A stretch of 64,000 bases of DNA from positions 5,203 to 69,202 of the IMG/VR virus record IMGVR_UViG_3300037010_002425. One strand, written 5' to 3'. Made by a program: the position numbers and the translations under genes. This stretch comes from a virus. The notes under the pieces are model-generated. The model worked only from the letters and a program-made list of their open reading frames with translations. It had not been told where the DNA came from and made no database searches. This document shows, one piece after another, positions 1 to 64,000 of the stretch; the first letter of the stretch is position 1; each line of letters begins with the position of its first letter.

Positions 1-13
1 TAGCGCACCATTG

Positions 14-1219
14 TTATTGCCCCTGCGGCGGTACATATTGGTCGACGTGGGCGATGATCTCCGCCTCGGTGCGCGGTTCCTTAGCAAGGCGCGCTGAGCC
101 CCCGCTGCCCGAAGGGGATACGCCGACGGCAATCCGCCCTTCGTGGCAGCGGGGGCAGAGGATGCACCCTTCATCGTCCGCCATAAAGTAGCAGCCGTCC
201 GTGGAAACCTCTTCCTCCAAGTTATCGAACCGGTGGCGATCGAATCGAAGCGTGTCGCCGTCGCGTTCAGACTCCCAGCTCTGGCCGCCGTCCCGGCTGT
301 CCGCGTAGAAGTCGCACGTGGGCGAAGTGCAGTACATCGTGAGGTCACTAATGGCGTAGATTGCCTGGTCGTCCGGGCAGTCCGCCTCGAACACCCTGGG
401 CTCGGTGAAGCCCTCTCGCGCGTCACGGCCGACGTTGAAGAACACGACGAGGAAGTCTTTGTCGCCACTCGCGTCGTTCGAGTCTCCCACGCTGAACGAG
501 TGATACTGGAAGTCGAGCGTTAGCGCGCTCTGATAGTTGTACGTGTAGTCTGTAACCGGCGGGTAGGTGAAGTCGAGAAGGTGTCCGGCACGCGGCGGCC
601 AGTTCGCGTTCGGGTGGCCACCAAGCTCGTGCAGCTCTTCTAGCGGGTAGCAGGCGTTCTTCCAGTGCGCATAGTAGAGGCATCCCCGGCCGGAACACCG
701 CGTACAGCACAGGCTGCGGCCAGCCTCGCCGCTGCCGCCGCAGCCATGGCACGTCACCTCAGTGAGTTCGCCCAGGTCCTCGACGCCGACGAGGTTAGCG
801 ACGATCTGGCCGATCGTCTCTCCATCGCGCATCCCGGAACGCTCGCTGCGGTTGAGAATGTCTCGCACGGCGCGAGTCGCTTCCTTGTTGTACTCGTAGT
901 GGGAGCTGAGCCAGCGTTCGGTGGGCACCGCCAGGTCTGACGAAGAGCGCACGTAGCGCGTCCCGGTGAGAAGCTCGATGAAGCTGCGAAGTGCGTGCAC
1001 CTCGTAACGTTCGTTGCGCGTGTGGGCCGGCCCCGTGTCATTCTCGATCCAGCGCGCCCGGTTATCGTAGACGTGGAATCGATAGTACTGCCGAAGCTCT
1101 TGGTAGAGCGCTCGCTGCGTCTCCGTTAAGCAGCTTTCGAGGTCAGAGGCGGTCTCCTGAGCGATGCACCGTAAGCGGCGTTCTTCGTGCGTCTCTTTGA
1201 GGGCGGCGGGGGCGTTCAT
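14..1219 (-). CDS. Phage protein of unknown function with Zn-ribbon motifs
   Basis: Long ORF (track 14..1291; ATG at 1219 avoids overlap with the upstream gene); DnaJ-type CHGCGGSG...CTRCSGRG plus further CxxC motifs. Confidence 0.6.
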   Translation of the reverse strand: MNAPAALKETHEERRLRCIAQETASDLESCLTETQRALYQELRQYYRFHVYDNRARWIENDTGPAHTRNERYEVHALRSFIELLTGTRYVRSSSDLAVPTERWLSSHYEYNKEATRAVRDILNRSERSGMRDGETIGQIVANLVGVEDLGELTEVTCHGCGGSGEAGRSLCCTRCSGRGCLYYAHWKNACYPLEELHELGGHPNANWPPRAGHLLDFTYPPVTDYTYNYQSALTLDFQYHSFSVGDSNDASGDKDFLVVFFNVGRDAREGFTEPRVFEADCPDDQAIYAISDLTMYCTSPTCDFYADSRDGGQSWESERDGDTLRFDRHRFDNLEEEVSTDGCYFMADDEGCILCPRCHEGRIAVGVSPSGSGGSARLAKEPRTEAEIIAHVDQYVPPQGQ

Positions 1220-1230
1220 AGCGGGTACCT

Positions 1231-1881
1231 TCAGCAGGGGTTGAGGCGGTATTCGAGGGCGATAGGTTTGCAGGGGATGCCGCACGTACACTTGTCGGCG
1301 GCTTCCACGCAGGCGATGATCATCTTCAAGCGCGTGCTGTCCGCGGACGCGTAGTAGGCGTCACCCTTGCTAAGCCGCAGGTAGGTAGGCTTGGCCTTGG
1401 AGTCTGACGCTTTCTGGAAAACGACGTCTGTAGAGCGCACTGCTTTCACGAACGCTCGGCGCTCTTCTCCGTCGTTCCAGAGACGGTCGACGCTACCGCC
1501 GTGATTCGCGAGGCGCCGCTTGAATTCCGCGCGGGAGAGTTTCACGTCGTCGGGCTTTACAGCGGCGCGATGACGGAGAGCGTAGGGCCGCTTGGCGTAC
1601 TCCTCCATCCGGCCCTGAGTCTGGCTGTGACAGCAGCAGCCCCACAGCCAGTTATTGTCCTCGTCGGTTACCCACACGGCTACGTCAGTGCCGATAGTCG
1701 GCATGAGTGCGAGCACGGCCTGGCGCGGGTTGCCCTCTTGCACTTCCGACGTCCAGGTCCGCTCGGGGACGAGAGCGTCACCCCTGGGGTAGTCGCCGAC
1801 GTCTTTTAGGTTGCAGGTGTGGAGAATGAACCGTTGGTTAGTGCTGCTCATCTTCAGCCTCGTTCTTTCCAGTAGGCGCAC
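1231..1881 (-). CDS. Hypothetical protein
   Basis: 216-aa ORF in the minus-strand gene array; start uncertain (MSSTNQ likely). Confidence 0.5.
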   Translation of the reverse strand: MRLLERTRLKMSSTNQRFILHTCNLKDVGDYPRGDALVPERTWTSEVQEGNPRQAVLALMPTIGTDVAVWVTDEDNNWLWGCCCHSQTQGRMEEYAKRPYALRHRAAVKPDDVKLSRAEFKRRLANHGGSVDRLWNDGEERRAFVKAVRSTDVVFQKASDSKAKPTYLRLSKGDAYYASADSTRLKMIIACVEAADKCTCGIPCKPIALEYRLNPC

Positions 1882-2258
1882 TGGGCCTTGTTCTCTTCCA
1901 CTGTGTCTTCGGCGAAGATATGCCAGACGGGCTTGTCGGGCTCGTCCGTGTAGAAAACCTCGGTCATCGGGTAGTGGTTAAAGTCGAAGCGGATTCCTGC
2001 AAGGCTAGTCTCCAGGGGAATATCCCTACCCAAGTATCGGGCGAAAGCGCGGCGTACAGCTGCGTCGGTTGCGTAGAAGTCGCCGCCGGCTACTTCCCGT
2101 CGGCCGTAGAGTTCGAAGCTTCCGCAGCTGTACGCGGCGTTAACCTCGTAGCCATCTTCGGCGTTGCCCCAAACGTCTAAGCTCTGAATCTCGAAACGTA
2201 AGAGGTGGGAGCGGCGGCGCGTGCGTGGTTCGGTTTCGTTGGGATTGGTGTGTTCCAT
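1854..2258 (-). CDS. Hypothetical phage protein
   Basis: 134-aa ORF directly downstream of the repeated promoter-like element; LDVWGNAEDGYEVN motif. Confidence 0.65.
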   Translation of the reverse strand: MEHTNPNETEPRTRRRSHLLRFEIQSLDVWGNAEDGYEVNAAYSCGSFELYGRREVAGGDFYATDAAVRRAFARYLGRDIPLETSLAGIRFDFNHYPMTEVFYTDEPDKPVWHIFAEDTVEENKAQCAYWKERG

Positions 2259-2275
2259 CGAGGAGCGACGTTAGA

Positions 2276-2330
2276 GAATTGCTAACAGGTAGTAAACAAG
2301 AAAAGAGCGGTTCTCATTAGAAAGGTAGGA
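2276..2330 (-). promoter_or_regulatory. Repeated promoter/operator-like element, copy 1
   Basis: 55 bp, 46/55 identical without gaps to 6113..6167; AT-rich; about 18 nt upstream of the ATG at 2258. Confidence 0.65.
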
Positions 2331-2332
2331 GG

Positions 2333-3307
2333 CTATCCTACATCGTCGCCTTTCCTCTTCTTAGCTGTCACGTAGGGATGCGTTAGAAACACCTTTCCCT
2401 CCTGCATTAGCTGCCAGAGGTAGGGTTTCTGCTTCATGAGACCTTTGCGCTCGAAGCTATTGGCCAACTCACGCCACGCAACGATCGTGGCGAGGCGGTT
2501 CTCTTGCAGGTCGTCCTTCGCGATTAGAGAGAAGTCGAGTCCCCAGTTTTCGTACCAACGCCGATAACGCGCCCGGTCCGCCTTGTGGAGGTGGTCGAGA
2601 ACAATCCACTTCCCATTCATGTAGATACAGGTGCCGCCGTACTTGTCGGCGCGAAGCCACGTCGTGGAGTCCACGCTATCGAACGGGGCGTACTTTAGAG
2701 TCGTGTGCACGCCTGTTTGCGCGAAGCCATGCACAAACTTTCCCCATTGGTGGCAGCGAGCGATGATGCCGGCTACGCCGTCGTTTAGAGACGAGGCTAC
2801 GCCCACGTACGGAGACACCGTTTCCGCCAGCCACGCGTCGAGCCAATTCTTCCCGCGGTGGGCGTGGAACACTGGCATATACCGCTCGGCGACGCCAGGC
2901 ACGGAGAGGAACGTGTTGCTCCAGTCGTCCACTTGCGCCGTCGTAATCATCTGCCCCGGCCGGTCCGGGTCGGCGATGGAGCCGTCAACGTCGAACTCGA
3001 CGATAACGTCGAAGAGGTCGCCGTGCTCTTTAACGAAAGTGAGGTACTCCTCGACGTACTTCTTCGGCGACGGAAGACGGCTGCCCATCTTCTCGCCTTT
3101 CATATGGTACGTGAACGCCCCGCTATCGAGCATGAAGCGGAAACCTTTCCCCTTCGCTTCCCGCATCGTGCGCAGTAGCAGCGAGGCGTCCCCGCTCCGC
3201 GCGTTTAGTTGCGAACGAAAGTAGTAGTAGGAGAAGAGGATGTTTTTCACCCCCATTCTAATGAGCACATGGGCCCAAGCCTCACCGCCGGCGAAGTAGA
3301 ACAACAC
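2333..3307 (-). CDS. TGT-fold transglycosylase, DpdA-like (putative DNA-guanine transglycosylase)
   Basis: LDSGAFT, EFDV, MPVFH, VHGF and SVDSTTW motifs typical of tRNA/DNA-guanine transglycosylase folds; GGAGG ribosome binding site before GTG; folE/queD/queE nearby. Confidence 0.7.
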   Translation of the reverse strand: MLFYFAGGEAWAHVLIRMGVKNILFSYYYFRSQLNARSGDASLLLRTMREAKGKGFRFMLDSGAFTYHMKGEKMGSRLPSPKKYVEEYLTFVKEHGDLFDVIVEFDVDGSIADPDRPGQMITTAQVDDWSNTFLSVPGVAERYMPVFHAHRGKNWLDAWLAETVSPYVGVASSLNDGVAGIIARCHQWGKFVHGFAQTGVHTTLKYAPFDSVDSTTWLRADKYGGTCIYMNGKWIVLDHLHKADRARYRRWYENWGLDFSLIAKDDLQENRLATIVAWRELANSFERKGLMKQKPYLWQLMQEGKVFLTHPYVTAKKRKGDDVG

Positions 3308-3497
3308 GGTTTACCTCCTGGTTTGCGATACAACGAGATTCCCAAAAGCCGCGCCGCTGGCGCCGTTGCCCCGCCAGAAGCCGAAGCGCGCACGCCTGGT
3401 GAAGCCACAGCCGGTAACGCCCGCCAGGAAAAACGCACTGGTGGTATCGCCCTCGGCTAGTAACGAGCCGGCAGAGCCAACACTCTCCCGCGGTCAT
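3282..3497 (-). CDS. Small Cys/His-rich hypothetical protein
   Basis: CWLC...HQAC; ATGA overlap with the upstream ORF. Confidence 0.35.
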   Translation of the reverse strand: MTAGECWLCRLVTSRGRYHQCVFPGGRYRLWLHQACALRLLAGQRRQRRGFWESRCIANQEVNRVVLLRRR

Positions 3498-3793
3498 TCG
3501 AAGTCCTTCGAGGTTAGAGTGCCGTCTACGTGCACCAACGTCACGGTGAGATGCTGGCTTTCGGAGCTGGCACCTAGCTCCTCTAAAACGGGCACGGTGA
3601 GCGTCACGCCTTCCAGCGTTAGAGCGTTGAGAGCTGCAGGTGAGAGAATGACGCGGCGCACGCTTGGGTTAACGCGCTTCCGCAGGTAGTCGATCAAGGC
3701 ACGTTCGCGGTCTGTCATGGTTCTACGTCTCCCGATTGCGGCGCCTAGGATGGCCCTAGGACGCGTCTTAGTGATCGCCTGGTAGGGGTCCAT
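3494..3793 (-). CDS. Hypothetical protein
   Basis: Track ORF 3494..3880, whose 5' part overlaps a terminator, so a later start is assumed. Confidence 0.4.
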   Translation of the reverse strand: MDPYQAITKTRPRAILGAAIGRRRTMTDRERALIDYLRKRVNPSVRRVILSPAALNALTLEGVTLTVPVLEELGASSESQHLTVTLVHVDGTLTSKDFE

Positions 3794-3847
3794 GGGCCCG
3801 CCTGAAAGCGTCTGTAGGGCGCCTTGGCGGCGCGGCATGGCCAAACG

Positions 3848-3877
3848 GAAAAGGGGCGTCCCCATCGGAGGCGCCCC
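3848..3877 (-). terminator. Intrinsic terminator
   Basis: GGGGCGTC / GGCGCCCC stem followed by TTTT on the minus strand, downstream of the ORF ending at 3915. Confidence 0.55.
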
Positions 3878-3914
3878 CATCCTTCACAGTCTCACGATAG
3901 CCGATGCGAAGCGT

Positions 3915-5033
3915 TCAGCCCTTCTTGCCCTTTTCCTTCACTTCTTCGAGTTCGTCGGCGGAGATGAAGGATTTGTTGCCGTCAGCCCACTTCACTTCCG
4001 GGTCGCCGTCGTCGTCCGCAGCGCCGGTAAGCGTGCCGAAAACTTTCTTGCCCTCGTGCGTGGTGTAGACCTTCTGGCCCTTCGTGTAGGGGCTCTCTTC
4101 CTCTTCGTCGCCCTCTTCCTCGTCCGACTCTTCCTCGGTCTCTTCTTCCTCTTCCTCTTCCTCTTCCTCTTCGTCGCCCTCTTCCTGGCTGGCGGCGATG
4201 GTGGCGATGAGGGCTGCACGGAGAACCTTCGGCGCTTCCTTGCCCTTCGTGGCAGCGTCGACGTCGAAGTCGATGGCTTCCGCGAGTTCGCAAAGCTGCG
4301 TCCAGTTCATTTTCTCGATCTGCGCAGGCTCGACGTCACCGCTCGCAATGAGCGCCGAGACATCAACCTCGTCTTCCTCCGCCTTGGCGCCCTTCTTCGG
4401 CGGCTTGGTCGGTCCCGCCTTGGGCATCGGCGTCTCTTCTTTCACGGCGCCTTTCTTGCCACTCGCTTCGGCGACGTCGCCCCACGTGGTGGCGTCCATT
4501 CCGGGCACCATCTTGACGACGCTGGCAATGCGGCCTTCGAGTTCCCAGCCTTCGAAGTCCTTCGACTTGAGGCGCTCATTGAACGCCTTGAGAAGGTCGG
4601 CCTGCTTCGCCGCCTTGATTGCGTCCGCCTCCCAACCGAGGAATTGCCACGCCCAGGCTCGGAGCGACGAGAGCTTCGCGCCGGCGAGATCGAGCTGCAT
4701 GTTGAGGTTGTCGTCAACCGACACGAGGTGGCTGTCGATGACGTAGAGGTTCTTCTCCGTGACGGCGAGGCGAAGGGCGAAACTGGTGAGAACCGTTGAG
4801 AGGCTCTGGCCGTCGATAGTGGCTTCGTCGAGGGCGAGCGCCTGCACCTCCGCCGCCGTCTTCTTGCCGATGCCCTTCTTGGGGGCGGGAGCTTCCTCTT
4901 CCTCCTCTTCGGCTTCCTCTTCGTCCTCGTCGACCTCCGCGGGCGCCTTCTTGCCAATCGAGGCGGGCTTGCCGATGCCCTTCTTGGCAACAGGGGCGGA
5001 AGCGACGGACTTGGTGGGTTTCGTGAGAGCCAT
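3915..5033 (-). CDS. Acidic/Lys-rich multidomain protein, possibly nucleoid-associated
   Basis: Likely start MALTKP; poly-Glu tracts; helix-extension-helix-like segment (IEKMNWTQLCELAE...LRAALI); C-terminal Tudor/SH3-like segment (YTKGQKVY...EVKWADG). Confidence 0.65.
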   Translation of the reverse strand: MALTKPTKSVASAPVAKKGIGKPASIGKKAPAEVDEDEEEAEEEEEEAPAPKKGIGKKTAAEVQALALDEATIDGQSLSTVLTSFALRLAVTEKNLYVIDSHLVSVDDNLNMQLDLAGAKLSSLRAWAWQFLGWEADAIKAAKQADLLKAFNERLKSKDFEGWELEGRIASVVKMVPGMDATTWGDVAEASGKKGAVKEETPMPKAGPTKPPKKGAKAEEDEVDVSALIASGDVEPAQIEKMNWTQLCELAEAIDFDVDAATKGKEAPKVLRAALIATIAASQEEGDEEEEEEEEEEETEEESDEEEGDEEEESPYTKGQKVYTTHEGKKVFGTLTGAADDDGDPEVKWADGNKSFISADELEEVKEKGKKG

Positions 5034-5148
5034 TGTGTTTGTACCTTTTTCTTCGGTTTCGGTTAGTGACGTGGGGGGAGAGATGACGTTAGCCCATGCC
5101 GCCAAAGTGTTAGGCCGGGTCTCTTCGTCTAGTAGGAGGCGGTTAGTC

Positions 5149-5556
5149 TTAGCCAGGTTCGCGGGTGAAAGCAATAGTGACGTTTTCCTCGCCATTATAC
5201 CGCTCCTCCACGCGGATTCCCGCGTCAGACAGTCCTAGGTCTAGTGCCCAGTTAGCGAGGCCACCGGGCCTAGCCAGCTGCATCGAGAGAACGAAGCGCC
5301 CTTCCGGGGTTCGCCCTAGTTGGTAGATTGAGCCAACCTGCTCGTACAGTACGATGGCGACTTCCTGCCTACGCATGGCGAGCATTAGCTGCTGTAACGA
5401 GCGGGACGAAGTGCAGAGCCACCATTCCGCGCCGCCGATATAGTCGGCTAGGGGTTCGGATAGTGCCGCAGGATGGCCGTAGTCAGGCCACAGCTGTGAC
5501 ACCTGCCCTTTACGTCCCAAGGCGGGACAGCTCCTCTGCGATGCGTCCGTAGGCAC
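5149..5556 (-). CDS. Hypothetical protein
   Basis: ORF fills the gap in the gene array; start uncertain. Confidence 0.4.
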   Translation of the reverse strand: MPTDASQRSCPALGRKGQVSQLWPDYGHPAALSEPLADYIGGAEWWLCTSSRSLQQLMLAMRRQEVAIVLYEQVGSIYQLGRTPEGRFVLSMQLARPGGLANWALDLGLSDAGIRVEERYNGEENVTIAFTREPG

Positions 5557-5914
5557 CGTCCACGCTTTCGTCGTCGGAGGCTTCGTAAAGCTTCCCGATC
5601 AACAGCGTAATGCGCCGCGGGGACCGCGTGTCGCAGGAATGCTCGGCCCAAAACAGGCCAAGGCGCGCGCATTGCCGTTCCAGCGAGAGCCGCCCAGTAA
5701 GGGGCTTCATCGTCCGGATACCCGTCGCATCGGGGCTGTCAGGGCGCCTTTCGGCGACACCAACGCGCGCTCCACGAGGCTCGCTAGAAGGGGCGGGCTC
5801 TTCTGCCGCTGCCTTCGCTTTCTTCTTGGTAGGTACAGGCGGCGCCTCGGTGGGCTTCTTGGAAACCTTTGCAGGTAACGCGGGAGGGACTTTTGGCTTG
5901 AGCTTGAGTTTCAT
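5510..5914 (-). CDS. Basic hypothetical protein with MKLKLK N-terminus
   Basis: 134-aa ORF, ATGA overlap with the upstream ORF. Confidence 0.55.
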   Translation of the reverse strand: MKLKLKPKVPPALPAKVSKKPTEAPPVPTKKKAKAAAEEPAPSSEPRGARVGVAERRPDSPDATGIRTMKPLTGRLSLERQCARLGLFWAEHSCDTRSPRRITLLIGKLYEASDDESVDGAYGRIAEELSRLGT

Positions 5915-6093
5915 CCTTTCGCCTCGACGGCTAGCCGCTTAGCGGCCCATTCAAGAAACAGAGGGAAGCTGGCGAACTCGCGTTCGACGCCTGCGTGGAC
6001 GCCTGCGTTAACGGCGCCATTCGGGAGAACGACGACGAAGGCGATAGGCGCCGGGAACGTGGGGATCTTCGTTAGAGGGGCTGGGTTTCTCAT
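5911..6093 (-). CDS. Small hypothetical protein
   Basis: 60 aa, directly downstream of repeat copy 2, coupled to the next gene. Confidence 0.5.
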   Translation of the reverse strand: MRNPAPLTKIPTFPAPIAFVVVLPNGAVNAGVHAGVEREFASFPLFLEWAAKRLAVEAKG

Positions 6094-6112
6094 CGGCGAG
6101 GTCCGTTCTAAT

Positions 6113-6167
6113 GAATTGCTAACAGCCTGTATACAAGAAAAGAGAGGCGCCCATTAGAAAGGTGGGA
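6113..6167 (-). promoter_or_regulatory. Repeated promoter/operator-like element, copy 2
   Basis: Near-identical to 2276..2330; about 20 nt upstream of the ATG at 6093. Confidence 0.65.
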
Positions 6168-6490
6168 CATGTAGGTTTAGCCTCTTGCCGACGACAGAAG
6201 GCTACCGAGGTGGCGGGAAGGTCGCTAGGGCACGCAACCGCATCGCGGAGAAGGACGTAGCCTGTAAACCGGCTGCCGCCCCAGCAAGAAAGCTCGCTCG
6301 CAGGGCGAAGGTCCCTGCAGGCGGAGTCGCACTTCAGGCAGCGGATAGTCAGTCCCCATTGCACGATAAAGCCGCGCTTACGGGGAGCGCACTTCGAACA
6401 GAGAGTAGCCCCGTTCTCTAGCAACTGATAGCGGCAGGGGTCTCTGAACATGCCGTACTTTAGCGTCATGCCTGCGGAGAATTGGCTCAT
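6119..6490 (-). CDS. Cys-rich hypothetical protein
   Basis: CSKC and CLKC motifs; ATGA overlap; 3' end overlaps repeat copy 2. Confidence 0.4.
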   Translation of the reverse strand: MSQFSAGMTLKYGMFRDPCRYQLLENGATLCSKCAPRKRGFIVQWGLTIRCLKCDSACRDLRPASELSCWGGSRFTGYVLLRDAVACPSDLPATSVAFCRRQEAKPTCPTFLMGASLFLYTGC

Positions 6491-6942
6491 CGGTACAGGG
6501 TGCCTTTCTGCCAGACATCATCGATACTGACGTTGCAGCCGCCGGGGAACTTCTCCCGCATATAGGCGCTGTACGTTTGCAGCCTAAGCCGCTGAATGTC
6601 GCTGTAGCTCACCGGACGCAGCAGTATCCCCGATAGAGGAACGCAGCCTCCGGTAAAGATTACGACGAGAGCCAAAACGTACGTGCCGTGGTCCCCCTTC
6701 AGGTCGAGAGCTAGAAGAACTCCCGCGAAACTGACGATCAGCGTCACCAAGAAGAAGGCGTGGTGCCTCGTGGTTCTGGCTAGCTCCATCGAGTCGAGCT
6801 TCGCCTGTACGCGCGCGAGGCACTCTTCGTCGTTATGCTCGGTCCAAGTCCCGAGAAGCTGCGTGAGTGCTTTTTCGTCTTTGGTTAGCGGAGCGACGGG
6901 AGGGTAGTAGGGCACCTCTCCCGGTTTGCGGTAGGGTTCCAT
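6487..6942 (-). CDS. Membrane protein with two predicted TM helices
   Basis: Hydrophobic runs AFFLVTLIVSFAGVLLAL and YVLALVVIFTGGCVPLSGILL. Confidence 0.6.
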   Translation of the reverse strand: MEPYRKPGEVPYYPPVAPLTKDEKALTQLLGTWTEHNDEECLARVQAKLDSMELARTTRHHAFFLVTLIVSFAGVLLALDLKGDHGTYVLALVVIFTGGCVPLSGILLRPVSYSDIQRLRLQTYSAYMREKFPGGCNVSIDDVWQKGTLYR

Positions 6943-7256
6943 TAGACAGCCAAGCTCGCCGGCTTGCTGAGCCGATAGACGCCATCGAGCCCAGGGAGCC
7001 TTGCGTAGCCAGTAACCCAGAGTCCGCCGAAGGTAGCCCAGACGACTTCCCCGTCGGTCATGGTCTTGGCGTAGCTATCCAGCCAGCTCCTAATGGCACT
7101 TCGGCAGGACGCGACGACGTTTTGCCTACGAACAAGCTCCCAGCGCTCAACGCCAGGAGGGCCGAGCGGCATCTCTGTAACCTCGCACGATGACGATACA
7201 GAGAAAGCCGTCTGATTCAGCCTGTGTAGGTCGAAAGAGAATGTTTGCTGTTCCAT
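6942..7256 (-). CDS. Hypothetical protein
   Basis: Track ORF 6942..7442; probable start MEQQTF just after the upstream stop. Confidence 0.45.
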   Translation of the reverse strand: MEQQTFSFDLHRLNQTAFSVSSSCEVTEMPLGPPGVERWELVRRQNVVASCRSAIRSWLDSYAKTMTDGEVVWATFGGLWVTGYARLPGLDGVYRLSKPASLAV

Positions 7257-7257
7257 T

Positions 7258-7557
7258 TTAGACCCCCTCGCAAGAGCATGGCAGCCCGTGTCCACACGTC
7301 TTCTTGCCCCGCTTCGCGGCAGGTCGCTTCTCCGCCGACGCCGTAAGCCATTCTTCGGGAATACAGAAGATGCGACCTTCAGGCGTAGTGACGCTGTGCC
7401 AAGTCTTGTTTCCCTTTTTAATAACGCCACTAATGCGAACAAAGAAGCCGGTAGGGTCGGTCACCTCGCGCATGAGGCACGCCAGGTAGTGCAGGAAGTC
7501 GGAAGTGTTGGTGAGTTTTGCGTCAACGCCGGGGGACAGCGGGAGTTTCTTAGTCAT
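7258..7557 (-). CDS. Hypothetical protein
   Basis: 99 aa, ATGA-coupled. Confidence 0.5.
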   Translation of the reverse strand: MTKKLPLSPGVDAKLTNTSDFLHYLACLMREVTDPTGFFVRISGVIKKGNKTWHSVTTPEGRIFCIPEEWLTASAEKRPAAKRGKKTCGHGLPCSCEGV

Positions 7558-8030
7558 CGAAGCCTCAGTTTCAGCTTGGGTTTACCGACAACAAATTCAA
7601 GCTTCGAGGGCTGCTTCTGGTTCGCGATTTTCTTCGCGATGAGCCGCTGCAGCGGAGTGAGCTTGATACCGAGAGAGTTCTCCAGCTTGTCGACGTCGGC
7701 GTCTTCCTTCCAGCCTTCGAGCTTTTTCACGAGGTCCCGCGCGCCTTGTACGGAGATCGCGAAAACGTCCTCTTTAGTGGCACCTGCTCGATAGGCGCGG
7801 TTAATGAGCTGTGCGCGGGAAAGAAGCTCGAAGGGGATGTCTTGCTCTTTCAGCACGAACCCTTGCTGCTCCTCGTCTTCGAGCTTCCGTTGCTCGTCGC
7901 GCAGCGCCTCCCGTCCGCGGGCGAGGGCGGGAGCTGTCTTGCGGTCAAGAAAAGAGCCGGGAGAAGTCTCCACGGCCCATCCTTCCACCGGGCGTTTCTG
8001 TGCGGGTTTCAGCCGCAGCTTGAGTTTCAT
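7554..8030 (-). CDS. Hypothetical protein with KLKLRL at both termini
   Basis: 158 aa, ATGA-coupled to folE. Confidence 0.6.
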   Translation of the reverse strand: MKLKLRLKPAQKRPVEGWAVETSPGSFLDRKTAPALARGREALRDEQRKLEDEEQQGFVLKEQDIPFELLSRAQLINRAYRAGATKEDVFAISVQGARDLVKKLEGWKEDADVDKLENSLGIKLTPLQRLIAKKIANQKQPSKLEFVVGKPKLKLRLR

Positions 8031-8653
8031 CGTTGGTTCCCTTTAGCGAATTGGAGCTGTTGGTAGAACTCGTCGATAGCCTTAGGCAAGGTGCGCCCGT
8101 GGTCAGGACGAATGGCGGTGGTGATCATCTGCGTGTTGGCCTGTTTAACGCCGCGGCACCGCATACATTGGTGCGCGCCTTCGAACAGGGCGACGACGAG
8201 ACGCGGGCTGGCGTGTTCCATGACGAAGTCGACCACTTGGCGCGTAAGGCGCTCCTGGATTTGGAGCATTCGCGAATAGTGGGTAACGACGCGCGGAATC
8301 TTCGAGGCTCCGACGACTTTCTCCTCCGGGATGTACGCCACGTAAGCCGCGCCAGTGAAGGGCAGTAGGTGGTGGGCGCAGAGCGACGTGTAGTCAATCG
8401 GCCCGATGAACACCATGGCGTCATTCCCATCGCTGGGAAAGCAGGTGAACGAGTCTATTAGAGCTTGCTCCGCGCCGTCAATATAGCCCGCTAGAAGCTC
8501 TTCGCGGTACATCTTAACGATGCGCTTAGGGGTCGACTTGAGGTCTAGCGCCCCGTCGGCGAATTCCTGCTGCGGAATGTTGAGACCTTTGAAGAACGAC
8601 AAGAAGTCGTCTGACGGCGTCCGCTTTTTGGGGAGCTTCACGGCAGCTCCCAC
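8027..8653 (-). CDS. folE: GTP cyclohydrolase I
   Basis: TPKRIVKMY, SLCAHHLLPF, GASKIPR, LQIQERLT, HQCMRCRGV motifs. Confidence 0.95.
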   Translation of the reverse strand: MGAAVKLPKKRTPSDDFLSFFKGLNIPQQEFADGALDLKSTPKRIVKMYREELLAGYIDGAEQALIDSFTCFPSDGNDAMVFIGPIDYTSLCAHHLLPFTGAAYVAYIPEEKVVGASKIPRVVTHYSRMLQIQERLTRQVVDFVMEHASPRLVVALFEGAHQCMRCRGVKQANTQMITTAIRPDHGRTLPKAIDEFYQQLQFAKGNQR

Positions 8654-9399
8654 ACCTTGTGAGCCTGTACGCCAAGGCGGATGTCAGAATTTCGGTAGCC
8701 TAGCCGCAGCAACGCCTTTCGAAGCCTATCCGCCTCCTCCAAGCACTCTTGCATAGGGATCCCGTCCACGGGCTGTAGATAGACGCTTTGTCCTAAAAGC
8801 TTAGCGTACGGCGGAATGTCGAGCGGAAGAGCCGAGGTGCCGGGCACCAGAAGCAGCTTGAGGCAGTCAAACTGAACGAGGTGATCGTGCGACTTGTATT
8901 GCTGTGCAAGTGGCGCGGGGGGCTTCGGAGCTAGCGCGTAGTGGGTATTCCATGCTTTATCGAGGGGAGGCAGAACACCGTTGGTCTCGATGACGACCTC
9001 CGTCTGGCCCTTAGCGTTTTGGAGAATCACGTCTACTAGCCGCTGGCTAAGCTGCAGGAGCGGTTCCCCTCCGGTAAAGACGATGAGGGCGTCGGGCTCG
9101 GGAGTCATATCGAGCACCCGCCTAACAAGTTCTTCGAACGTCAACACGCCTCCGTTGGCCCCGTTAGGCTTCGCGAAGTCGGTGTCGCAGAAGCGAACGC
9201 AGGAACCGTTCGGCGTTTCCGCAAGGCGAGTCTCTTCTCGCCCCGACCAGAGGTTGCAGCCGGCGAAACGCACGAAGGTAGCGAGCCGCCCAAGACGAGA
9301 GCCCTCGCCCTGGTACGTTTTGAAGATGCTGTTAACCGCGTAGCGGTCGCGGGAGACAATCCCGTCGGTAACGGGAAGGTGCTTGTTGTCAGAAGCCAT
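8638..9399 (-). CDS. queE: 7-carboxy-7-deazaguanine synthase (radical SAM)
   Basis: YQGEG, FVRFAGCNLWSGREE...CVRFCDTDF, TGGEPLLQ, IETNG, QAHK. Confidence 0.93.
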   Translation of the reverse strand: MASDNKHLPVTDGIVSRDRYAVNSIFKTYQGEGSRLGRLATFVRFAGCNLWSGREETRLAETPNGSCVRFCDTDFAKPNGANGGVLTFEELVRRVLDMTPEPDALIVFTGGEPLLQLSQRLVDVILQNAKGQTEVVIETNGVLPPLDKAWNTHYALAPKPPAPLAQQYKSHDHLVQFDCLKLLLVPGTSALPLDIPPYAKLLGQSVYLQPVDGIPMQECLEEADRLRKALLRLGYRNSDIRLGVQAHKVWELP

Positions 9400-9919
9400 C
9401 GCAAGCGCTCGCTTTCCCGTTGGGAGTTTCGTACACCTCGATGCCCGTCACGAAGACGCTTTTGCTAACCGCGGCGAGGCTGCGGCGCGCCTGCTCAAGC
9501 ACGTAGAGCGCCAGGCACTCGGCCGTGGGCGGGTCCTGCATGATCACGAGCTTCGTTCTCTCGTCGGCAGCCAGTGCGGGAATGAGCGGGTCGCCCACCT
9601 GCAGGATAGTCGCGTGGTCAAGAGTCTCGTTAAGCCACTTTCCGACGGTGCTCTTGATGTCGTCGAAGTCGATGATCATCCCGTCGTTATTGGCGAGTTC
9701 TTGATGCCAGCCGCTAGCCAGTGGCTCGATAAGCTTGTGGCCGGTACCGACAGATTCGTGGCCAATTTCGACGGTTAGAAGAAAGTCGTAGCGGTGGCCG
9801 TGCAGCCCCGAGCACTTCCCCTTGTGGGCGAGCAGGCGGTGCGCGGAGTCGATGGACATTCGAATCGTCGCCGACGGACGAAGACGACGAAGGCCAGAAG
9901 TAATGTGTGTAACGCTCAT
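9389..9919 (-). CDS. queD: 6-carboxy-5,6,7,8-tetrahydropterin synthase
   Basis: SAHRL...GKCSGLHGHRY, MIIDF, LDH, PTAE, ETP. Confidence 0.93.
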   Translation of the reverse strand: MSVTHITSGLRRLRPSATIRMSIDSAHRLLAHKGKCSGLHGHRYDFLLTVEIGHESVGTGHKLIEPLASGWHQELANNDGMIIDFDDIKSTVGKWLNETLDHATILQVGDPLIPALAADERTKLVIMQDPPTAECLALYVLEQARRSLAAVSKSVFVTGIEVYETPNGKASACDGF

Positions 9920-10386
9920 TTTCCACCTCGCAGGTTCAGGATGATTCCGCGGCCCTTAGCTTCCGGCGCTTTCCCGCCGTAGCCCGCCATGGGGCTAATC
10001 TTCGAGCCGTCCACGTTTTCGTTAACGACGACGATTCGGCCCTTGTACATGCCCACCTCGTTCTGCAGCAGCGGGCGAACGGGGGTCTCTCGCAGCCGGC
10101 CGTCGGCGTATTCGAGGAGCTTGGGCGCGTACTTGGACAGATGCTCGAAGTTCGGGTCCTGGCGCATCTCGCTCCAGTCGCTCATCGAGATCTGCGTCAC
10201 GTTGGGGACGTTGTGGTCAGTGAGCCGGCCCACCAATGCCTTTTCCACGGCCTCCGTAAACATCTCGTTGTGGCGGAGCGCCTGCTTTGCATCGCGAACA
10301 ACGGCACCATCGCCGTCGTCAACGAGCTTGGGAGCTTCCGTGCTTTTTTCACCGATACGAGCCACGATCTTCGGGTTGTACGCCAT
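9916..10386 (-). CDS. Hypothetical protein, first gene of the que operon
   Basis: 156 aa, ATGA-coupled to queD, AAAGGA ribosome binding site. Confidence 0.65.
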   Translation of the reverse strand: MAYNPKIVARIGEKSTEAPKLVDDGDGAVVRDAKQALRHNEMFTEAVEKALVGRLTDHNVPNVTQISMSDWSEMRQDPNFEHLSKYAPKLLEYADGRLRETPVRPLLQNEVGMYKGRIVVVNENVDGSKISPMAGYGGKAPEAKGRGIILNLRGGK

Positions 10387-10401
10387 TATCGATTCCTTTC
10401 G

Positions 10402-10438
10402 AAAAGAGAGTGCCCCGCCAGGGTATCCCAGCGGGGCA
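10402..10438 (-). terminator. Intrinsic terminator
   Basis: TGCCCCGC / GCGGGGCA stem followed by CTCTCTTTT on the minus strand. Confidence 0.55.
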
Positions 10439-10470
10439 GTCGTGTCATTAGAGGGAATTTCGCCTAGAGG

Positions 10471-11754
10471 CTACTTCTTCTTGCCTTTGCCCTTGCCGCC
10501 CTTGCCGACGTAGATCTTCGCCCCATTAGCGCCGATATAGTATTGGCCGCCGCGGCGCCCGGTCATCATGCTCTTGGCGGGGGCAGCCTTCTTCGGAGCC
10601 GACTTGGCTTTCGCCGCAATCTGCTTGTCGAGCTGCGCACGAAGCGCCTTCCCGGTCCCGGTATGCTTGAGGCTACGCGCCATTGCCGCAGCACCCTTTG
10701 CCCCGCGCTTGCCGATGAGTGCCTTCGCCTTCGCGTGGTCAGCGCGGGAGGGCTTCACCGACACGGGAGGAGCCGACGCCTTGGCGGTCTTCTTGGCGGC
10801 GGGGGCTGCTGCCTTTGCGGCAGCTTTCTTCGCCATCGCCTTTTCGAAACCCGCGGCACGGTTGGCTTTCACGCCCACCATCTTCATCCCGGGCCGCGGC
10901 GTCTTCTTCTCCGCCTTGGCAGCGGCGACGGGAGCTGCGTTCGGCATCGGTTTCGGCGTACCGAGTCGGGCCTTGAGAGCATCGAGCCCCTTCGGCTTCG
11001 CAGCACGGGCGGCCTTCGCTTCGCGCGCTTTGTCGAGGGCGGCGCGCTTGCCAACGCTCTTGTCGCGCATCGTCTTGGGACCGCTCATGCTGGCGGGGCC
11101 CATGCCGGCGATCGTCGGAGGCCCAGAAGGCATCGTCTTCGGCCCGCCTCCACTATCCTTGCTGCGCAGAGCAGCCACCTTCTGCGAGCCCGCGGCGCGA
11201 GAGGCGAGCTTGTCTTCGCGGGTAGCCATCGGACGGGGCACTTTATCCCAGCCCTTATCGATGGCACTCGTATCGGGCGCCTTGGCTTTGCCTTTGGCGA
11301 CAACGGCGGCGAGCGCGCTGCTGCGCATAGTGGCGGGAGCCGGCTCAGGAGCAGAAAGCTTGCCGCCCTGCTTCTTGAGCCGCAGAGACTTCAGCTTGTT
11401 ACGGAGGCCCACCTCTTTCCCGATGCTCTTGTACGCCTTCTCTGCCGCCTTCGCCCCGCGCCCATGCATTGCCTCCATATGGGCACCCTGCGCGTCTTCG
11501 AGCTTGGAAGCAGAGGCGCGCGAGTAGTCCTTATCCCGCTTCTTGCCGGTGAGGTCCCGGTCGCGGCCCCGCGAAAGCGCCTTCACCTTTTTGGCAGCGG
11601 GAACGGCTGCCTTGGCAGGAGAGGGGCCGATCCATTTGTGCTCCGTTACGGTAGCCCCGCTCTTGTCTTTTGTGACCTTCGCAGGGCCAAAGTTAGAGTC
11701 GCCGAGTACGCGGTGAATGTCCGACGAGCTGGTCTGCAGTGTTTTCTTCGACAT
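10471..11754 (-). CDS. Histone H1-like Lys/Ala-rich DNA-binding protein
   Basis: Extreme K/A/P bias (AAKK, PAAKK); C-terminal TGRRGGQYYIGANGAKIYV resembling the PBCV basic adaptor domain; AAGGAG ribosome binding site. Confidence 0.7.
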   Translation of the reverse strand: MSKKTLQTSSSDIHRVLGDSNFGPAKVTKDKSGATVTEHKWIGPSPAKAAVPAAKKVKALSRGRDRDLTGKKRDKDYSRASASKLEDAQGAHMEAMHGRGAKAAEKAYKSIGKEVGLRNKLKSLRLKKQGGKLSAPEPAPATMRSSALAAVVAKGKAKAPDTSAIDKGWDKVPRPMATREDKLASRAAGSQKVAALRSKDSGGGPKTMPSGPPTIAGMGPASMSGPKTMRDKSVGKRAALDKAREAKAARAAKPKGLDALKARLGTPKPMPNAAPVAAAKAEKKTPRPGMKMVGVKANRAAGFEKAMAKKAAAKAAAPAAKKTAKASAPPVSVKPSRADHAKAKALIGKRGAKGAAAMARSLKHTGTGKALRAQLDKQIAAKAKSAPKKAAPAKSMMTGRRGGQYYIGANGAKIYVGKGGKGKGKKK

Positions 11755-11994
11755 TGGTGCTTTCTCCTTAACGGTTGATGCACTTGCAGCGGTGGGGCGC
11801 GGCGAAGTTTTCTTTTCGCGCTTCGCGATTGAGCGCGCTCAGTTGTGCCGCCGCTTTTGCAACGTGGAACCGGGTGTGTGCGGCGCGCTAATGCGCGTTC
11901 CGTCGTTTCCTTGTCCTCGGCGAGGTCCCGGTCTTCGTGGTGGAAGAAGGGGTTTTGCCGCGGTACTTCGGCGCGGCCTTGGTACCTGTAGCCA

Positions 11995-12417
11995 TTAGTC
12001 GTCTCCAATCTGCTCGTTTTCAGGCGTTTCTGGGTAGCGTTCCCTATCCGCCATGAAGCCGCTAACGAGCTGCATGAAGACGGAGAACTCAATAATGACG
12101 TAGCCGGTCGAGTCTCCATGCTGCTTGAACACCACGATGGGGGAAAGTTTAGAGCGAGCCTTTGCGATGGCTTCCCGCGTTTGCCTAATCCAGGCCGGAA
12201 ACGCGAGGGTCTTCGTATTCTTGCATTCAACCCAGAAGGGAAAGCGCTTCTGGGCTGCGGGGGAAAGCCCGATGTCGCACTCATCGGTGCCTGACTTTGT
12301 AGATACCACATCTCCTTCGCCAAACTGCATCCAGACTGCGATTGCGTCCTCCACAGCCTTTTCCCAGCTTTTTCCCTTGGTCTTGGAGCGTCTTCCGAGT
12401 CTTGCGCGGTCAGTCAT
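11995..12417 (-). CDS. PD-(D/E)XK nuclease, Holliday junction resolvase-like
   Basis: SKTKGKSWE...DI...VECKN pattern; ribosome binding site before MTDRAR. Confidence 0.75.
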   Translation of the reverse strand: MTDRARLGRRSKTKGKSWEKAVEDAIAVWMQFGEGDVVSTKSGTDECDIGLSPAAQKRFPFWVECKNTKTLAFPAWIRQTREAIAKARSKLSPIVVFKQHGDSTGYVIIEFSVFMQLVSGFMADRERYPETPENEQIGDD

Positions 12418-12730
12418 GGGACACCTCTCCCTTTGCATCGCACAAAAGGCGAACGAGCAGAAGGGCGGTGACAACGCAGTCAGCCTCCCCCTGCTCGCCA
12501 GCCGTTAACGACGGCAGCCTTTCGTTGATCAACGTCGGAACCGCCGCGTACAGGAAGCCCTGTCTGGAAAACACGCGGTTCGCAACGGATACGGCTTTAA
12601 TGGCCGCCGACACAGACTCAGGGCCGATGGCCCGCAAGACGACGCTTTTCTCCTCGCGAATTGCGTAGACGATAGACGCCGCTAATCCGTTCGTAGTTGT
12701 TGTTTTCTTAACTCGGATCTCGACGCGCAT
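12410..12730 (-). CDS. spoVS: SpoVS-family (Alba-like) nucleic-acid-binding protein
   Basis: IRVKKTT...LAASIVYAIRE...LRAIGPESVSAAIKAVSVA...GF...VP matches the SpoVS pattern (VAGAI...QAIGAGAVNQAVKAIAIA). Confidence 0.75.
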   Translation of the reverse strand: MRVEIRVKKTTTTNGLAASIVYAIREEKSVVLRAIGPESVSAAIKAVSVANRVFSRQGFLYAAVPTLINERLPSLTAGEQGEADCVVTALLLVRLLCDAKGEVSHD

Positions 12731-13223
12731 TCTCGTCTCCCTGTCTCCGGGACATCTCCCGTGACAGAGCGCTAGCACGCCGTTCGAAAGACTTCAGCCT
12801 CGCCCGTAGGAGCTTGGATTTAGCTTCTTTTTCGAGGCGGTCGAGGTCCGCGCTGACGAACTCGGGGTCCATCCGCGTCTTCATATCCTTGTCTTTGACG
12901 GTGCCGGCTTTCTTGTGGCGAATGTTCGCCTCTAGCTGGGTTACCCAAACTTCCGCCTCTGCAGCATCGATGTCGAGAAGCGCGCATTCCCGCTCCAGGT
13001 ATTCGAGGTAGGCCACGTGGTGCAGGTAGAGGCGGCCGAGGTCGTCACTAGTGAGGTCCGCCGCGTCAATGACGGAGGAGGGCACGGCGCATTGCTCCAC
13101 CTCGCCGAATCCCTGTGCATCCCAGTAATCGTTAGCAGCGCCGCGCATACGGCCCCGCTGCCATTCCGGCTTCGGGCCGAACTTCTCCGCAGCCCGCGCG
13201 GCTAATAGCCCTTTGAGCTTCAC
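12708..13223 (-). CDS. Helical protein, possible UvsY-like recombination mediator
   Basis: GTG start with GGAGG; coiled-coil character, ends ALSREMSRR; lies in the recombination cluster. Confidence 0.5.
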   Translation of the reverse strand: MKLKGLLAARAAEKFGPKPEWQRGRMRGAANDYWDAQGFGEVEQCAVPSSVIDAADLTSDDLGRLYLHHVAYLEYLERECALLDIDAAEAEVWVTQLEANIRHKKAGTVKDKDMKTRMDPEFVSADLDRLEKEAKSKLLRARLKSFERRASALSREMSRRQGDENARRDPS

Positions 13224-14095
13224 AGGCACACCTCCTGCGAAGCGCGTGTTTCTGGCGTCCGCCGGTCGAATGCATCCCAGCGTGCGAGTCCCCGGCGTTC
13301 GGCGGTGCAGATCTCCGCGTAGAGGCACTCGCGGTCGCAGTCGGCCTCGACGTAGACGGGGAGTTTCTTGCGTTTCGTGGATTCGAGCAGCCCGATGCAG
13401 AACTCTTCAATCTCGCCGACAGTCTTTTCGTCGTAGCGAACGTAGAACGAGGCGGCAGGGCCGGCCCAAGCCTGGGAATCCTTGTTTTCGTAGAGGACGT
13501 AGCCGGCGCCGACGCGGGCCATCATCATGTACGTGAGCACCTGCATCCGGTGCCGCTGTTCGGGCTCTTTGAGCGACTTGCAGCCTTTAGAGCCTTTGGT
13601 TTTGAAGTCGATAAGGTACCGGTCGCCGCTGTCCATCGTCACGATGGCATCTGCGTTTCCCGCGATGGGAAGGAAGCTGTGTTGCAGGCGCTTCTCTAGT
13701 TCGACCTTTCCAATCCCGAAGTGGTTATCCCGCGCCATGCGAGTAAAGAGCTTTCCGAGGCCGACGTGCCTGTTGTCTCCGTTATCGAAGATCTTCAGCA
13801 TCGTAACGTTCGTCTTTGGCACTCGCGGCGAGCACAGAAGGTCGAACACGATTGCCCGCTTGCAGCCCGCCGTGTTCGGGTGAAGGCCCGACGAGGGATG
13901 GAAGTAGCCTTGCGGGCGACCGAGGCGGTCTTTGTTGTAGTGCTCCCAGATGTAGCTATTCGCGAGCATCTCGAAGTCGATCGTCGGAACGTCGGGGTCG
14001 ATAGCGGCGTAACTCTCGTCTTTTGCAGAGGCTTTCTTCGCGCGCGGCGGCGCTTTTTGCGAGAAAACGCTCAGTAGCAGTTTCTTCATTGTCAT
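13220..14095 (-). CDS. Cas4-like PD-(D/E)XK exonuclease
   Basis: FHPSS..C, GNADAI...LIDFKT, QVLTYM, YENKD, C-terminal Cys cluster (CDRECLYAEIC). Confidence 0.8.
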   Translation of the reverse strand: MTMKKLLLSVFSQKAPPRAKKASAKDESYAAIDPDVPTIDFEMLANSYIWEHYNKDRLGRPQGYFHPSSGLHPNTAGCKRAIVFDLLCSPRVPKTNVTMLKIFDNGDNRHVGLGKLFTRMARDNHFGIGKVELEKRLQHSFLPIAGNADAIVTMDSGDRYLIDFKTKGSKGCKSLKEPEQRHRMQVLTYMMMARVGAGYVLYENKDSQAWAGPAASFYVRYDEKTVGEIEEFCIGLLESTKRKKLPVYVEADCDRECLYAEICTAERRGLARWDAFDRRTPETRASQEVCL

Positions 14096-14110
14096 CGGTT
14101 AACCCTCGGC

Positions 14111-14145
14111 AAAGAGAAGGGGAGGGGCCGTTAGGACCCCTCCCC
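14111..14145 (-). terminator. Intrinsic terminator
   Basis: GGGGAGGGG / CCCCTCCCC stem followed by TTCTCTTT on the minus strand. Confidence 0.6.
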
Positions 14146-14174
14146 AGTTTGTCGCTTCATCGCGCTCGTGTCGT

Positions 14175-14714
14175 TCAGGCTGCGAGCTTGCCCGGCTTCC
14201 CAGGCTTGCCCGGCTTCCCGGGAGGCGCCGAAACGGCCTTGGCCGGCTTACCGGGCTTCCCGGGAGGCGCCGAAACGGCCTTGGCCGGCTTACCGGGCTT
14301 CCCCGGGGGCGCGACGGGCTTCTTCGCCGGGGGAAGCTTGTCCCGCAGGTCGGCGAGCTTCGCCTTCGAGGTCTCGACGGAAACGGCCGGCTTCGAGGGC
14401 ACTTCCTTCTTCGCTTTCGCCGGCGTGGAAGCGGCGGCCTTCGCCTTCGGTTCCTTGGGGGCCGCCTTGGCGCCCCAATCTTTCTTCTCGGCTTCGAGGG
14501 CGACCAGGCCCTTGAGGAGTTCCTTCGCGAGGAACGGGCCGGATTCCTTCGAGCGAATCAGCTTGCGGAGGCGGGCCACCCGGTCCGCGTCGGCGATGAG
14601 AGCCGAGAGCGACACGTGCGTGTACTTCCGGAGGTTGCGGTAGGCGAGCTTCGCTTCGGGCTCGGCGGCGGGGGTGCTTTTGGCCGACTTGGTCGGTGCG
14701 GGTGCCTTTTTCAT
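14175..14714 (-). CDS. Basic low-complexity protein with PGK repeats
   Basis: Lys/Pro/Ala-rich; tandem 39-bp units encoding PPGKPGKPAKAVSA-like repeats. Confidence 0.65.
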   Translation of the reverse strand: MKKAPAPTKSAKSTPAAEPEAKLAYRNLRKYTHVSLSALIADADRVARLRKLIRSKESGPFLAKELLKGLVALEAEKKDWGAKAAPKEPKAKAAASTPAKAKKEVPSKPAVSVETSKAKLADLRDKLPPAKKPVAPPGKPGKPAKAVSAPPGKPGKPAKAVSAPPGKPGKPGKPGKLAA

Positions 14715-14795
14715 GATCTCTGCTTTCTGGTTTGGGTTGTAGCGTGGCTGTTAGAGCCCGATTAGTGACGGAGTTTGTAGCGGTCGTCAAACGCT

Positions 14796-15128
14796 TTATT
14801 CGTCGACCCGGTCTTTTAGAGCGAGAAAGTCGTCGAGGCGGAGAACGGCGTAGCTGCGGCCGGACATCTCGATGATCATTGCCGGGAGGCGGTCCCCCGT
14901 GCGCATAGCCTCCACCTCGATCTTCCGTAGCAGCGGAAGGGTAAGGCGGAACGCCTGCGTTTTCGTTTGCTTAGCCTCGATGAGCCACCCGGGGGCTTTC
15001 ACGTCCCCGTGCAGGCCGGGCTGGTTTCCGCTCCCGACAACGCGCTTGCCGCCCATGGCGACGGCGATTCGGTGCTCCTGTTTAGCGCTCGATTGCTGCC
15101 GGCGGTAGCTGAGGGAGGCTTTTTTCAC
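14796..15128 (-). CDS. PD-(D/E)XK nuclease, Holliday junction resolvase-like
   Basis: QEHRIA..MGG...GSG...GDV....LIEAKQT. Confidence 0.75.
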   Translation of the reverse strand: MKKASLSYRRQQSSAKQEHRIAVAMGGKRVVGSGNQPGLHGDVKAPGWLIEAKQTKTQAFRLTLPLLRKIEVEAMRTGDRLPAMIIEMSGRSYAVLRLDDFLALKDRVDE

Positions 15129-15334
15129 CGGCGGCTCCTGCCCTTCCAGGCAAGCTGGACCGAGGTCAGCCCTAGCGCCATCACTTCGCTTTCGCGGAGA
15201 AAGTGCGAGCGGGCCACCGTCCGTGAAGTGAGCTTCCCCGCTTTCAGAGCATTGCGGATGGTGTGGGAAGAGACGCCGCGACGGATCGCGGCGGCCATTA
15301 CAGTCATCGTGTACCCCTCGTCGGCGGCAGTCAT
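15125..15334 (-). CDS. Small excisionase-like helix-turn-helix protein
   Basis: MTVMAAAIRRGVSSHTIRNALKAGKL; ATGA-coupled to the recombinase gene. Confidence 0.65.
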   Translation of the reverse strand: MTAADEGYTMTVMAAAIRRGVSSHTIRNALKAGKLTSRTVARSHFLRESEVMALGLTSVQLAWKGRSRR

Positions 15335-16707
15335 GAGCGGAGCGCCTCCAAGGTTGCGGCCCACAGGGCGGAAAGCACGTCCGGGTTCCCCTTCAGGAAT
15401 TCCGCGAACTTTTCCTTTCCGTTCCACTTCGCCTCAGTGAGGTCTTTCCGCACGCCTTTGAAGGTAAGGCGGTAGTTAGAGCCTGCCCGCGTCACCGTGC
15501 TCGACATGAGCGCGTATTGGAGCAAGTCGCCGGCGTAGTCGATGTCGCCCATACGGTTTGCACCGTAGTCGGCCAGGAACATCTTGTAGGTGCCTTCTCG
15601 GAGCGGCGCCGACAGCTTGTTCTTCAAGCACTTAACGCGCGTCTCTTGGGCGAAGGTAAACGCCTTGCCGCGGGAGTCCTCGATCTGGTCGTACTCCCCC
15701 TTGTAGATGAACAGAATAATATGGTGATTGTGCTTGTTGCCTTCGCCGCCCTTAATGGATTGCGTCTTGTACTTGGCCCGCGCCGTGGTCCCGATAACGG
15801 TGACGATCTGATTCAGGTGAATCATGGTCGTATCGTTCGTGTGGAGGCCGTCTTTAGAGCGGTTACCCGCCCCGTCGTAGCGGTAGTTCATGATCAGATT
15901 ACAGCGCGCGGTATAATCGTTAATCATCTTGGGTTCGCGTGCAAAGTCCTGCGCGTCCTGCACCTCGTTCTCTTCAAGCCATTTGGTGCTCTTGGCGATG
16001 CCGAACGAGTCCACGACGACGTACGCGAACATGTTCGACTTGAGCAGGTCGAGCGCCGCGTCAAGGGCCACGTCTCCGCGGCTTTCCTGGACAAGCACGA
16101 ACGGGGAGACCTCTTTGTAGGGGTCCGTGATGCCAGCCTCTTGCATCCGGTGTAGCTCCAGCTCGGAGGCATCGGCAAACGGGTCCAGCGGCACCTTCTT
16201 GCCCGTTTGCGGGTCGAGCACGAGTTGCTCAGAGAACGGGAGGAAGAAGCCTCGTTCACGCGCCCAGCGTTTCGAGAAGGGTTCGATGGCAACCCACGCG
16301 CAAGCCTCGCGGGTAGTGCGCTGCAGAACGGCGAGAGCCTCGATAGCGAGCGACGTTTTCCCGGATGAGAACTCGCCGCCGATCTCGACACAGCCACCGA
16401 CGGGATAGCCGCCGCCCGTAACGTAGTCGACAGAGGGCACCCCGCTGCTTCGCCGGCGCTTGTCGGAGCGGCCGTATTCGGAAGCGCGGAAGACACGGCC
16501 GCCGCCAGCGAGGCGCTTGTTAATGGAATCGATGACACCCGAAATGCGGTCGTAGCTGACAGTCTTCGGAGCTGCCGCCATGTTGGCGTCGCGCTGGCGC
16601 TTCTTCTCCCCGACGGTCATCCGCTTGTTGCTTTTGGCAACCTCAGGTCCCGTCTCTACGGGCGCGTTCGGCTGCTTCAGCTTCAGCTTTAGTTTCTTCG
16701 CTGCCAT
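15331..16707 (-). CDS. recA: RecA/UvsX-like recombinase
   Basis: SSGVPSVDYVTGGGYPVG..VEIGGEFSSGKTS (Walker A), VVVDS (Walker B), LNQ, GG, KNK; has insertions. Confidence 0.88.
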   Translation of the reverse strand: MAAKKLKLKLKQPNAPVETGPEVAKSNKRMTVGEKKRQRDANMAAAPKTVSYDRISGVIDSINKRLAGGGRVFRASEYGRSDKRRRSSGVPSVDYVTGGGYPVGGCVEIGGEFSSGKTSLAIEALAVLQRTTREACAWVAIEPFSKRWARERGFFLPFSEQLVLDPQTGKKVPLDPFADASELELHRMQEAGITDPYKEVSPFVLVQESRGDVALDAALDLLKSNMFAYVVVDSFGIAKSTKWLEENEVQDAQDFAREPKMINDYTARCNLIMNYRYDGAGNRSKDGLHTNDTTMIHLNQIVTVIGTTARAKYKTQSIKGGEGNKHNHHIILFIYKGEYDQIEDSRGKAFTFAQETRVKCLKNKLSAPLREGTYKMFLADYGANRMGDIDYAGDLLQYALMSSTVTRAGSNYRLTFKGVRKDLTEAKWNGKEKFAEFLKGNPDVLSALWAATLEALRS

Positions 16708-16909
16708 CTTTTCCGTCCTTATCGAATAGCTCGTTTAGTTGCTTCTGCCGCCGCCGGCACCCTCCGCATTGCGGAATGCCCATGCGCGAAGTCACGATCT
16801 TTATAGCATCGCCGAGGCGAAGCCGCTCTAATGCGCGTTTAAGACACCCGGAGCAGGCACCGTGCTTAGCGCCCGCGTCCAGGGGTTGGCTGCAGAGGCA
16901 GCAGGTCAC
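16643..16909 (-). CDS. Small Cys-rich hypothetical protein
   Basis: CCLC, CSGC, CGGCRRRQ..LN. Confidence 0.55.
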   Translation of the reverse strand: MTCCLCSQPLDAGAKHGACSGCLKRALERLRLGDAIKIVTSRMGIPQCGGCRRRQKQLNELFDKDGKDGSEETKAEAEAAERARRDGT

Positions 16910-17724
16910 AGCTTGCCGGCCAGCCGTTGGAGGAAGCTGCGGGCAACCCTCTTCGCCTGCACGAAGGCGTCTCGCTGTTTGGCGATAATAACGACTTCCT
17001 TGAATGCCTTCAGAAGCCGGCGGTTCTCTCGAAAAGCCCGGTTCGCGTTTTTAGCAAGCTCGGCGTACGCCAGGCCGTCGATATCAAGCTCCTTCCGCAA
17101 CTGCTCGATCGTGGCCTGGTAGGTCTTCGCCTGTTCCTCGGCGCGCTTAGTGTTAAACGCGAGTCGCGAGGTCGACTCGGCTACGTGCGCGTGGCACGCC
17201 TGGATAAGCTCGCTCATCGCGTGGAAGGCGATGTTCTCGTAGTCCCACAGGTAGTCGTCTGCGGCGTGGTCGTGGTCGGTGGTGGTGCGCGCTTCCAACA
17301 CGCGAAACAACACCTGCCGCTCGGCTTTAAAGGGAATTTTCTGGACGTACTGGCTGTAGGCGTGCGTGAGGTGCGAAACGCGCGCGTTGTTAGCGACGAC
17401 GACGATAACCCTACAGGGGTTCTTCGGCACGGGCGGAGGCTCTGCGGCTGCTGCCGCGATTTCTGCGCAGAGCGCCTCGTCTGCGTCTACGGAATAGCCG
17501 TCGCCGGGCACTCGTGCCCCTCCCTGCCAGCGGCGAGCGAGCAGGAAAGCTCGCATAGTCGGGTAGTTTTCCGAGAGGATTTTGAGAACCGAAGCCGTCT
17601 GCTCCTCAGTGCCCGTGTGAAACGCGTAGCTGCTGCCGAATTTCTTGGTGTAGGACGGCAGGGAAAGGAACCTGCTCAGGTGACTAAACGTGCCCGCTGC
17701 GCGGGTCTTTCGTAGTTCGCTCAT
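16906..17724 (-). CDS. Hypothetical protein
   Basis: ORF coupled (ATGA) to the polymerase stop; helical C-terminus. Confidence 0.6.
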   Translation of the reverse strand: MSELRKTRAAGTFSHLSRFLSLPSYTKKFGSSYAFHTGTEEQTASVLKILSENYPTMRAFLLARRWQGGARVPGDGYSVDADEALCAEIAAAAAEPPPVPKNPCRVIVVVANNARVSHLTHAYSQYVQKIPFKAERQVLFRVLEARTTTDHDHAADDYLWDYENIAFHAMSELIQACHAHVAESTSRLAFNTKRAEEQAKTYQATIEQLRKELDIDGLAYAELAKNANRAFRENRRLLKAFKEVVIIAKQRDAFVQAKRVARSFLQRLAGKL

Positions 17725-19865
17725 TTTGCATCGCTCCAGCATGGGCCAGCTTTAATGGATACCGGCATCGGAACGCGCAGCTCGCGGGCAAACGGGCGCT
17801 CCATGATGGCCTTCGTGCGCGCCATGACGGCGTGTCGGTGGATAATGGGACAGTGTTGGATAAGCTCGTCGTGCACCTGCATAATCAGGCGGCTCTTCGA
17901 TTCGACGATGACGGGGTCACGATCGATGAGAAGGGACGAGCGCGAGGTCATGTCGGCCGCAGAGCCCTGAATGACACCGTTAATCAGGCGTCGTTCGTGC
18001 TCGCCGCGAAGGGAGCGGTTGTTCGACTTGAGCTTCTTCATGTCCGCGTGCTGAACGCGGCCAGAAAGCGTGCGCAAGAAGCCGCGGCTAGAAGCTTGCT
18101 GAAGGATGCTGTCCATCCAGGGACGGACGCGGGAGTAGCCGCTGAACCAGCCGTCAATCATCTTCTGCGCTTCGCGCTCGCTGAGATTCAGCTGTTCGCC
18201 GAGCTTTGCAGCACCGACGCCGTAGATGATTTCGAAGTTTAGCGTCTTCGCCTTCTTGCGCTCGTCCGGAAAGTGTTCCGAGATCCACGTAAGGGCTTCG
18301 GTCGTTAGAGAGCCAAACTTGCGCTTTGCGTCGCTCTGGATGGCCGGGAAGATGTTCCAAGTAGTGAGCGAGTGCATGTCCCACCCGTTCTGAAACATCT
18401 CGATGAGCCGCGGGTCGCGCGTGAAGTGTGCGAGCAGGCGGTATTCGAGTTGCGAAAAGTCGGAGACAACGAGACAGAAACCCTCTTCAGCCATAAAGGC
18501 GTCGCGGATGTCGTAGATGTCTTTATCGCCGGTCGTGATGTTTTGCAGGTTCGGCTGGGAGGCGCTGTACCGGCCCGACGTGGTGCCGATCTGGTTCAGA
18601 CGGCCATGCACGCGCCCGTGGCGGATGCTGTTGTGCAGCCCGACGAGGTACGTGTTGTACTGTTTGTTGCTTCGCGCCCAGTTAGTAACGGAGCGCAGGC
18701 CCTTTTGGTCCACCTCGTCGAGAAGCTTACGCTGCTCCAGATGACGGGCGAGTTCGGCGATAGCAGAGGCGCCCGTCGAAGGCTGCCCCGTTTCCGTCGT
18801 CGAGAGAATCGGCCATCCCTTGCCGTGGATAACGAATTCCACCTTCTTCGCCTTCGGGGTCTTGCGAATCTCGAACGAGCCTTGCCCGTAGTAGAATTGG
18901 GCGAGCTGCTTAGGAGAGTTGACGTTAATCGGACACCCTGCCCAACGCGCAATCTCTGCAGCGTATCGCTCCAAGTCGGCCTCAGCGACCTTCTGCTTTT
19001 CCTTGAGCAGAGCGCCGTCGATGGGCATCCCGTGCCTCTCCATTCGCCAGATAGTGTCCGTCTCCGGGCACTTCCACGCGTAGAAGAAGTCGAGCATGGT
19101 TTTGTTCTCGATCCACGCTTCCTTCCGAAGCTCGCCGGCGTAGTAGTCGAGGAGCAAAAGCCCGTCGATAGCGTCAGCAACGGCGTAGTCGATCAGGGTA
19201 TACCAGCGATACGCGGGGCTGCTCGCGTCGGGGAGCTGTCCGCGCTTCGGGAGCGACATAATGACAAGCTCGCCCCAGTCGTCCGTCGGGCAAGGGATAC
19301 CCTCCGTGTAGGCGTCCAGAAGCGGCACAATCAGCTGCTTCGAGGCGCTCGGCGTGCCGTCCTTTTTGAGCTTCGGGCTGCCGAAGGTCTTGTTGTACGA
19401 CTTGCGCTCAATCCCGAGGTGGTCGAATGCGCATTCCTTCAGGCCGTGCGCGTTCTCGCGGTTCTCGTCCAGCAGATGGTCCATTACCATCGTGTCGATG
19501 TTGTGGTTCTCGGTCCGGATGCCCGCGTTCGCGAGCACGTGCCGGTCGACGGGAACGTTGTGCGAGGTCTTAGAGTGCGGACCCGCGAAGAACGGGCGAA
19601 GCTCCAACAGGTTCCCGTCGCTCTGGCCGTGATTGTGAACGTAGGCCGAGCAAAGCTCGTCGTCCTCCCACCAAGCCAGCGTCGCGCAGAACGGAAGCCC
19701 GTTGTGGACGGGCGTCATATCCTTGTCCCACGCGTACCATTCGGTGTCCACCGAGACGACGTTCGTTAGAGGAAGAGAGAGCAGCCGCTTGTTAAGCGAG
19801 CGTGCTCCCTCCCTCGTGAGAACGATCTCGATGGGCCGCGGGAGGTATTCTTCCCGCGAGCCCAT
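17721..19865 (-). CDS. polA: Family A DNA polymerase with 3'-5' exonuclease, no 5'-3' exonuclease
   Basis: Exo motifs VDTE, HN..VD, YAVAD; TSGRYSASQPNLQNI; motif A SDFSQLEYR; motif B RKKAKTLNFEIIYG; motif C QVHDEL. Confidence 0.95.
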   Translation of the reverse strand: MGSREEYLPRPIEIVLTREGARSLNKRLLSLPLTNVVSVDTEWYAWDKDMTPVHNGLPFCATLAWWEDDELCSAYVHNHGQSDGNLLELRPFFAGPHSKTSHNVPVDRHVLANAGIRTENHNIDTMVMDHLLDENRENAHGLKECAFDHLGIERKSYNKTFGSPKLKKDGTPSASKQLIVPLLDAYTEGIPCPTDDWGELVIMSLPKRGQLPDASSPAYRWYTLIDYAVADAIDGLLLLDYYAGELRKEAWIENKTMLDFFYAWKCPETDTIWRMERHGMPIDGALLKEKQKVAEADLERYAAEIARWAGCPINVNSPKQLAQFYYGQGSFEIRKTPKAKKVEFVIHGKGWPILSTTETGQPSTGASAIAELARHLEQRKLLDEVDQKGLRSVTNWARSNKQYNTYLVGLHNSIRHGRVHGRLNQIGTTSGRYSASQPNLQNITTGDKDIYDIRDAFMAEEGFCLVVSDFSQLEYRLLAHFTRDPRLIEMFQNGWDMHSLTTWNIFPAIQSDAKRKFGSLTTEALTWISEHFPDERKKAKTLNFEIIYGVGAAKLGEQLNLSEREAQKMIDGWFSGYSRVRPWMDSILQQASSRGFLRTLSGRVQHADMKKLKSNNRSLRGEHERRLINGVIQGSAADMTSRSSLLIDRDPVIVESKSRLIMQVHDELIQHCPIIHRHAVMARTKAIMERPFARELRVPMPVSIKAGPCWSDAK

Positions 19866-21076
19866 TAGCGAATACCTCGCTTCAGAAACGACGGCTTCCC
19901 GGGCGTAGCGGGCTTGCCGAGGGGCTTCCCGATGGGTTTGCCGAGAGGCTTTTTACCGGGCGAGGAGGCGGGCTTCTTCACGAAGAGGTCCTCGAAATCT
20001 TCCTCCGTTGCGGCCGTGTCCTCCTCCTCAACGCCCACCGGCTCGTCTTCATCGTCATCCGTGACGGCGCCGTGCTTGGTGTCTTTCCCGCGGAACGGGT
20101 CGGGCACGTTGAGAGAGCGCGCCTGCTCGTGCGTCGGCTTGGGCTTCACCTGCCCCTCCTCGTCCATCTTCTCGCGTCGCTCCGCAGCTGCGGCCTTGTC
20201 CTCGTCCGAGGCCGGCTTGGGCGGGAGTTTGAAGTCGAACGAGTAGGTGGTGTCAGTGCCACCGCCAACGCGCGTAACCAGCCAGGCGAAGTCATCGATG
20301 CTGCAACGCACAGGGTTGTCGCAGTTAGAGCACTCGATGTCCTCCAGAGGCGGGAGGGTGTTTTTGCAGGCTCGGCATTTCGCCGTGAGGGCGCCGCTGT
20401 CCGGGTCGAAGTTAACGGGCTTGCCGCAGCCCTTCTTCCCGCATCGGTATTGCGTAATGACAATCGTCCCGTTGCCGTCGTCCACGGCGCAGCACGAGCG
20501 GCAGAACATGCCGATCACCTCCTTCTTCGCGACGAGGCTATCCGCGTGCCCCGCAGACAGCTCCCACCAGCGAAAGCCGTCCTTCTCTCGCGGGACGCCG
20601 TTGGTGCAGTGCCGGCACGGTTTCGCCGGACGGCTACAGGGGACGTACTTCGTTTCCTTGTACGCGTTGCTGTCGTATTCGCCGTTTTTGTTCTTCTGCG
20701 CGCCGTGCTTGAGAACGCGCACCTTCTCGTCGAGCTTGTGAATGAGCTTCTGATTCTCGACGAAGAAAAGAGCGCGGTCGCTCGTCGAGATCGTCTTGGG
20801 ATTGCTCTTCACGAAGTCGCAGTAAACGCAGGGCTGGCCGGTGTTAGCGCCGCAGTTTTGGTATTGCTGCGAACCCTGCAGGCGCTTGACGTAGTGGTTA
20901 CGGTAGATGGTGGGAGTGTCTGCCTTTGGACCGTCGAAGATTCCGTAGAAACGAAGAACGGTCGATTCCCCGTCAGACAGACGCAACGGGTAATTCCCGC
21001 CGCCGCTGCCCTCTTGGCGCTGTTTGCTTTCCTCGGTTGCCTCTCGCATCGCTGCGAATCCGCGTCGTAGAGCCAT
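19865..21076 (-). CDS. Putative gp32-like single-stranded DNA-binding protein with Cys-rich insertions
   Basis: LRLSDGES..LRF, HYV...C...CVYC, VTRVGGGTDTTYSF, acidic tail; lies between primase and polymerase. Confidence 0.65.
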   Translation of the reverse strand: MALRRGFAAMREATEESKQRQEGSGGGNYPLRLSDGESTVLRFYGIFDGPKADTPTIYRNHYVKRLQGSQQYQNCGANTGQPCVYCDFVKSNPKTISTSDRALFFVENQKLIHKLDEKVRVLKHGAQKNKNGEYDSNAYKETKYVPCSRPAKPCRHCTNGVPREKDGFRWWELSAGHADSLVAKKEVIGMFCRSCCAVDDGNGTIVITQYRCGKKGCGKPVNFDPDSGALTAKCRACKNTLPPLEDIECSNCDNPVRCSIDDFAWLVTRVGGGTDTTYSFDFKLPPKPASDEDKAAAAERREKMDEEGQVKPKPTHEQARSLNVPDPFRGKDTKHGAVTDDDEDEPVGVEEEDTAATEEDFEDLFVKKPASSPGKKPLGKPIGKPLGKPATPGKPSFLKRGIR

Positions 21077-21082
21077 GATTGA

Positions 21083-22099
21083 TTACCTCTTTTTCTTTTT
21101 CCAGAGCGCTGCTTTGAGCGCTTCCTGCTGAATAATGTAGCGCTCGGAGAATGGCAATAGAGTCCTATTGCTGCCCAGAATCCACCGGTGCCACGGGACG
21201 TAGGTGATTCCCGCTCTAGCCTGCAGGTCGCCGGGGTCTTTCCCCGGGTATTGCATTACCAACAGCCGCTTCCCGCGTCCGCTCAGCTCTTTAATGGCAA
21301 GCCGGGTTGCCTTCTCCCCGGCCTCGTCGTTATCGAACGCAAGCACGACCTCGTCTGCGTTAACGAGATCAGCCTGCTCGCGAGAGAGTGCCGATCCCAT
21401 GATGGCCGCAGCGGGGAAGCCGAGCTGCCGCATTCTCACCGCGTCTAGCTGCCCTTCTACGAGGTAGATGCGCCGCTCTTTCCGAATGAGATGCAGCCCG
21501 TACAGGTGCAGCGCTTTCGAGAAGTTATCGTGCCAGTACTTGGCCGGCTGTGTGTCGTCATCTTCGTAGTCGATTCGGTACGTGATTCCGACGAGACGGC
21601 CCTCCACGTTTCTAACCGGGAGGACAATCTTCGAACGAGTCTCGTCGTAGCCGATGTCGAACAGGCGGATGCTCTTTTTGGAGAAGCCGCGGTTTAGAAG
21701 ATACCGAGGGTACAGGCCGAGATACGGCACGATGTCCGCTTCCCGCAGAAAGCCCTTTTCGGCCTGCCCCGTGTGTTTCGCAAGCTTGTCGGTGACAGCC
21801 TGCATCGAATAGAACACCGGCAGGGTTTCCCCTGCCAGCGCCTCTCGTGCCTGCGCAAGCGACAGGTTCTTCAGGTGGGCGTAAAGCTCCGTCATGCCTC
21901 CGCTAGCTTCGCACTTGAAGCATCGGAAGAAGCCAGAGCGCCCAATAGAAAACGTCGTGCGGTTATCGCCGCCGTGGTAGGGACAAGCAGCTCGGAAGCG
22001 TTCGTCGCTTTCCTTCCACACGCTAAAGTCGGCGAGGAGAACCTCGATTAATGGCGAGAAGTCTCTCCGCTTCTTGGGAGCTTCCTTCCCTCCGCTCAT
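21083..22099 (-). CDS. dnaG: DNA primase (CHC2 zinc finger + TOPRIM)
   Basis: ACPYH...FRCFKC; LVEGQLD; AFDNDEAG; KDPGD. Confidence 0.92.
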   Translation of the reverse strand: MSGGKEAPKKRRDFSPLIEVLLADFSVWKESDERFRAACPYHGGDNRTTFSIGRSGFFRCFKCEASGGMTELYAHLKNLSLAQAREALAGETLPVFYSMQAVTDKLAKHTGQAEKGFLREADIVPYLGLYPRYLLNRGFSKKSIRLFDIGYDETRSKIVLPVRNVEGRLVGITYRIDYEDDDTQPAKYWHDNFSKALHLYGLHLIRKERRIYLVEGQLDAVRMRQLGFPAAAIMGSALSREQADLVNADEVVLAFDNDEAGEKATRLAIKELSGRGKRLLVMQYPGKDPGDLQARAGITYVPWHRWILGSNRTLLPFSERYIIQQEALKAALWKKKKR

Positions 22100-23598
22100 G
22101 CTGCGAGCTTTCGAGGAGGCTTACCGGGAGGAAGCCGCGTAATGTTCGTCTTTCCCGGAAACTTTCCAGGAACGCTAGGGGGCTTTCCAGGTGGGGCGGC
22201 AGCCACCTTTCCAGGAATCTTGCCGGGAAGCTTTCCGGGGATTTTGCCAGGCACAGCGGCAGCCTGCTTTCCGGGCACCTTGCCAGGCACGGGCGCAGGA
22301 GCGTCGCCGCTCGGCATAATCGATTCGTCGTTAGCGGCCGTATCGATCTCCTCCTCGTCGTCGGTGAGGGGAATCTGCTCCACCTGCTCCATGTTCGAGC
22401 AGAGGTGCATGTTAACGGCGTAGTAGGCCGGCTCACCTTCTCGCAGTGCGCTAGTGAAGTGCTTCACTCTCCGCTGACGCTTGTCTTCGATGTCCGCCGT
22501 CACGCGGATAGCGCAGTGGCAGTCCTGGGCAAACGAGTCACCGTAGCCGAAGTCATTAGCCTCGCCAGGCCCGCCCTTCTTTTTGCCCTTTTCGCCCTGA
22601 GAGCGGTTCTGTTGCGTCGTCCCGATCATGAGACGCTGCGAGGTCTGGGCGAATTGCGCCAACCCTCTAGTGATGACGGCAATCTCTTTCCAGTCCTCGC
22701 CGAGGAAGTAGAGCCCGTCAACGAACACGATATGGGCACCGTGTTCGTCTGCTTTAGCGGCCAGCTCCGACAGTGCCGAGGCGCCGGTAGAAGAAAGCCG
22801 GTCGAATACGATGCGGTCCTGGTTCTCGAACTCTTCGAGCGCCGCGTAGAAGCGCGCCTCTTGCTCAGCGTCGAGCCGGCCGCGCTGATAGAGTTTGTAA
22901 TCGATATTCGCCTGCAGCGCGATGTATCGGCGACAGAGTTCCTGCGGAAGCATTTCCTGCGAGATAACCAGCGCGCGACAGCTAGGGTCCGCGTTAGTCA
23001 TATGCTGGATGCTCTTCAGAGCGCTCCACGTCTTGCCGACTTTCGGTCGACCGTAGAACAGGACGAAGTGCCCGTTCTGTCCGCCCATAGTGGCCCCATT
23101 AAGAGCCGCCCAAGGCCACGGCCTTCCTTTCAGCCCCGTGCGTCCCTCTTTCATCGCCTGATACTCGACGCGCATCTGCGGGATGAGGCTGCCCACCGTC
23201 GCCGAGGTCGCGTCATCCGAGAAGCGTTGCGAGAGTGTAATGGCGGACGCTCTAAGAAGGTCGAGTCCCTTCTGTGGATCGGCATCCGATTCCTCCACGA
23301 TGGCACTCATCGCCTCAGCCAGGTCGGAGTAGAGTTTTTGCGCTCTAATCTTTTCCAATAGAGCAGGAAGGGGGTCTTCCATTCGCTCAGGCTGAAAGTC
23401 TTCGAAGTCGTGGCTGAACATCTTCCAGCTCGGAACTTCACCGTGCTCCGGATTGTTAAAGCAAGAGAGCAGGTAGATGTATGCCGCTCTGGCAGTGCTG
23501 TCAGAGAAGAATTCAGGGGTGATCTTCTTCTTCACAACCTCCCGGATTGCCTTCTCGTCGATGATCTTCGTGATAATGGCATTTTCAAACGAACCCAT
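22096..23598 (-). CDS. dnaB: DnaB-like replicative helicase with PGK-repeat tail
   Basis: GRPKVGKT, SQEM, VFVDGLY, QQNR, DSFAQD; start set at MGSFEN because the track's upstream extension is the palindromic spacer. Confidence 0.88.
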   Translation of the reverse strand: MGSFENAIITKIIDEKAIREVVKKKITPEFFSDSTARAAYIYLLSCFNNPEHGEVPSWKMFSHDFEDFQPERMEDPLPALLEKIRAQKLYSDLAEAMSAIVEESDADPQKGLDLLRASAITLSQRFSDDATSATVGSLIPQMRVEYQAMKEGRTGLKGRPWPWAALNGATMGGQNGHFVLFYGRPKVGKTWSALKSIQHMTNADPSCRALVISQEMLPQELCRRYIALQANIDYKLYQRGRLDAEQEARFYAALEEFENQDRIVFDRLSSTGASALSELAAKADEHGAHIVFVDGLYFLGEDWKEIAVITRGLAQFAQTSQRLMIGTTQQNRSQGEKGKKKGGPGEANDFGYGDSFAQDCHCAIRVTADIEDKRQRRVKHFTSALREGEPAYYAVNMHLCSNMEQVEQIPLTDDEEEIDTAANDESIMPSGDAPAPVPGKVPGKQAAAVPGKIPGKLPGKIPGKVAAAPPGKPPSVPGKFPGKTNITRLPPGKPPRKLAA

Positions 23599-23640
23599 TG
23601 AATTTCCTCTAGTTAGCTCAGGTCTTGCGTTTCCGTACCG

Positions 23641-23767
23641 CCTCGCGTACGCGCAGGCATACGCGCACGTACCCGTGTGTGTGCGCTCGCGTGCGGGTGC
23701 GCGTGTGCGCAATATCCCGAAGGGATATATCGTGCGCGTACGTGTACGGGTGCGTATGCGCGCGAGG
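23641..23767. repeat. Imperfect palindrome of alternating purine-pyrimidine DNA with a central hairpin; candidate replication origin
   Basis: Starts CCTCGCG and ends CGCGAGG; (CG/CA/TG)n runs; perfect ATATCCC-GAA-GGGATAT at 23712..23728; intergenic upstream of dnaB. Confidence 0.6.
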
Positions 23768-23781
23768 TCCGGGATCAGTTT

Positions 23782-23870
23782 TTAATGGACCGGAAAAGCG
23801 TCTCGTCGTCGCTGACAGGCTACAGTAGCTCGGCGGGATGCCGAAAAAGAAGAGAGACGCTTTCCATTAA
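23782..23870. other. Multi-hairpin structured element
   Basis: Outer arms AAAGCGTCTC / GAGACGCTTT and TTAATGGA / TCCATTAA enclosing three short hairpins. Confidence 0.45.
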
Positions 23871-23878
23871 CGAATCCA

Positions 23879-24241
23879 TTAATCGCCGAAAAACGAGGTC
23901 ACCATGCCGGAAAGTTCTTCGAGCTTCGCGGTGACAATCTTCTCGGAGATGGCGAGCGCCTTGTCCGTTCCCTTCCGGGTCGGCGGATGCGGCAGCCCGA
24001 CGTGGACTTCGAGCCTAACCGCCTTGAACGAACGTTCCGGTCCTGGAATGGTTAGCCCGATGCTAATGCCAGAGAAGCCGTTGCCGGTCTCCTCGATGGG
24101 CACCTCTTCGTGGCTCTCGGAGGCGACGCGGGGAGGTTTGGCGTGTCGGCCGTTCTCGCTCACAACAGCGATGGCCTTTACCGAGGCGTGATTAGAGCTT
24201 CTAGCGCCTTTTGGCGCGGGAGGGGTCAGACGGAGCTTCAT
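23879..24241 (-). CDS. Hypothetical protein with MKLRL N-terminus
   Basis: 120-aa ORF with AGGAAGG upstream. Confidence 0.6.
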   Translation of the reverse strand: MKLRLTPPAPKGARSSNHASVKAIAVVSENGRHAKPPRVASESHEEVPIEETGNGFSGISIGLTIPGPERSFKAVRLEVHVGLPHPPTRKGTDKALAISEKIVTAKLEELSGMVTSFFGD

Positions 24242-24268
24242 GGTGGTAAACGGCCTTCCTGGAGCCTC

Positions 24269-24766
24269 TCAGCCCTTCTTGACGGAAACGCTTACGTGCT
24301 TGAAGGCGGGAGCGCGGTAGGCGGCGAGCACCTTCGCACGGTCTTCGCTAGTGAGCTTGCTGTCCCGAAGCATCCCCTCCACGCGCTCCGTGTCTACCTC
24401 GATAGCGGCAGCCACGAGGACGTTCTGCGGAAGTTGCTCGGGCACGTAGTAGGGGGCGCAGTGGACGTAGGTAGCGACGACGGACATTCCGCCGACCTTT
24501 GCGAAGCAGAACGAGCGCGAGCCGCTTTCGAGGAAGTCCGGTGCCTCTTTAACGTTCAGAATCGCCTTCAGGTGCTGCCGCTCGTTCTCGATGGCAGCCT
24601 CAATGCGGTCCATCTCCTCGAACGCCTTCGCGTGCTTTGCGCGGAGAGCAGACTTCTCGACTTCGAGATTCACGATAGAGCGGAGGTGGCCTTCACTCAG
24701 CCCCTTGAGGTTGTCAACGCGGGTGAGCTTGTTCGGGGAAGCGGCGGTCTTTCTCTTGGCGAGCAT
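24269..24766 (-). CDS. Hypothetical coiled-coil protein
   Basis: Track 24269..24883; start MLAKRK chosen downstream of the terminator. Confidence 0.6.
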   Translation of the reverse strand: MLAKRKTAASPNKLTRVDNLKGLSEGHLRSIVNLEVEKSALRAKHAKAFEEMDRIEAAIENERQHLKAILNVKEAPDFLESGSRSFCFAKVGGMSVVATYVHCAPYYVPEQLPQNVLVAAAIEVDTERVEGMLRDSKLTSEDRAKVLAAYRAPAFKHVSVSVKKG

Positions 24767-24845
24767 TAATCGTGCTTTCTTTCTCCCTCGCTGCGAGGGG
24801 CTAAGAATCCTAGGTGAGAAGAGGGAAATAGTCAGTAGCCGCCCC

Positions 24846-24876
24846 AAAAGAAAAAGCCCCTCCGAAAGAGAGGGGC
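24846..24876 (-). terminator. Intrinsic terminator
   Basis: GCCCCTC / GAGGGGC stem followed by TTTTTCTTTT on the minus strand. Confidence 0.75.
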
Positions 24877-24943
24877 CTTCCATTAGAGATTCGATTAGAA
24901 GCCGCTACCGCAGTCGCCGTCGTTGCTAGCCTTCTCCTGCTCT

Positions 24944-25198
24944 TTACTCCCGCGCCGAGGGGAGCAGGGGCCGCTTATCGAATTGGCGTGCGGCGAACAG
25001 CCCGTCAAGGAAGTCCTGCGTGCACTCGTCGTCGCTAAGGTGGGTAATGACGGAGCCCTTATCGTGGTAGGTCGCTTCCAGGATGGGCGAGCGGCCGAAG
25101 AAGCCTCGGACGAAACCCGTTGCGTAGTTCCGGTCCCGTCCCTTGAGCAGCTCGGCGGCCTCTTCGGCGGCGTATTCTTTTTCGTTGTCAGATTCCAT
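24944..25198 (-). CDS. Hypothetical protein
   Basis: Probable start MESDNE with AAGGTG upstream. Confidence 0.5.
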   Translation of the reverse strand: MESDNEKEYAAEEAAELLKGRDRNYATGFVRGFFGRSPILEATYHDKGSVITHLSDDECTQDFLDGLFAARQFDKRPLLPSARE

Positions 25199-25317
25199 TA
25201 GATTCACCTTGGAGAGGTTAGTGATTTTGAAAAGTGGAAAGCGGGTAGGCCGTCCGGAGGCAGCCTCGACGTAGGTCGGAATGCAGATAGACGGTCCTCG
25301 GAGGTTAAAGGGCACGG

Positions 25318-25821
25318 TCAGCCTCCCGCGAGCCCCGTCTCGGCGTCAACAGCGATTCCGACTCCCTCGACTACCGCCACGGCAGTCGTCCCAGCCCGTG
25401 CAGCGAAAACGGGGCCCGTCTTCTCCGCCGGAATGCGCCGGCTTCCCGAGGCAAGGCCGCCTTTCTTCCCGGCCACCTTGGCCTCTTCGCGGGTGAAGCG
25501 GTGTGCGGTGCCGGCAGCATGGGCCGCCTTCCCGCCCAGGGATGCCAGCGCGCTCACCTTCGCCGGGTCCATCGCTGCAAAGCCCCGCGGCTTGCGCGGT
25601 TTCTCGTTAGCGGCCTTTTTCTCTGCGTTGTCTTTCATGGCTTTCCACTTTCTGTCTTGGAAGATGGTGTACTTTTGCGAGTTAACGGCGTGCCCTTGCC
25701 GATAACGGAGCATCCGGTCCCACGGAGGCGCCCACAGATCAGCCTCGACGCGGGTCCAGCCGCACTTTAGAAGGAACCTTGCCTCTGCTTTGAGAAGCTG
25801 GTCGACGGGCTGCCTAGCCAT
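25318..25821 (-). CDS. KGG-repeat general stress protein domain
   Basis: RGFAAMDP...ASLGGKAAH..GTAHRFTREEAKVAGKKGG. Confidence 0.75.
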   Translation of the reverse strand: MARQPVDQLLKAEARFLLKCGWTRVEADLWAPPWDRMLRYRQGHAVNSQKYTIFQDRKWKAMKDNAEKKAANEKPRKPRGFAAMDPAKVSALASLGGKAAHAAGTAHRFTREEAKVAGKKGGLASGSRRIPAEKTGPVFAARAGTTAVAVVEGVGIAVDAETGLAGG

Positions 25822-26485
25822 TCCTGGCAGCTCCGACCGGGGGCGGGGCGTAGAGGTGGAGCGTGTCCCGAATGAGGGCCTCTCGCGCAGCGAACACGGC
25901 AGCCCGGAAAATGTAGTCTTTCACCTGGTCGTGGAACGGAAGCTCCACGTAGGGGAGAAAGCAGGGATGCTCTTTCTTCTCGAAGTCTTTAACGGGGCCG
26001 TATTTCCAGCCCTGCTCCGTCTTCGTCTTGAGCCAGAGTTCGTGGGATTCGCCGGGGCTGTTACCGGCCAGAACGCCGCGAACGCCGATGCGCACGCTCT
26101 CGCGCAGGTCCTCGCGGGTATCCTCCCACGGGCTGTGCGAGTTATCACCCGCTAGGCGGCAGTAGTCTGCGTTGGTCTCGTGCGCGATCGCTGCCAGGTG
26201 TTCGACAACCGCGGGGTGGTACGCGTCAAACACAGCGTGGTCGCCGATAGGACTACTAACGGCGTAGTCGACGGCGGCGCGGACAAAGCAATCCTTGGCT
26301 TCGAGAAGCTTCCGAAATCCGGCAGCTACTTCTGCTCCCGGCTGGGACGTTGGCGGGTGGGCAGCAAGCGCCGCTGCGACAACAGAAAAAAGGCGTGACA
26401 CCGGGGCGATAGACGCCGGCAAGTGCTTGTAAGTAAAGAACTTGAGAATCGGAAAGGTGGCGGTGGAGGCAGCGGGGATGTTCAT
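25814..26485 (-). CDS. Two-domain protein: small helical phage domain plus RyR-repeat domain
   Basis: N-terminal HLP...RKLLEAKDCFVRA; C-terminal HELWLK.K..QGWKYG..KD..KKEHPC.LPY.ELP. Confidence 0.75.
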   Translation of the reverse strand: MNIPAASTATFPILKFFTYKHLPASIAPVSRLFSVVAAALAAHPPTSQPGAEVAAGFRKLLEAKDCFVRAAVDYAVSSPIGDHAVFDAYHPAVVEHLAAIAHETNADYCRLAGDNSHSPWEDTREDLRESVRIGVRGVLAGNSPGESHELWLKTKTEQGWKYGPVKDFEKKEHPCFLPYVELPFHDQVKDYIFRAAVFAAREALIRDTLHLYAPPPVGAARNG

Positions 26486-26793
26486 TGATGTTCCTTGCAG
26501 CGGACGTTGCAGTTAGAGCGCAGCACCTCGCGGCTATTCGCGTGGAGGATGCAGCTAACAGAGATGAGGCCGCGCAGGTCGGCCTCTCCCATGAAGGTTT
26601 CGCACGTAGTCCCGAGAGGCTCGACCGGGTAGCCCTCCTCGCAGTGGAGTTCGCGCAAGTGTCGGCAGGTGGTTTCTGCCGTTCGAGGAGTCATGCCCGG
26701 TTCTTCCGCCGGGGCACTCGGCGTGCAGGCCGTCGCCACGATGGCGAGCGCACAGATGAGGGCGAGGCGTTCGAAGGCTTGTTGGTGGTTCAT
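26482..26793 (-). CDS. Putative lipoprotein with Cys-rich domain
   Basis: Hydrophobic leader ending ATA-C; six further Cys. Confidence 0.6.
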   Translation of the reverse strand: MNHQQAFERLALICALAIVATACTPSAPAEEPGMTPRTAETTCRHLRELHCEEGYPVEPLGTTCETFMGEADLRGLISVSCILHANSREVLRSNCNVRCKEHQ

Positions 26794-27599
26794 CGTTCTT
26801 CCAGCTTTCCAAACGCGCTAAGAGCGTAGAACTCCGCTCCGACCTTTTCGGCCCGCTCTTGAGAGATGAAGTAGAAGCCCTTGTCGCCCCAGCCGGTTCC
26901 CCAGCTGTTAATGCCGCGGTAACAAGGGATACCCCGCGTGTGCTCGACGCCGACAAGGCAGGTGTAGTGCCACCCGAGGACGGTGCCGAGTTCCTTCTGC
27001 CCGATGAAGGATTCGCCGCCAATGTAGTCCTCGAAGTCTCCGTCCACCGGCTGGGCGAACACGACAGGGAGTCCTTTCCACAGGGCGTAGGTGACGTCCT
27101 CGGGCTTGAGCGGGATCGCGTTGGACATGGTAGCCCGCCGATTAGAGAACCCTTTCTGCAGTAGGTCCAGGGGGAGCCGCGCGTTAACGACGTTCGGGTC
27201 GAAGGGGTATTCCTCCTCGTCCACGAAGCCGAACTCTTGAATGAAGCGGAACGCCAGCGCCGGCTGACATCCGCCGTCTTCGAGAGCAGGAAACGAGCGG
27301 TGCTCTTTCGAGCGGCCACCCGCGTAGATAGCGAGCGCGGAAGGGCGAAGTTCGCCCCGCGACATGACGCGCACGGCCTGGGCGATAGCTTGACCGACGC
27401 ACGAGCTAGTGGCCCCCTGGTCGACGATTTCCGGCTCGTAGCCCGCCGGCAACGCGTAGCTGTGCCCGGCAGGGTTGGGGTGGTCGGGGAAGCCAGGGAA
27501 ACTCAGGAACGTAGAATACTTCCCGTCGGCTTTCCGCTCAGTGGGCTGGTGCAGGTACGTGTCCCCGCTACGACGAAAGCCGTAGGTTCTAGTAATCAT
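26790..27599 (-). CDS. Papain-like (C1) cysteine peptidase
   Basis: DQGATSSCVGQA (oxyanion Q, catalytic C), GWHYTCLVG (H), INSWGTGWGDKGF (N); start MITRTYG is ATGA-coupled. Confidence 0.88.
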   Translation of the reverse strand: MITRTYGFRRSGDTYLHQPTERKADGKYSTFLSFPGFPDHPNPAGHSYALPAGYEPEIVDQGATSSCVGQAIAQAVRVMSRGELRPSALAIYAGGRSKEHRSFPALEDGGCQPALAFRFIQEFGFVDEEEYPFDPNVVNARLPLDLLQKGFSNRRATMSNAIPLKPEDVTYALWKGLPVVFAQPVDGDFEDYIGGESFIGQKELGTVLGWHYTCLVGVEHTRGIPCYRGINSWGTGWGDKGFYFISQERAEKVGAEFYALSAFGKLEER

Positions 27600-27922
27600 C
27601 GGTCGGCACCTGCGTCTTTCGGCGTGGCGTGTTCGAGTGCGTATTTCCGCGACGCCGCCCGCGACGTGTTGACGATTTCGCGGAGGTCCGGAAGCAGGGC
27701 GTCCGTGATGTTGCACACTCGGGCGATGGTCGCATCGTCGCTCTCCGCGTTGGCGATAATGCAGATGACGTTCGCCGCATCGAGCGCGGTGTTCGCTGCT
27801 CGCCGATTAGCGGCGGGTGAACAGGCCGCGGAGTACACGGACAAAGCCACGAGGCCGGCCGTCGAGATCAGGATGAACAGGAGGGCTTGCGCTACCGGCT
27901 TTTTCTTCGTTGCAGTGTGCAT
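27596..27922 (-). CDS. Putative lipoprotein
   Basis: KKK, hydrophobic helix, then SAA-C lipobox-like site. Confidence 0.6.
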   Translation of the reverse strand: MHTATKKKPVAQALLFILISTAGLVALSVYSAACSPAANRRAANTALDAANVICIIANAESDDATIARVCNITDALLPDLREIVNTSRAASRKYALEHATPKDAGADR

Positions 27923-28181
27923 CTTCGGCCTCTTTCTCTTCTTTGCAGTAGGCGCAGTATTTAGAAAACTGCGCTGTAATAACCTGAGCAGGGAGCATTC
28001 CCTTCTTCAGGAAGTCTTCGCAGCGAGTCTGGTGCTCGGGGTCTCGGCACTCAGAAGTCGACCACGTGTCGCGGCGGCAGAAGAGGCAGATGCTCGGGAA
28101 TCCACCTTCCCGGTACGCCTCAAAGCAGCCTGCGCAGAGTAGTGCGTTCGCGGGGTCCCCGCAGATGGCGCAGGGCTTCAT
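27807..28181 (-). CDS. Cys-rich zinc-finger-like protein
   Basis: Four CxxC motifs; ATGA-coupled start; 3' end overlaps the next gene. Confidence 0.45.
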   Translation of the reverse strand: MKPCAICGDPANALLCAGCFEAYREGGFPSICLFCRRDTWSTSECRDPEHQTRCEDFLKKGMLPAQVITAQFSKYCAYCKEEKEAEDAHCNEEKAGSASPPVHPDLDGRPRGFVRVLRGLFTRR

Positions 28182-28657
28182 AGCGAGGGGCCGCTAGCCT
28201 TCTTGTGGGGGCGCGGCACCTCCTCGACGCCCGACGCCCGAACGCGCTCCAGGGATTCCTCGGCAGCTGCCCGCACGGCGGCAAAAGGGTCCTCGGCGAA
28301 CACCCCCGCCCCCGTCAGGGTGCTGCGTACGGAGTCGTTAATGCGTCCCTGTTTCAACGCGAGGCGTTCGAGTCGCACGATGTTCGCCATCAACACCGCG
28401 TAGCCGGCGAGGTCAAGGTACGGGTCTTCGTTGTCGAAGCTTTCGTCGTTCGCAATGCGGGCGAGCTTATCCATGATGCGCTGCGCGAACAGCACCTTCA
28501 TGAGCGTCAGCACGGGAACGCTGACGAAGATTTTCGCTAGGGCATACGGAGCTTGTCGAACGCTGTCCCCGTAGGAGGCGTTCTTTAGCTTGAGCGTGGT
28601 ACCCAGATCGGCAAGAAATTCGTCGATTCCAGTAACGGCGGTGATGGCGGTGGTCAT
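28178..28657 (-). CDS. Nucleotide-modification-associated domain protein (DUF1599/Nmad1-like)
   Basis: KNASYGDS...RIMDKLARI...ED..LDLAGYAVL. Confidence 0.7.
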   Translation of the reverse strand: MTTAITAVTGIDEFLADLGTTLKLKNASYGDSVRQAPYALAKIFVSVPVLTLMKVLFAQRIMDKLARIANDESFDNEDPYLDLAGYAVLMANIVRLERLALKQGRINDSVRSTLTGAGVFAEDPFAAVRAAAEESLERVRASGVEEVPRPHKKASGPSL

Positions 28658-29046
28658 TCGGGCCTCTTCGGTTTAGGGGGCGGGGCGTCGATAACATAGA
28701 AGAACCGCTGTGTAGCCCCGATTAGGAGCGTGACGTTCAGCCTTCCTCGTTTGCTTCGGCACCGGCTCATTAGCGCTTCCAGGGCGACAAGCTGTTTCCG
28801 CGAGTAGTAGCGAGAGCAGCGCTTGTCGTTAGGAAGTTTCCAGAGAGACGGGGGGAATCCCCGTTTCTCCAGCTTGTAGATGCGCTCGTAGGGCATCCCG
28901 AGCACGTGAGAGAGCGCAGACACCGGGAACAGGTCCAGGTCTACGCCCTCGACGAGCGCCGAGTACCCTTTGAACGTCTTCGCCTGGCCGGTAGGTGACG
29001 TAAGTGTCAGCTCTTCAGCCAGGCGGAATCTCTTAGAAGGTTCCAT
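28654..29046 (-). CDS. MerR-like helix-turn-helix protein
   Basis: FPVSALSHVLGMPYERIYKLEKRG.P...RYYSRKQL. Confidence 0.65.
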   Translation of the reverse strand: MEPSKRFRLAEELTLTSPTGQAKTFKGYSALVEGVDLDLFPVSALSHVLGMPYERIYKLEKRGFPPSLWKLPNDKRCSRYYSRKQLVALEALMSRCRSKRGRLNVTLLIGATQRFFYVIDAPPPKPKRPE

Positions 29047-30491
29047 TAGTAATTCAGAGTCGCATTAGGGTCAATATTGCGAATAGCAAGCTTCATTGCC
29101 TCGCCCATGCGGCGGAGGCTACTAGTCGCATTGTGGTTATAGACGACCACAATGGGCGCAGCCTTTCCCTCGACGACGCGCTCGATGCGGCCCACGGCCT
29201 GGCGGAGGAAACCTTCGTCCTTCGAGGGCCACAACAGAAAGAGACAGTCGAGCCGCTCGACGTCTAGTGCCTTGTAGCCAATCTTGTCAGTAACGAGGAG
29301 CACCTGGTGCTTCAGCGCTTCGAGGCGCTCTTTCTTGGTGACGTTGCCGATGATTAGTCCGGCGTCCACGCCCTGCTTTAGAAGCTCCTCGTGGAGAAAC
29401 GAGAGCTGCCCCGTGCGGCATCCCAGCACGAACACCTGCCGCCCCGCCTTCGTCGCCGAGAGCACGTCTTTCAGGATGCGTTCGTTCCAGATGGGGGACT
29501 TCGACGCAAACGTGTCATAGCGCGGGCGAAGCAGCATCTTCCGCGCCGGCCGGCCACCGTACGCCTTGACGGTTCGGTAGCAGCGCTCCTCTACGCCATT
29601 GGCGAGGATGTTTCCGATGCTTCTAAAGTACCACGTCGAGCTTTGGTGCCGGTCGATGTTCACGTACGACGGCTGCATTCCGCCCGTGTGGAGCATGTAC
29701 ACAGGATGCAGGTCGTCTAGCCGCTCTGGCGTCGCCGTTAGTGCGAGCCGGCGAGCCGGAAACCTGGGCGGTACAAGCGAAAAGCCGGGAGCGCCGAGAA
29801 CGTGGGCCTCGTCGAAGATGACAAGGCCGAATTGAGAGCACCATTCGTCGGTAAGCTGTCCGTCTCGGTTCCGCGCTGCGAGGGTCTGCACCATGGCCAC
29901 GGTGAGGTGCTCGCCGATAGTGTCTTTCTTGCCTTGAACGGTGCCCGTTGCCTTCGCAGTCTCTTCGCCGAAGATGGCGCCGATTTCCCGCTTCCATTGG
30001 TCAAGGATGGCGTCCCGGTCCACGACTACCAGCGTCTTTAGCTTCAGCCTCGCCGCGTAGAGCAAAGCCAACGTCGTCTTCCCGCGGCCGCATCCCAGAC
30101 AGAGAAGCTGGTCGGGGTCCTCCCAGTCCACCAACGCCTGAAACGGCTCCGCCTGGTGGCTGCGCATCTCTCGTTGCGGCGTCGGCCAGTCTTCGAGCAC
30201 TTCCTCGTTTCCCCAGCCCTCAACGTCAAAACGCGGCGTGATGCCTTTCCGCAGGTAGCGGGAGACCTCAACGCCGCGCGGCAGGAAGACGTAGTCTTTC
30301 CCGTTAACGGTTTCGATGTACGCAACGCAGACGTTCGGGTCGACGGGCTTCTCCCCTTTGCGGGGCGGATTCAGCTCCGCCTGCTTCACCGCGTTTGCGT
30401 CGACGAACGTAAGGTCGGCCTCGATTAGCTCCTCGTCCGCCCACGCACGGGGGATCTTCCAGTGGTTTCCGTAGATAATGGCCTCAATCAT
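29046..30491 (-). CDS. Superfamily 2 DEAH helicase (UvsW-like)
   Basis: MRSHQ, CGRGKT, IFDEAH, LTATPER, QAVGRIER. Confidence 0.92.
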   Translation of the reverse strand: MIEAIIYGNHWKIPRAWADEELIEADLTFVDANAVKQAELNPPRKGEKPVDPNVCVAYIETVNGKDYVFLPRGVEVSRYLRKGITPRFDVEGWGNEEVLEDWPTPQREMRSHQAEPFQALVDWEDPDQLLCLGCGRGKTTLALLYAARLKLKTLVVVDRDAILDQWKREIGAIFGEETAKATGTVQGKKDTIGEHLTVAMVQTLAARNRDGQLTDEWCSQFGLVIFDEAHVLGAPGFSLVPPRFPARRLALTATPERLDDLHPVYMLHTGGMQPSYVNIDRHQSSTWYFRSIGNILANGVEERCYRTVKAYGGRPARKMLLRPRYDTFASKSPIWNERILKDVLSATKAGRQVFVLGCRTGQLSFLHEELLKQGVDAGLIIGNVTKKERLEALKHQVLLVTDKIGYKALDVERLDCLFLLWPSKDEGFLRQAVGRIERVVEGKAAPIVVVYNHNATSSLRRMGEAMKLAIRNIDPNATLNY

Positions 30492-30526
30492 GCGGCCAGT
30501 ATTGCAGGATGCGCTGGAATGGTCAA

Positions 30527-31162
30527 TCAGGCGATCGGCAGGGAGACGGTCGGCTGATAAAGCGACAACTGCTTCCCAGCAAGCTCGCGTGCAGACAGCA
30601 CGTTAATGGGACCGGGCTCGTCGGGCACGGTGAAGTCAAACGAGATGTTCGCATCGGGAATCTCGACGTGCAGCCGGGTCCCGCGGAGCACCTCCGCCTC
30701 CCAGTAGCCCCGGTCGTCGGGATAGAAGGTTCGTTCCGCCGGCAAGCGCACAACCTTGTCGGGCCTCGTCCCCGATTCTCCGCCGAAAGAGGTCGTCTGG
30801 TCTCCGAGTGCCTGGCGATAGGAGATAACTACGCTAGACGCCGGGTCTACGGCGCCGAACGGGTCCATCAGGTAGCCGACAAGTAGGCAGAAACCCGGAA
30901 GCTCGGGAGGGGAAACGACGATAACGGGGTCGCTGTCTCCGGCCTCGCCGGCGGCGATAATACGGTAGATGTCACCGGGCGTTCCGAGCGTGTCCGTGTG
31001 CGCGTAGGTGCGGCTCTCGGTGTCGTAGTTGGCGCCCGTCGGGTCGCGCAAGATGGTGGCGAGGGAGGTGTAGTTGAGCCCGCCGTCGGTCGACCTTTCG
31101 ATTCGGTACGATTGCGCCGTCTCGTCGGTCCCGTCCCATCGCAAAGTGTGGTTAGTAGCCAT
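30527..31162 (-). CDS. Fibronectin-III-like putative virion protein
   Basis: TLRWD...SYRIERS...YRIIA pattern; end of the structural operon. Confidence 0.55.
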   Translation of the reverse strand: MATNHTLRWDGTDETAQSYRIERSTDGGLNYTSLATILRDPTGANYDTESRTYAHTDTLGTPGDIYRIIAAGEAGDSDPVIVVSPPELPGFCLLVGYLMDPFGAVDPASSVVISYRQALGDQTTSFGGESGTRPDKVVRLPAERTFYPDDRGYWEAEVLRGTRLHVEIPDANISFDFTVPDEPGPINVLSARELAGKQLSLYQPTVSLPIA

Positions 31163-33684
31163 TACCTCTTCTCCGGTTTCTTCTGCGTGGCGCTGGAAAG
31201 GTGCACGATGGTTAGTCGCGGCCGATTCTGGGTTTCTGTGGTGATAGTAACGTCAACGCTGGGAGCTTTCTGCTGCCCAGGAGCGAGCACTCGGACGTCT
31301 TTAGCGGGACGCTGCCTGACGGAGAAGTCCGGCGCCCGGCCAGCAGAGCGGAAGCCAGAGAGGACGGCGACAACCGTACCCAGGTGGGCGAGCCCGCCAG
31401 CCGCCGCAGCTGTAAGAGCCTGAAGTGAGGAGTCGCCGACGCCCACAAACGCTATAGAGGCAAACGCCGAAGAGCGGAACGACGAGAACGCCACAGTGCC
31501 GGCACCTGAGAAGGTTAGAAGTCCCGTAGCGCTGCCGACGAAAGCCACGAGGTTAGTCGCCGCCGTCCCCGTGATGGGGAGCAGTGCCGCAGCGACACCG
31601 GTTGCTTGGAGCTGCCTTAGCGAGCTGGTCCCGGTTGCTGAGAAAGTCTCCGCGCCGGCGGATGTTCCCGCGAAGGGGGACAGAACAGAGCTTCCCGTAG
31701 CCGAGTATCCCCAAGCACCTGCCGCGGTAGCGGTAAACGAGCACAGAGTGCCGCTCCCGATAGCAGAAAACGCCTCCGATCCGGTACCCGAGCTAGCGAG
31801 CGCAATGCTGCTGGTGGTGGTGCCGGAGAAGGCTTCTGCGCCAGCAGCGCTATTAGCGAGGGGCTGAAGAACACCGGCCCCCGTAGCCGCGAAGGTCTCC
31901 GCAGCGTTTCCGCTAGAAGCGAAAGAGCGAAGCGTTCCGCTCGCCGTTGCCGAGAAGACGAGTGACGCCGCGCCGCTAGAGGCGAAAGCTACAGAAGACG
32001 CCGCCGTGCCTGTGAACGCCTCTGAGCCCGCCGCGCTGCTAGCAAAAGAGGCCAGAGCCGAGGCACACGAGCCGCTTGTGCCGGCCAGAGAGCTACCCGT
32101 CGCATCCGAGGCGAAAGGCTGCAACGCGCTAACGCACGTCGCCGAAAAGGTCTCGAAAGCTGTTGCGCTAGAGGCAGGGCTTTGGAGCGCACCTGCAGCC
32201 GTCGCCGAGAACGTTTCCGCTCCTGTAGCTGCGCTGGCGAAAGAAGCGCACGTGCCGGTCGCCGTTCCGGAAAACGTTTCTGCGCCCGTACCAGCCGAAG
32301 CCAGCGAGCGCGTCGTGCCCGTAGCCGTTGCGCTGAATGTCTCCGCCCCGGCTCCTGCGCTAGCAAACCTAGAGACGGCTGCTGTACAGGTTGCCGAGAA
32401 AGTCTCGGCACCGGTCCCGCTAGAGGCAAACGGAGACACAGCACCGCTACAAGTCCCGGTGATAGGCAGAAGCGCAGTCGCCGTGCCTGCCGACGCAAAC
32501 GGGGAGACAGCCCCGCCGCCGCTACCACTGAAAGTCTCTACGCCAGTAGCCGCGGAAGCAAAAGAGGCGCACGTCCCTGAGGCTGTAGCAGAGAAGGTTT
32601 CTGCTCCCGTTCCGCTACTTGCGAAGAGCTGCACAGCCCCGGCCGCCGTTGCGGAAAAGGCGAGAGTGGCGGCAGCGCTAGAAGCCAGAGGCCGCACGGC
32701 ACCCGAGGCTGTTGCCGTAAACGCTTCCGTCCCCGAAGCGCTAGAGGCTAGGCTAGAAACAGCGCCAGAGCCCGTGCCAGAGAAAAGCTCGGAGCCGCTA
32801 ACGACGCTGGCGAACGGGGTGAGCGCACCGGAGGCGGTCCCCGTCACGGGAGAGGCAGCGGTAAAGCGTCCCCAGTAGGTGATCCAGGCGGTAGCCTGGC
32901 TATCGTCAATAGCTTCGTACCCAATCCACAGGGAGGCCAGTTGTGTCGCCGTGGCGTAGGACGAGAGCGCCAGGCCGGAGTATCCGATAGACAGCTGGCT
33001 AGCTGGGAACTCGGGGCGGATAGTTAGAGCTGCGGATTCAACCCACGCCCCGGCCCCGACGCGAATGCCAATCTTGTAGCCGCCCGAGCTTTTGCGCTGC
33101 CCGCGGATAAACACCGAGCTATAGGTGCCAAGAGGGAGCGTCTGGCTAACGCTAACGAAGCCGTCTACGGCGTTGCCAATAGTCAGGTAGATAGTAGCTA
33201 CCCCACCGTTCTGGCGCACGTTTACGTAGAGCCCGTAGCCTGCCGCCGAGGCGACGATGGGCTCGTTCTCGTAGCTAGTAACGCTGTTAGTAGAAGAGGA
33301 GGTAACCTTCAGGTACATCCCGAGCGAGAACTCGGGGCCCGGCAGAAACACGTTTTGCGAATCGAGCGTAATGACGCCGCCCATCCCGCTAATGTTGGCG
33401 GCGTGGTAGGCGCCTAGCGCGTCTCCAACGGAAAAAGCACCGCCAAAGGCAGTGCTGTCTACGGGGTGGAGCTTGGAGCCGCCTGCAACGGAGTTTTTCC
33501 CGCTCCAGACAGCGCCAGTGATGTTCTCGGCATCTTCAACCCACAGCGAGAGGCGCGCTTTCGGCGCACCGGATACGAGTGCCTGAAAAGGGAGCGCCCG
33601 ACGCGGAAGGTCAAAGACCGCACGCCGAGGCCACGTTAGAGGCAGACGCCTCGCCGGGGAGTTGAAGAGGTCGATAGTTCTCAT
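31162..33684 (-). CDS. Putative fibre: LamG/lectin-like domain plus about 21-aa Ala/Ser/Thr/Gly repeats
   Basis: Repeated ETFSATA.G...FASA.TGA units after a beta-rich N-terminal region. Confidence 0.65.
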   Translation of the reverse strand: MRTIDLFNSPARRLPLTWPRRAVFDLPRRALPFQALVSGAPKARLSLWVEDAENITGAVWSGKNSVAGGSKLHPVDSTAFGGAFSVGDALGAYHAANISGMGGVITLDSQNVFLPGPEFSLGMYLKVTSSSTNSVTSYENEPIVASAAGYGLYVNVRQNGGVATIYLTIGNAVDGFVSVSQTLPLGTYSSVFIRGQRKSSGGYKIGIRVGAGAWVESAALTIRPEFPASQLSIGYSGLALSSYATATQLASLWIGYEAIDDSQATAWITYWGRFTAASPVTGTASGALTPFASVVSGSELFSGTGSGAVSSLASSASGTEAFTATASGAVRPLASSAAATLAFSATAAGAVQLFASSGTGAETFSATASGTCASFASAATGVETFSGSGGGAVSPFASAGTATALLPITGTCSGAVSPFASSGTGAETFSATCTAAVSRFASAGAGAETFSATATGTTRSLASAGTGAETFSGTATGTCASFASAATGAETFSATAAGALQSPASSATAFETFSATCVSALQPFASDATGSSLAGTSGSCASALASFASSAAGSEAFTGTAASSVAFASSGAASLVFSATASGTLRSFASSGNAAETFAATGAGVLQPLANSAAGAEAFSGTTTSSIALASSGTGSEAFSAIGSGTLCSFTATAAGAWGYSATGSSVLSPFAGTSAGAETFSATGTSSLRQLQATGVAAALLPITGTAATNLVAFVGSATGLLTFSGAGTVAFSSFRSSAFASIAFVGVGDSSLQALTAAAAGGLAHLGTVVAVLSGFRSAGRAPDFSVRQRPAKDVRVLAPGQQKAPSVDVTITTETQNRPRLTIVHLSSATQKKPEKR

Positions 33685-34472
33685 GCGTAGATCGAGCCCA
33701 CTTTCCCCTGGGCGCTGGTAGCGGTCGTCGTCGACGGGTACCAGGCGAACATAAGAGTTGCCCCGTCGTAAATGCGCGGAGGCGGTTCCGACACGAGGTC
33801 ATATTGCCCCTTCGTGTTCGCAATGATGCCGATTTCCGCGAGCCGCTTGCAAAGCGTCACGTTAGCGACGCCTGCCGCCGCCGCCGTGTTGACCTGCAGG
33901 TTAGTAAGCTGCTTGATTCCGAGGCTGCCGGTCAGAAGCGGCAGCGGGCCCATCCAGTTAAGCGGAGTTGCCGCGTTGGGAAGGGTGAGCGTAGGTGCCG
34001 TGGTGACGGCAGCGTTCGTGTCGTCGGTGTAGTCCAGGCGTACCACCGGGGCCGTCGTCGTCGTCGCTGTCGTGATCTCGATAAACGCTTCGAGCCCGAT
34101 GCCGTCTGTGTAGCGAGTGGGCACAGTGTTGTTGAGCGACTTTGCGCCCGTTGCCGCCAGGGATACGGCGCCGACGCTGCAAAGGCGGTCGAAGAGGATC
34201 AGAGTTCCTTGCGTAGTAGCAAGGCCAGAAAACCCGGCGATATAGCGCTGAAAGCTGGCCTGGTCCGGAAAGAACAGGCCGCCGGCGGTCTTGTTGTATT
34301 GGGTGCCGGTGGAGGAGGGGGCTGCTCCCGCACCCGGCATCCCGGTAGCTGCCCAGCCGGAGACCATCTGCCCCGCCGCCTGAGCAGCCGTAAAGCTTTT
34401 GAAAAAGCCGGAGTCGTTAAAGCGGCCTGCCCCAATAGCCGCCGAGATGTCGTCAAGCTGGGTTAGCGCCAT
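33681..34472 (-). CDS. Putative virion structural protein
   Basis: Start MALTQL; beta-rich, LILFDRL and PLPLLTGSLGIK motifs; in the fibre cassette. Confidence 0.6.
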   Translation of the reverse strand: MALTQLDDISAAIGAGRFNDSGFFKSFTAAQAAGQMVSGWAATGMPGAGAAPSSTGTQYNKTAGGLFFPDQASFQRYIAGFSGLATTQGTLILFDRLCSVGAVSLAATGAKSLNNTVPTRYTDGIGLEAFIEITTATTTTAPVVRLDYTDDTNAAVTTAPTLTLPNAATPLNWMGPLPLLTGSLGIKQLTNLQVNTAAAAGVANVTLCKRLAEIGIIANTKGQYDLVSEPPPRIYDGATLMFAWYPSTTTATSAQGKVGSIYA

Positions 34473-34473
34473 G

Positions 34474-34725
34474 TCAGCCCACCGTTCCTTCGCCCGACGA
34501 AACGAAGAGCTGATCGACGGCGTTCGTCGGTTCCGGTTCCGGCAAGGATTCGTCGAGGGGAAGTGCCGCAACGCTGTAAAGCGCTTCCGGCACGACGATT
34601 ACCCAGCCTTCCGGCTTGTCGAGTTTCTCCGCTTCCGCAGTGGCGAGAGCGCGAGATGCGTAGATACCGGGCAGAAGGCCGAGGTGCTGTGAACGAAGAC
34701 GAAACGTTTGGTAGCTTTTCAGCAT
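34474..34725 (-). CDS. Hypothetical protein
   Basis: 83 aa, fits exactly between its neighbours. Confidence 0.5.
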   Translation of the reverse strand: MLKSYQTFRLRSQHLGLLPGIYASRALATAEAEKLDKPEGWVIVVPEALYSVAALPLDESLPEPEPTNAVDQLFVSSGEGTVG

Positions 34726-34727
34726 GA

Positions 34728-35135
34728 TCAGGCCGCCTGGGTAATAACGAGGGAGGACACCGAGACGCTAGCCCCGGAGCTGATAGCCGCGCTGTTAAGC
34801 ACGAGGTTCGGGGTGCTTCCGGCGATGCCCGCCGAGCCATCGTGAACACGCGTAGTGCCATCGCTCTTTACGAGCGAGTACCAAGTTGCGGTTCCCGTAG
34901 CCAGAGCCGCCGAAGACGTAATCGCATTAGCGGTTTTCGAGCCCGCCGAGGCGGCAGCGAAGGCCGTTGCGTTGAGGGAAAGCCGGGCGAGTCGCACCTG
35001 GGCGGCGATGGCCGTGTCGGCATCTGTCGGCTGCGTGCCGTCGTAGATGTCGAGAAAGCCCGCGTTGAGAACGTCGAGAGCCGCATTCAGGGCGAGGTTT
35101 CGGCTGGCGACGGAGGTTTTCGGATTAAGAGCCAT
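34728..35135 (-). CDS. Small virion structural protein of the fibre cassette
   Basis: LDIYDGTQP..AD, ATGTATWY, DG..G...L.L pattern seen in phage fibre-associated proteins. Confidence 0.65.
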   Translation of the reverse strand: MALNPKTSVASRNLALNAALDVLNAGFLDIYDGTQPTDADTAIAAQVRLARLSLNATAFAAASAGSKTANAITSSAALATGTATWYSLVKSDGTTRVHDGSAGIAGSTPNLVLNSAAISSGASVSVSSLVITQAA

Positions 35136-35400
35136 TGCTTACCTGCGTTTCTGCCGGTTTTCCGGCGTTGTTGGCCACGGCGACGGCGAGGCGTCCCTTG
35201 GCGTAGTGTTTCGTAACATCTTCCGCGGTGTGCGCTGCAAACCACGTGGTGAGAACCCATTCGAGCAGGCTTTTCACCTGGTCCCAGCTCGCCTTGTTGG
35301 CGAAAAGAGCCCCGAAAGCCAGGGCGACGACGAAGAGAGCAACAATGCCCTTCGTGGAAGAAAGAAGCCGCGTGAGGGGATTCGGAGAGTCAGGATTCAC
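35125..35400 (-). CDS. Holin-like small membrane protein
   Basis: 91 aa; LSSTKGIVALFVVALAFGALF plus a second hydrophobic helix. Confidence 0.55.
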   Translation of the reverse strand: MNPDSPNPLTRLLSSTKGIVALFVVALAFGALFANKASWDQVKSLLEWVLTTWFAAHTAEDVTKHYAKGRLAVAVANNAGKPAETQVSNGS

Positions 35401-38400
35401 GGGTACACCTTGGTAAAGTTGGAGAGAAATCCGCCGGCGCCGTCAGAGTACCACTTCAGGTCGTCGAGGCGGATTCCTCCTGCGTCGGTCGCGCCGGTGG
35501 CGTGAAGTACGTTCCCGACGCTGTAGGCGTGCGTGTCGCTGTTCGCCGGAAGGCCGTACTTGGCGACGAGGACGTTGCAGGCAAACATGCCGAAGATGCA
35601 GCGGTTGTGCCGGATAGCCGCGTTGTCCGACGCGCCCGCCGAACGCGGAAGCTCGATGAAGTTTCCATAAACCTGGAATTGACGGAGCCCTTGCAGGATC
35701 ACGCCAACGTAGTCTCCGTTAACAATGGGCTCGTCGACAGAGTCTGCGCGGAACTTGAAGACGTTGTTCGCCATTCGGAGGCCGGTAAACGCGTTAGAGA
35801 GTCCATCGAAGCCGCCGTCCGGGCTAGCGGCGATGATGTTCGCACCGCCGTCCGCCCCGCCAACGTAGTCTGGGGCGTTCGTGACGACATCGCCGCCATC
35901 CAAAGACACCGGGTAGAAGCCCAGGTAGTATTCGTAGTTGGGAGAGACGGTTCCGCCCGTCAGGGACACCGGAGAGGCGCCGCCCGCGTTCCCGCTCATG
36001 CTGATGACGTTGTCGGAAAGCTCGACACCGACGATGGTGAAATTTCCGCGGTAGGTGTTTTTGACGGCAAGAAGGTGCGCCGCTTCTGCCATCGCCGGCT
36101 TCGCCGGAGTAACGCCAGGCGCCCGCGGAATGATACCCGCCCACACGAAGTCCCCGGCGATGCGGGTGCGTCGCATCGTGACGGCCTCGAAATCCGGCTG
36201 CGCGTCGATGGTGTTGACGATGAAGCCGCCAATCCACCGGCCGTAGCTGGAGTTAAAGTAGCCGTTAACGGAGTTCTGCGGGAGGCGGAGCGAATTGCCG
36301 TCGAGAAGCAGATTCTTGACGTAGCTCGACTCGATGAGCACGGCAGCCGCGGCCCAGAAGTGCGTGCCGGCCACCTGGGCGGAGTAGGACGTGAGCGCGT
36401 CGGGAGACGCGATAGAGAACGAGTTGTTCCGAATCGTGACGTTTTCGTAGGTGCGGTTCGCCAGGAAGGCGATGGCCGAGCAGGTAACGGCGTATCCCGG
36501 CGACCCGCCCTTCACGAAGAACGGCCGGCCGGCGGTGTCGGAAGTGCTCCCGGTGCCGCTCACCGCACGCCCCGCGATAAACGTTCCGTTGTAGCCGATG
36601 CGACATTCCTCAATGAGGGTGCGGCCGCCGTAGCCTACGCCGTCGTTCGCGTTAACGATCATCGGGAGGAAGCAGCGGAGGTCACCCGGCGACCCGTACA
36701 GCTCGCCCGAAAGCGTGCAGTTGCGGATGGCGACGCCGGCGAACGACTTGCCAATAACGAGCGCCCCGTGCGCGTCCTCGAAGTGTCGTGGCGTAAAGAC
36801 ACAGTCTTCGATGGTGAGCTGGTTCGTAAACGAGAAGTGCTGCGGGTTACCTTCCGCCGCCTTGAACGGCGTGAGGCCCGAGACGCTGGACGTCCCCGCC
36901 ATGCTGCCGACGAAGGCGCCGTCCCAGTAACGGGACACTCGCAGGCAGCAGGCGTGGAGATAGTTGTCCCCTTCGTTGCCGAACGAAGAGGAGCTGCCGG
37001 CTTCCTGCGAATACTTACTCCACAGCCGGGTACGCTTCAGCGTGATGTTCGAGGCCACGATGTCAACGGGGAAGGCGAACTCGCAGTCCTCGATAATGAC
37101 GTGTTGCGCGACGAGCTTGAGCCCGTAGGCGATGCCGTCCGCCCCGCCAAGGAAGTCAAAGGCGATTCCTTTGAGCACGATCGTGTCCGCCGAGAGCACC
37201 AAGACGGCGTTGCCGTCCGGAAAGCTTTTCGGCACGGTAACGCGCGTCTGGTGTTTCCCGTAGCCGACGAACTCAAGCAGCGATTGTCCCTCGTCGGGGT
37301 AGGTAGCGCCGTCAACGTAGGTGTGGAGTAGGGCGGCTTCGAACGTGTCCGGCCCCAGCTTCGGCACCTGCAACGCGCTTCCGAAGATTCCGCCTGCAGC
37401 AACGGCATGGTCGCCGGGCAGGAGGGAGAAGCGGAGCTTTCGCCCGCCATTAGAGCCAGTGTGTAGGGCCAGGTTGCCGAGCCCGTGCGAGCGCACCAAA
37501 AAGCGCAGTGCGTCGTAGAGCTGCGTTCCCGAGTTCACGATAGCCTCGCGGTCTCGGTTAATTGCGTCTGCCACGCTACCGAGGTCCGGCGCGTCGTAGG
37601 TGACGTGCCCGTTCGCCCACAGCAATTTTCCGTTTTCGTGCCGGCAGACAATCTGCGCGCCTGCGCCGGTAAACTCGGAGGGGTCTCCCACGTAGAGGTT
37701 TTCCGCCGTGAGTCCAGAGAAAGAGCCGCCAGACGGTCCGAAGTAGAGGCCCGCAGCCCCCTTGCGGTGGAACGTTTCGTCAGACAGCCCGCGCCACCCG
37801 AGCGCCTTGCCGACGGGAAGCGTCCAACCTCCCGAGGGTGCCACGCCCGGAGTGGCGTACGTCACAACCGGATTGCTAACGAGGTGCTGCGGCCCGCGTG
37901 CGTCCAACGCGGCAGTGGCGGACATGTAGAGCTTTCCCGCGTTAGAGTCCCAGAGGATGGAACCCGTCGAGAACATCGACACGAAGCTGTTGCCCTCGCC
38001 GAGCGGCTCGCGAAGGTCCACGGTGTAGAGGAATTGCACGACGTCGGGTCCGCCCGGATCGCCGATGGCAGGTCCAAGGTTTCGTCGTGCAAAGCGACAG
38101 AGGAGCACCTGCGTCTGGAAGCCCCCAAGCAGGGTCGCATCCGACGGGTTTCCCAGCGCAGGCACCGCAGCGATGGCCGCCGCAAGGGTCGCTGCCTCGG
38201 ACGCGGCGAATACCACCGTGGGCTCTCGACGGAGGGCCGTAATTCCAAGTTCCGCGATGGCGATGGTGGGGTCTTCGAGGTCGGTGATCTCGGCGAGTGT
38301 AATCGTCGCGTAGAGGACGCCGTAGCTGATAGGCCCGAGCGGCGTAGCTAGCGGCGCGAAAATGGAGTCGCCCATCGGGAGGTCGCCGGCGAGGAGCAAG

Positions 38401-38693
38401 CGAAACCCGTCGACGTAGGAAACGCCGCCGCTAACGCTAAGAACGACGTTCGCACCATCCAAGACGGGCTTCCACGCGTCTCCGGTCGCAAAGAGCTTGG
38501 ATTGGCCGAGGGCCGCACCCGAGGAATTCTGGCTCTCCCGTCCGAGCATCGCGCGGAAGGCGTCAGTTTGGGCCGAGCGTAGAATGTCTTGTGCCTCGTT
38601 AAGGTCGCTGTCGACGACCACGGTGCCTTGCTGGAAAACGACGGTGGAACGGTTTTTCGCGCGGTCGAAAGAGTTACGAGTGTTGTTAGTCAT
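35397..38693 (-). CDS. DUF6519-type tail spike/fibre with beta-helix region
   Basis: N-terminal RNSFDRAK..STVVFQQG.VVVDSDLNE; repeated I.N/DC.F and N.F/I beta-helix turns. Confidence 0.75.
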   Translation of the reverse strand: MTNNTRNSFDRAKNRSTVVFQQGTVVVDSDLNEAQDILRSAQTDAFRAMLGRESQNSSGAALGQSKLFATGDAWKPVLDGANVVLSVSGGVSYVDGFRLLLAGDLPMGDSIFAPLATPLGPISYGVLYATITLAEITDLEDPTIAIAELGITALRREPTVVFAASEAATLAAAIAAVPALGNPSDATLLGGFQTQVLLCRFARRNLGPAIGDPGGPDVVQFLYTVDLREPLGEGNSFVSMFSTGSILWDSNAGKLYMSATAALDARGPQHLVSNPVVTYATPGVAPSGGWTLPVGKALGWRGLSDETFHRKGAAGLYFGPSGGSFSGLTAENLYVGDPSEFTGAGAQIVCRHENGKLLWANGHVTYDAPDLGSVADAINRDREAIVNSGTQLYDALRFLVRSHGLGNLALHTGSNGGRKLRFSLLPGDHAVAAGGIFGSALQVPKLGPDTFEAALLHTYVDGATYPDEGQSLLEFVGYGKHQTRVTVPKSFPDGNAVLVLSADTIVLKGIAFDFLGGADGIAYGLKLVAQHVIIEDCEFAFPVDIVASNITLKRTRLWSKYSQEAGSSSSFGNEGDNYLHACCLRVSRYWDGAFVGSMAGTSSVSGLTPFKAAEGNPQHFSFTNQLTIEDCVFTPRHFEDAHGALVIGKSFAGVAIRNCTLSGELYGSPGDLRCFLPMIVNANDGVGYGGRTLIEECRIGYNGTFIAGRAVSGTGSTSDTAGRPFFVKGGSPGYAVTCSAIAFLANRTYENVTIRNNSFSIASPDALTSYSAQVAGTHFWAAAAVLIESSYVKNLLLDGNSLRLPQNSVNGYFNSSYGRWIGGFIVNTIDAQPDFEAVTMRRTRIAGDFVWAGIIPRAPGVTPAKPAMAEAAHLLAVKNTYRGNFTIVGVELSDNVISMSGNAGGASPVSLTGGTVSPNYEYYLGFYPVSLDGGDVVTNAPDYVGGADGGANIIAASPDGGFDGLSNAFTGLRMANNVFKFRADSVDEPIVNGDYVGVILQGLRQFQVYGNFIELPRSAGASDNAAIRHNRCIFGMFACNVLVAKYGLPANSDTHAYSVGNVLHATGATDAGGIRLDDLKWYSDGAGGFLSNFTKVYP

Positions 38694-38703
38694 GATCGGC
38701 CTT

Positions 38704-41700
38704 TCAGGGAGTCGTAGCGGTTACGTTGGCGAAGTGGAGGCACCAGTTGGGCTGCCAGGGGTCGGAGTCACGCAGCTGCCCGCGCCGAACCTTGCCGTCT
38801 CCGTCCCCAAGGAACGCGTAGGCAACGGAGATATCGGTCGCCGCCGGCAGCGGTGCGGCAGTGTCGATGTACACGATATTCCCCGCGATGGACACTGACG
38901 CAATCGTGAGCTTCGTTGCTCCGTTATAAAGCTCGAAGCCCTTGCCGTTTGTCCATTCGGTATTCACCACCGAATGGTTTCCGTCCCACAGCGCGGAATC
39001 GAAGACGAGCGGCCCGTGCGGTACGGCCATCGTCAAGGTGACGCGCGAGCCAGAGGCTTCCGCGCTAATGGGCTGCAGCGGAACCCATCCGCGCCCGCGG
39101 CGAACTTCGTTGAACACCTGCCAGTTTTTGCGCGCCAGGTCTCGGTAGCCTTGCGCCGTCAGGTGCAGGTTGTCGGGGGAGAATTCGTACTGGTACTTTG
39201 GCCCGCTAACGAAGATGTCGTTCGGCCACAGAATACCGGCCTGGCGCTGCGATTCGTGTACGGCGAGGGATACCGGGAGCGACGCGTACATGCCGGCCGA
39301 CGCTTGGGAGAGGATGAGCGGAATGCGCGTTGCCTGTCCCGTAATCGCGCGCACGTCGTGGTCGTAGTCCTGCTGCATCTGTCGCACCGACAGGTTGTAC
39401 GCGGTGTCGGCGTAGTCGCTCTCGCCGTGCGTGAGGATGACAGCGGCTACTTCGTAGCTCTTGCCCTGCGAGTTAAGAATCCGCTTGAACGCGGTAACCT
39501 CGTCGATGGCGGCAGAAAAGCTGCGTCCCGGCTCGATGGAGTCGTTCGGCTCGGTAACGCCGTTTTTCGCGATCAAGTACATCGCCCAGCCGTCTTTACC
39601 GACGAGTGAGTGGGCCGTCTTCATCCGCCCGCGATAGGCGCCTTCCGCAAGTGAAGCGAAATAGGTAGCGCCCGTCTCGCCCTCAACGTTGTTCGGGTGA
39701 GGAAGGTTCTGCGTGAACTCGCGGGGCGGCTCGGCGATGTCTACGGCTGTCCACGTAGTCGTCGGCGTGATGAGGGTTGGCAGTAGCGCCTGCATTCCGG
39801 CGAGGCGAAGATGTCCGGGCACCGGCATTGTCGTAATGGGCGGGTAGGCGGTAGCTCCAACAGAAAGCGATTGCCCCGTCTCGATGATTCCGAGGACATT
39901 ATCCGGCGATTCAAGCAGATAGTCTTTAACCGGCTCAAAGCGCACGTAGACGTTGGCTCCCTTCGGCGCGAACGAGGGCAACGCAGCGACAAGCCGCGCA
40001 TAGGAGTACGCGTCCCTCTGCGAAAGAATCACGTAGGTAGAGCCTGCCCGCGCCACCGCCTCGATATTCAAGTCGCGGTCGTTCGGCTCCAGGTAGAGAG
40101 CGGTCTCGCTGTTCCCCGTGATTCGGTAGAGGCGCCGCGTGTTCCAGTTGGGAATAACGTAGTGCCCCGTGAGCGCACCGGGAATCCACGCTGCTGTGCT
40201 GTCCGTAAGCTCGTTGTAGAGCGACGGATACGCGCCGCCCTTCGTGGCGGTGACGGTGCCCAGCGCCTCGTAATTTCCGCTAACCCACAACAGGACGTCG
40301 GAAGGTCGCGGCGCATAGACGTCGGCGAAGTCGGAGCCCCCACCCGGCATAAAGCTCCAGTAGGAGTCGAACGCTTCCGAGCGCAGGCGCGCATCCCACA
40401 GCCCCGAGGGCATTAGGGAGAAGTCGCCGACGTGTAGACGGAATCCCGTTTCTGCAGAGCGCGTAGCCCAAGCACCGGGCGTGTGCGCATCCGCGATGGA
40501 CGCTTGTCCGTTAGCCACGGGTGCCGACGGGGCCAGCGTGATGCGGGTCTTTCCAGCTGCGAACTCTCCAGTCTCGTATTGCCCGGTAATGAAAAAGCGG
40601 TTTCCGGCCGAGTCCAAAAAGGACACCGCCCCGGTGCTGTACAGAGCGCCCGCCATCCAGGAGCGCGGCGTCTCGCTCGGCAGCTGCCAGGCGTCATTGG
40701 TGATTACCGCGTCGATATCGAACACACCGTCAGAGGGAGACGAGCCCGTAATGAGTAGCTCTTTCCGCATGAAGGCGGAGGGGTCGGAGAAGGAAATCTC
40801 CTGGTCACTTTCGCCGCCGGCGGACACAGAGCCTACGCAAGCGAAGCCACCCCAGGCGTCGAGCGCAAACATGTTCTCCGGTTGATAGGTCGGCAACTCG
40901 ACGATATCCCCCGTAGGTGTTTCCGCAGTGTGGACAGCTGAGACGCCCGGAGCGTTCGAGGTGGGGTTGATCCGGTACCAAGTTGACTTCCCGTCCCACG
41001 TCTTCATAACACGAGAAGAACCGCAGTGCGGGTAGTTCTCCTGCTCACAACGAACGTCCCAGCCCGTGGAGAGCTTCGCCAGTGCCACCAGCGAGGGGCA
41101 GGTGCCCTTCGTGGCCTGCACGGTCGAGATTCCGGTAACAAGGCGCCGCAGAGAAGACGTTTCCGCATTCATGTCTACCGGGATGCCCTGTTCTTTCGCC
41201 GCGGCGCGCAAAAGGCCATCCTGGTTAGAGGGAATGCCAATCTGCCCAGCCGGCATGAGGTCCGGGTCGCGCAGGTCTCCGAGGGCCGAAAGCCAGCCTC
41301 GGAAAAGGTTGGTAACCGCCAGAAGATTTCGGGTCTTCGATTCCGCGAGGCCGCGGTCGTCGCCAGCCAGCGTACTTTGGTCTGCCCGGCGCACGGCTTT
41401 CGGGAGCAGCTGGTAGACGTAGTTACCTTCTGCAGCTTCGTAGTCCTCGATAGAGAGGCCAGTAACCATGCCGTCGGCCGAAAACAGCCACTGTTCCGGC
41501 TGCATCGGAGCGCTGGCCGCCGACGACAGAAACACGGTGTAGTAGTAGGCCCCCGGGGCCACCGTGTCGGTGAAGTTGGTAACGGCCACGCCGGCGTAGA
41601 TAGCTTCCGCGTCGGGGTCGTACGGGAGGCGGGGGTGTCCTTTCTGGGAGCGGAGAATCCGCACGCGGGTGGTACCGCTCCCGTTTCGCCACGTCAGGTC

Positions 41701-42063
41701 GACGCGGTTTCCCTCAGGAAAGGTCACGGCGCGCAGCTCGCTGATCTGCGGCTGGTCGACGCGAAACAAGAAAGCTTCCCGCGCCGTTTCTCCACTCGCC
41801 GTTCCCGTCGCATGGAGGGCGATCGAAGGGGTGTCGGCGGAGAGGGCAGAAACGCGGTAGGTCCGGGAGTCTGCGGTAAAGGCGGTAAGCACCGCCAAAA
41901 AGCCTACGGCGGCTACGAGGGAGCCGCCGAGGACGAGAGGTTGTCCGTTTGCCATAACGTTGATGCTTCCTGTAACCAGCCCCATCCCCTGGAAGGTGAG
42001 TAAAAACTCAGCGTCTCGGGAAACAGGAGCAATCGGGTTTTGGGGGGTGACGGTGATCTTCAT
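38704..42063 (-). CDS. Baseplate wedge (gp7/tail-I-like) fused to an SGNH/sialate O-acetylesterase-like domain
   Basis: Follows baseplate J; YQLLPKAVRRAD and KGT...TGW wedge motifs; C-terminal GQSLS, THGESD, DNLHL. Confidence 0.72.
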   Translation of the reverse strand: MKITVTPQNPIAPVSRDAEFLLTFQGMGLVTGSINVMANGQPLVLGGSLVAAVGFLAVLTAFTADSRTYRVSALSADTPSIALHATGTASGETAREAFLFRVDQPQISELRAVTFPEGNRVDLTWRNGSGTTRVRILRSQKGHPRLPYDPDAEAIYAGVAVTNFTDTVAPGAYYYTVFLSSAASAPMQPEQWLFSADGMVTGLSIEDYEAAEGNYVYQLLPKAVRRADQSTLAGDDRGLAESKTRNLLAVTNLFRGWLSALGDLRDPDLMPAGQIGIPSNQDGLLRAAAKEQGIPVDMNAETSSLRRLVTGISTVQATKGTCPSLVALAKLSTGWDVRCEQENYPHCGSSRVMKTWDGKSTWYRINPTSNAPGVSAVHTAETPTGDIVELPTYQPENMFALDAWGGFACVGSVSAGGESDQEISFSDPSAFMRKELLITGSSPSDGVFDIDAVITNDAWQLPSETPRSWMAGALYSTGAVSFLDSAGNRFFITGQYETGEFAAGKTRITLAPSAPVANGQASIADAHTPGAWATRSAETGFRLHVGDFSLMPSGLWDARLRSEAFDSYWSFMPGGGSDFADVYAPRPSDVLLWVSGNYEALGTVTATKGGAYPSLYNELTDSTAAWIPGALTGHYVIPNWNTRRLYRITGNSETALYLEPNDRDLNIEAVARAGSTYVILSQRDAYSYARLVAALPSFAPKGANVYVRFEPVKDYLLESPDNVLGIIETGQSLSVGATAYPPITTMPVPGHLRLAGMQALLPTLITPTTTWTAVDIAEPPREFTQNLPHPNNVEGETGATYFASLAEGAYRGRMKTAHSLVGKDGWAMYLIAKNGVTEPNDSIEPGRSFSAAIDEVTAFKRILNSQGKSYEVAAVILTHGESDYADTAYNLSVRQMQQDYDHDVRAITGQATRIPLILSQASAGMYASLPVSLAVHESQRQAGILWPNDIFVSGPKYQYEFSPDNLHLTAQGYRDLARKNWQVFNEVRRGRGWVPLQPISAEASGSRVTLTMAVPHGPLVFDSALWDGNHSVVNTEWTNGKGFELYNGATKLTIASVSIAGNIVYIDTAAPLPAATDISVAYAFLGDGDGKVRRGQLRDSDPWQPNWCLHFANVTATTP

Positions 42064-44048
42064 ACGCGGATGCCTCCGCTAGTGCGGATTTCGAGGGAGT
42101 CAGACGAGAAGGTAGGGAACTCTTCCTCCTCAAGCAGCACGTCTCCGCGCTGCGGAAACACGTCGACGACCAGCACGTCTCCCGCGGCGAAAGGCTTGGA
42201 GCCGACAACCGGTTTGAACGAGACAAGGCCGTCGTCGCTAGTGAACGTGTCCGTGACGTTGTAGCCAGACGTAGAAGGCGAGACGAGGTAGTACGTCGCG
42301 CCCGGTTGCGTAACGCTATAGAGCGTGTAGCGGTTCTCTACATTAATCGTTTGGCCTTCCGCCGACAATACAGCCACGGAAGCCGCAGAACCACGGTCCG
42401 GCACGAGACGCCAGCCAGCAGAGAAGTTTTCCGTCTCGGCGGTGAAGTCGGCGGCCTCGTCCACGAGGGAGTACGTGGCTACCTGGCTAACGCGCCCTTT
42501 GAGGCGCTCCCGAACGGCGTAACGGTTCGCGGCAAGGAAGGTCACAACGTATTGCCGGCGCTTTCGGTTCGGCGCCAAGTTCGTAATCGTGATGTCTCCG
42601 TTACCGGTGTTTCCCTGCAGCGGCTTCAGCGCTTTCGGGTTTGCCGTCAGGCCGACGATCTCCACGCGGTTGACGCCAGAGGGGCGAAGCGCTTCGAACA
42701 GCGCCTGCAACCGCGTCGTCGACAGAAGGTCGAGGGGCCGCCCCTCGTCGTCTTTCCCCGCTGCCGCGAAGTCGAGCTGAGAGAAGTTCAGAATCCCGCT
42801 GTCTCGCGCGGTGTAGAGCTGCTCACGCACCAGCTGCTTGACGGCCGCCGCGCGAAAGTCGTTATCTACGTGAACGAGAAGCGAAAGGCCGCATTCCCGG
42901 TACAGAGCCGAGAACACGTTAACGCGCTCGTTCACCATCGAGGCAGTCTTAAAGAAGCGGCTAACGGACACAGCCAGCGCGGGCGTCACCTCCCCGCCGC
43001 CAGACGGGGCCACGAACAGGGAGACGGTGCGGCTCCCGCGAGGCTGGCCCGCAGAGGCGCGCACCCGGGAGATGCCGGGAAGGGTCGACGCGAGTGCCTG
43101 GTAGTCCTCCAGTGTCACAGCCCGCTGCAGGGTGGCGTTTCGCGTAGCCAGTGCACCTTTCGCCTCTCGGAGCGTAGCGGCTTCTTTCCCGCCAGTGGCG
43201 TCCGCCGCGTTGGTAATGGACAGGACGCATTGCGGCATCGAGACCTTCTCGTTAATGAGCCCTTTCGGGATGTTTCCGCGAATCCCGCCGGCGATGCGGA
43301 AGCTCGCGCGCAGCTCCGAGCCCGACGGCGGAACGGCCCCGTAGGTACCGTCGCCGAAAGCCAGAAACGTGTTGCCGATTTCGTCCGTGATGCGTCGGTA
43401 GTGGCGCGCGGTAGCTGCCGACAGCACGAGGTTGTCGACCTCCGCCCAAACAGACGAGCCGATTACGAGAGTGATCGAGCTGCCGAGCACGCCCTGCTGC
43501 GGAACCTGGAAGCGCTGGTTCGGTGCACCCGTTCCCACGCCCACAAGGATGTCTGTGACGCGCTCGCCCTCGACGCATTCAATCTCGACGAAACCCGCAA
43601 TCGGGTAAGACGGGATGTCGAGCGCCGCCCGGGGAGAGTAGAAAACTTCCGCCTCTCCCCCGGCTCCGTTGCTAACGACGGCATCGAGGCCCACAGTGGC
43701 CGGATAAAGACCAGCGTCGGGGTCTAGCGTGAGTGCCATCACGACAGAGGCGGCCTCTGCTTCGCGCGGACGAAAGCCCACGGACCGGCCGATATTCACG
43801 AGGGATTGCCGCCGGCGAGCCGAAGTCACGAAGCTCTCCTGCAAAAGAGAGTTGGTTTGGTAGGAGAGGAGGTCACCTAAGTACGCCGCAAGTTCGACGT
43901 ACATCATGTTGAAATCGTTGGGAACGTACGCCGTCCAGAGGGCGGAATACTTGCCCTGCGCGTAGGCCACGAGATCAGAGGTCATCGATTCAAAGTCGGC
44001 CGAGGTGTAGTCGACGACGGGGCTTACTCGGTTAGCGGAGAGGTCCAT
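42060..44048 (-). CDS. Baseplate J / T4 gp6-like wedge protein
   Basis: DYTSADFES, G.GAPNQRF, FGDG.YG.VP, GG..GN, ATGG, RAVTLEDY. Confidence 0.9.
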   Translation of the reverse strand: MDLSANRVSPVVDYTSADFESMTSDLVAYAQGKYSALWTAYVPNDFNMMYVELAAYLGDLLSYQTNSLLQESFVTSARRRQSLVNIGRSVGFRPREAEAASVVMALTLDPDAGLYPATVGLDAVVSNGAGGEAEVFYSPRAALDIPSYPIAGFVEIECVEGERVTDILVGVGTGAPNQRFQVPQQGVLGSSITLVIGSSVWAEVDNLVLSAATARHYRRITDEIGNTFLAFGDGTYGAVPPSGSELRASFRIAGGIRGNIPKGLINEKVSMPQCVLSITNAADATGGKEAATLREAKGALATRNATLQRAVTLEDYQALASTLPGISRVRASAGQPRGSRTVSLFVAPSGGGEVTPALAVSVSRFFKTASMVNERVNVFSALYRECGLSLLVHVDNDFRAAAVKQLVREQLYTARDSGILNFSQLDFAAAGKDDEGRPLDLLSTTRLQALFEALRPSGVNRVEIVGLTANPKALKPLQGNTGNGDITITNLAPNRKRRQYVVTFLAANRYAVRERLKGRVSQVATYSLVDEAADFTAETENFSAGWRLVPDRGSAASVAVLSAEGQTINVENRYTLYSVTQPGATYYLVSPSTSGYNVTDTFTSDDGLVSFKPVVGSKPFAAGDVLVVDVFPQRGDVLLEEEEFPTFSSDSLEIRTSGGIRV

Positions 44049-44054
44049 GTTTGC

Positions 44055-44480
44055 TCATTTCTTGACGGAGGGGTCGAGGTAGAACGGATAGATGAGAGAA
44101 CCTTGCCGATTAGTAAGCCGGAAAGTCCAGCTCAGCTCGACGTAGAGAACGCCAGGCTCTCCCTCTCGAACGCCCGCGGTAGCACGAACGGCGGTCACTC
44201 GGGGCTCTTGCGCCGAAACGGCATCTGCAAGCTGCGCCGGCACGATGGCTTGCGCTGAGTCGATGTCTGAAAAGAGGAGCTTCGACAACAAAACGCCCTC
44301 GTCCTCGCGCATCACCCGCTCGCCTAGGAGCGTTCCGACGAGGATGAGAATCGCCTGCGTCACGGCGGCCTCGCCTTCGGCCGGCTTGAGGCGGCCCGTC
44401 CTCGGGTCTACCTGGAGAGGGAACGCCACGGTGCGTCCCAGCGTATCCGTGTTTAGCAGCTGATAAAGGTTCGGAATCAT
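44055..44480 (-). CDS. gp25/GPW-like baseplate protein
   Basis: AFP, QAILILVGTLLGERVMR, QEPRV, LIYPFYL; start MIPNL is ATGA-coupled. Confidence 0.88.
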   Translation of the reverse strand: MIPNLYQLLNTDTLGRTVAFPLQVDPRTGRLKPAEGEAAVTQAILILVGTLLGERVMREDEGVLLSKLLFSDIDSAQAIVPAQLADAVSAQEPRVTAVRATAGVREGEPGVLYVELSWTFRLTNRQGSLIYPFYLDPSVKK

Positions 44481-45235
44481 AGCTCTCCTGTAATCGGCGT
44501 GAGGTAGTTCGCGACGATAGCGTCGATGGCGTCGCACTTAGCGATGACGGCGTCAGGGTCGGCAAGCTCCGACGGAGACAGTCCCAGCGGGTAAACGCCG
44601 GCATCTTTTAGAGCCGCCTTAATCGGCGGGGCCGCCGCGAGCGCCAGGTCGAAAGCGGTTGTTACGAGGGCCAGAAGGTCGTTAATCGAGGCCATCTGGA
44701 ATTGCTGATTCGCGACGAGAATCTCTTGCTGGCGTTTTGCGCATTCAGCCACGACCTGTAGGTTAGGGTCCGCGCTCTCCTCCATTTTCATGATGTCGAG
44801 GCTGGTCTGCACCTGCAGTTTCGAGCTTTCCGCCGCGCAGCGCATAATCGTCGAAACGGTGTTCAGCGTGTCTCTAACGAACTTGATCCACGGCAGCGGA
44901 TTCGCTGGAAGCGGCACAAGGTTGAGGAGTCCGGGCAGCTCGTCTTTCGTGAAGGCGGTCACCTTTTTGACGAAGTCGACGAGGGCGAGCGGGTTAGTCA
45001 CGATGCCCGGAAGGCCCAGGAAAAGCGTGATAAACGAGACGATGGGCTTGAGGGCGTTAAGCAACGGCACCAGCGGGCCAAGGCTCGCCGACAGCGCGAT
45101 GGTCAGCGCTTGCGGGTTCGGGCAGCAGGCATTCGGCAGGCTCGCCGGCGGCAGCCCCATCGGCAGCCGGATACCCAAGGTTTTGCACGGCGGCGGTTCT
45201 GCGCAAACGTCGACGGGAAACTTGATCTGCGCCAT
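44477..45235 (-). CDS. Hypothetical baseplate-region protein
   Basis: Pro/Leu-rich helical ORF between spike and gp25. Confidence 0.6.
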   Translation of the reverse strand: MAQIKFPVDVCAEPPPCKTLGIRLPMGLPPASLPNACCPNPQALTIALSASLGPLVPLLNALKPIVSFITLFLGLPGIVTNPLALVDFVKKVTAFTKDELPGLLNLVPLPANPLPWIKFVRDTLNTVSTIMRCAAESSKLQVQTSLDIMKMEESADPNLQVVAECAKRQQEILVANQQFQMASINDLLALVTTAFDLALAAAPPIKAALKDAGVYPLGLSPSELADPDAVIAKCDAIDAIVANYLTPITGEL

Positions 45236-46023
45236 TAGATGTCTTCTCCATTCTTCGTGACGTTTCGGCCGAGGATAGACGCTTGGTGGCCTGCAGCGTG
45301 CACCCCGTCTTGCCCAACAGTGAGCCCGCCGCCGCCCGGATAGGCGACAGAGAAGCGAGCCCCTTCTTTTAGGGCGACGACGAAGTCACCCTCCGGCTCG
45401 AAGAATTGGGCCCCCTTCGAGCGGATATGCACGCTGCCGTCGGCGTCGATGAGCAGGCAGGTCCCGGTAGGGTGCTGGTACCTGGCGCGCGGCTTCCCCG
45501 CCGATGCGTCAATCTCCAGGATATGCCCGCCTGGGTAGGTGAAGACGTGGTTATCGGGGTACTTGGGCCGCGTCTCCCGCGCTGTGTCTGCCGGAATAGT
45601 GACGCTAATGGCAGGCCCGCGCCCAGCCGAAGCCACCTTGCGCTCTTGCGTCCAGGTCGGCTCCAGCTCCCCGCGGGCTGCGGGCGGTGCTTCCGACGTT
45701 TGCGCGTCCGTGCCGGGTGTCCAGCCTGGCGAGTAGATAGGATTCGTGATGTAGCCGCGCTCGAACATGACAAACACCGCGCTATTAACGGGAGGAACGT
45801 CCGTCGCCGAGCCGCTCATGGGCAGTGCCCAATCGAGCCACGATTCGCCACCGCGGTCTTCCGGGAAGATAGCTGGCACGTAGATGCGGACGCGCCCACG
45901 CTTCTCGGGGTCTTTTACGTCGCGGACGAAGCCGAGTTCGATACCGAAGTATCGGTTGCGCATCTGCTCAACGTGCGGGTCTTGGTACGCCTCAGGGTCG
46001 GAGTTGTGTGCAGTAGCCATCAC
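45235..46023 (-). CDS. Baseplate spike (gp5/gpV OB-fold)
   Basis: DPEKRGRVRIYVP, WA.P, PPV...V.VMFERG..P, GHILEID, H.TGT. Confidence 0.88.
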   Translation of the reverse strand: MMATAHNSDPEAYQDPHVEQMRNRYFGIELGFVRDVKDPEKRGRVRIYVPAIFPEDRGGESWLDWALPMSGSATDVPPVNSAVFVMFERGYITNPIYSPGWTPGTDAQTSEAPPAARGELEPTWTQERKVASAGRGPAISVTIPADTARETRPKYPDNHVFTYPGGHILEIDASAGKPRARYQHPTGTCLLIDADGSVHIRSKGAQFFEPEGDFVVALKEGARFSVAYPGGGGLTVGQDGVHAAGHQASILGRNVTKNGEDI

Positions 46024-47312
46024 TTCGTCTTCTGCGGCAGCGGCCGCGGTGCGGGGGGTTTCGCCTTGGGCGGGATTACGGTCAGCTTACCGGTAGCAGC
46101 CTCAATCTGCATTCGGAACGCGTTGTCTCCCGTCTTCGGCCCGCCGTCCTCCTTATTATTCTTGTTCCCGTTATCGGCAGGCTTTCCCGCACCCGTACTG
46201 TTTCGCTTCCAGGAAACGGTCGTAGCGGCGCCGCTCCCGCTGATCGTGTCGTTAATCTCTTTCGTGTACCACTTCCCGTCGACCTGCTTCTCGATGCCCT
46301 TCCACGTGTAAAGCTCGCCGAGTTGGATAGACGGGGTTAGGGGGTGCGCGGACGACGCCTCGTTGGCACGGTCAAGCATCTGGGACCTGGCCGCTTCGAG
46401 CGTCTTCCTGGCGTTTGCGTTCGACGGCACGGGCCTGTTGACGGAGCGCGCGGCAGCGGGGTTGTTGATGACCTTTGCCTCGAAGCTGTTGCCGTTAACG
46501 ACGCCGCGCGGGCCGAGGTTGGGGCGCGCAGACAGCTGCACAACCTTCTTCGGAACGCCTGTCTCGACGTTCTTTTTCTTGTCGTCTTTCTTCTGGTCGT
46601 TCGCCCCGCTAGCCGAGCTTTTATAGGGCCCCAGGCTTTTAACCTTCGGCTTAAACGAGTTTACGTAGAGCCGTTCGGACGGGTCGTCGTGGTAGATGAA
46701 CGTCCCGACAGGCGGCGAGTCGTATTGCTTCTTTCGGTAGACGAGGCGTGGCGGTGTGCCCTCTACGAGCACCTCGAAGTCGATGAGCATTGCTAGGTCG
46801 CGCAGGTAGCGGATGTCGTTCACGTCCCCAGGCTGTACCCACGCCTTCTTCGGGACGTCGCCAGATTCCTCGATAGTGGCCTGGAATCCGTGAAGCTTCG
46901 CGAGCTGCCGGGCAATCTCCGACGTCGACACCTTGCCCCAGTTTTTGCCCGCCGACGTTTGCGACATATTGAGGGCCATGTCGTAGAGAGTGATTACGAC
47001 GGTCCGGCGGTCGGCGTAGGACGGCTCCACCTCTCGAACGATGCCCGTAATGATGGGGCTCATGTCGTTAAGGTAGCCGTAGCGAAACGTCCACGTGGTG
47101 TTCGGAAACGTGCGCGGGTCGTCGAGTAGCCGACGCGTATCGTTGCGGAACGTGAACTTCGACTCGGCGCTCTTCGCCAGCTCTCGCTTATGCGTGAACG
47201 TGGTGAGCTGACCGAGGAGGTCGGAAGCGTCCTTTCCGTTAATGTTAAGCAAAACAGCCGGCGCAAAGTTGCGCCGGCTCCATCCCCCAGATCCATCTTT
47301 TCTGTCGACCAT
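46020..47312 (-). CDS. Baseplate hub (gpD/gp27-like)
   Basis: FRYGY, SEIARQLA..HG, Q....DI.YLRDLA, G......GKWY; GGAGG before MVDRK. Confidence 0.8.
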   Translation of the reverse strand: MVDRKDGSGGWSRRNFAPAVLLNINGKDASDLLGQLTTFTHKRELAKSAESKFTFRNDTRRLLDDPRTFPNTTWTFRYGYLNDMSPIITGIVREVEPSYADRRTVVITLYDMALNMSQTSAGKNWGKVSTSEIARQLAKLHGFQATIEESGDVPKKAWVQPGDVNDIRYLRDLAMLIDFEVLVEGTPPRLVYRKKQYDSPPVGTFIYHDDPSERLYVNSFKPKVKSLGPYKSSASGANDQKKDDKKKNVETGVPKKVVQLSARPNLGPRGVVNGNSFEAKVINNPAAARSVNRPVPSNANARKTLEAARSQMLDRANEASSAHPLTPSIQLGELYTWKGIEKQVDGKWYTKEINDTISGSGAATTVSWKRNSTGAGKPADNGNKNNKEDGGPKTGDNAFRMQIEAATGKLTVIPPKAKPPAPRPLPQKTK

Positions 47313-47314
47313 GG

Positions 47315-47929
47315 TCAATCCTCCGGCAGGGTGTTGGCAGGGTTGCCAAAGTTGAGACATTCGAAGAAAGCCCTACTCGGCGCCGGACATACAAGCCGCC
47401 GAGGTTCGAGCTTCCGAATAGAGACGCGAGACAGCGCGACGGGGATTCCGGGGGCAGGAACACGCGTCGGGATAACCTCGACGGCCGAGTGTGCCGAGTT
47501 CACGCCCTGCACAACGGCCTCCATTCGCGTTGGCGTCGCCGGGTCGAGGTTTTCGACGACAATCCTATCTCCGACGGCAAAACGCGCAGGATGCGTCACC
47601 GGGATAGAGGAAACGGTCATCCCGCCGACAAGCTCCGCACGGAGCTGCGCTTTGGCTTGGTAGACGATCTTCGTCTGTGGGTCGCGGAATGGGTCCACGA
47701 TGCTGCTGTAGTCAGCGATAATCCACCAGCGCTTGCCGCTCCCAAGGCGTTGCCAGGCAGCCTGGCTCCAGCGAAAGTCGGTGTCTCCGTAGAACTCTTG
47801 GTTATCCGAGTGCTGGGTAGCTGCCAGCGAGGGGCGTAGCGTCAGGTGTTCCGGTTCCACGAGACGGGCGTTTCCGTCGACGATGCGGATAACCTGGCAG
47901 TAGTTAGAGCGACTTTCGGCGGTAATCAC
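47315..47929 (-). CDS. Tail protein X / gp53-like baseplate protein
   Basis: AWQRLGSGKRWWIIADYSSIVDP motif; expected position. Confidence 0.65.
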   Translation of the reverse strand: MITAESRSNYCQVIRIVDGNARLVEPEHLTLRPSLAATQHSDNQEFYGDTDFRWSQAAWQRLGSGKRWWIIADYSSIVDPFRDPQTKIVYQAKAQLRAELVGGMTVSSIPVTHPARFAVGDRIVVENLDPATPTRMEAVVQGVNSAHSAVEVIPTRVPAPGIPVALSRVSIRKLEPRRLVCPAPSRAFFECLNFGNPANTLPED

Positions 47930-48495
47930 AGGCGACCTCCCGAGCGGAAAACGGTGTCACGGAAGATGGTGTTTGTGACGATTCGAGCGAGGCTAACGGT
48001 GACGGTTGCTTTCGTAGGCGCGAGCTTCATCGAGAACTCGGTCACGTTCACGGAGACGTCCGCCGCCGTGCAAAGCTGGCCGCGAACGGCGGTTCCCATC
48101 GAGAAGACGAGCCGAGGAGGGCCGTCGGCACCCGGCAGTCGCGGGTCTTCCGGAAGCGGCAGCGACATTAGAAAGTCAATCTCCGCTTGAAGCGAGAATT
48201 GGCCACCGTCGCCTTCCTGCTGCGCGAGCCCCGCATCCGGGCGAAGGTCGTTAAGCATCTGCCGACCGCGGTTGCGCAGCGCCAGCTCGGCGTCAAGCAT
48301 GAGCGAGAGGCTGATGTCCTTTTCTTTAGAGCTCATCCAGCGGACAAGCTCGTGCGAGGCACCTGGAAGTGCGTCACGAGCGAGGCTCTGCGAGGCGCCG
48401 AGCGTCAGAGACGCCGGGTTAAAGAGGCAGCTGTAGACTTCCCCGGTGCGCACCAGGGCGATTGTTGCGCGGTCTGCTCGGTCTCCGAAAGGCAT
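47926..48495 (-). CDS. Tail tube initiator (CIS tube / gp48-gp54-like)
   Basis: FNPASL, PPRLVFSMG, F...LAP.KATV.V.L motifs after the tape measure. Confidence 0.78.
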   Translation of the reverse strand: MPFGDRADRATIALVRTGEVYSCLFNPASLTLGASQSLARDALPGASHELVRWMSSKEKDISLSLMLDAELALRNRGRQMLNDLRPDAGLAQQEGDGGQFSLQAEIDFLMSLPLPEDPRLPGADGPPRLVFSMGTAVRGQLCTAADVSVNVTEFSMKLAPTKATVTVSLARIVTNTIFRDTVFRSGGRL

Positions 48496-48497
48496 CG

Positions 48498-50945
48498 TTA
48501 TCTCCCTGCAACGCCCATGTTTGCGCTCTGCCCTGCGATTGCGATTTCCTTCCCGTCAACCTGGACGGAGGTCTTATCGATCTTCTTGAGAAGCTCGCCG
48601 AGCAGCCGGTTATTGTCCGCCTGCAGACGAAGCTTTTCGCTGTCGATGGCGTCCCTGTTCTTTTGCACCCCGCCGTAGCTCCGCGCGCTGGCAATCTCAG
48701 AATCCGAAGCGTTGAGGCTCGCAAGCCGCGTGTCGCCCCCCTGCCCGTCCGTTGTGTAGTTGAGCGCCTCGTCGATTCCCATCGTACCTGGGCCGCTAAC
48801 GGCTCGCTTTTTAATTCTTTGCCCGCGGCGGATGCGGGCAGCGTCTTCGTCGTTAAGGTACTTCGAGGGGTCCTTCATGAACTCTTTCCGGCTAACGCCC
48901 ATATTCGGGTCGTAGAGCTGGCCCATGTCGAAGTTGCCGTCTTTATCCTTGTAAGCGTCACCCTCCGAAGAGGCGTCTTTCTCGTCGAGTTCGCCCTTGT
49001 CGTGGAAAAGGGGCGCGGATGCCTTCTTTTTCTTTCCGGAGAGAAGCCCGCCCGTAATCAGGCTGCCCGCCATGTCCGCTACGTCTATGCCCGACTTTCC
49101 GCCTCCCTTAGAACCACCGAAGCGATCAAGAATATGGAACTTTTCTAGAACGGGCTTCATCTTTTCGCTCAACCACGAAAACGCCTCGCCGAGCAGGTGC
49201 ACAATGTTTTTAACGCCGTTAATCCGCTCTTTCACGTGGAAGAACGCCATGCCGACGCGCACAATGGCGGTCGTAGTGCGCGTTACGGCGATGATGTATT
49301 TCGTAACCTCGATTAGAGCCTCGGCCATAGAGTGCGCCGTGTCAGTCCAGTCCTCGGTAGAAGACTCGTTCGCCTTTACAGCGGTGTCGTTCAAACCCAG
49401 GGCGTCGAACAGCTCGTCGAACAGGTCTCCCAGCTCCTCGATCATCGGGATGAACGTCGGCGCGATGGCCTTGTATGCTTCGTCGAGCGTCGTAGAGAAC
49501 TCCTCCCACGCCGCGTTCAGCTTGTAGAAGACAGCTAGAGCGTCTTGAACGAAACCGAGGAGCCCCTGCTCCTGCAGCTTGTCCATCGTTTCGAGGCTCA
49601 TCGTGGCCGCGGTACCGTCGAAGCTAGAAAACAGCTCCGAGAGGGCGCCGAACACGGTTTTGAGCTTCTCGAAGATAGTGATGCTTCCGCCCCATTTGCG
49701 CTCGATAACGTCCGCACCGGCCTTGAACAACAGAACGGTGCCGGCAACGATGGGCGCGAGGACGATCATCACGGGGATTAGCGCCGCCAGGGCGATGCCG
49801 GCGGGAATGAGTACCTCGGAGCCGATAACGGCCAGCTCTGCGCCAAAAGCGCCGAAAGCGGCCGTTGCCGAGATGACGGTTCCGACGACGGTGAGCATTG
49901 CCACGGAAACTAGCGTCAGCCCCATCGCGAGCTTGGGCAGCCACGGTGCCGCAGAGAGAATCTTCGTTACCCACTCTACGCCGCGCGCTGCCAGGCGAAT
50001 GCCAGCAGCCGCGAGGTCGCCCACCATCTTCACGGCCGAGGAGAGGCCGGCCATGATCTCCTTGTTGGAGACGAGGTCGCCGAGCGCGCCAACGAGTTCC
50101 TTCACTCCGCGGGTAGCCGCCTGCAGGCCCTCTTTGCCTGCGCCAGCGCGAAGCTGCTGCAACAGGTCGGGAATCTGCGCGGTAACCTTGTTCCAGTTGT
50201 CCGCCTTCAGGGCGCCGGCGCCGCCGAACGTGGCCCCGAGTTCTTTAACGAGGTAGTTGTACTTGGCCTGCTGGTCAGTGAGGCCATCCATGTCCTTCTT
50301 CCACTTGCCCGTCACGGTCCTGGGCATGTCGAGGGCGTCTGTAATGGATTTCATGTCGCCAGAAACCGCCTCGCGGATGGCAAACATGAAGCCGCCGACG
50401 TCGCGGCCAGAGGCATCTGCGGTGTCTTGGAGGATTTCCAGCGCCCGGACGGTTTCGCCCGTCTTAGAGACGAACTTCTGCGATTCTTCGGTGATACCGC
50501 CGAAGGGGTTAATCTTCATGCGGCCGAGAGAAGAGGCGAGGCCGATAGTGTCCTGGAAGGTAAACGTGAGCTTCGCCGAGTCTTTAAGGACCTGACCGTA
50601 GACGCTCTCCCAGGCGTCTCCGTAGGCGAACTTCAAGTCGGCCTGAGAGTCCTCGAACATCGCCGCGTCTTCGACAATCTTCTCGCCCATGTCATGCATG
50701 GCGCCGGTAATGCGGCCCGTCAGGTTGCCGACCCGCTCCGACAGTCCTTGAAGGCTTTCCGCCATAGAATGCATGTCGGTTTTGGACAGGTTTTCGAGCT
50801 TGTCCTGCAGAGAGCCGAGAGAATAGCCAGCCGCGTATGCCACCTTGCCGGCGGTCTCCCCGAACGACGCGAGCGCCGATTCGATTAGGCCGAGTTTCCG
50901 GTCGGCCCCGCCTGCTACTTCGAATTCCATCTTGTACTTAGACAT
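48498..50945 (-). CDS. Tape measure protein
   Basis: 815-aa helical Ala/Gly/Leu-rich ORF with a hydrophobic middle, ends VQVDGKEIA; follows the chaperone genes. Confidence 0.88.
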   Translation of the reverse strand: MSKYKMEFEVAGGADRKLGLIESALASFGETAGKVAYAAGYSLGSLQDKLENLSKTDMHSMAESLQGLSERVGNLTGRITGAMHDMGEKIVEDAAMFEDSQADLKFAYGDAWESVYGQVLKDSAKLTFTFQDTIGLASSLGRMKINPFGGITEESQKFVSKTGETVRALEILQDTADASGRDVGGFMFAIREAVSGDMKSITDALDMPRTVTGKWKKDMDGLTDQQAKYNYLVKELGATFGGAGALKADNWNKVTAQIPDLLQQLRAGAGKEGLQAATRGVKELVGALGDLVSNKEIMAGLSSAVKMVGDLAAAGIRLAARGVEWVTKILSAAPWLPKLAMGLTLVSVAMLTVVGTVISATAAFGAFGAELAVIGSEVLIPAGIALAALIPVMIVLAPIVAGTVLLFKAGADVIERKWGGSITIFEKLKTVFGALSELFSSFDGTAATMSLETMDKLQEQGLLGFVQDALAVFYKLNAAWEEFSTTLDEAYKAIAPTFIPMIEELGDLFDELFDALGLNDTAVKANESSTEDWTDTAHSMAEALIEVTKYIIAVTRTTTAIVRVGMAFFHVKERINGVKNIVHLLGEAFSWLSEKMKPVLEKFHILDRFGGSKGGGKSGIDVADMAGSLITGGLLSGKKKKASAPLFHDKGELDEKDASSEGDAYKDKDGNFDMGQLYDPNMGVSRKEFMKDPSKYLNDEDAARIRRGQRIKKRAVSGPGTMGIDEALNYTTDGQGGDTRLASLNASDSEIASARSYGGVQKNRDAIDSEKLRLQADNNRLLGELLKKIDKTSVQVDGKEIAIAGQSANMGVAGR

Positions 50946-50958
50946 ACGCGGCTAGCCT

Positions 50959-51147
50959 CTATTTCTGCTGGTTACGGGCTTCTGCCTCCTGGACGTACCA
51001 AAGGCGTTCTTCGACGCTCAGGGCTCGGATTTCTCCTGGGCTCCATCCGTAGGCTTGAGCCAAGAGGATAGTGTGCGCCCAGATTCGCGGGACGGGGTGG
51101 CCGTGCCGGTCAAGAAGGTACCCTTCTCCCGGCCCGGATAGAAAAAA
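50959..51147 (-). CDS. Frameshift extension of the tail assembly chaperone (gpGT/E'-like)
   Basis: -1 frame after slippery T TTT TTC; encodes YGWSPGEIRALSVEERLWYV. Confidence 0.72.
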   Translation of the reverse strand, partial: FFLSGPGEGYLLDRHGHPVPRIWAHTILLAQAYGWSPGEIRALSVEERLWYVQEAEARNQQK

Positions 51148-51902
51148 CTGCGGCCCATGCTGAGAGGGGCAGTCCACTCCTGCTGGCAGCGCGGGCACAC
51201 GTAGTCGACGTGAACGTTGACGCCGTAGATGGGCTCGTCGGCGGCATCTCGGTACTCGGCGCGTTCTGCCCAGGAGAGGCCGTGTTGCTCGTCTTCCAGG
51301 AATTCCGTGAGGCTGGTCGGCTTCTTTCCGTTAATCGACGTGATGTAGAACATCATCAACCGGCTTGCGATCTCGTCGGCGTGGTTCCGGCGAAGTTCGG
51401 CCTCGATGGCCATATCCTTCACGTACGACGGCCGGAAGTTAACGACCTTGCCGGTAGAGAGTTTCGTCGAAAACTCGCGTACGCCCTTCCGGATTTCCGG
51501 GTCGCCGTCGCTGATTTCACACTTCGACAAATCGACGGGGAACATGGGCGCGTTGCGATGCGCCTCGCAGCGCTTGTTCGGGCACGGGCGACGCGTACGA
51601 ACAAGGTCGCCGAGGGTGTGCCGGCGCAGCGCGATTACCGCGAAGAAGTAGTCGGCCTGCAACATCCGCCCGAACAGCGTGTTAGCGCGCTTTTGCGACT
51701 CGGTATCGGGGGTGACCTCCATGCCGTCATAGCCGATGATAGCGCGCTGCAGGAAGGTGTGTTCGAGCCCCTCCCCCATATTGCGGTCATTGGCGAGATA
51801 GTCTTCGTCGCTGCCGTTAAGCTGGCGAATGGTGATCGTTTTCACGACCTGATTGCCGGTGTCCAGGATGCCGTTGGGGAGCGGAAGGGTGACGGTTTTC
51901 AT
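51018..51902 (-). CDS. Tail assembly chaperone
   Basis: LPNG, IRQLNGSDED, two Cys pairs (CPNKRC, CPRC), FF near the end; between tube and tape measure. Confidence 0.78.
   Translation of the reverse strand: MKTVTLPLPNGILDTGNQVVKTITIRQLNGSDEDYLANDRNMGEGLEHTFLQRAIIGYDGMEVTPDTESQKRANTLFGRMLQADYFFAVIALRRHTLGDLVRTRRPCPNKRCEAHRNAPMFPVDLSKCEISDGDPEIRKGVREFSTKLSTGKVVNFRPSYVKDMAIEAELRRNHADEIASRLMMFYITSINGKKPTSLTEFLEDEQHGLSWAERAEYRDAADEPIYGVNVHVDYVCPRCQQEWTAPLSMGRSFFYPGREKGTFLTGTATPSRESGRTLSSWLKPTDGAQEKSEP
51141..51147 (-). promoter_or_regulatory. Programmed -1 frameshift slippery site
   Basis: AGT TTT TTC in the chaperone frame fits X XXY YYZ. Confidence 0.72.
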
Positions 51903-51934
51903 GAGTGTTTCTCTCTTTTTAGATGCTGTTCGAG

Positions 51935-51966
51935 GAAAAGGCCCGGAGCCGTAAAGCTCCGAGCCC
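51935..51966 (-). terminator. Intrinsic terminator after the tail tube gene
   Basis: GGCCCGGAGC / GCTCCGAGCC stem followed by TTTT on the minus strand. Confidence 0.6.
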
Positions 51967-51997
51967 TCTTACACCTAGCACAAGTCCAACTCGCGTT

Positions 51998-52504
51998 TCA
52001 GACGGGCTTAAAGCCCTCGATGACGAGGATCATCTGCTGCATCGAGTTGTTATTCGAGTTGAAGTCCAGCTCGCTAAAGGGCCGGTGGCCCTTCGGCCAG
52101 CACTGGTAGACTTCCCAGCGCTTCGCCTCGGAGCCGTCGTTATTGAGCTGCACGATCGTGACGTCTCGGCGGAACGTCGCGGAGCCCGACGGGCCCTTCT
52201 TGGAGATGTTGAACACCTGGTTGCTCCAGGCGAGGATGTCCTCGTCTCCCGCGCCGGCGGCGAGAATCTGCCCGCGTTCGAGGGTGATGTCCGGGTAGGT
52301 CGTCTTTCCAGGCGCCTTCTGCACGGTGGTGTTGGTGCCGCCCTCGCCGTATTCGATAACCGTAGTATCCGAGGAGAGAGGCGAGCACTTGGCGAAGCCG
52401 AAGCGCGCGAAACCGTCAATCTCCACGAGGAAGTTGAAGGTCTTCAGCGGGTCTTCCGCCATCGTGCGGTTGTTGTGCGTGGTGAGAATGTTCCGAAGGT
52501 TCAT
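51998..52504 (-). CDS. Tail tube protein (T4 gp19-like)
   Basis: DP...FNFLVEIDG, IEY.EGG, K.PG...Y.DITLERG, RRD.TI, W....CWP; AGGAG ribosome binding site. Confidence 0.93.
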   Translation of the reverse strand: MNLRNILTTHNNRTMAEDPLKTFNFLVEIDGFARFGFAKCSPLSSDTTVIEYGEGGTNTTVQKAPGKTTYPDITLERGQILAAGAGDEDILAWSNQVFNISKKGPSGSATFRRDVTIVQLNNDGSEAKRWEVYQCWPKGHRPFSELDFNSNNNSMQQMILVIEGFKPV

Positions 52505-52516
52505 CGTTGGCTCCTA

Positions 52517-54922
52517 TCAGGCCGCCTTCGCGACGGCGGGCGCCACGGAGACGTTGATGTTTTCAGTGGTGTTCGGGACGCTGACGTTAGAGTCGACCTG
52601 CATGATGTTGGCCGAGACAACTTCGTTGCCGTTGTTGTTTTCGTCAACCTGCGTCTGGAAAGCTTCCTCTTCCGACGCGCCAGTGAGGTCCCCGCGCTTC
52701 CACATCGCACGGTAAAACGAATCCACGGAGCGCTTCACGCGAGCGCGGCCCGAGGCGTCGTTAACGAGGAAGAGCGCGAAGCGGAGACCGATGCGGAGGC
52801 TCTCCCGGATGTAGATGTACGTCTGACGCACGTGCATCTGGCCCCAGGTACCCGGCTCACCCGTCCGGCTCCCGCAGATGACGAAGCCGCCGTCTTCGAG
52901 CTTGTCGACGGGGTTAATGTAGGCGTCGTAGAGGTCGTCGCGGTCGTCGTCCTCGATGTCCGGAAGGTACTCGCTGAGCCCGTCGACGGTGGAGAAGCGC
53001 CCGTAGATGTCCCCCGCAGGCGCCTGCTTGAGGCCAGCGTCGGCGAGGGTCTTCACGAAGCGCCCCATCGCCCACCCGTCAATCGGGAAGGTGTTCTGCA
53101 GCCCTGTGGTGACGTCCGTTGCGATCACGTGCTGATGGAACCACCGCGTGAACGACGACGCCCCGACGATTTCCGCCTTGAACGTACGGGTCTGCGCCGG
53201 CGTGTAACCAGGCGGCGAGCTGAGAACGGCCTCGACGGTGGTCCGATCCTCGCAGTAGTTGCGAAGGGCCTTTTTGATAGAGCCCGCCGTGGTGAATCCG
53301 TACACGCCCGGAATGGCCGCGAGCCGCACGTCACGAACCGTGTTCATCGAGTAGATGCCGGTCTTTGCTTCCTTCGTCCCGACGTAATCGGCGTCGACGA
53401 ACACCGTCGCTTCGGTGCCGCCAGTGAGGCTGTCGCCGACGGAGGTATTCGCGACAACGGGGCGAAGGTCTCCGCCGTTAAAGGCGGCACCGATGTCCGA
53501 GAACGCCACAAGCACGTCATCCGCGCCAGTGTTCGTCTGATTAATGACGTAGTTCTTCCCGGCGAGAGCGGACATGCGGAGACCCGACATCGAGGGCCGC
53601 GCCGGCACGCCATCGTCGAAGATGGTGAGCGAAAACGTCTCGACGTAGATTTTCGTCGTCGCGGCAGCAAGAGCTGGCGTGGTGACAGGAGCCGTAAAAA
53701 CGACCTTCGTCCCGCCGCGAATCTCGCTAACGACGCCACGGGCGAGCGAGGCGCCATCCTGCAGACGGAGCGTATCGCCCACCGCGATGCGGGAGATGAT
53801 GCTCGCGCTGAGCCCGTCGAGAGAGGTAATGGTTCCCGCCGAGATAGGCGCCGGAATCGACGAAGCGATAACCGTGTCCTGCGCGGTAGCGAGCACGGAG
53901 TAGCGGTTGCTATCGACGCCAGGCCCGGAAGCCGTCGCCGTGAGCACCGGCACAACGGACGCGCCGTTGGCGGTGTGAACGGCCGTGTCAAAGCCGCTAA
54001 TCTTCGCGACGCCGAGGCCGCTGGTGAGTTGCACCGAGCCCGTTCCCGTCGTAGACGAGGCCCAGGTAACGGCGTGGTTGGCGGTGTCCGGCGTGGTAAC
54101 GCTGCCCGCGAAGGTTGCGTTAAAAAGCCCGGCAAGCTCCGTCTCGGTCACCGCGAGGGAATCGACGACGTTCGAGGCGCCGCCGCTGGTGAAAGCCCCC
54201 GCGGCAAGGCCGAGGGAAGTGAGCACGGTCGCCGAAGTCGCGGCAGCGACGCTACCCGAGGCGCCCGAGCCAGCCTTGTCGGTGCGAATCTTGAGTTGAC
54301 CGGCCGCATCGACAGCCGCGCCGCCCACGATGACAGCGTTGATTGCTGCAAGGTACTTCGCCTGCGTGTTCTCCGTTCCGTCGAACGTGATGACCTGCGC
54401 GACGCCTCCGATAACGAGATCGAGGTGAGACGCAGCAGCCACGGCAGCGTAGGTTGCGCCTGCGCCAGTAACGCTCGCCTGCTTCGCGTTAATGGTGACG
54501 GTGAGGTTAGCCCCCCCGTTTACCTTTCCGACGAAGGTATCCCCGTCTTTCAGCGCAGCAGGGAAGGCGTTCGGGGCGCTCGCGAGTTGCCCGATGGCCG
54601 AGGCCGACTGCGCGTTGAGGACGAGCGAAGCAGCCGTGTTGGAGCCGCCCGACGAGCCGACAATCCGGCAGAAGTAGAGAACGCGGCCACCCTCGGCGAA
54701 GAACGCCTGGACGCTGTTGCCGACGACGGGGTTGGCGGGGTCGGCAGCGCCGAAGATGCGCTTCCACTGCCCGAAGTTTTTGACCTGGATTGCGCGGTTG
54801 GCGGGTCCGCGAAGCGTTCGGCCAGCCATCCACGAGATCCCAAGGGGGGTTCCCGCGATGCGCTGAGTGACGTTCGCCTTCTCGGTTACCTTGACGCGCG
54901 GGCTTCGATTTCCTGTAGCCAT
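52517..54922 (-). CDS. Contractile tail sheath
   Basis: SPRVKVTE, RGP, FFAEGG..Y..R, LAAIPG, APAG, INP, GSRT, W....VR. Confidence 0.93.
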   Translation of the reverse strand: MATGNRSPRVKVTEKANVTQRIAGTPLGISWMAGRTLRGPANRAIQVKNFGQWKRIFGAADPANPVVGNSVQAFFAEGGRVLYFCRIVGSSGGSNTAASLVLNAQSASAIGQLASAPNAFPAALKDGDTFVGKVNGGANLTVTINAKQASVTGAGATYAAVAAASHLDLVIGGVAQVITFDGTENTQAKYLAAINAVIVGGAAVDAAGQLKIRTDKAGSGASGSVAAATSATVLTSLGLAAGAFTSGGASNVVDSLAVTETELAGLFNATFAGSVTTPDTANHAVTWASSTTGTGSVQLTSGLGVAKISGFDTAVHTANGASVVPVLTATASGPGVDSNRYSVLATAQDTVIASSIPAPISAGTITSLDGLSASIISRIAVGDTLRLQDGASLARGVVSEIRGGTKVVFTAPVTTPALAAATTKIYVETFSLTIFDDGVPARPSMSGLRMSALAGKNYVINQTNTGADDVLVAFSDIGAAFNGGDLRPVVANTSVGDSLTGGTEATVFVDADYVGTKEAKTGIYSMNTVRDVRLAAIPGVYGFTTAGSIKKALRNYCEDRTTVEAVLSSPPGYTPAQTRTFKAEIVGASSFTRWFHQHVIATDVTTGLQNTFPIDGWAMGRFVKTLADAGLKQAPAGDIYGRFSTVDGLSEYLPDIEDDDRDDLYDAYINPVDKLEDGGFVICGSRTGEPGTWGQMHVRQTYIYIRESLRIGLRFALFLVNDASGRARVKRSVDSFYRAMWKRGDLTGASEEEAFQTQVDENNNGNEVVSANIMQVDSNVSVPNTTENINVSVAPAVAKAA

Positions 54923-54933
54923 ACGATTCCTCC

Positions 54934-55659
54934 TTAAAGGATTAGAAGAGACTGTGCGGGAAGCTCATAGCTCCATTCCGCGGTTTCGTCGCTGTAAGCT
55001 TCGACGTTGTAGGTGATTGCTAGGGCAAACTCGCGATCAACATACCCGGTAAGGGCCGCCTCTCGCGAGTCGAGGTCTTGTGTGTCGGTGTGAAGCATAT
55101 CCCACGTACGAATTGTGCCGTCCGCCATCCGCACGCGAATGAAGCTCCGCGGGGGAAACGCGCGATACACGTAGTTTTGCAGGAAAGAGCGAAACCCGAC
55201 GTCCTTCGCATAGGCGCGGATTTCGACGGAAACGTCGTAGGGGCGTTCCATCGTCCGGCGGCGTAGAAGCGCCGGAACAAGCAACGTGTCCCCGTCGTCG
55301 AAAACAATCTCCCGGCGAGGGCCCACCTCCTCGACGTAGTGCTCCGAGGTCACGGTGCTGGAAACCGGGACAGCTTCCGTGTAGCGCGGTTTCGCCGGCC
55401 CGAGGTTGAAGGTAATCGACGGGTAGGCGCGGTCCGTTAGGTTGCCGTCGATTCCGAACGGATGAATGGACACCTGGACGCGGGCGGCAGCTTGGCCCGG
55501 CTGTCGGATGTTGGCCTCGAAAGTGCTCTTCTTAATGGGAGCAACGCGACCCTGCTGACCACTTTCGAAGTCGTTAATCCGCGGCAACGGCGGGACGTAG
55601 TCAGGCCCGCGCCCTTCAAGTCGAGCCCGCACCGATTCAGAGAGAGCCAGCGATAGCAT
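54934..55659 (-). CDS. Putative tail terminator/completion protein
   Basis: Directly upstream of the sheath; YPSIT and PYD motifs. Confidence 0.55.
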   Translation of the reverse strand: MLSLALSESVRARLEGRGPDYVPPLPRINDFESGQQGRVAPIKKSTFEANIRQPGQAAARVQVSIHPFGIDGNLTDRAYPSITFNLGPAKPRYTEAVPVSSTVTSEHYVEEVGPRREIVFDDGDTLLVPALLRRRTMERPYDVSVEIRAYAKDVGFRSFLQNYVYRAFPPRSFIRVRMADGTIRTWDMLHTDTQDLDSREAALTGYVDREFALAITYNVEAYSDETAEWSYELPAQSLLIL

Positions 55660-56083
55660 CTTCAATCTCCTTGCCTACGGCCCCAGCTTCGCGCTCCAAA
55701 AACAGGGCCGTAGGCCGCTGGTGGGGCCGGGCCGGGATGTCACCAGCTCCGTATTCGAGAAGGTCGCCGAGGGCTTCGTTAGTGAGGCCGTCGCCGTGGG
55801 ACCCGGTAGGGCCGATGCCGAGTGTCCGCCCGTCCACGGTAGACCGCCAGCTCTTGAGGTAGCGGCCAGTTCTAACGAGAGTCGGCTTTCCGTCTGGCCG
55901 GCGCTTAGGCACCAGCGAGAAGCTTCCGTCGGCAATCGAGCGTTTCAGGAATTCGATAGCCCGCTTCCCGAGCCGCTCTAGTGCCCGCTTTTCCGCCTTG
56001 GCGTAAGAAAGGCGAGCCCGCCGGATGCCGGCGAGCCCTTCTGCGAAACCGGTAAAATGCATTTTAATCAAGTGAACCTCCAC
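55637..56083 (-). CDS. Neck / virion morphogenesis protein
   Basis: KPTLVRTGRY, LLEYG...IPARPH.RP. Confidence 0.75.
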   Translation of the reverse strand: MEVHLIKMHFTGFAEGLAGIRRARLSYAKAEKRALERLGKRAIEFLKRSIADGSFSLVPKRRPDGKPTLVRTGRYLKSWRSTVDGRTLGIGPTGSHGDGLTNEALGDLLEYGAGDIPARPHQRPTALFLEREAGAVGKEIEDAIAGSL

Positions 56084-57489
56084 GCATCGGCGAACACGTC
56101 CGCGAGCCCGGAAGGCGACAATAGCGCAATGTCGGCCGTTCGCCCGCGAAGGTCTGGATTAGCGAAAACCGGGGTTGTGAGCGTGAGCAGGCTGCTGGTC
56201 AGAGAGACGACGGGCATCTCTTTCCCGTAGAGCGTCGCTCGGGTGCCGGGCACGAAGTACCCGGAAATCGCCACAGTGTCTCCGCCCTCGATTCCGCCCA
56301 CACGCAGCGACAACGAGGAAAAGTCGATGTCGCGATTATTGCCGAGCCGAAGAAACCTCGAACGAAACGGCAGCGTGTGGATTCTGACAACGTTCGAGGG
56401 CACAACCTCGCGGTTAGAGTCCATGAGGTACAGGCGGTAGAAGTAGTCGGTGTCCGGCTCGACGGGCTTTCCGCTCCCGTCGTAGAGAATGCCATCGGTG
56501 AACGCGCAGTAGGCAACGCGGCGGTCGTACATCGCGCCGAAAACCTGAAGGCTGGTCCCCGGCTGGTTCGGCATCGCGCCAGGCAGGTAGCCCGCGGCGA
56601 GCATCCCAGTCGAGTTGCGCTCTACCCGGGGCTGCGTGTCTCGCCAAAGCTCGTAACGCGCGAAGCCCTCGTCTCGGAATTCCGAGCTGCGAAGGCGCAC
56701 CAGCGTGTCCTCGACGTCCCCCTGATTCGGCTCCAGCAAGGTCGGCGGGGTCGGCGGAGTGTTTCGACGCATCGGCGCCACGAGCCCGAACCGCAGGCTT
56801 CGCCGCGTGAGAGAGCCAACGATGATGTCGCCTGTCCCGATATTCTGCTCGTCCGCTTTCGCTACCGGGACGAAACGCGCGTTGCTTTTCCGCTCCGCCT
56901 CGTAGCGGGCATCCTGGTCCTGGGCGAGCTTCAGCAGGGTGTCGGCGTCGTCCCCCATACCCTTTCGCCGGCCGGCATCGGCCGCCAGGGCACGGAAACA
57001 GGCCGCCTGGGCCTTCATGAGCACGTAGGGGTGTTCGTGAGGGGGAACCGTCGAAACGCTCGCGTAGTTCGGATTGTGTAGCGCAATGGCCTGTTCGAGG
57101 ATGACTTCGAGTTCGCCGTCGCTCCAGACACGGTGCTTGAGGGTAATGGCATCCTTCGCGTCGCTAGATCCGTCTAGCTGCAGGTCCACCGCAGGGTGCT
57201 CATTGCGGATGTTCGGGTCGGGAATGAGGGCCCAGCCACGCAGTTTAGCGATGGCGTTGATGACGCGCCCCACAGTCGAGTACCGAGGCTCCTGCAGATT
57301 AAAGCGGAACGCTTCCACGGTTCCCTGCCCGCGGACGACGGATGCCGACAGGCTGCCGTTGCTAATCTCCAGAAAAGCCGATTGGCACTCTCCCGTCGCT
57401 GTAAGCGAGAATGCTGCGACGTTCGCCCGGTCGTCTGCCAAGGCAGCTCGCAACCGAGCCAATAGAGTCTTTTTCGCGCTTCCAGCCAT
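56068..57489 (-). CDS. Head-tail adaptor-like protein with FN3 and IPT/TIG-like C-terminal domains
   Basis: WSDGEL...L..A connector-like core; EPDTDYFYRLY; GGIEGGDTVAISG. Confidence 0.55.
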   Translation of the reverse strand: MAGSAKKTLLARLRAALADDRANVAAFSLTATGECQSAFLEISNGSLSASVVRGQGTVEAFRFNLQEPRYSTVGRVINAIAKLRGWALIPDPNIRNEHPAVDLQLDGSSDAKDAITLKHRVWSDGELEVILEQAIALHNPNYASVSTVPPHEHPYVLMKAQAACFRALAADAGRRKGMGDDADTLLKLAQDQDARYEAERKSNARFVPVAKADEQNIGTGDIIVGSLTRRSLRFGLVAPMRRNTPPTPPTLLEPNQGDVEDTLVRLRSSEFRDEGFARYELWRDTQPRVERNSTGMLAAGYLPGAMPNQPGTSLQVFGAMYDRRVAYCAFTDGILYDGSGKPVEPDTDYFYRLYLMDSNREVVPSNVVRIHTLPFRSRFLRLGNNRDIDFSSLSLRVGGIEGGDTVAISGYFVPGTRATLYGKEMPVVSLTSSLLTLTTPVFANPDLRGRTADIALLSPSGLADVFADAWRFT

Positions 57490-57515
57490 GGTCTTGTCTC
57501 CTAACTCTTACAGAC

Positions 57516-57549
57516 AGAAGGGCCCCCGTTTGCGTCGGGGGCCCTTTCT
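57516..57549. terminator. Strong hairpin after the capsid operon, probable terminator
   Basis: AAGGGCCCCCG-TTTGCGT-CGGGGGCCCTT. Confidence 0.65.
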
Positions 57550-57551
57550 AT

Positions 57552-57833
57552 TCAGCCTACGATGCTGATCCAGCCGTTCTGCGCCAGCGTTTCCGCGTGA
57601 CTCGGGTCCATCAGAATCTCCGCGCCCTTTCGAGCCTTGTAGATTCGGTAGCCCATCGAGGCGTCGAGGTCCTTCAGGAGGAAAACGGTCACCTCCTGAG
57701 TGGCCTCCTTCTGTGCCGGGGGAGCAGCGGGGACTTCCTTTTCGGCGGCCTCCGCTTCGGCGATTGCGGCTTCGGTGGCGATCTCTTCGGGGGTCTTCGC
57801 CGCTGCGGGAGCGGCAGTTTTGGTAGCAGCCAT
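57552..57833 (-). CDS. Small head-associated protein
   Basis: GGAGG ribosome binding site; ends HAETLAQNGWI. Confidence 0.6.
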   Translation of the reverse strand: MAATKTAAPAAAKTPEEIATEAAIAEAEAAEKEVPAAPPAQKEATQEVTVFLLKDLDASMGYRIYKARKGAEILMDPSHAETLAQNGWISIVG

Positions 57834-57850
57834 GTTCCAGTCCTCCAGTG

Positions 57851-58237
57851 TCAGGCCGCGCCGGCAGCGGTGAGGTAGGGGGCCGCGTTATTGACCGGAG
57901 CCGCCGCAGAGAGCGCGACGAAGAGGATGGCGACGACGTCACCAATGGCGTAGCCGCCGGCGCCGACGGTGACGCGGGCATAGCCCTTCGCGGTGACTTC
58001 GACGCTCGTGATGGCAATCGGCTTGATCGTGCGGACGCCGGCCGAGGCCGGGCCGACAACCTGCGCGACAAAGGGCACGAGGTTGGGATTGGCGTCGAGC
58101 TTGACGCCGGTGTCGAGCTTGATGTCGAGGGTATCGGTGGCCGCGAGGGCTGCCGTCACCACGTGCTCGACGAGAATCATGTTGCCTTCGGTGACGCCGG
58201 GATGCGTGTGCCGACCAGTAGTGTTGAACGCTGCCAT
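57851..58237 (-). CDS. Putative capsid decoration protein
   Basis: Small beta-rich ORF directly after the major capsid gene; AGGAG ribosome binding site. Confidence 0.6.
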   Translation of the reverse strand: MAAFNTTGRHTHPGVTEGNMILVEHVVTAALAATDTLDIKLDTGVKLDANPNLVPFVAQVVGPASAGVRTIKPIAITSVEVTAKGYARVTVGAGGYAIGDVVAILFVALSAAAPVNNAAPYLTAAGAA

Positions 58238-58301
58238 GTTCGTAGCTCCTCAGAAGAGTGTTGCGATTAGAGAGAACCGAGCACGCGGTGGGACGCGTTA
58301 T

Positions 58302-59333
58302 TCAGGCAGTTTCAAGGGCGAGGATGTGCTTCGTCTCAAGAAGGCCCGAGCCCCAGATCGAGTACCAGGCGAGGGCGTGCTCACGGCCGAAGTCCTGCAC
58401 GCCGTTGTCGCGCATCTCGACGGGAAGGCCGACGGCGTGGCCGTAGCTGTACTCGCCGAAGAACAGCGCGACGTAGATCGGAATCGAGTTCGTGCCGCCA
58501 AAGGTGGCCGTCGCGAGGTTGATGTCGAACGCCGGGTCGACGTAGTCACCCGTATCCGAATCGAGAGCGCCGTTAGCGCCGTTCTTCGCCATCGACGTCG
58601 AGATGAAGCGAACGTCGTTCCAGCGACCGACTTCGCCGGTAAAGATCGGGGTCGAGCCAACGTAGTATTGCGCGTTGGTCCAGCCGGCCGACTTTCGCAT
58701 CTGCGTGAGCTGGTGGGGGTGGCAGACGCAGAGATAGAAGTCGCCATCCCACTTCGGGGCGTTCGACGTTTCGAGCGCTTCGGTGGCAGCGTAGATTTCC
58801 GTCGTGGTGAGGCCGTCACCCGCGACGAGGGCCGCGCGGTTAGCACGCCCGTTGGCGTACTGGCGTTGCGTGGTCGCCGAAGCGACGTCGCGGAGCTGTT
58901 GATCGAGGACGACGGCCATATCGCGGCCGAGAAGCATCGAGGCGGCCGCAAGCTGGTCGAAGAACGACTGCTGAATGAGGCGCTCCGAGACGGCGACGGC
59001 GTTGCCGTACTCGTCCACGGTGAGCGACGAGGTGCTCATGCTCATCGCCTTCGTCTCGATGCGCTTGCCCTCCTGGAGCTTCCCACCGCGCTTCAAGCCG
59101 CCCATCTTCGGCATGATGATGTTCGAGCCCGGCTGCGTTCCCAGCTCGGTCTTGCGCACGGCAAACTGCTCGAAACGCAGGTTCGGGAGCGCCGAAAAGT
59201 AAATCTCGGCACTGTAGACGTCGCGAATGGCAGAAAGCAGCGGGGCAAAGCCGGCTGCCGACGCCGCCGCAGTCGTCATGACCGACGAGTGCGTGGTGAG
59301 GATGCGATTGAACGTGCTGATCTGCTTCTTCAT
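58302..59333 (-). CDS. Major capsid protein (N4-gp56-like, HK97 fold)
   Basis: P.LRFEQFA..KTELG..PG, EYGNAVAVSE, HPHQ, GEVGR...VRFI, DFGREH.LAWY.IWG. Confidence 0.92.
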   Translation of the reverse strand: MKKQISTFNRILTTHSSVMTTAAASAAGFAPLLSAIRDVYSAEIYFSALPNLRFEQFAVRKTELGTQPGSNIIMPKMGGLKRGGKLQEGKRIETKAMSMSTSSLTVDEYGNAVAVSERLIQQSFFDQLAAASMLLGRDMAVVLDQQLRDVASATTQRQYANGRANRAALVAGDGLTTTEIYAATEALETSNAPKWDGDFYLCVCHPHQLTQMRKSAGWTNAQYYVGSTPIFTGEVGRWNDVRFISTSMAKNGANGALDSDTGDYVDPAFDINLATATFGGTNSIPIYVALFFGEYSYGHAVGLPVEMRDNGVQDFGREHALAWYSIWGSGLLETKHILALETA

Positions 59334-59347
59334 TAGAGAGTCTCCTA

Positions 59348-60406
59348 TTACTGATTGTTCTGAGAGTATCGGCCGCCGCGCGCAGCGGACGCGGCGCGGA
59401 ACGCGTTAGCCGCGTCCGCCACCGAGATGAATGCGCCGGGAATGGTCGGATGCGGAATGGTGCCCGGTGCTTGCACGTTGAGAGGAACCGCCGGCGGAGC
59501 GCCGACAGGCGCCGTCTGCTGCGTTGCCCCGAGCATCTGCGTGGGAAGCTGCGTGGCGACGCCAGGGTTGGGCATCGGTGCAACAACCTGCTGCGGATTG
59601 CCCTGCTGGCGATTAACGCCGAGTTGCCGTTGCGGGCCGGGCGGCGTGTTTCGCACCTGCGGCGCCTTCGATGCCCCAAGCGAGGCGAAGATGGCTTCGC
59701 GGTGCGCGTTGTAGTCGCCGCGACGAATGGCCTCGGGATCGAGCGCCAGGCGAAGCACGTCGGTCAAGCCTGCCATGCCCGGCGCACCGTCCGTCACGGG
59801 GACGGCGGGAGCAGTAATCACGGAAGGGAGTGAGACGTTCGGAAGGGCCGCCGGCTGCATCGTCTCCACAGACGGAGCAACCGGGGCAGGTTCCGCAGCG
59901 ACAGGGGCAGCAGCAACAACAGGCACAACAGGGGCAGCGGCCACGGGCGCGGGAGGCGCCGGCTGGTAGCGCTTCCACACTTCGTGAGCGTTGTTCACCG
60001 AGGCGTTAATCTCCTCGGGGCTGTTCCCGCCGATAAGCTCCTCGACGATGCCGAGCCCGCTAGAGCGAGCCTGGTTAATGACGTTGGAGCGGTGCATAGA
60101 AAGCACCTGCTGGCGGAGGGCTTCCACCTCGGCGTTGCTAGCCGCCGGTGCGGGAGCTGCGGCAGCTGGTGCCGGGGCCGGTGCCGCCGGCGGAGCAACA
60201 ACTTCCCGCGCACCCTGCGCCGCGCCAAGGGCGAAGTTCAGGATGGCGGGAAGTGCTGCCGTCGGGACGTGGTCCGCGATATTGAGCCCCTGGGCGAGGG
60301 TTGAAACCGGTGCAGCGGGCGCGGGCTGTGCAGCCTGTGCCTGGGCGGCGGGGGTTTCCCCTTCATGCGTCCGCAGGATGTTGTGAAAGACTCGTTGCTT
60401 TTTCAT
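59348..60406 (-). CDS. Capsid scaffolding protein
   Basis: Pro/Ala-rich; ELIGGNSPEEINASV motif; upstream of the capsid gene. Confidence 0.75.
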   Translation of the reverse strand: MKKQRVFHNILRTHEGETPAAQAQAAQPAPAAPVSTLAQGLNIADHVPTAALPAILNFALGAAQGAREVVAPPAAPAPAPAAAAPAPAASNAEVEALRQQVLSMHRSNVINQARSSGLGIVEELIGGNSPEEINASVNNAHEVWKRYQPAPPAPVAAAPVVPVVAAAPVAAEPAPVAPSVETMQPAALPNVSLPSVITAPAVPVTDGAPGMAGLTDVLRLALDPEAIRRGDYNAHREAIFASLGASKAPQVRNTPPGPQRQLGVNRQQGNPQQVVAPMPNPGVATQLPTQMLGATQQTAPVGAPPAVPLNVQAPGTIPHPTIPGAFISVADAANAFRAASAARGGRYSQNNQ

Positions 60407-60436
60407 TGTGGGTTTCCTTCGCTTTCGGGGCTCTAA

Positions 60437-60679
60437 TCAGATCTTACCGGTGTTCCGAACGCCGTTGCCGACGGTCGGAAGCGTGCCGGTATTCGCCTGC
60501 GGGTGCTCGACGCTGTTGTTGCGGCGAATCGAGAGATTCTCGCGTTCAACGAGCACGCCCGCGTAGGTCGAACCGAGCCCAAAGCGGGTGTCGCCCTGCT
60601 GGGAAGAGCCGCCAGCCGCGCCCGACCCGTTGCCAGTCTTCGTAACTTCTTTGACCATTCCGCCGCGATTTCCTGCCAT
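60437..60679 (-). CDS. Small Gly-rich head-region protein
   Basis: AGGAG before MAGNRGG. Confidence 0.55.
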   Translation of the reverse strand: MAGNRGGMVKEVTKTGNGSGAAGGSSQQGDTRFGLGSTYAGVLVERENLSIRRNNSVEHPQANTGTLPTVGNGVRNTGKI

Positions 60680-60742
60680 GACTAATCTCCTTTTTGAGAG
60701 GTGTAACCGGCCGATAGCCTGTTTGGCCTCGGCCCACAACGT

Positions 60743-61519
60743 TTAGGCGCTCGCCCCGTCGTCACCGGGAGCATACGTGTTCCCGCGGCCGGGTCCAGGC
60801 CCGGGAGGCGGAGGTGCGCCGTTGCTGCTTCCGGGGCCGCTAGCGCCGCCAGTCATTCCGGGCGTCTGTCCAACACCTACGGGAGCTTCCGCCGGCTTTC
60901 CGGCGAGCAAGTTCAGGAATGGAATATCGTCGAGAATGCGCTCATCCTCACGCTTCGCGTTAATGTTCTCTTGGAGCTTTTCGCGAATCCAATCGCGAGA
61001 AGACCAGCCCTGCTTTTGGTAAAGCGAGTAGAGGTTCGCTTCCGCCTGTTTGTCCCGCGGGAGGGCGGAGATCGTCCCGACCGAGCTTTCGTAGGGGTCG
61101 GCGTAGACAGGATTATCGCAGCCCGTAGGCACGAGCACCATCATCCCGAGGTGCTCCTCTTTCCACGTCCCGCTAGCCTCGTCGAACTTCAGCTGAACGA
61201 CGTCTAGCTCTTCGGGCTCCTCGGGCACGTCCATGTCGTGCTGCGCGAGCTGCGGAAAGGCGAGCGGTGCGCTCTCAGGGTCGTTAGGGCCGACAACGGC
61301 CTTTAGAGTCGTCGTCGGGCTGTCGGTAGAGGGCTCTTCCCCGCGACCGTAGGCCGTCAGGGCGTCAAGCACGCGGGAGCGCGTAGCGGCGTCTTTCAGC
61401 TGTTCTTTCGCGGCCGAAGCTAGGCCCTCCTGCACGTCTGCGCTGAAGTCTCCCGCCTCGTAGCGTTCCTTCGCTACTTCGAGAATCCCGGTGGCTAGTT
61501 GCTCTTCTGTGAGTGCCAT
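60743..61519 (-). CDS. Portal protein C-terminal fragment
   Basis: ALPRDKQAEAN...GWSSRDWIREKL...EDERILDD matches SPP1-type portal C-termini; TAATG-coupled. Confidence 0.65.
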   Translation of the reverse strand: MALTEEQLATGILEVAKERYEAGDFSADVQEGLASAAKEQLKDAATRSRVLDALTAYGRGEEPSTDSPTTTLKAVVGPNDPESAPLAFPQLAQHDMDVPEEPEELDVVQLKFDEASGTWKEEHLGMMVLVPTGCDNPVYADPYESSVGTISALPRDKQAEANLYSLYQKQGWSSRDWIREKLQENINAKREDERILDDIPFLNLLAGKPAEAPVGVGQTPGMTGGASGPGSSNGAPPPPGPGPGRGNTYAPGDDGASA

Positions 61520-63204
61520 TATTCGGCTCCCTTCTTAGCCGGTTTCGGGAGCACCTTGCCAGCTGGTTTGCCCTCGGGCTTCGGTTCGGGCTTCCCCGCC
61601 TGCTTTACCGCGGCTTGCCGGTCGGCATCGCGGTCTTTCTCCTCGCCAGCTTTTTGCTGCGCTTCTACGTTCTTTTCCTCGGCGTGCTCTTTCTTGGTAT
61701 CCGCCTCTTCCTGCTTGTCGACCTGCGGTGCCGGGTCCCAGTAAGACGGCGACTTCTTTCCCCAGAAGCGCTTTGCCTGGCCCCAGGTCATCTCGCGGGT
61801 TTCCTTGCCGAAAGAGTGCTCTACGACGACCTTAACGGGCACGTCGTCCGGCGAGAGAAGATCGAGAGTAGTGGGATTGACGCGGTAGCAGCGCTTTTTC
61901 AGCTCGGTGCTGCCGTCCACCTTCTTCACCCGGTACGAGATAACGCGCCCGCCGCATTCCGAGCACATGTCGACAGGGAAGCGCTTTCCCGTCATGAGTT
62001 CGTGGATGCGGAGGATGAAGTAGTTAACCTTCTGCAGCCCGACGACGTAGTTAACGGCTTTTCGGGCAGTGGCTTCTACGAGCGGCTGAAACTGCACCTC
62101 AAGTGCCGCCGCCGAAGTGTTGCTAATGGCCTGCAGCCGGCCAAGGCTGCCTTCCGGGAGGCCCGACACGTCGAAGAGAACTTGGCGCACGAGTTCGAGG
62201 TACTTGTGCGCCGCGCCCTGGTCGCCGCCCATCTCCAGGTTGAAGATTTTGGCGTTCTCCGGAAGCCCCGACCAAAGGTTCTTCGGGTTCTTCTGCAGGT
62301 TGCGCGCCTTCGCGCCCTGAATAATGGTGATTGGTGCGGCGTGGTAATGCACGACGTCGCTGACGTCGGTCATCTTTTCGTTGAACTCGCGTTGTAGGTC
62401 GATCACGCCGTCGAGGTCTGAAAGCCCGTAGTATTCGCCGGGCACGGCCTCGTTAGCGATATGCACGAGCGGCACCTCGCCGAGCTGGTTTGGTCGGCGT
62501 GAAGCCGCAGCGCCTTCCCAGCCTTCGACAATTTCCTCAGGGCTAATGTACTCGACGTAGCGGCGCTTCCGGATGGTCGACGTCGTCGAATCGGCGCGCG
62601 GCACGACGGCCTGCCCTGCGTTGTCCTGCTGCTGTTGAAGCGGCGAGAACACGGGCACCTCGGTCACAATCTTGACGCCGAGAATGCGCTCAGAGTTCAG
62701 CGGGTCCCATGCCGGAAAGCATTGCTCGCTAGAGAGGAGCCGAATGCGGCAGCGCCCAACAGCGAAAGGGTTCAACCGCCGCTCCAGTTTGGTCGGGGGC
62801 TCGTACGTGGGAACGATGAAAACGTCCCCAGTGATACCGCCCATAATCGCAATCTGGAGCAGCAGTTGCTTCTCTCCATTTTGCTTCCACACCTTCTGCA
62901 GCACGGGCAGCGTCGCGAGCTTGAAAGGCTCCGGAACGTCGAGCGTGATGCCTTTCCCAAGAAGCCAAGTAGCCTTCTTAGAGACGACCGCACGCGCGTA
63001 GTTCGCGACAATGAGGGGCTCGGCGTCTTCCCGCGTGATGGCCCAATGCATCCCGAGGAAGAAGTTCCAGTGCTCCTCATACCGCTTTAGACGGAGGTTC
63101 TCGATGGGGTCGAGGGCCGTCCGCTGCGGGTCTTTGTCGATTCGGCGCTGGTAGGGGACCTGCGTCCCGCTAGTGCCTTGAGTGTGTAGAAGCTGGAGTG
63201 TCAT
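61519..63204 (-). CDS. Portal protein (SPP1 gp6-like), N-terminal main part
   Basis: ANYAR, GGITGDVF, N.LGEVPLVHI.N, GLSD, ISNTS..AL.V.FQPL. Confidence 0.88.
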   Translation of the reverse strand: MTLQLLHTQGTSGTQVPYQRRIDKDPQRTALDPIENLRLKRYEEHWNFFLGMHWAITREDAEPLIVANYARAVVSKKATWLLGKGITLDVPEPFKLATLPVLQKVWKQNGEKQLLLQIAIMGGITGDVFIVPTYEPPTKLERRLNPFAVGRCRIRLLSSEQCFPAWDPLNSERILGVKIVTEVPVFSPLQQQQDNAGQAVVPRADSTTSTIRKRRYVEYISPEEIVEGWEGAAASRRPNQLGEVPLVHIANEAVPGEYYGLSDLDGVIDLQREFNEKMTDVSDVVHYHAAPITIIQGAKARNLQKNPKNLWSGLPENAKIFNLEMGGDQGAAHKYLELVRQVLFDVSGLPEGSLGRLQAISNTSAAALEVQFQPLVEATARKAVNYVVGLQKVNYFILRIHELMTGKRFPVDMCSECGGRVISYRVKKVDGSTELKKRCYRVNPTTLDLLSPDDVPVKVVVEHSFGKETREMTWGQAKRFWGKKSPSYWDPAPQVDKQEEADTKKEHAEEKNVEAQQKAGEEKDRDADRQAAVKQAGKPEPKPEGKPAGKVLPKPAKKGAE

Positions 63205-63283
63205 TAGGGGTCCTTCTTAGAGAGCTTTTCGGCCATGTCTGCGAGTCTAACCGCTTTGAGTACCACGCCCGAGGCGTAGCGTC

Positions 63284-63661
63284 TCAGTCCGTGTCGTGTA
63301 GGGACTTCTGCCGATTCCGGCTCTCCTGTCCCTCCAGGTATCCCTGCAATCGGCCTAGGGCTTTGCTCACTGTTTGCCATTGTACTGCCTCCGCGCTGCG
63401 TTGCTCGTTGTAGGTCTCCCTATCCACGTAGCGGCTGGCCATCGTTTCGAGGCTCTTTTGAATCTCGACGACTACCTCCGCGGTGCGCTTGCTGGTGATC
63501 GAAGCTTCGGAGAGTTCCTTATCGAGCTTCGCCAGCTTGTTTTCGACGTCGGCTAGACGTCCCTGCGTTCGAAGCATCCCGCCAATCCATCCCCCGGCGA
63601 TGGAGATAAGCGGAATGCCTACCTTTTCAATAATCGGGATGATCTCGGTCGCCAGGCTCAT
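63284..63661 (-). CDS. Small membrane-anchored coiled-coil protein
   Basis: N-terminal hydrophobic/Gly helix followed by heptad-like region. Confidence 0.55.
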   Translation of the reverse strand: MSLATEIIPIIEKVGIPLISIAGGWIGGMLRTQGRLADVENKLAKLDKELSEASITSKRTAEVVVEIQKSLETMASRYVDRETYNEQRSAEAVQWQTVSKALGRLQGYLEGQESRNRQKSLHDTD

Positions 63662-64000
63662 TTTTCCTCGTCGCCTTCGTCAGCCTCGTAGACACGGGTG
63701 CGGCGGCCGGAAACATACCGAGAGTCGCGCGTCAGTCCCGCTCCTGCGAGGGTTTTCATGAAATCGGGGCTATTGCGCAGGTCGCTAACCGGCTGCCCGG
63801 CTTTTGCTTCCTTGTAGCGCTCTGCCCGGCTAGCGGTGGGCTCCGCGGGTGCGCCGGCAATGGGGGTCGAAGCGCTGGCCCTGCGAAACACCTGCACAGG
63901 GCGCGTGCCGCGCGTCGCTGAAAGCTCCTGGATAAGCTCGTCGAGCTTCATGTTTTCGTCCGTAGCGATGACCTTGAGCAGGGCGCGCTCTAGTGTGGCG
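63658..64000 (-). CDS. Hypothetical protein, probably 5'-truncated by the window
   Basis: Frame of 63658..63951 stays open to the window edge. Confidence 0.5.
   Translation of the reverse strand, partial: ATLERALLKVIATDENMKLDELIQELSATRGTRPVQVFRRASASTPIAGAPAEPTASRAERYKEAKAGQPVSDLRNSPDFMKTLAGAGLTRDSRYVSGRRTRVYEADEGDEEK

Follow-up and report, generated by a model that had tools for sequence, protein, structure and literature searches.

A leader peptide common to the scaffold, capsid and tail tube of an uncultivated myophage suggests a probable divergent Prp-type maturation system

Results

Late genes and their N-terminal leaders

In the window (the whole stretch of DNA that was analysed, 64,000 nucleotides), the probable scaffolding protein, the major capsid protein and a gp19-type tail tube all begin with a short peptide that ends in I-L-x-T-H (Table 1). 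The scaffold ORF has no match in Pfam, PHROG or NCBIfam. Its gene lies directly upstream of the capsid gene, and its product shares 32% identity over 189 aa with that of the syntenic ORF of a related phage, G008 (G008:26127-27236), which resembles gp101 of Bacillus phage BCD7; the gene at this position in phage LuckySocke is annotated as a scaffolding protein. On the basis of position and identity to the syntenic G008 gene, ORF 59348-60406 is probably the scaffolding protein. Capsid, tube, sheath and portal all find their families and stand in the conserved order, which places the phage among BCD7-related myophages with an N4-gp56-family capsid, a gp19-type tube and an SPP1-type portal. BCD7 (Becedseptimavirus) is the closest isolate, with a capsid protein that is 45% identical, and G008 is collinear with our record over the stretch between portal and replication genes.

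Table 1. Features discussed in the text, with positions in the window; an apostrophe marks the predicted cleavage site
Feature	Position	Strand	Sequence or basis
Tail tube ORF	51998-52504	-	MNLRNILTTH'NNRTMAEDP
Tail tube leader, residues 1-10 (MNLRNILTTH), predicted cut after His10	52475..52504	-	motif and boundary with leaderless orthologues
Predicted mature gp19-type tail tube (NNRTMAEDPLK...)	51998..52474	-	PF06841 (E 1.4e-31), phrog_4542, TIGR02241
Shine-Dalgarno AGGAG of tube	52511..52515	-	6 nt upstream of leader ATG
Major capsid ORF	58302-59333	-	MKKQISTFNRILTTH'SSVMTT
Major capsid leader, residues 1-15 (MKKQISTFNRILTTH), predicted cut after His15	59289..59333	-	motif and boundary with homologues
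Predicted mature major capsid protein, N4-gp56 / HK97-fold family	58302..59288	-	phrog_1357 (E 2.9e-44), PF13252, TIGR04387 (E 2.6e-35)
Shine-Dalgarno AGGAG of capsid	59342..59346	-	8 nt upstream of leader ATG
Probable scaffold ORF	59348-60406	-	MKKQRVFHNILRTH'EGET
Scaffold leader, residues 1-14 (MKKQRVFHNILRTH), predicted cut after His14	60365..60406	-	motif; leaders on syntenic scaffolds of relatives
Probable scaffolding protein without leader, Ala/Pro-rich	59348..60364	-	position, synteny
Portal protein	61519..63204	-	PF05133, phrog_64; synteny with G008
Papain-family C1 peptidase	26790..27716	-	PF00112 (E 3.4e-10); weak match to phrog_16701 'peptidase'
Possible fourth leader, MTMKKLLLSVF'SQK, on Cas4-like exonuclease	14063..14095	-	weak

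A six-frame translation of the window contains ILxTH only these three times, always within the first 15 residues of the protein, and the patterns IL[TRS]TH, [IVL]L.TH and IL.T[HN] each return exactly the same three matches. When the residues of the six-frame translation were shuffled, IL[TRS]TH occurred 0.057 times on average and none of 300 shuffles reached three matches; for IL.TH the mean was 0.25 and one of 300 shuffles reached three. One motif thus heads non-homologous, abundant virion proteins of a single phage. Every leader ATG is preceded by a Shine-Dalgarno sequence, AGGAG for capsid and tube, as had been noticed in a previous reading based on the letters of the DNA (hereafter the sequence-only reading), and AAGGA 8 nt upstream of the scaffold ATG. 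Translation from downstream methionines, which that reading had itself named among the possible refutations, finds no support: the ATGs at codon 15 of the tube and codon 19 of the capsid gene have no Shine-Dalgarno sequence, and the scaffold gene offers no alternative start within 30 codons. The three-fold motif is therefore far from chance, and translation of each of the three genes begins at the leader ATG, so that the common N-terminal leader first proposed for scaffold, capsid and tail tube is confirmed. The 18-nt leader cores are identical at 15 of 18 positions between tube and capsid, at 12 between tube and scaffold and at 11 between capsid and scaffold. The differing codons of the scaffold copy had been taken as a sign of a peptide-level signal, and with I-L-x-T-H kept at so few identical nucleotides, codon comparison indicates that the leader is indeed selected at the level of the peptide.

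The homologue of the Cas4-like exonuclease in G008 starts with MRLTKTLSTIF'SGG.

Leaders end where leaderless orthologues begin

Among the 120 best capsid homologues, 113 have no leader and start with M[PS]SV[ML]T at the position of capsid residues 15-20; their RDVYS motif is located at residues 19-25, compared with residue 37 in our phage. One of the other seven is truncated and six are extended by 7-21 residues, and in five of these six extensions a terminal FLSTH, FLDTF, FLGTF, YLGTF or FLALF immediately precedes the M/S-P/S-S-[VM] start. All five close tube homologues (48-67% identity) carry leaders, ILGIH, FLATF, FLGIF, FLQTF or FLGVF, followed by [GNS]RT..EDP; neither of two distant tube homologues does. 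Leaderless tubes from IMG/VR start with M[APS]R[ST]..EDP at the boundary where the leader of our phage ends, in agreement with the sequence-only reading, which had placed the leader before the usual tube start. [quoted passage not shown] Since the leader ends where leaderless orthologues begin, its removal after the histidine is the natural reading, and we infer both cleavage and its place from this boundary.

The syntenic scaffolds of G008, L195 and G044 bear leaders ending in ..FLGTF'D or ..YLGTF'N. In related phages, where a search had been suggested, leaders of the form [F/I/Y]-L-x-T-[F/H] occur on scaffold, tube and a small Gly-rich protein. The cassette-bearing relatives (see below) in which a capsid gene is visible together with a scaffold that carries a leader are G008, L195 and G044; in each of these three the capsid protein is leaderless. 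Judged against these relatives, the capsid leader of our phage is unusual.

A Prp-family gene next to TerL in related phages

Seven relatives (G008, L193, L194, L195, L196, L192 and G044) contain a cassette of genes for QueC, a small protein, a Prp-like protein and TerL, and the Prp-like gene is present in every clade relative in which the TerL-side region is visible (7/7). The small Gly-rich protein of the cassette begins with a leader in all seven cases (e.g., MKKFLGTF'DGGG, MKFLQTF'GGGG and MKTISEFEMF'GGKGG). The G008 Prp-family protein matches PF04327 with 33.4 bits (cut-off 27) as well as phrog_4478 and has the GH...VCAGVS pair; its AF2 model (pLDDT 79.8) was compared with the PDB by Foldseek, and the 11 best rows (ranks 1-12) were all Prp structures (7KLD, 7JVS, 1S12, 2G0I/J, 2IDL, 4PEO). 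The ORF of G038 reaches 29.1 bits. Only these two of the seven Prp-like ORFs pass Pfam's own cut-off; the other five fall below it or were found solely with custom profiles, three sub-threshold ORFs having E values of 3.6e-7 to 9.2e-4, that of L192 being detected only by a custom HMM and that of G044 only by the A4 profile. In an alignment of six ORFs, from which that of G044 is missing because it was found afterwards, G19, H20, C33 and S37 are invariant. We assign the TerL-adjacent ORFs to PF04327 on account of the profile scores above cut-off (G008, G038), the Prp fold and the His and Cys residues. They resemble bacterial Prp (YsxB, PF04327; 7KLD, 4PEO, 1S12, 2IDL) in fold, in length (about 106-128 aa for the five TerL-adjacent ORFs found by PF04327, 94 aa in L192, 107 aa in G044) and in the His/Cys pair, but share only 15-20% identity with the solved Prp structures and, with 24 bits, stay far below the NCBIfam equivalog cut-offs of 133-201. 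In addition, they reside in a phage packaging module, whereas bacterial prp lies between rplU and rpmA.

When 17 IMG/VR records were searched with the Prp-like profile, the sole match was G044, which also has the sole leader-bearing tube; none of the 14 records with leaderless tubes matched, and six of the records without a match have a completeness of 90% or more. Prp presence does not, however, predict on which proteins leaders are found, since G006/L192 combines a Prp-like gene and the small leader protein with leaderless scaffold, capsid and tube.

No Prp-like gene was found in the 69.2-kb record of our phage with PF04327, phrog_4478, the G008 protein in tblastn or a custom HMM, and tblastn detected none of TerL, QueC and Prp. 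The record, which is estimated to be 75% complete, presumably lacks these genes because the contig ends at position 64000, 0.8 kb upstream of the portal gene and before the TerL side; TerL being missing as well, the absence of the protease gene is attributed to the contig end. Synteny alone suggests that our phage carries the cassette, and its protease is thus deduced, not seen.

Host Prp and L27 in BCD7-type relatives

BCD7 carries leaders on scaffold, capsid and tube (..MFMTVHA, ..FQNVFA and MLKKLFMNVHA, respectively). F and H alternate before the cut within this one phage (H in tube and scaffold, F in capsid), as they do in the clade of our phage; a literature search found no paper on the BCD7 leaders. 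No Prp-like gene is present in the complete BCD7 genome, so that the phage presumably depends on the Prp of its host. BCD7-type relatives likewise bear leaders on scaffold, capsid and tube while encoding no Prp themselves. In hosts that have Prp, the leaders of such relatives end in [FHY]'A, and in two MAGs that hold BCD7-type leader-bearing contigs Prp is encoded next to a long L27; three MAGs holding leaderless relatives have neither Prp nor long L27. At the level of gene content, the leaders are shown to be linked with a Prp, encoded either by the phage or by the host. A pattern scan of metagenomes for L27 gave at least 118 matches, and all 80 loci fetched carry LQ[IVM][FY]'A; none of these 80, which as metagenome loci may not be those of the host, resembles ILxTH or has Thr at P2 or His at P1.

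Discussion

Putative propeptides and their probable protease

We consider it likely that the leaders are propeptides that are removed after His by a Prp-family protease, most probably one encoded in the missing part of the phage genome. The N-terminal peptides of 10-15 residues ending in ILTTH or ILRTH would be cut off after the histidine by a small cysteine protease of this family (MEROPS C108, PF04327), exposing mature N-termini (SSVMTT.., NNRT..EDP.. and EGET..) equivalent to those of leaderless orthologues. The gene would be expected upstream of the portal gene, in a cassette with the order QueC, small Gly-rich leader protein, Prp-like protein and TerL. Before cleavage, the leaders may hold back or chaperone the self-assembly of scaffold, capsid and tube.

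A close known counterpart is staphylococcal phage 80alpha, in which host Prp cuts the capsid and scaffold leaders between F and A (PMC5744158; PMC9405229). Both systems have in common a short leader on non-homologous virion proteins (gp47 capsid and gp46 scaffold in 80alpha, where host Prp also cuts the L27 extension), the lack of a classical prohead protease and, as predicted in our case, a cut after an aromatic-type residue and a protease of the Prp family. They differ in the motif: in the clade of our phage, [F/I/Y]-L-x-T-[F/H] precedes N, S, E, G or D, whereas the consensus given in the cited account is MLxx(D/N)LQ(F/L)F'A(S/H)KK (PMC9405229). With [NR]IL[TR]TH followed by N, S or E, our phage matches neither this nor LQ[FLH]F'A as in 80alpha: His before the cut, Ile at P5 and the lack of Ala after the cut make it fail the published core (D/N)LQ(F/L)F'A, and the two motifs agree only in having Leu at P4 and an aromatic-type residue at P1. 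Further differences are that the Prp-like gene is phage-borne in this clade, beside TerL, and that a myophage tail tube and a small Gly-rich protein are among the putative substrates. The sequence-only reading had stressed that the leader also covers a tail protein; this stands for the tail tube but is not new in kind, as Kizziah et al. (2017) noted that the major tail protein of phi13 carries a Prp motif (PMC5744158). In phi13, too, a tail-tube-type protein bears the same leader as the head proteins; however, phi13 is a siphophage with the canonical motif and host Prp, whereas here the protein is a contractile-tail tube of the gp19 type and a tube leader is the rule among close homologues.

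In BCD7 the order portal / small protein / scaffold / capsid ... sheath / tube is the same and the same three proteins carry the leader, though, unlike in our clade, it ends in [HF]'A[DE]. The proposal of a different, undescribed processing system is not supported, given the PF04327 protease beside TerL in leader-bearing relatives and the [FHY]'A ends of BCD7-type leaders. The leader system is probably a variant of the known Prp/L27 system; as far as sequences tell, it is the staphylococcal Prp principle in divergent form.

In T4, the prohead protease gp21 acts with targeting peptides of internal proteins; it belongs to a different family from Prp, and its known substrates are confined to the head. 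The capsid-trimming protease of phage Cp-1 is a member of clan CR (PMC9405229). As in these systems, a phage protease would here cut short peptides off the N-termini of several virion proteins, small basic internal ones among them. A classical prohead protease system (HK97/S78, T4 gp21/S77, phiKZ/S80 or ClpP-like) was considered and rejected because there is no protease gene between portal and capsid: unlike prohead-protease systems, the head module contains no member of such a family, ORFs 60743-61519 and 60437-60739 in this interval have no Pfam or PHROG match, and Pfam and PHROG profiles detect no protease family anywhere in 35-64 kb. The earlier statement that no prohead protease is visible thus holds for the window, but the record breaks off close to the portal gene.

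Alternative explanations

The leaders could instead be cut by the ribosomal Prp of the host as in 80alpha, with no protease encoded by the phage. The record without a Prp-like gene agrees with this, as do BCD7, which has leaders on the same three proteins and a complete genome lacking Prp, and the occurrence in metagenomes of high-GC bacteria with long L27, e.g., L071 (GC 0.69) and L102 (GC 0.64). We nevertheless regard it as unlikely, because all seven clade relatives with a visible TerL side have a Prp-like protein of their own, because the residue after the predicted cut (N, S or E) is of the kind seen in the phage-Prp clade (G, D, N, S) and not in the host-Prp clade and L27 (A), and because not one of the 80 L27 genes fetched resembles ILxTH. 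Slightly more improbable is a leader that is not cut off and serves, permanently or for a time, as a tag by which the three proteins are regulated or bind the same chaperone or assembly partner. In 80alpha, the N-terminal sequence of the scaffold is needed for assembly while cleavage itself is dispensable, and a shared chaperone was proposed by the authors (PMC5744158). A tag that is never removed is, however, less easily reconciled with the gain and loss of the leader among close orthologues exactly at a fixed boundary and with its co-occurrence with a protease gene that adjoins a gene for a leader-bearing substrate; moreover, a tag function and later removal are mutually compatible.

That the C1 peptidase or another unrecognised protease processes the leaders, rather than a Prp, appears very unlikely. 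The sequence-only reading had suggested the C1 peptidase, and the domain is present (Table 1), but leader-bearing G008 and BCD7 have no homologue, PF00112 found nothing in five data sets (BCD7, three relatives' records, G006, G007 and G008, and the G001 MAG), and the gene sits among replication genes, not late genes. Hardly credible at all is a signal in the nucleotides, with the proteins starting further downstream; it might act as a translational enhancer or an RNA-binding site where late mRNAs begin. The similarity of the tube and capsid cores would suit it, but the scaffold copy keeps the peptide with fewer identical nucleotides, the Shine-Dalgarno sequences precede the leader ATGs and not the downstream methionines, the scaffold has no downstream start, and the peptide pattern recurs in relatives with other residues and in further genes.

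A portable maturation system?

Beyond removal of the leaders by a Prp-family protease, we tentatively propose, though it may well prove wrong, that this clade of uncultivated myophages carries a self-contained, portable maturation system, made up of a strongly diverged Prp beside TerL and a movable [F/I/Y]-L-x-T-[F/H] tag, in which one protease times both head and tail assembly independently of host Prp. If so, any virion protein could acquire the tag: the small Gly-rich basic protein always bears it, scaffold and tail tube usually do, the capsid or the product of a gene that directly follows the capsid gene does so in some cases, and the Cas4-like nuclease may be a further carrier. With a Prp of its own, the lineage would no longer be tied to hosts in which Prp serves L27, on which its BCD7-type cousins would still depend.

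Scaffold, capsid and tail tube share an N-terminal leader

The IMG/VR record comprises 69,202 bases and is about 75% complete; the window spans its positions 5203-69202, and all genes of the window lie on the minus strand. The window carries a myophage structural module that also includes tape measure and baseplate genes, and replication genes together with a 7-deazaguanine gene set occupy its left half (see the table). The sequence-only reading had proposed a leader common to three virion proteins, and this proposal was confirmed. The N-termini read MNLRNILTTH↓NN in the tail tube, MKKQISTFNRILTTH↓SS in the major capsid protein and MKKQRVFHNILRTH↓EG in the probable scaffold (arrows mark predicted cuts). 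In all six frames of the window, the pattern IL[TRS]TH matches three times, solely at these leaders; shuffled translations gave a mean of 0.057 hits and none of 300 shuffles reached three. A Shine-Dalgarno site is present 6-8 nt 5' of every leader ATG. No such site precedes the next ATGs, at codon 15 of the tube and codon 19 of the capsid, and the scaffold offers no alternative start within 30 codons, so that translation from downstream methionines, named earlier as a refuting finding, is not borne out. Tube and capsid leader cores are identical at 15 of 18 nt. The scaffold core agrees with them at only 11-12 of 18 nt and the peptide is nevertheless kept, in line with the earlier remark that the codons of the scaffold copy differ; an RNA-level signal instead of a peptide leader appears to us almost negligible as an explanation.

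Coordinates of features in the window (unless a locus is named) and in relatives
Feature	Position	Strand	Remarks
Portal	61519-63204	minus	structural module
258-aa ORF	60743-61519		downstream of portal gene
Two ORFs			structural module; no family hit; the 258-aa ORF is one of the two
Probable scaffold	59348-60406	minus	Ala/Pro-rich
Major capsid protein	58302-59333	minus	N4-gp56 family
Neck proteins			structural module
Sheath			structural module; 801 aa
Tail tube	51998-52504	minus	gp19-type
C1 peptidase	26790-27716	minus	papain family, PF00112
RyR-domain protein	25814-26485	minus	PF02026
Cas4-like exonuclease	13220-14095	minus
7-deazaguanine DNA-modification set	2333-3307, 8027-9919	minus	tgt/DpdA-like phrog_887, FolE PF01227, radical-SAM QueE-like, QueD/PTPS PF01242
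Stand-alone ClpX C4 zinc-finger protein	L066:4446-4766	minus	106 aa; same record (G000), outside the window
Small Gly/Arg/Lys-rich leader protein	L186:13082-13324		G008; 66-110 aa; equivalents in L193, L194, L195, L196, L192, L318
Gene 3' of capsid gene	L187:8265-8672		G008; 135 aa

The leader has a sharp boundary with leaderless homologues

Among the best 120 of 1459 capsid hits (54-74% identical), the conserved RDVYS motif lies at residues 19-25 in 113 proteins and at residue 37 in the window's capsid; these 113 begin M[PS]SV[ML]T, equivalent to residues 15-20 of the window's protein. The others are six extended proteins and a truncated one, and five of the six extensions end in FLSTH, FLDTF, FLGTF, YLGTF or FLALF immediately 5' of the usual start. 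All five close tube homologues (48-67% identical) have leaders ending in ILGIH, FLATF, FLGIF, FLQTF or FLGVF, followed by [GNS]RT..EDP, and a leader is absent from two of two distant ones. Leaderless IMG/VR tubes start with M[APS]R[ST]..EDP at the very point where the leader ends. These alignments with related phages, a search that the sequence-only reading had suggested, show the leader to be an addition whose boundary is sharp. The extensions and starts therefore define a leader family [F/I/Y]-L-x-[T/I/V]-[F/H], of which the window's phage uses the variant with Ile and His. IMG/VR scans meant to locate the contigs that encode the leader-bearing capsid homologues found nothing with one query protein (P0046) and more distant records only with a second (P0045).

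Two observations concern gene structure in this module. The 258-aa ORF downstream of the portal gene is joined to the portal C-terminus in the relative L001 (L001:5307-7322). In Streptomyces and Kitasatospora prophage-like relatives (L030, L032, L034, L036), the capsid and portal genes are apparently split into two or three ORFs, which may reflect decayed prophages or inserted elements.

Relatives encode a Prp-family protein next to the terminase gene

G008, a related IMG/VR record of 75.5 kb, is collinear with the window's record from portal through tail and in replication genes (capsid 56%, portal 48% identical). 5' of its portal gene lie, in this order, the genes for QueC, a Gly-rich protein of 80 aa with the N-terminus MKKFLGTF↓DGGG, a 119-aa protein of the Prp family of small cysteine proteases and the large terminase subunit TerL. 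The Prp-family protein reaches 33.4 bits with the PF04327 profile (cut-off 27), matches phrog_4478, a family that PHROGs already labels 'peptidase', and aligns to 2IDL over GH...VCA.VSTLA; for its AF2 model (pLDDT 79.8), the 11 best Foldseek rows from the PDB (ranks 1-12) are Prp structures only. The G008 scaffold starts with MRNLRKKFLGTF↓DE and its tube leader ends ..REFLATF↓GRT. The capsid gene has no leader, and a stop codon lies one codon 5' of its start. The gene 3' of the capsid gene encodes a protein with the N-terminus MRLIALMAVAATFHAKYLDTF↓VART, possibly one more virion protein with a leader; at the homologous position of the window (57851-58237) no leader motif is found.

Portal-, tube- and HMM-based searches revealed the cassette of QueC, small protein, Prp-like protein and TerL also in L193, L194, L195, L196, L192 and G044. 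QueC directly precedes the block in seven relatives, and the small Gly-rich protein just 5' of the Prp-like gene, possibly, at a guess, an internal head or DNA-associated protein, has a leader ending in F before GG or DG in seven of seven. When six of the Prp-like proteins are aligned, G, H, C and S are conserved in all of them; the seventh protein, that of G044, was found later. Leaders occur on scaffold and tube, not on the capsid, in G008 and G044; L195 has a scaffold leader, no capsid leader and no visible tube, and G006/L192 has none of the three. When the Prp-like profile was run on 17 records (15 of 28 new tube loci, picked on contig size, and two leaderless-capsid records), it matched G044 alone, also the sole one with a leader-bearing tube; the 14 leaderless-tube records gave no match, and six of the records without a match are at least 90% complete. 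PF04327 had no match in 25 further records, which are more distant. A TerL-profile scan yielded 80 loci; in the 79 that are distant (27-37% identity), a custom HMM detected no Prp-like ORF. A word-based protein search and an IMG/VR scan with the G008 Prp-like protein returned only the self-match, and tblastn of the L196 protein against 50,697 phage isolates gave no match.

Leaders in BCD7 and the host enzyme

The closest isolate, Bacillus phage BCD7 (capsid 45% identical), resembles the window's phage in having leaders on the same three proteins, namely scaffold (..MFMTVHA), capsid (..FQNVFA) and tube (MLKKLFMNVHA). The BCD7 pattern recurs in BCD7-like contigs of two MAGs, one of Thermosipho and one of Bacillota; the remaining 25 of the 27 genome loci that yielded a capsid ORF, mostly actinobacterial, lack a leader. 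Prp adjoins a long L27 (..DIQLF↓AK..) in both MAGs with leader-bearing contigs, and in three MAGs that hold leaderless relatives L27 is short and Prp is absent, binning errors being a caveat for both groups. These sequence patterns point to Prp as the enzyme for BCD7-type leaders.

To our knowledge, staphylococcal phage 80alpha is the only phage whose proteins have been demonstrated to be trimmed by Prp, in that case the enzyme of the host. According to the available text of PMC5744158, host Prp cuts the 80alpha capsid and scaffold proteins between F and A, and the scaffold leader is required for assembly, its cleavage is not. The motif published for Prp is MLxx(D/N)LQ(F/L)F'A(S/H)KK (available text of PMC9405229).

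Which protease acts in the window's phage

We consider it probable, and the most likely reading, that scaffold, capsid and tube would be translated with the leader, which a Prp-family cysteine protease would then remove after His. By analogy with the 80alpha scaffold leader, the tag probably holds these three proteins back from self-assembly or chaperones the process. The earlier statement that no prohead protease is visible stands insofar as PF04327, phrog_4478, tblastn with the G008 Prp and the custom HMM detect neither a prohead protease nor a Prp in the record; it carries little weight because TerL itself is missing, as is QueC (tblastn with the G008 proteins). The record ends 0.8 kb 5' of the portal gene, at the position of the cassette in relatives. 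It contains FolE, QueD, QueE-like and tgt-like genes without QueC, and the missing quarter of the genome should therefore hold QueC and TerL and, judged by synteny, presumably also a Prp-like gene.

Cleavage by a host Prp, as pointed to for BCD7, is unlikely here: directly behind the predicted cut, the window's proteins have N, S or E, which fits the clade with phage Prp (G, D, N, S) and not that with host Prp (A). The alternation of H and F before the cut is found in BCD7 and in the clade of the window's phage alike. As to the host, the window has no tRNA, no relative closer than 47% was found among the genome contigs scanned, and a metagenome pattern scan for L27 genes whose leader would match gave, among 80 of at least 118 loci, only ordinary LQ[IVM][FY]↓A genes, most of them in gut assemblies. 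A tag that stays uncleaved, in the way that 80alpha assembly does without cleavage, is slightly less likely still. We think it improbable that the C1 peptidase, put forward in the sequence-only reading, or another protease cuts the leaders; the former has no homologue in G008, and PF00112 is found in none of five records or genomes including BCD7. A capsid leader is unusual in this clade, and the likeness of capsid and tube cores suggests its recent transfer within the genome.

Novelty and meaning

The claim of a different, undescribed processing system was not supported, given the published Prp principle and the phage-borne Prp-family homologue in relatives. That a tail protein also bears the leader is correct for the tube and is not new; the available text of PMC5744158 notes a Prp motif on the phi13 major tail protein, and the principle of Prp-cut leaders, including one on a tail protein, is already published. 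In the literature searched, with Wall et al. 2015 outside its scope, we found neither the divergent leader motif, nor a strongly diverged Prp that a phage encodes beside TerL and next to a small protein with a leader, nor the distribution of the tag, as a module, across scaffold, tube and in some cases the capsid; no paper in the same literature dealt with BCD7 leaders or with the processing of myophage tail tubes.

A phage clade in which head and tail proteins bear leaders and which has its own Prp homologue, adjoined by a substrate gene, would be a genetically simple test system. It could reveal whether the leader gates self-assembly, recruits a chaperone or serves timing, and how the specificity of Prp changes in evolution, with F or H before the cut and no Ala after it. 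For annotation, the downstream Met should not be taken as the start of capsid and tube proteins in this large metagenomic family, and the small ORFs beside TerL should be named Prp-like peptidases. The leader type, ..[FHY]↓A without or ..T[FH]↓[GDNS] with a phage Prp, may inform on the host.

Further observations

The C1 peptidase and the RyR-domain protein, which has no homologue in G008, lie among early/replication genes. The 5.2 kb of the record that lie beyond the window gave a ClpX zinc-finger match only (PF06689, E 4.8e-10), in a protein that could modulate host ClpXP. 'FLLTF' at residues 20-24 of a tail-fibre protein (38704-42063) is not conserved in the G008 homologue and was taken as chance. 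The Cas4-like exonuclease begins MTMKKLLLSVF↓SQK and its G008 homologue MRLTKTLSTIF↓SGG, which may represent a Prp-type leader on a non-structural protein.
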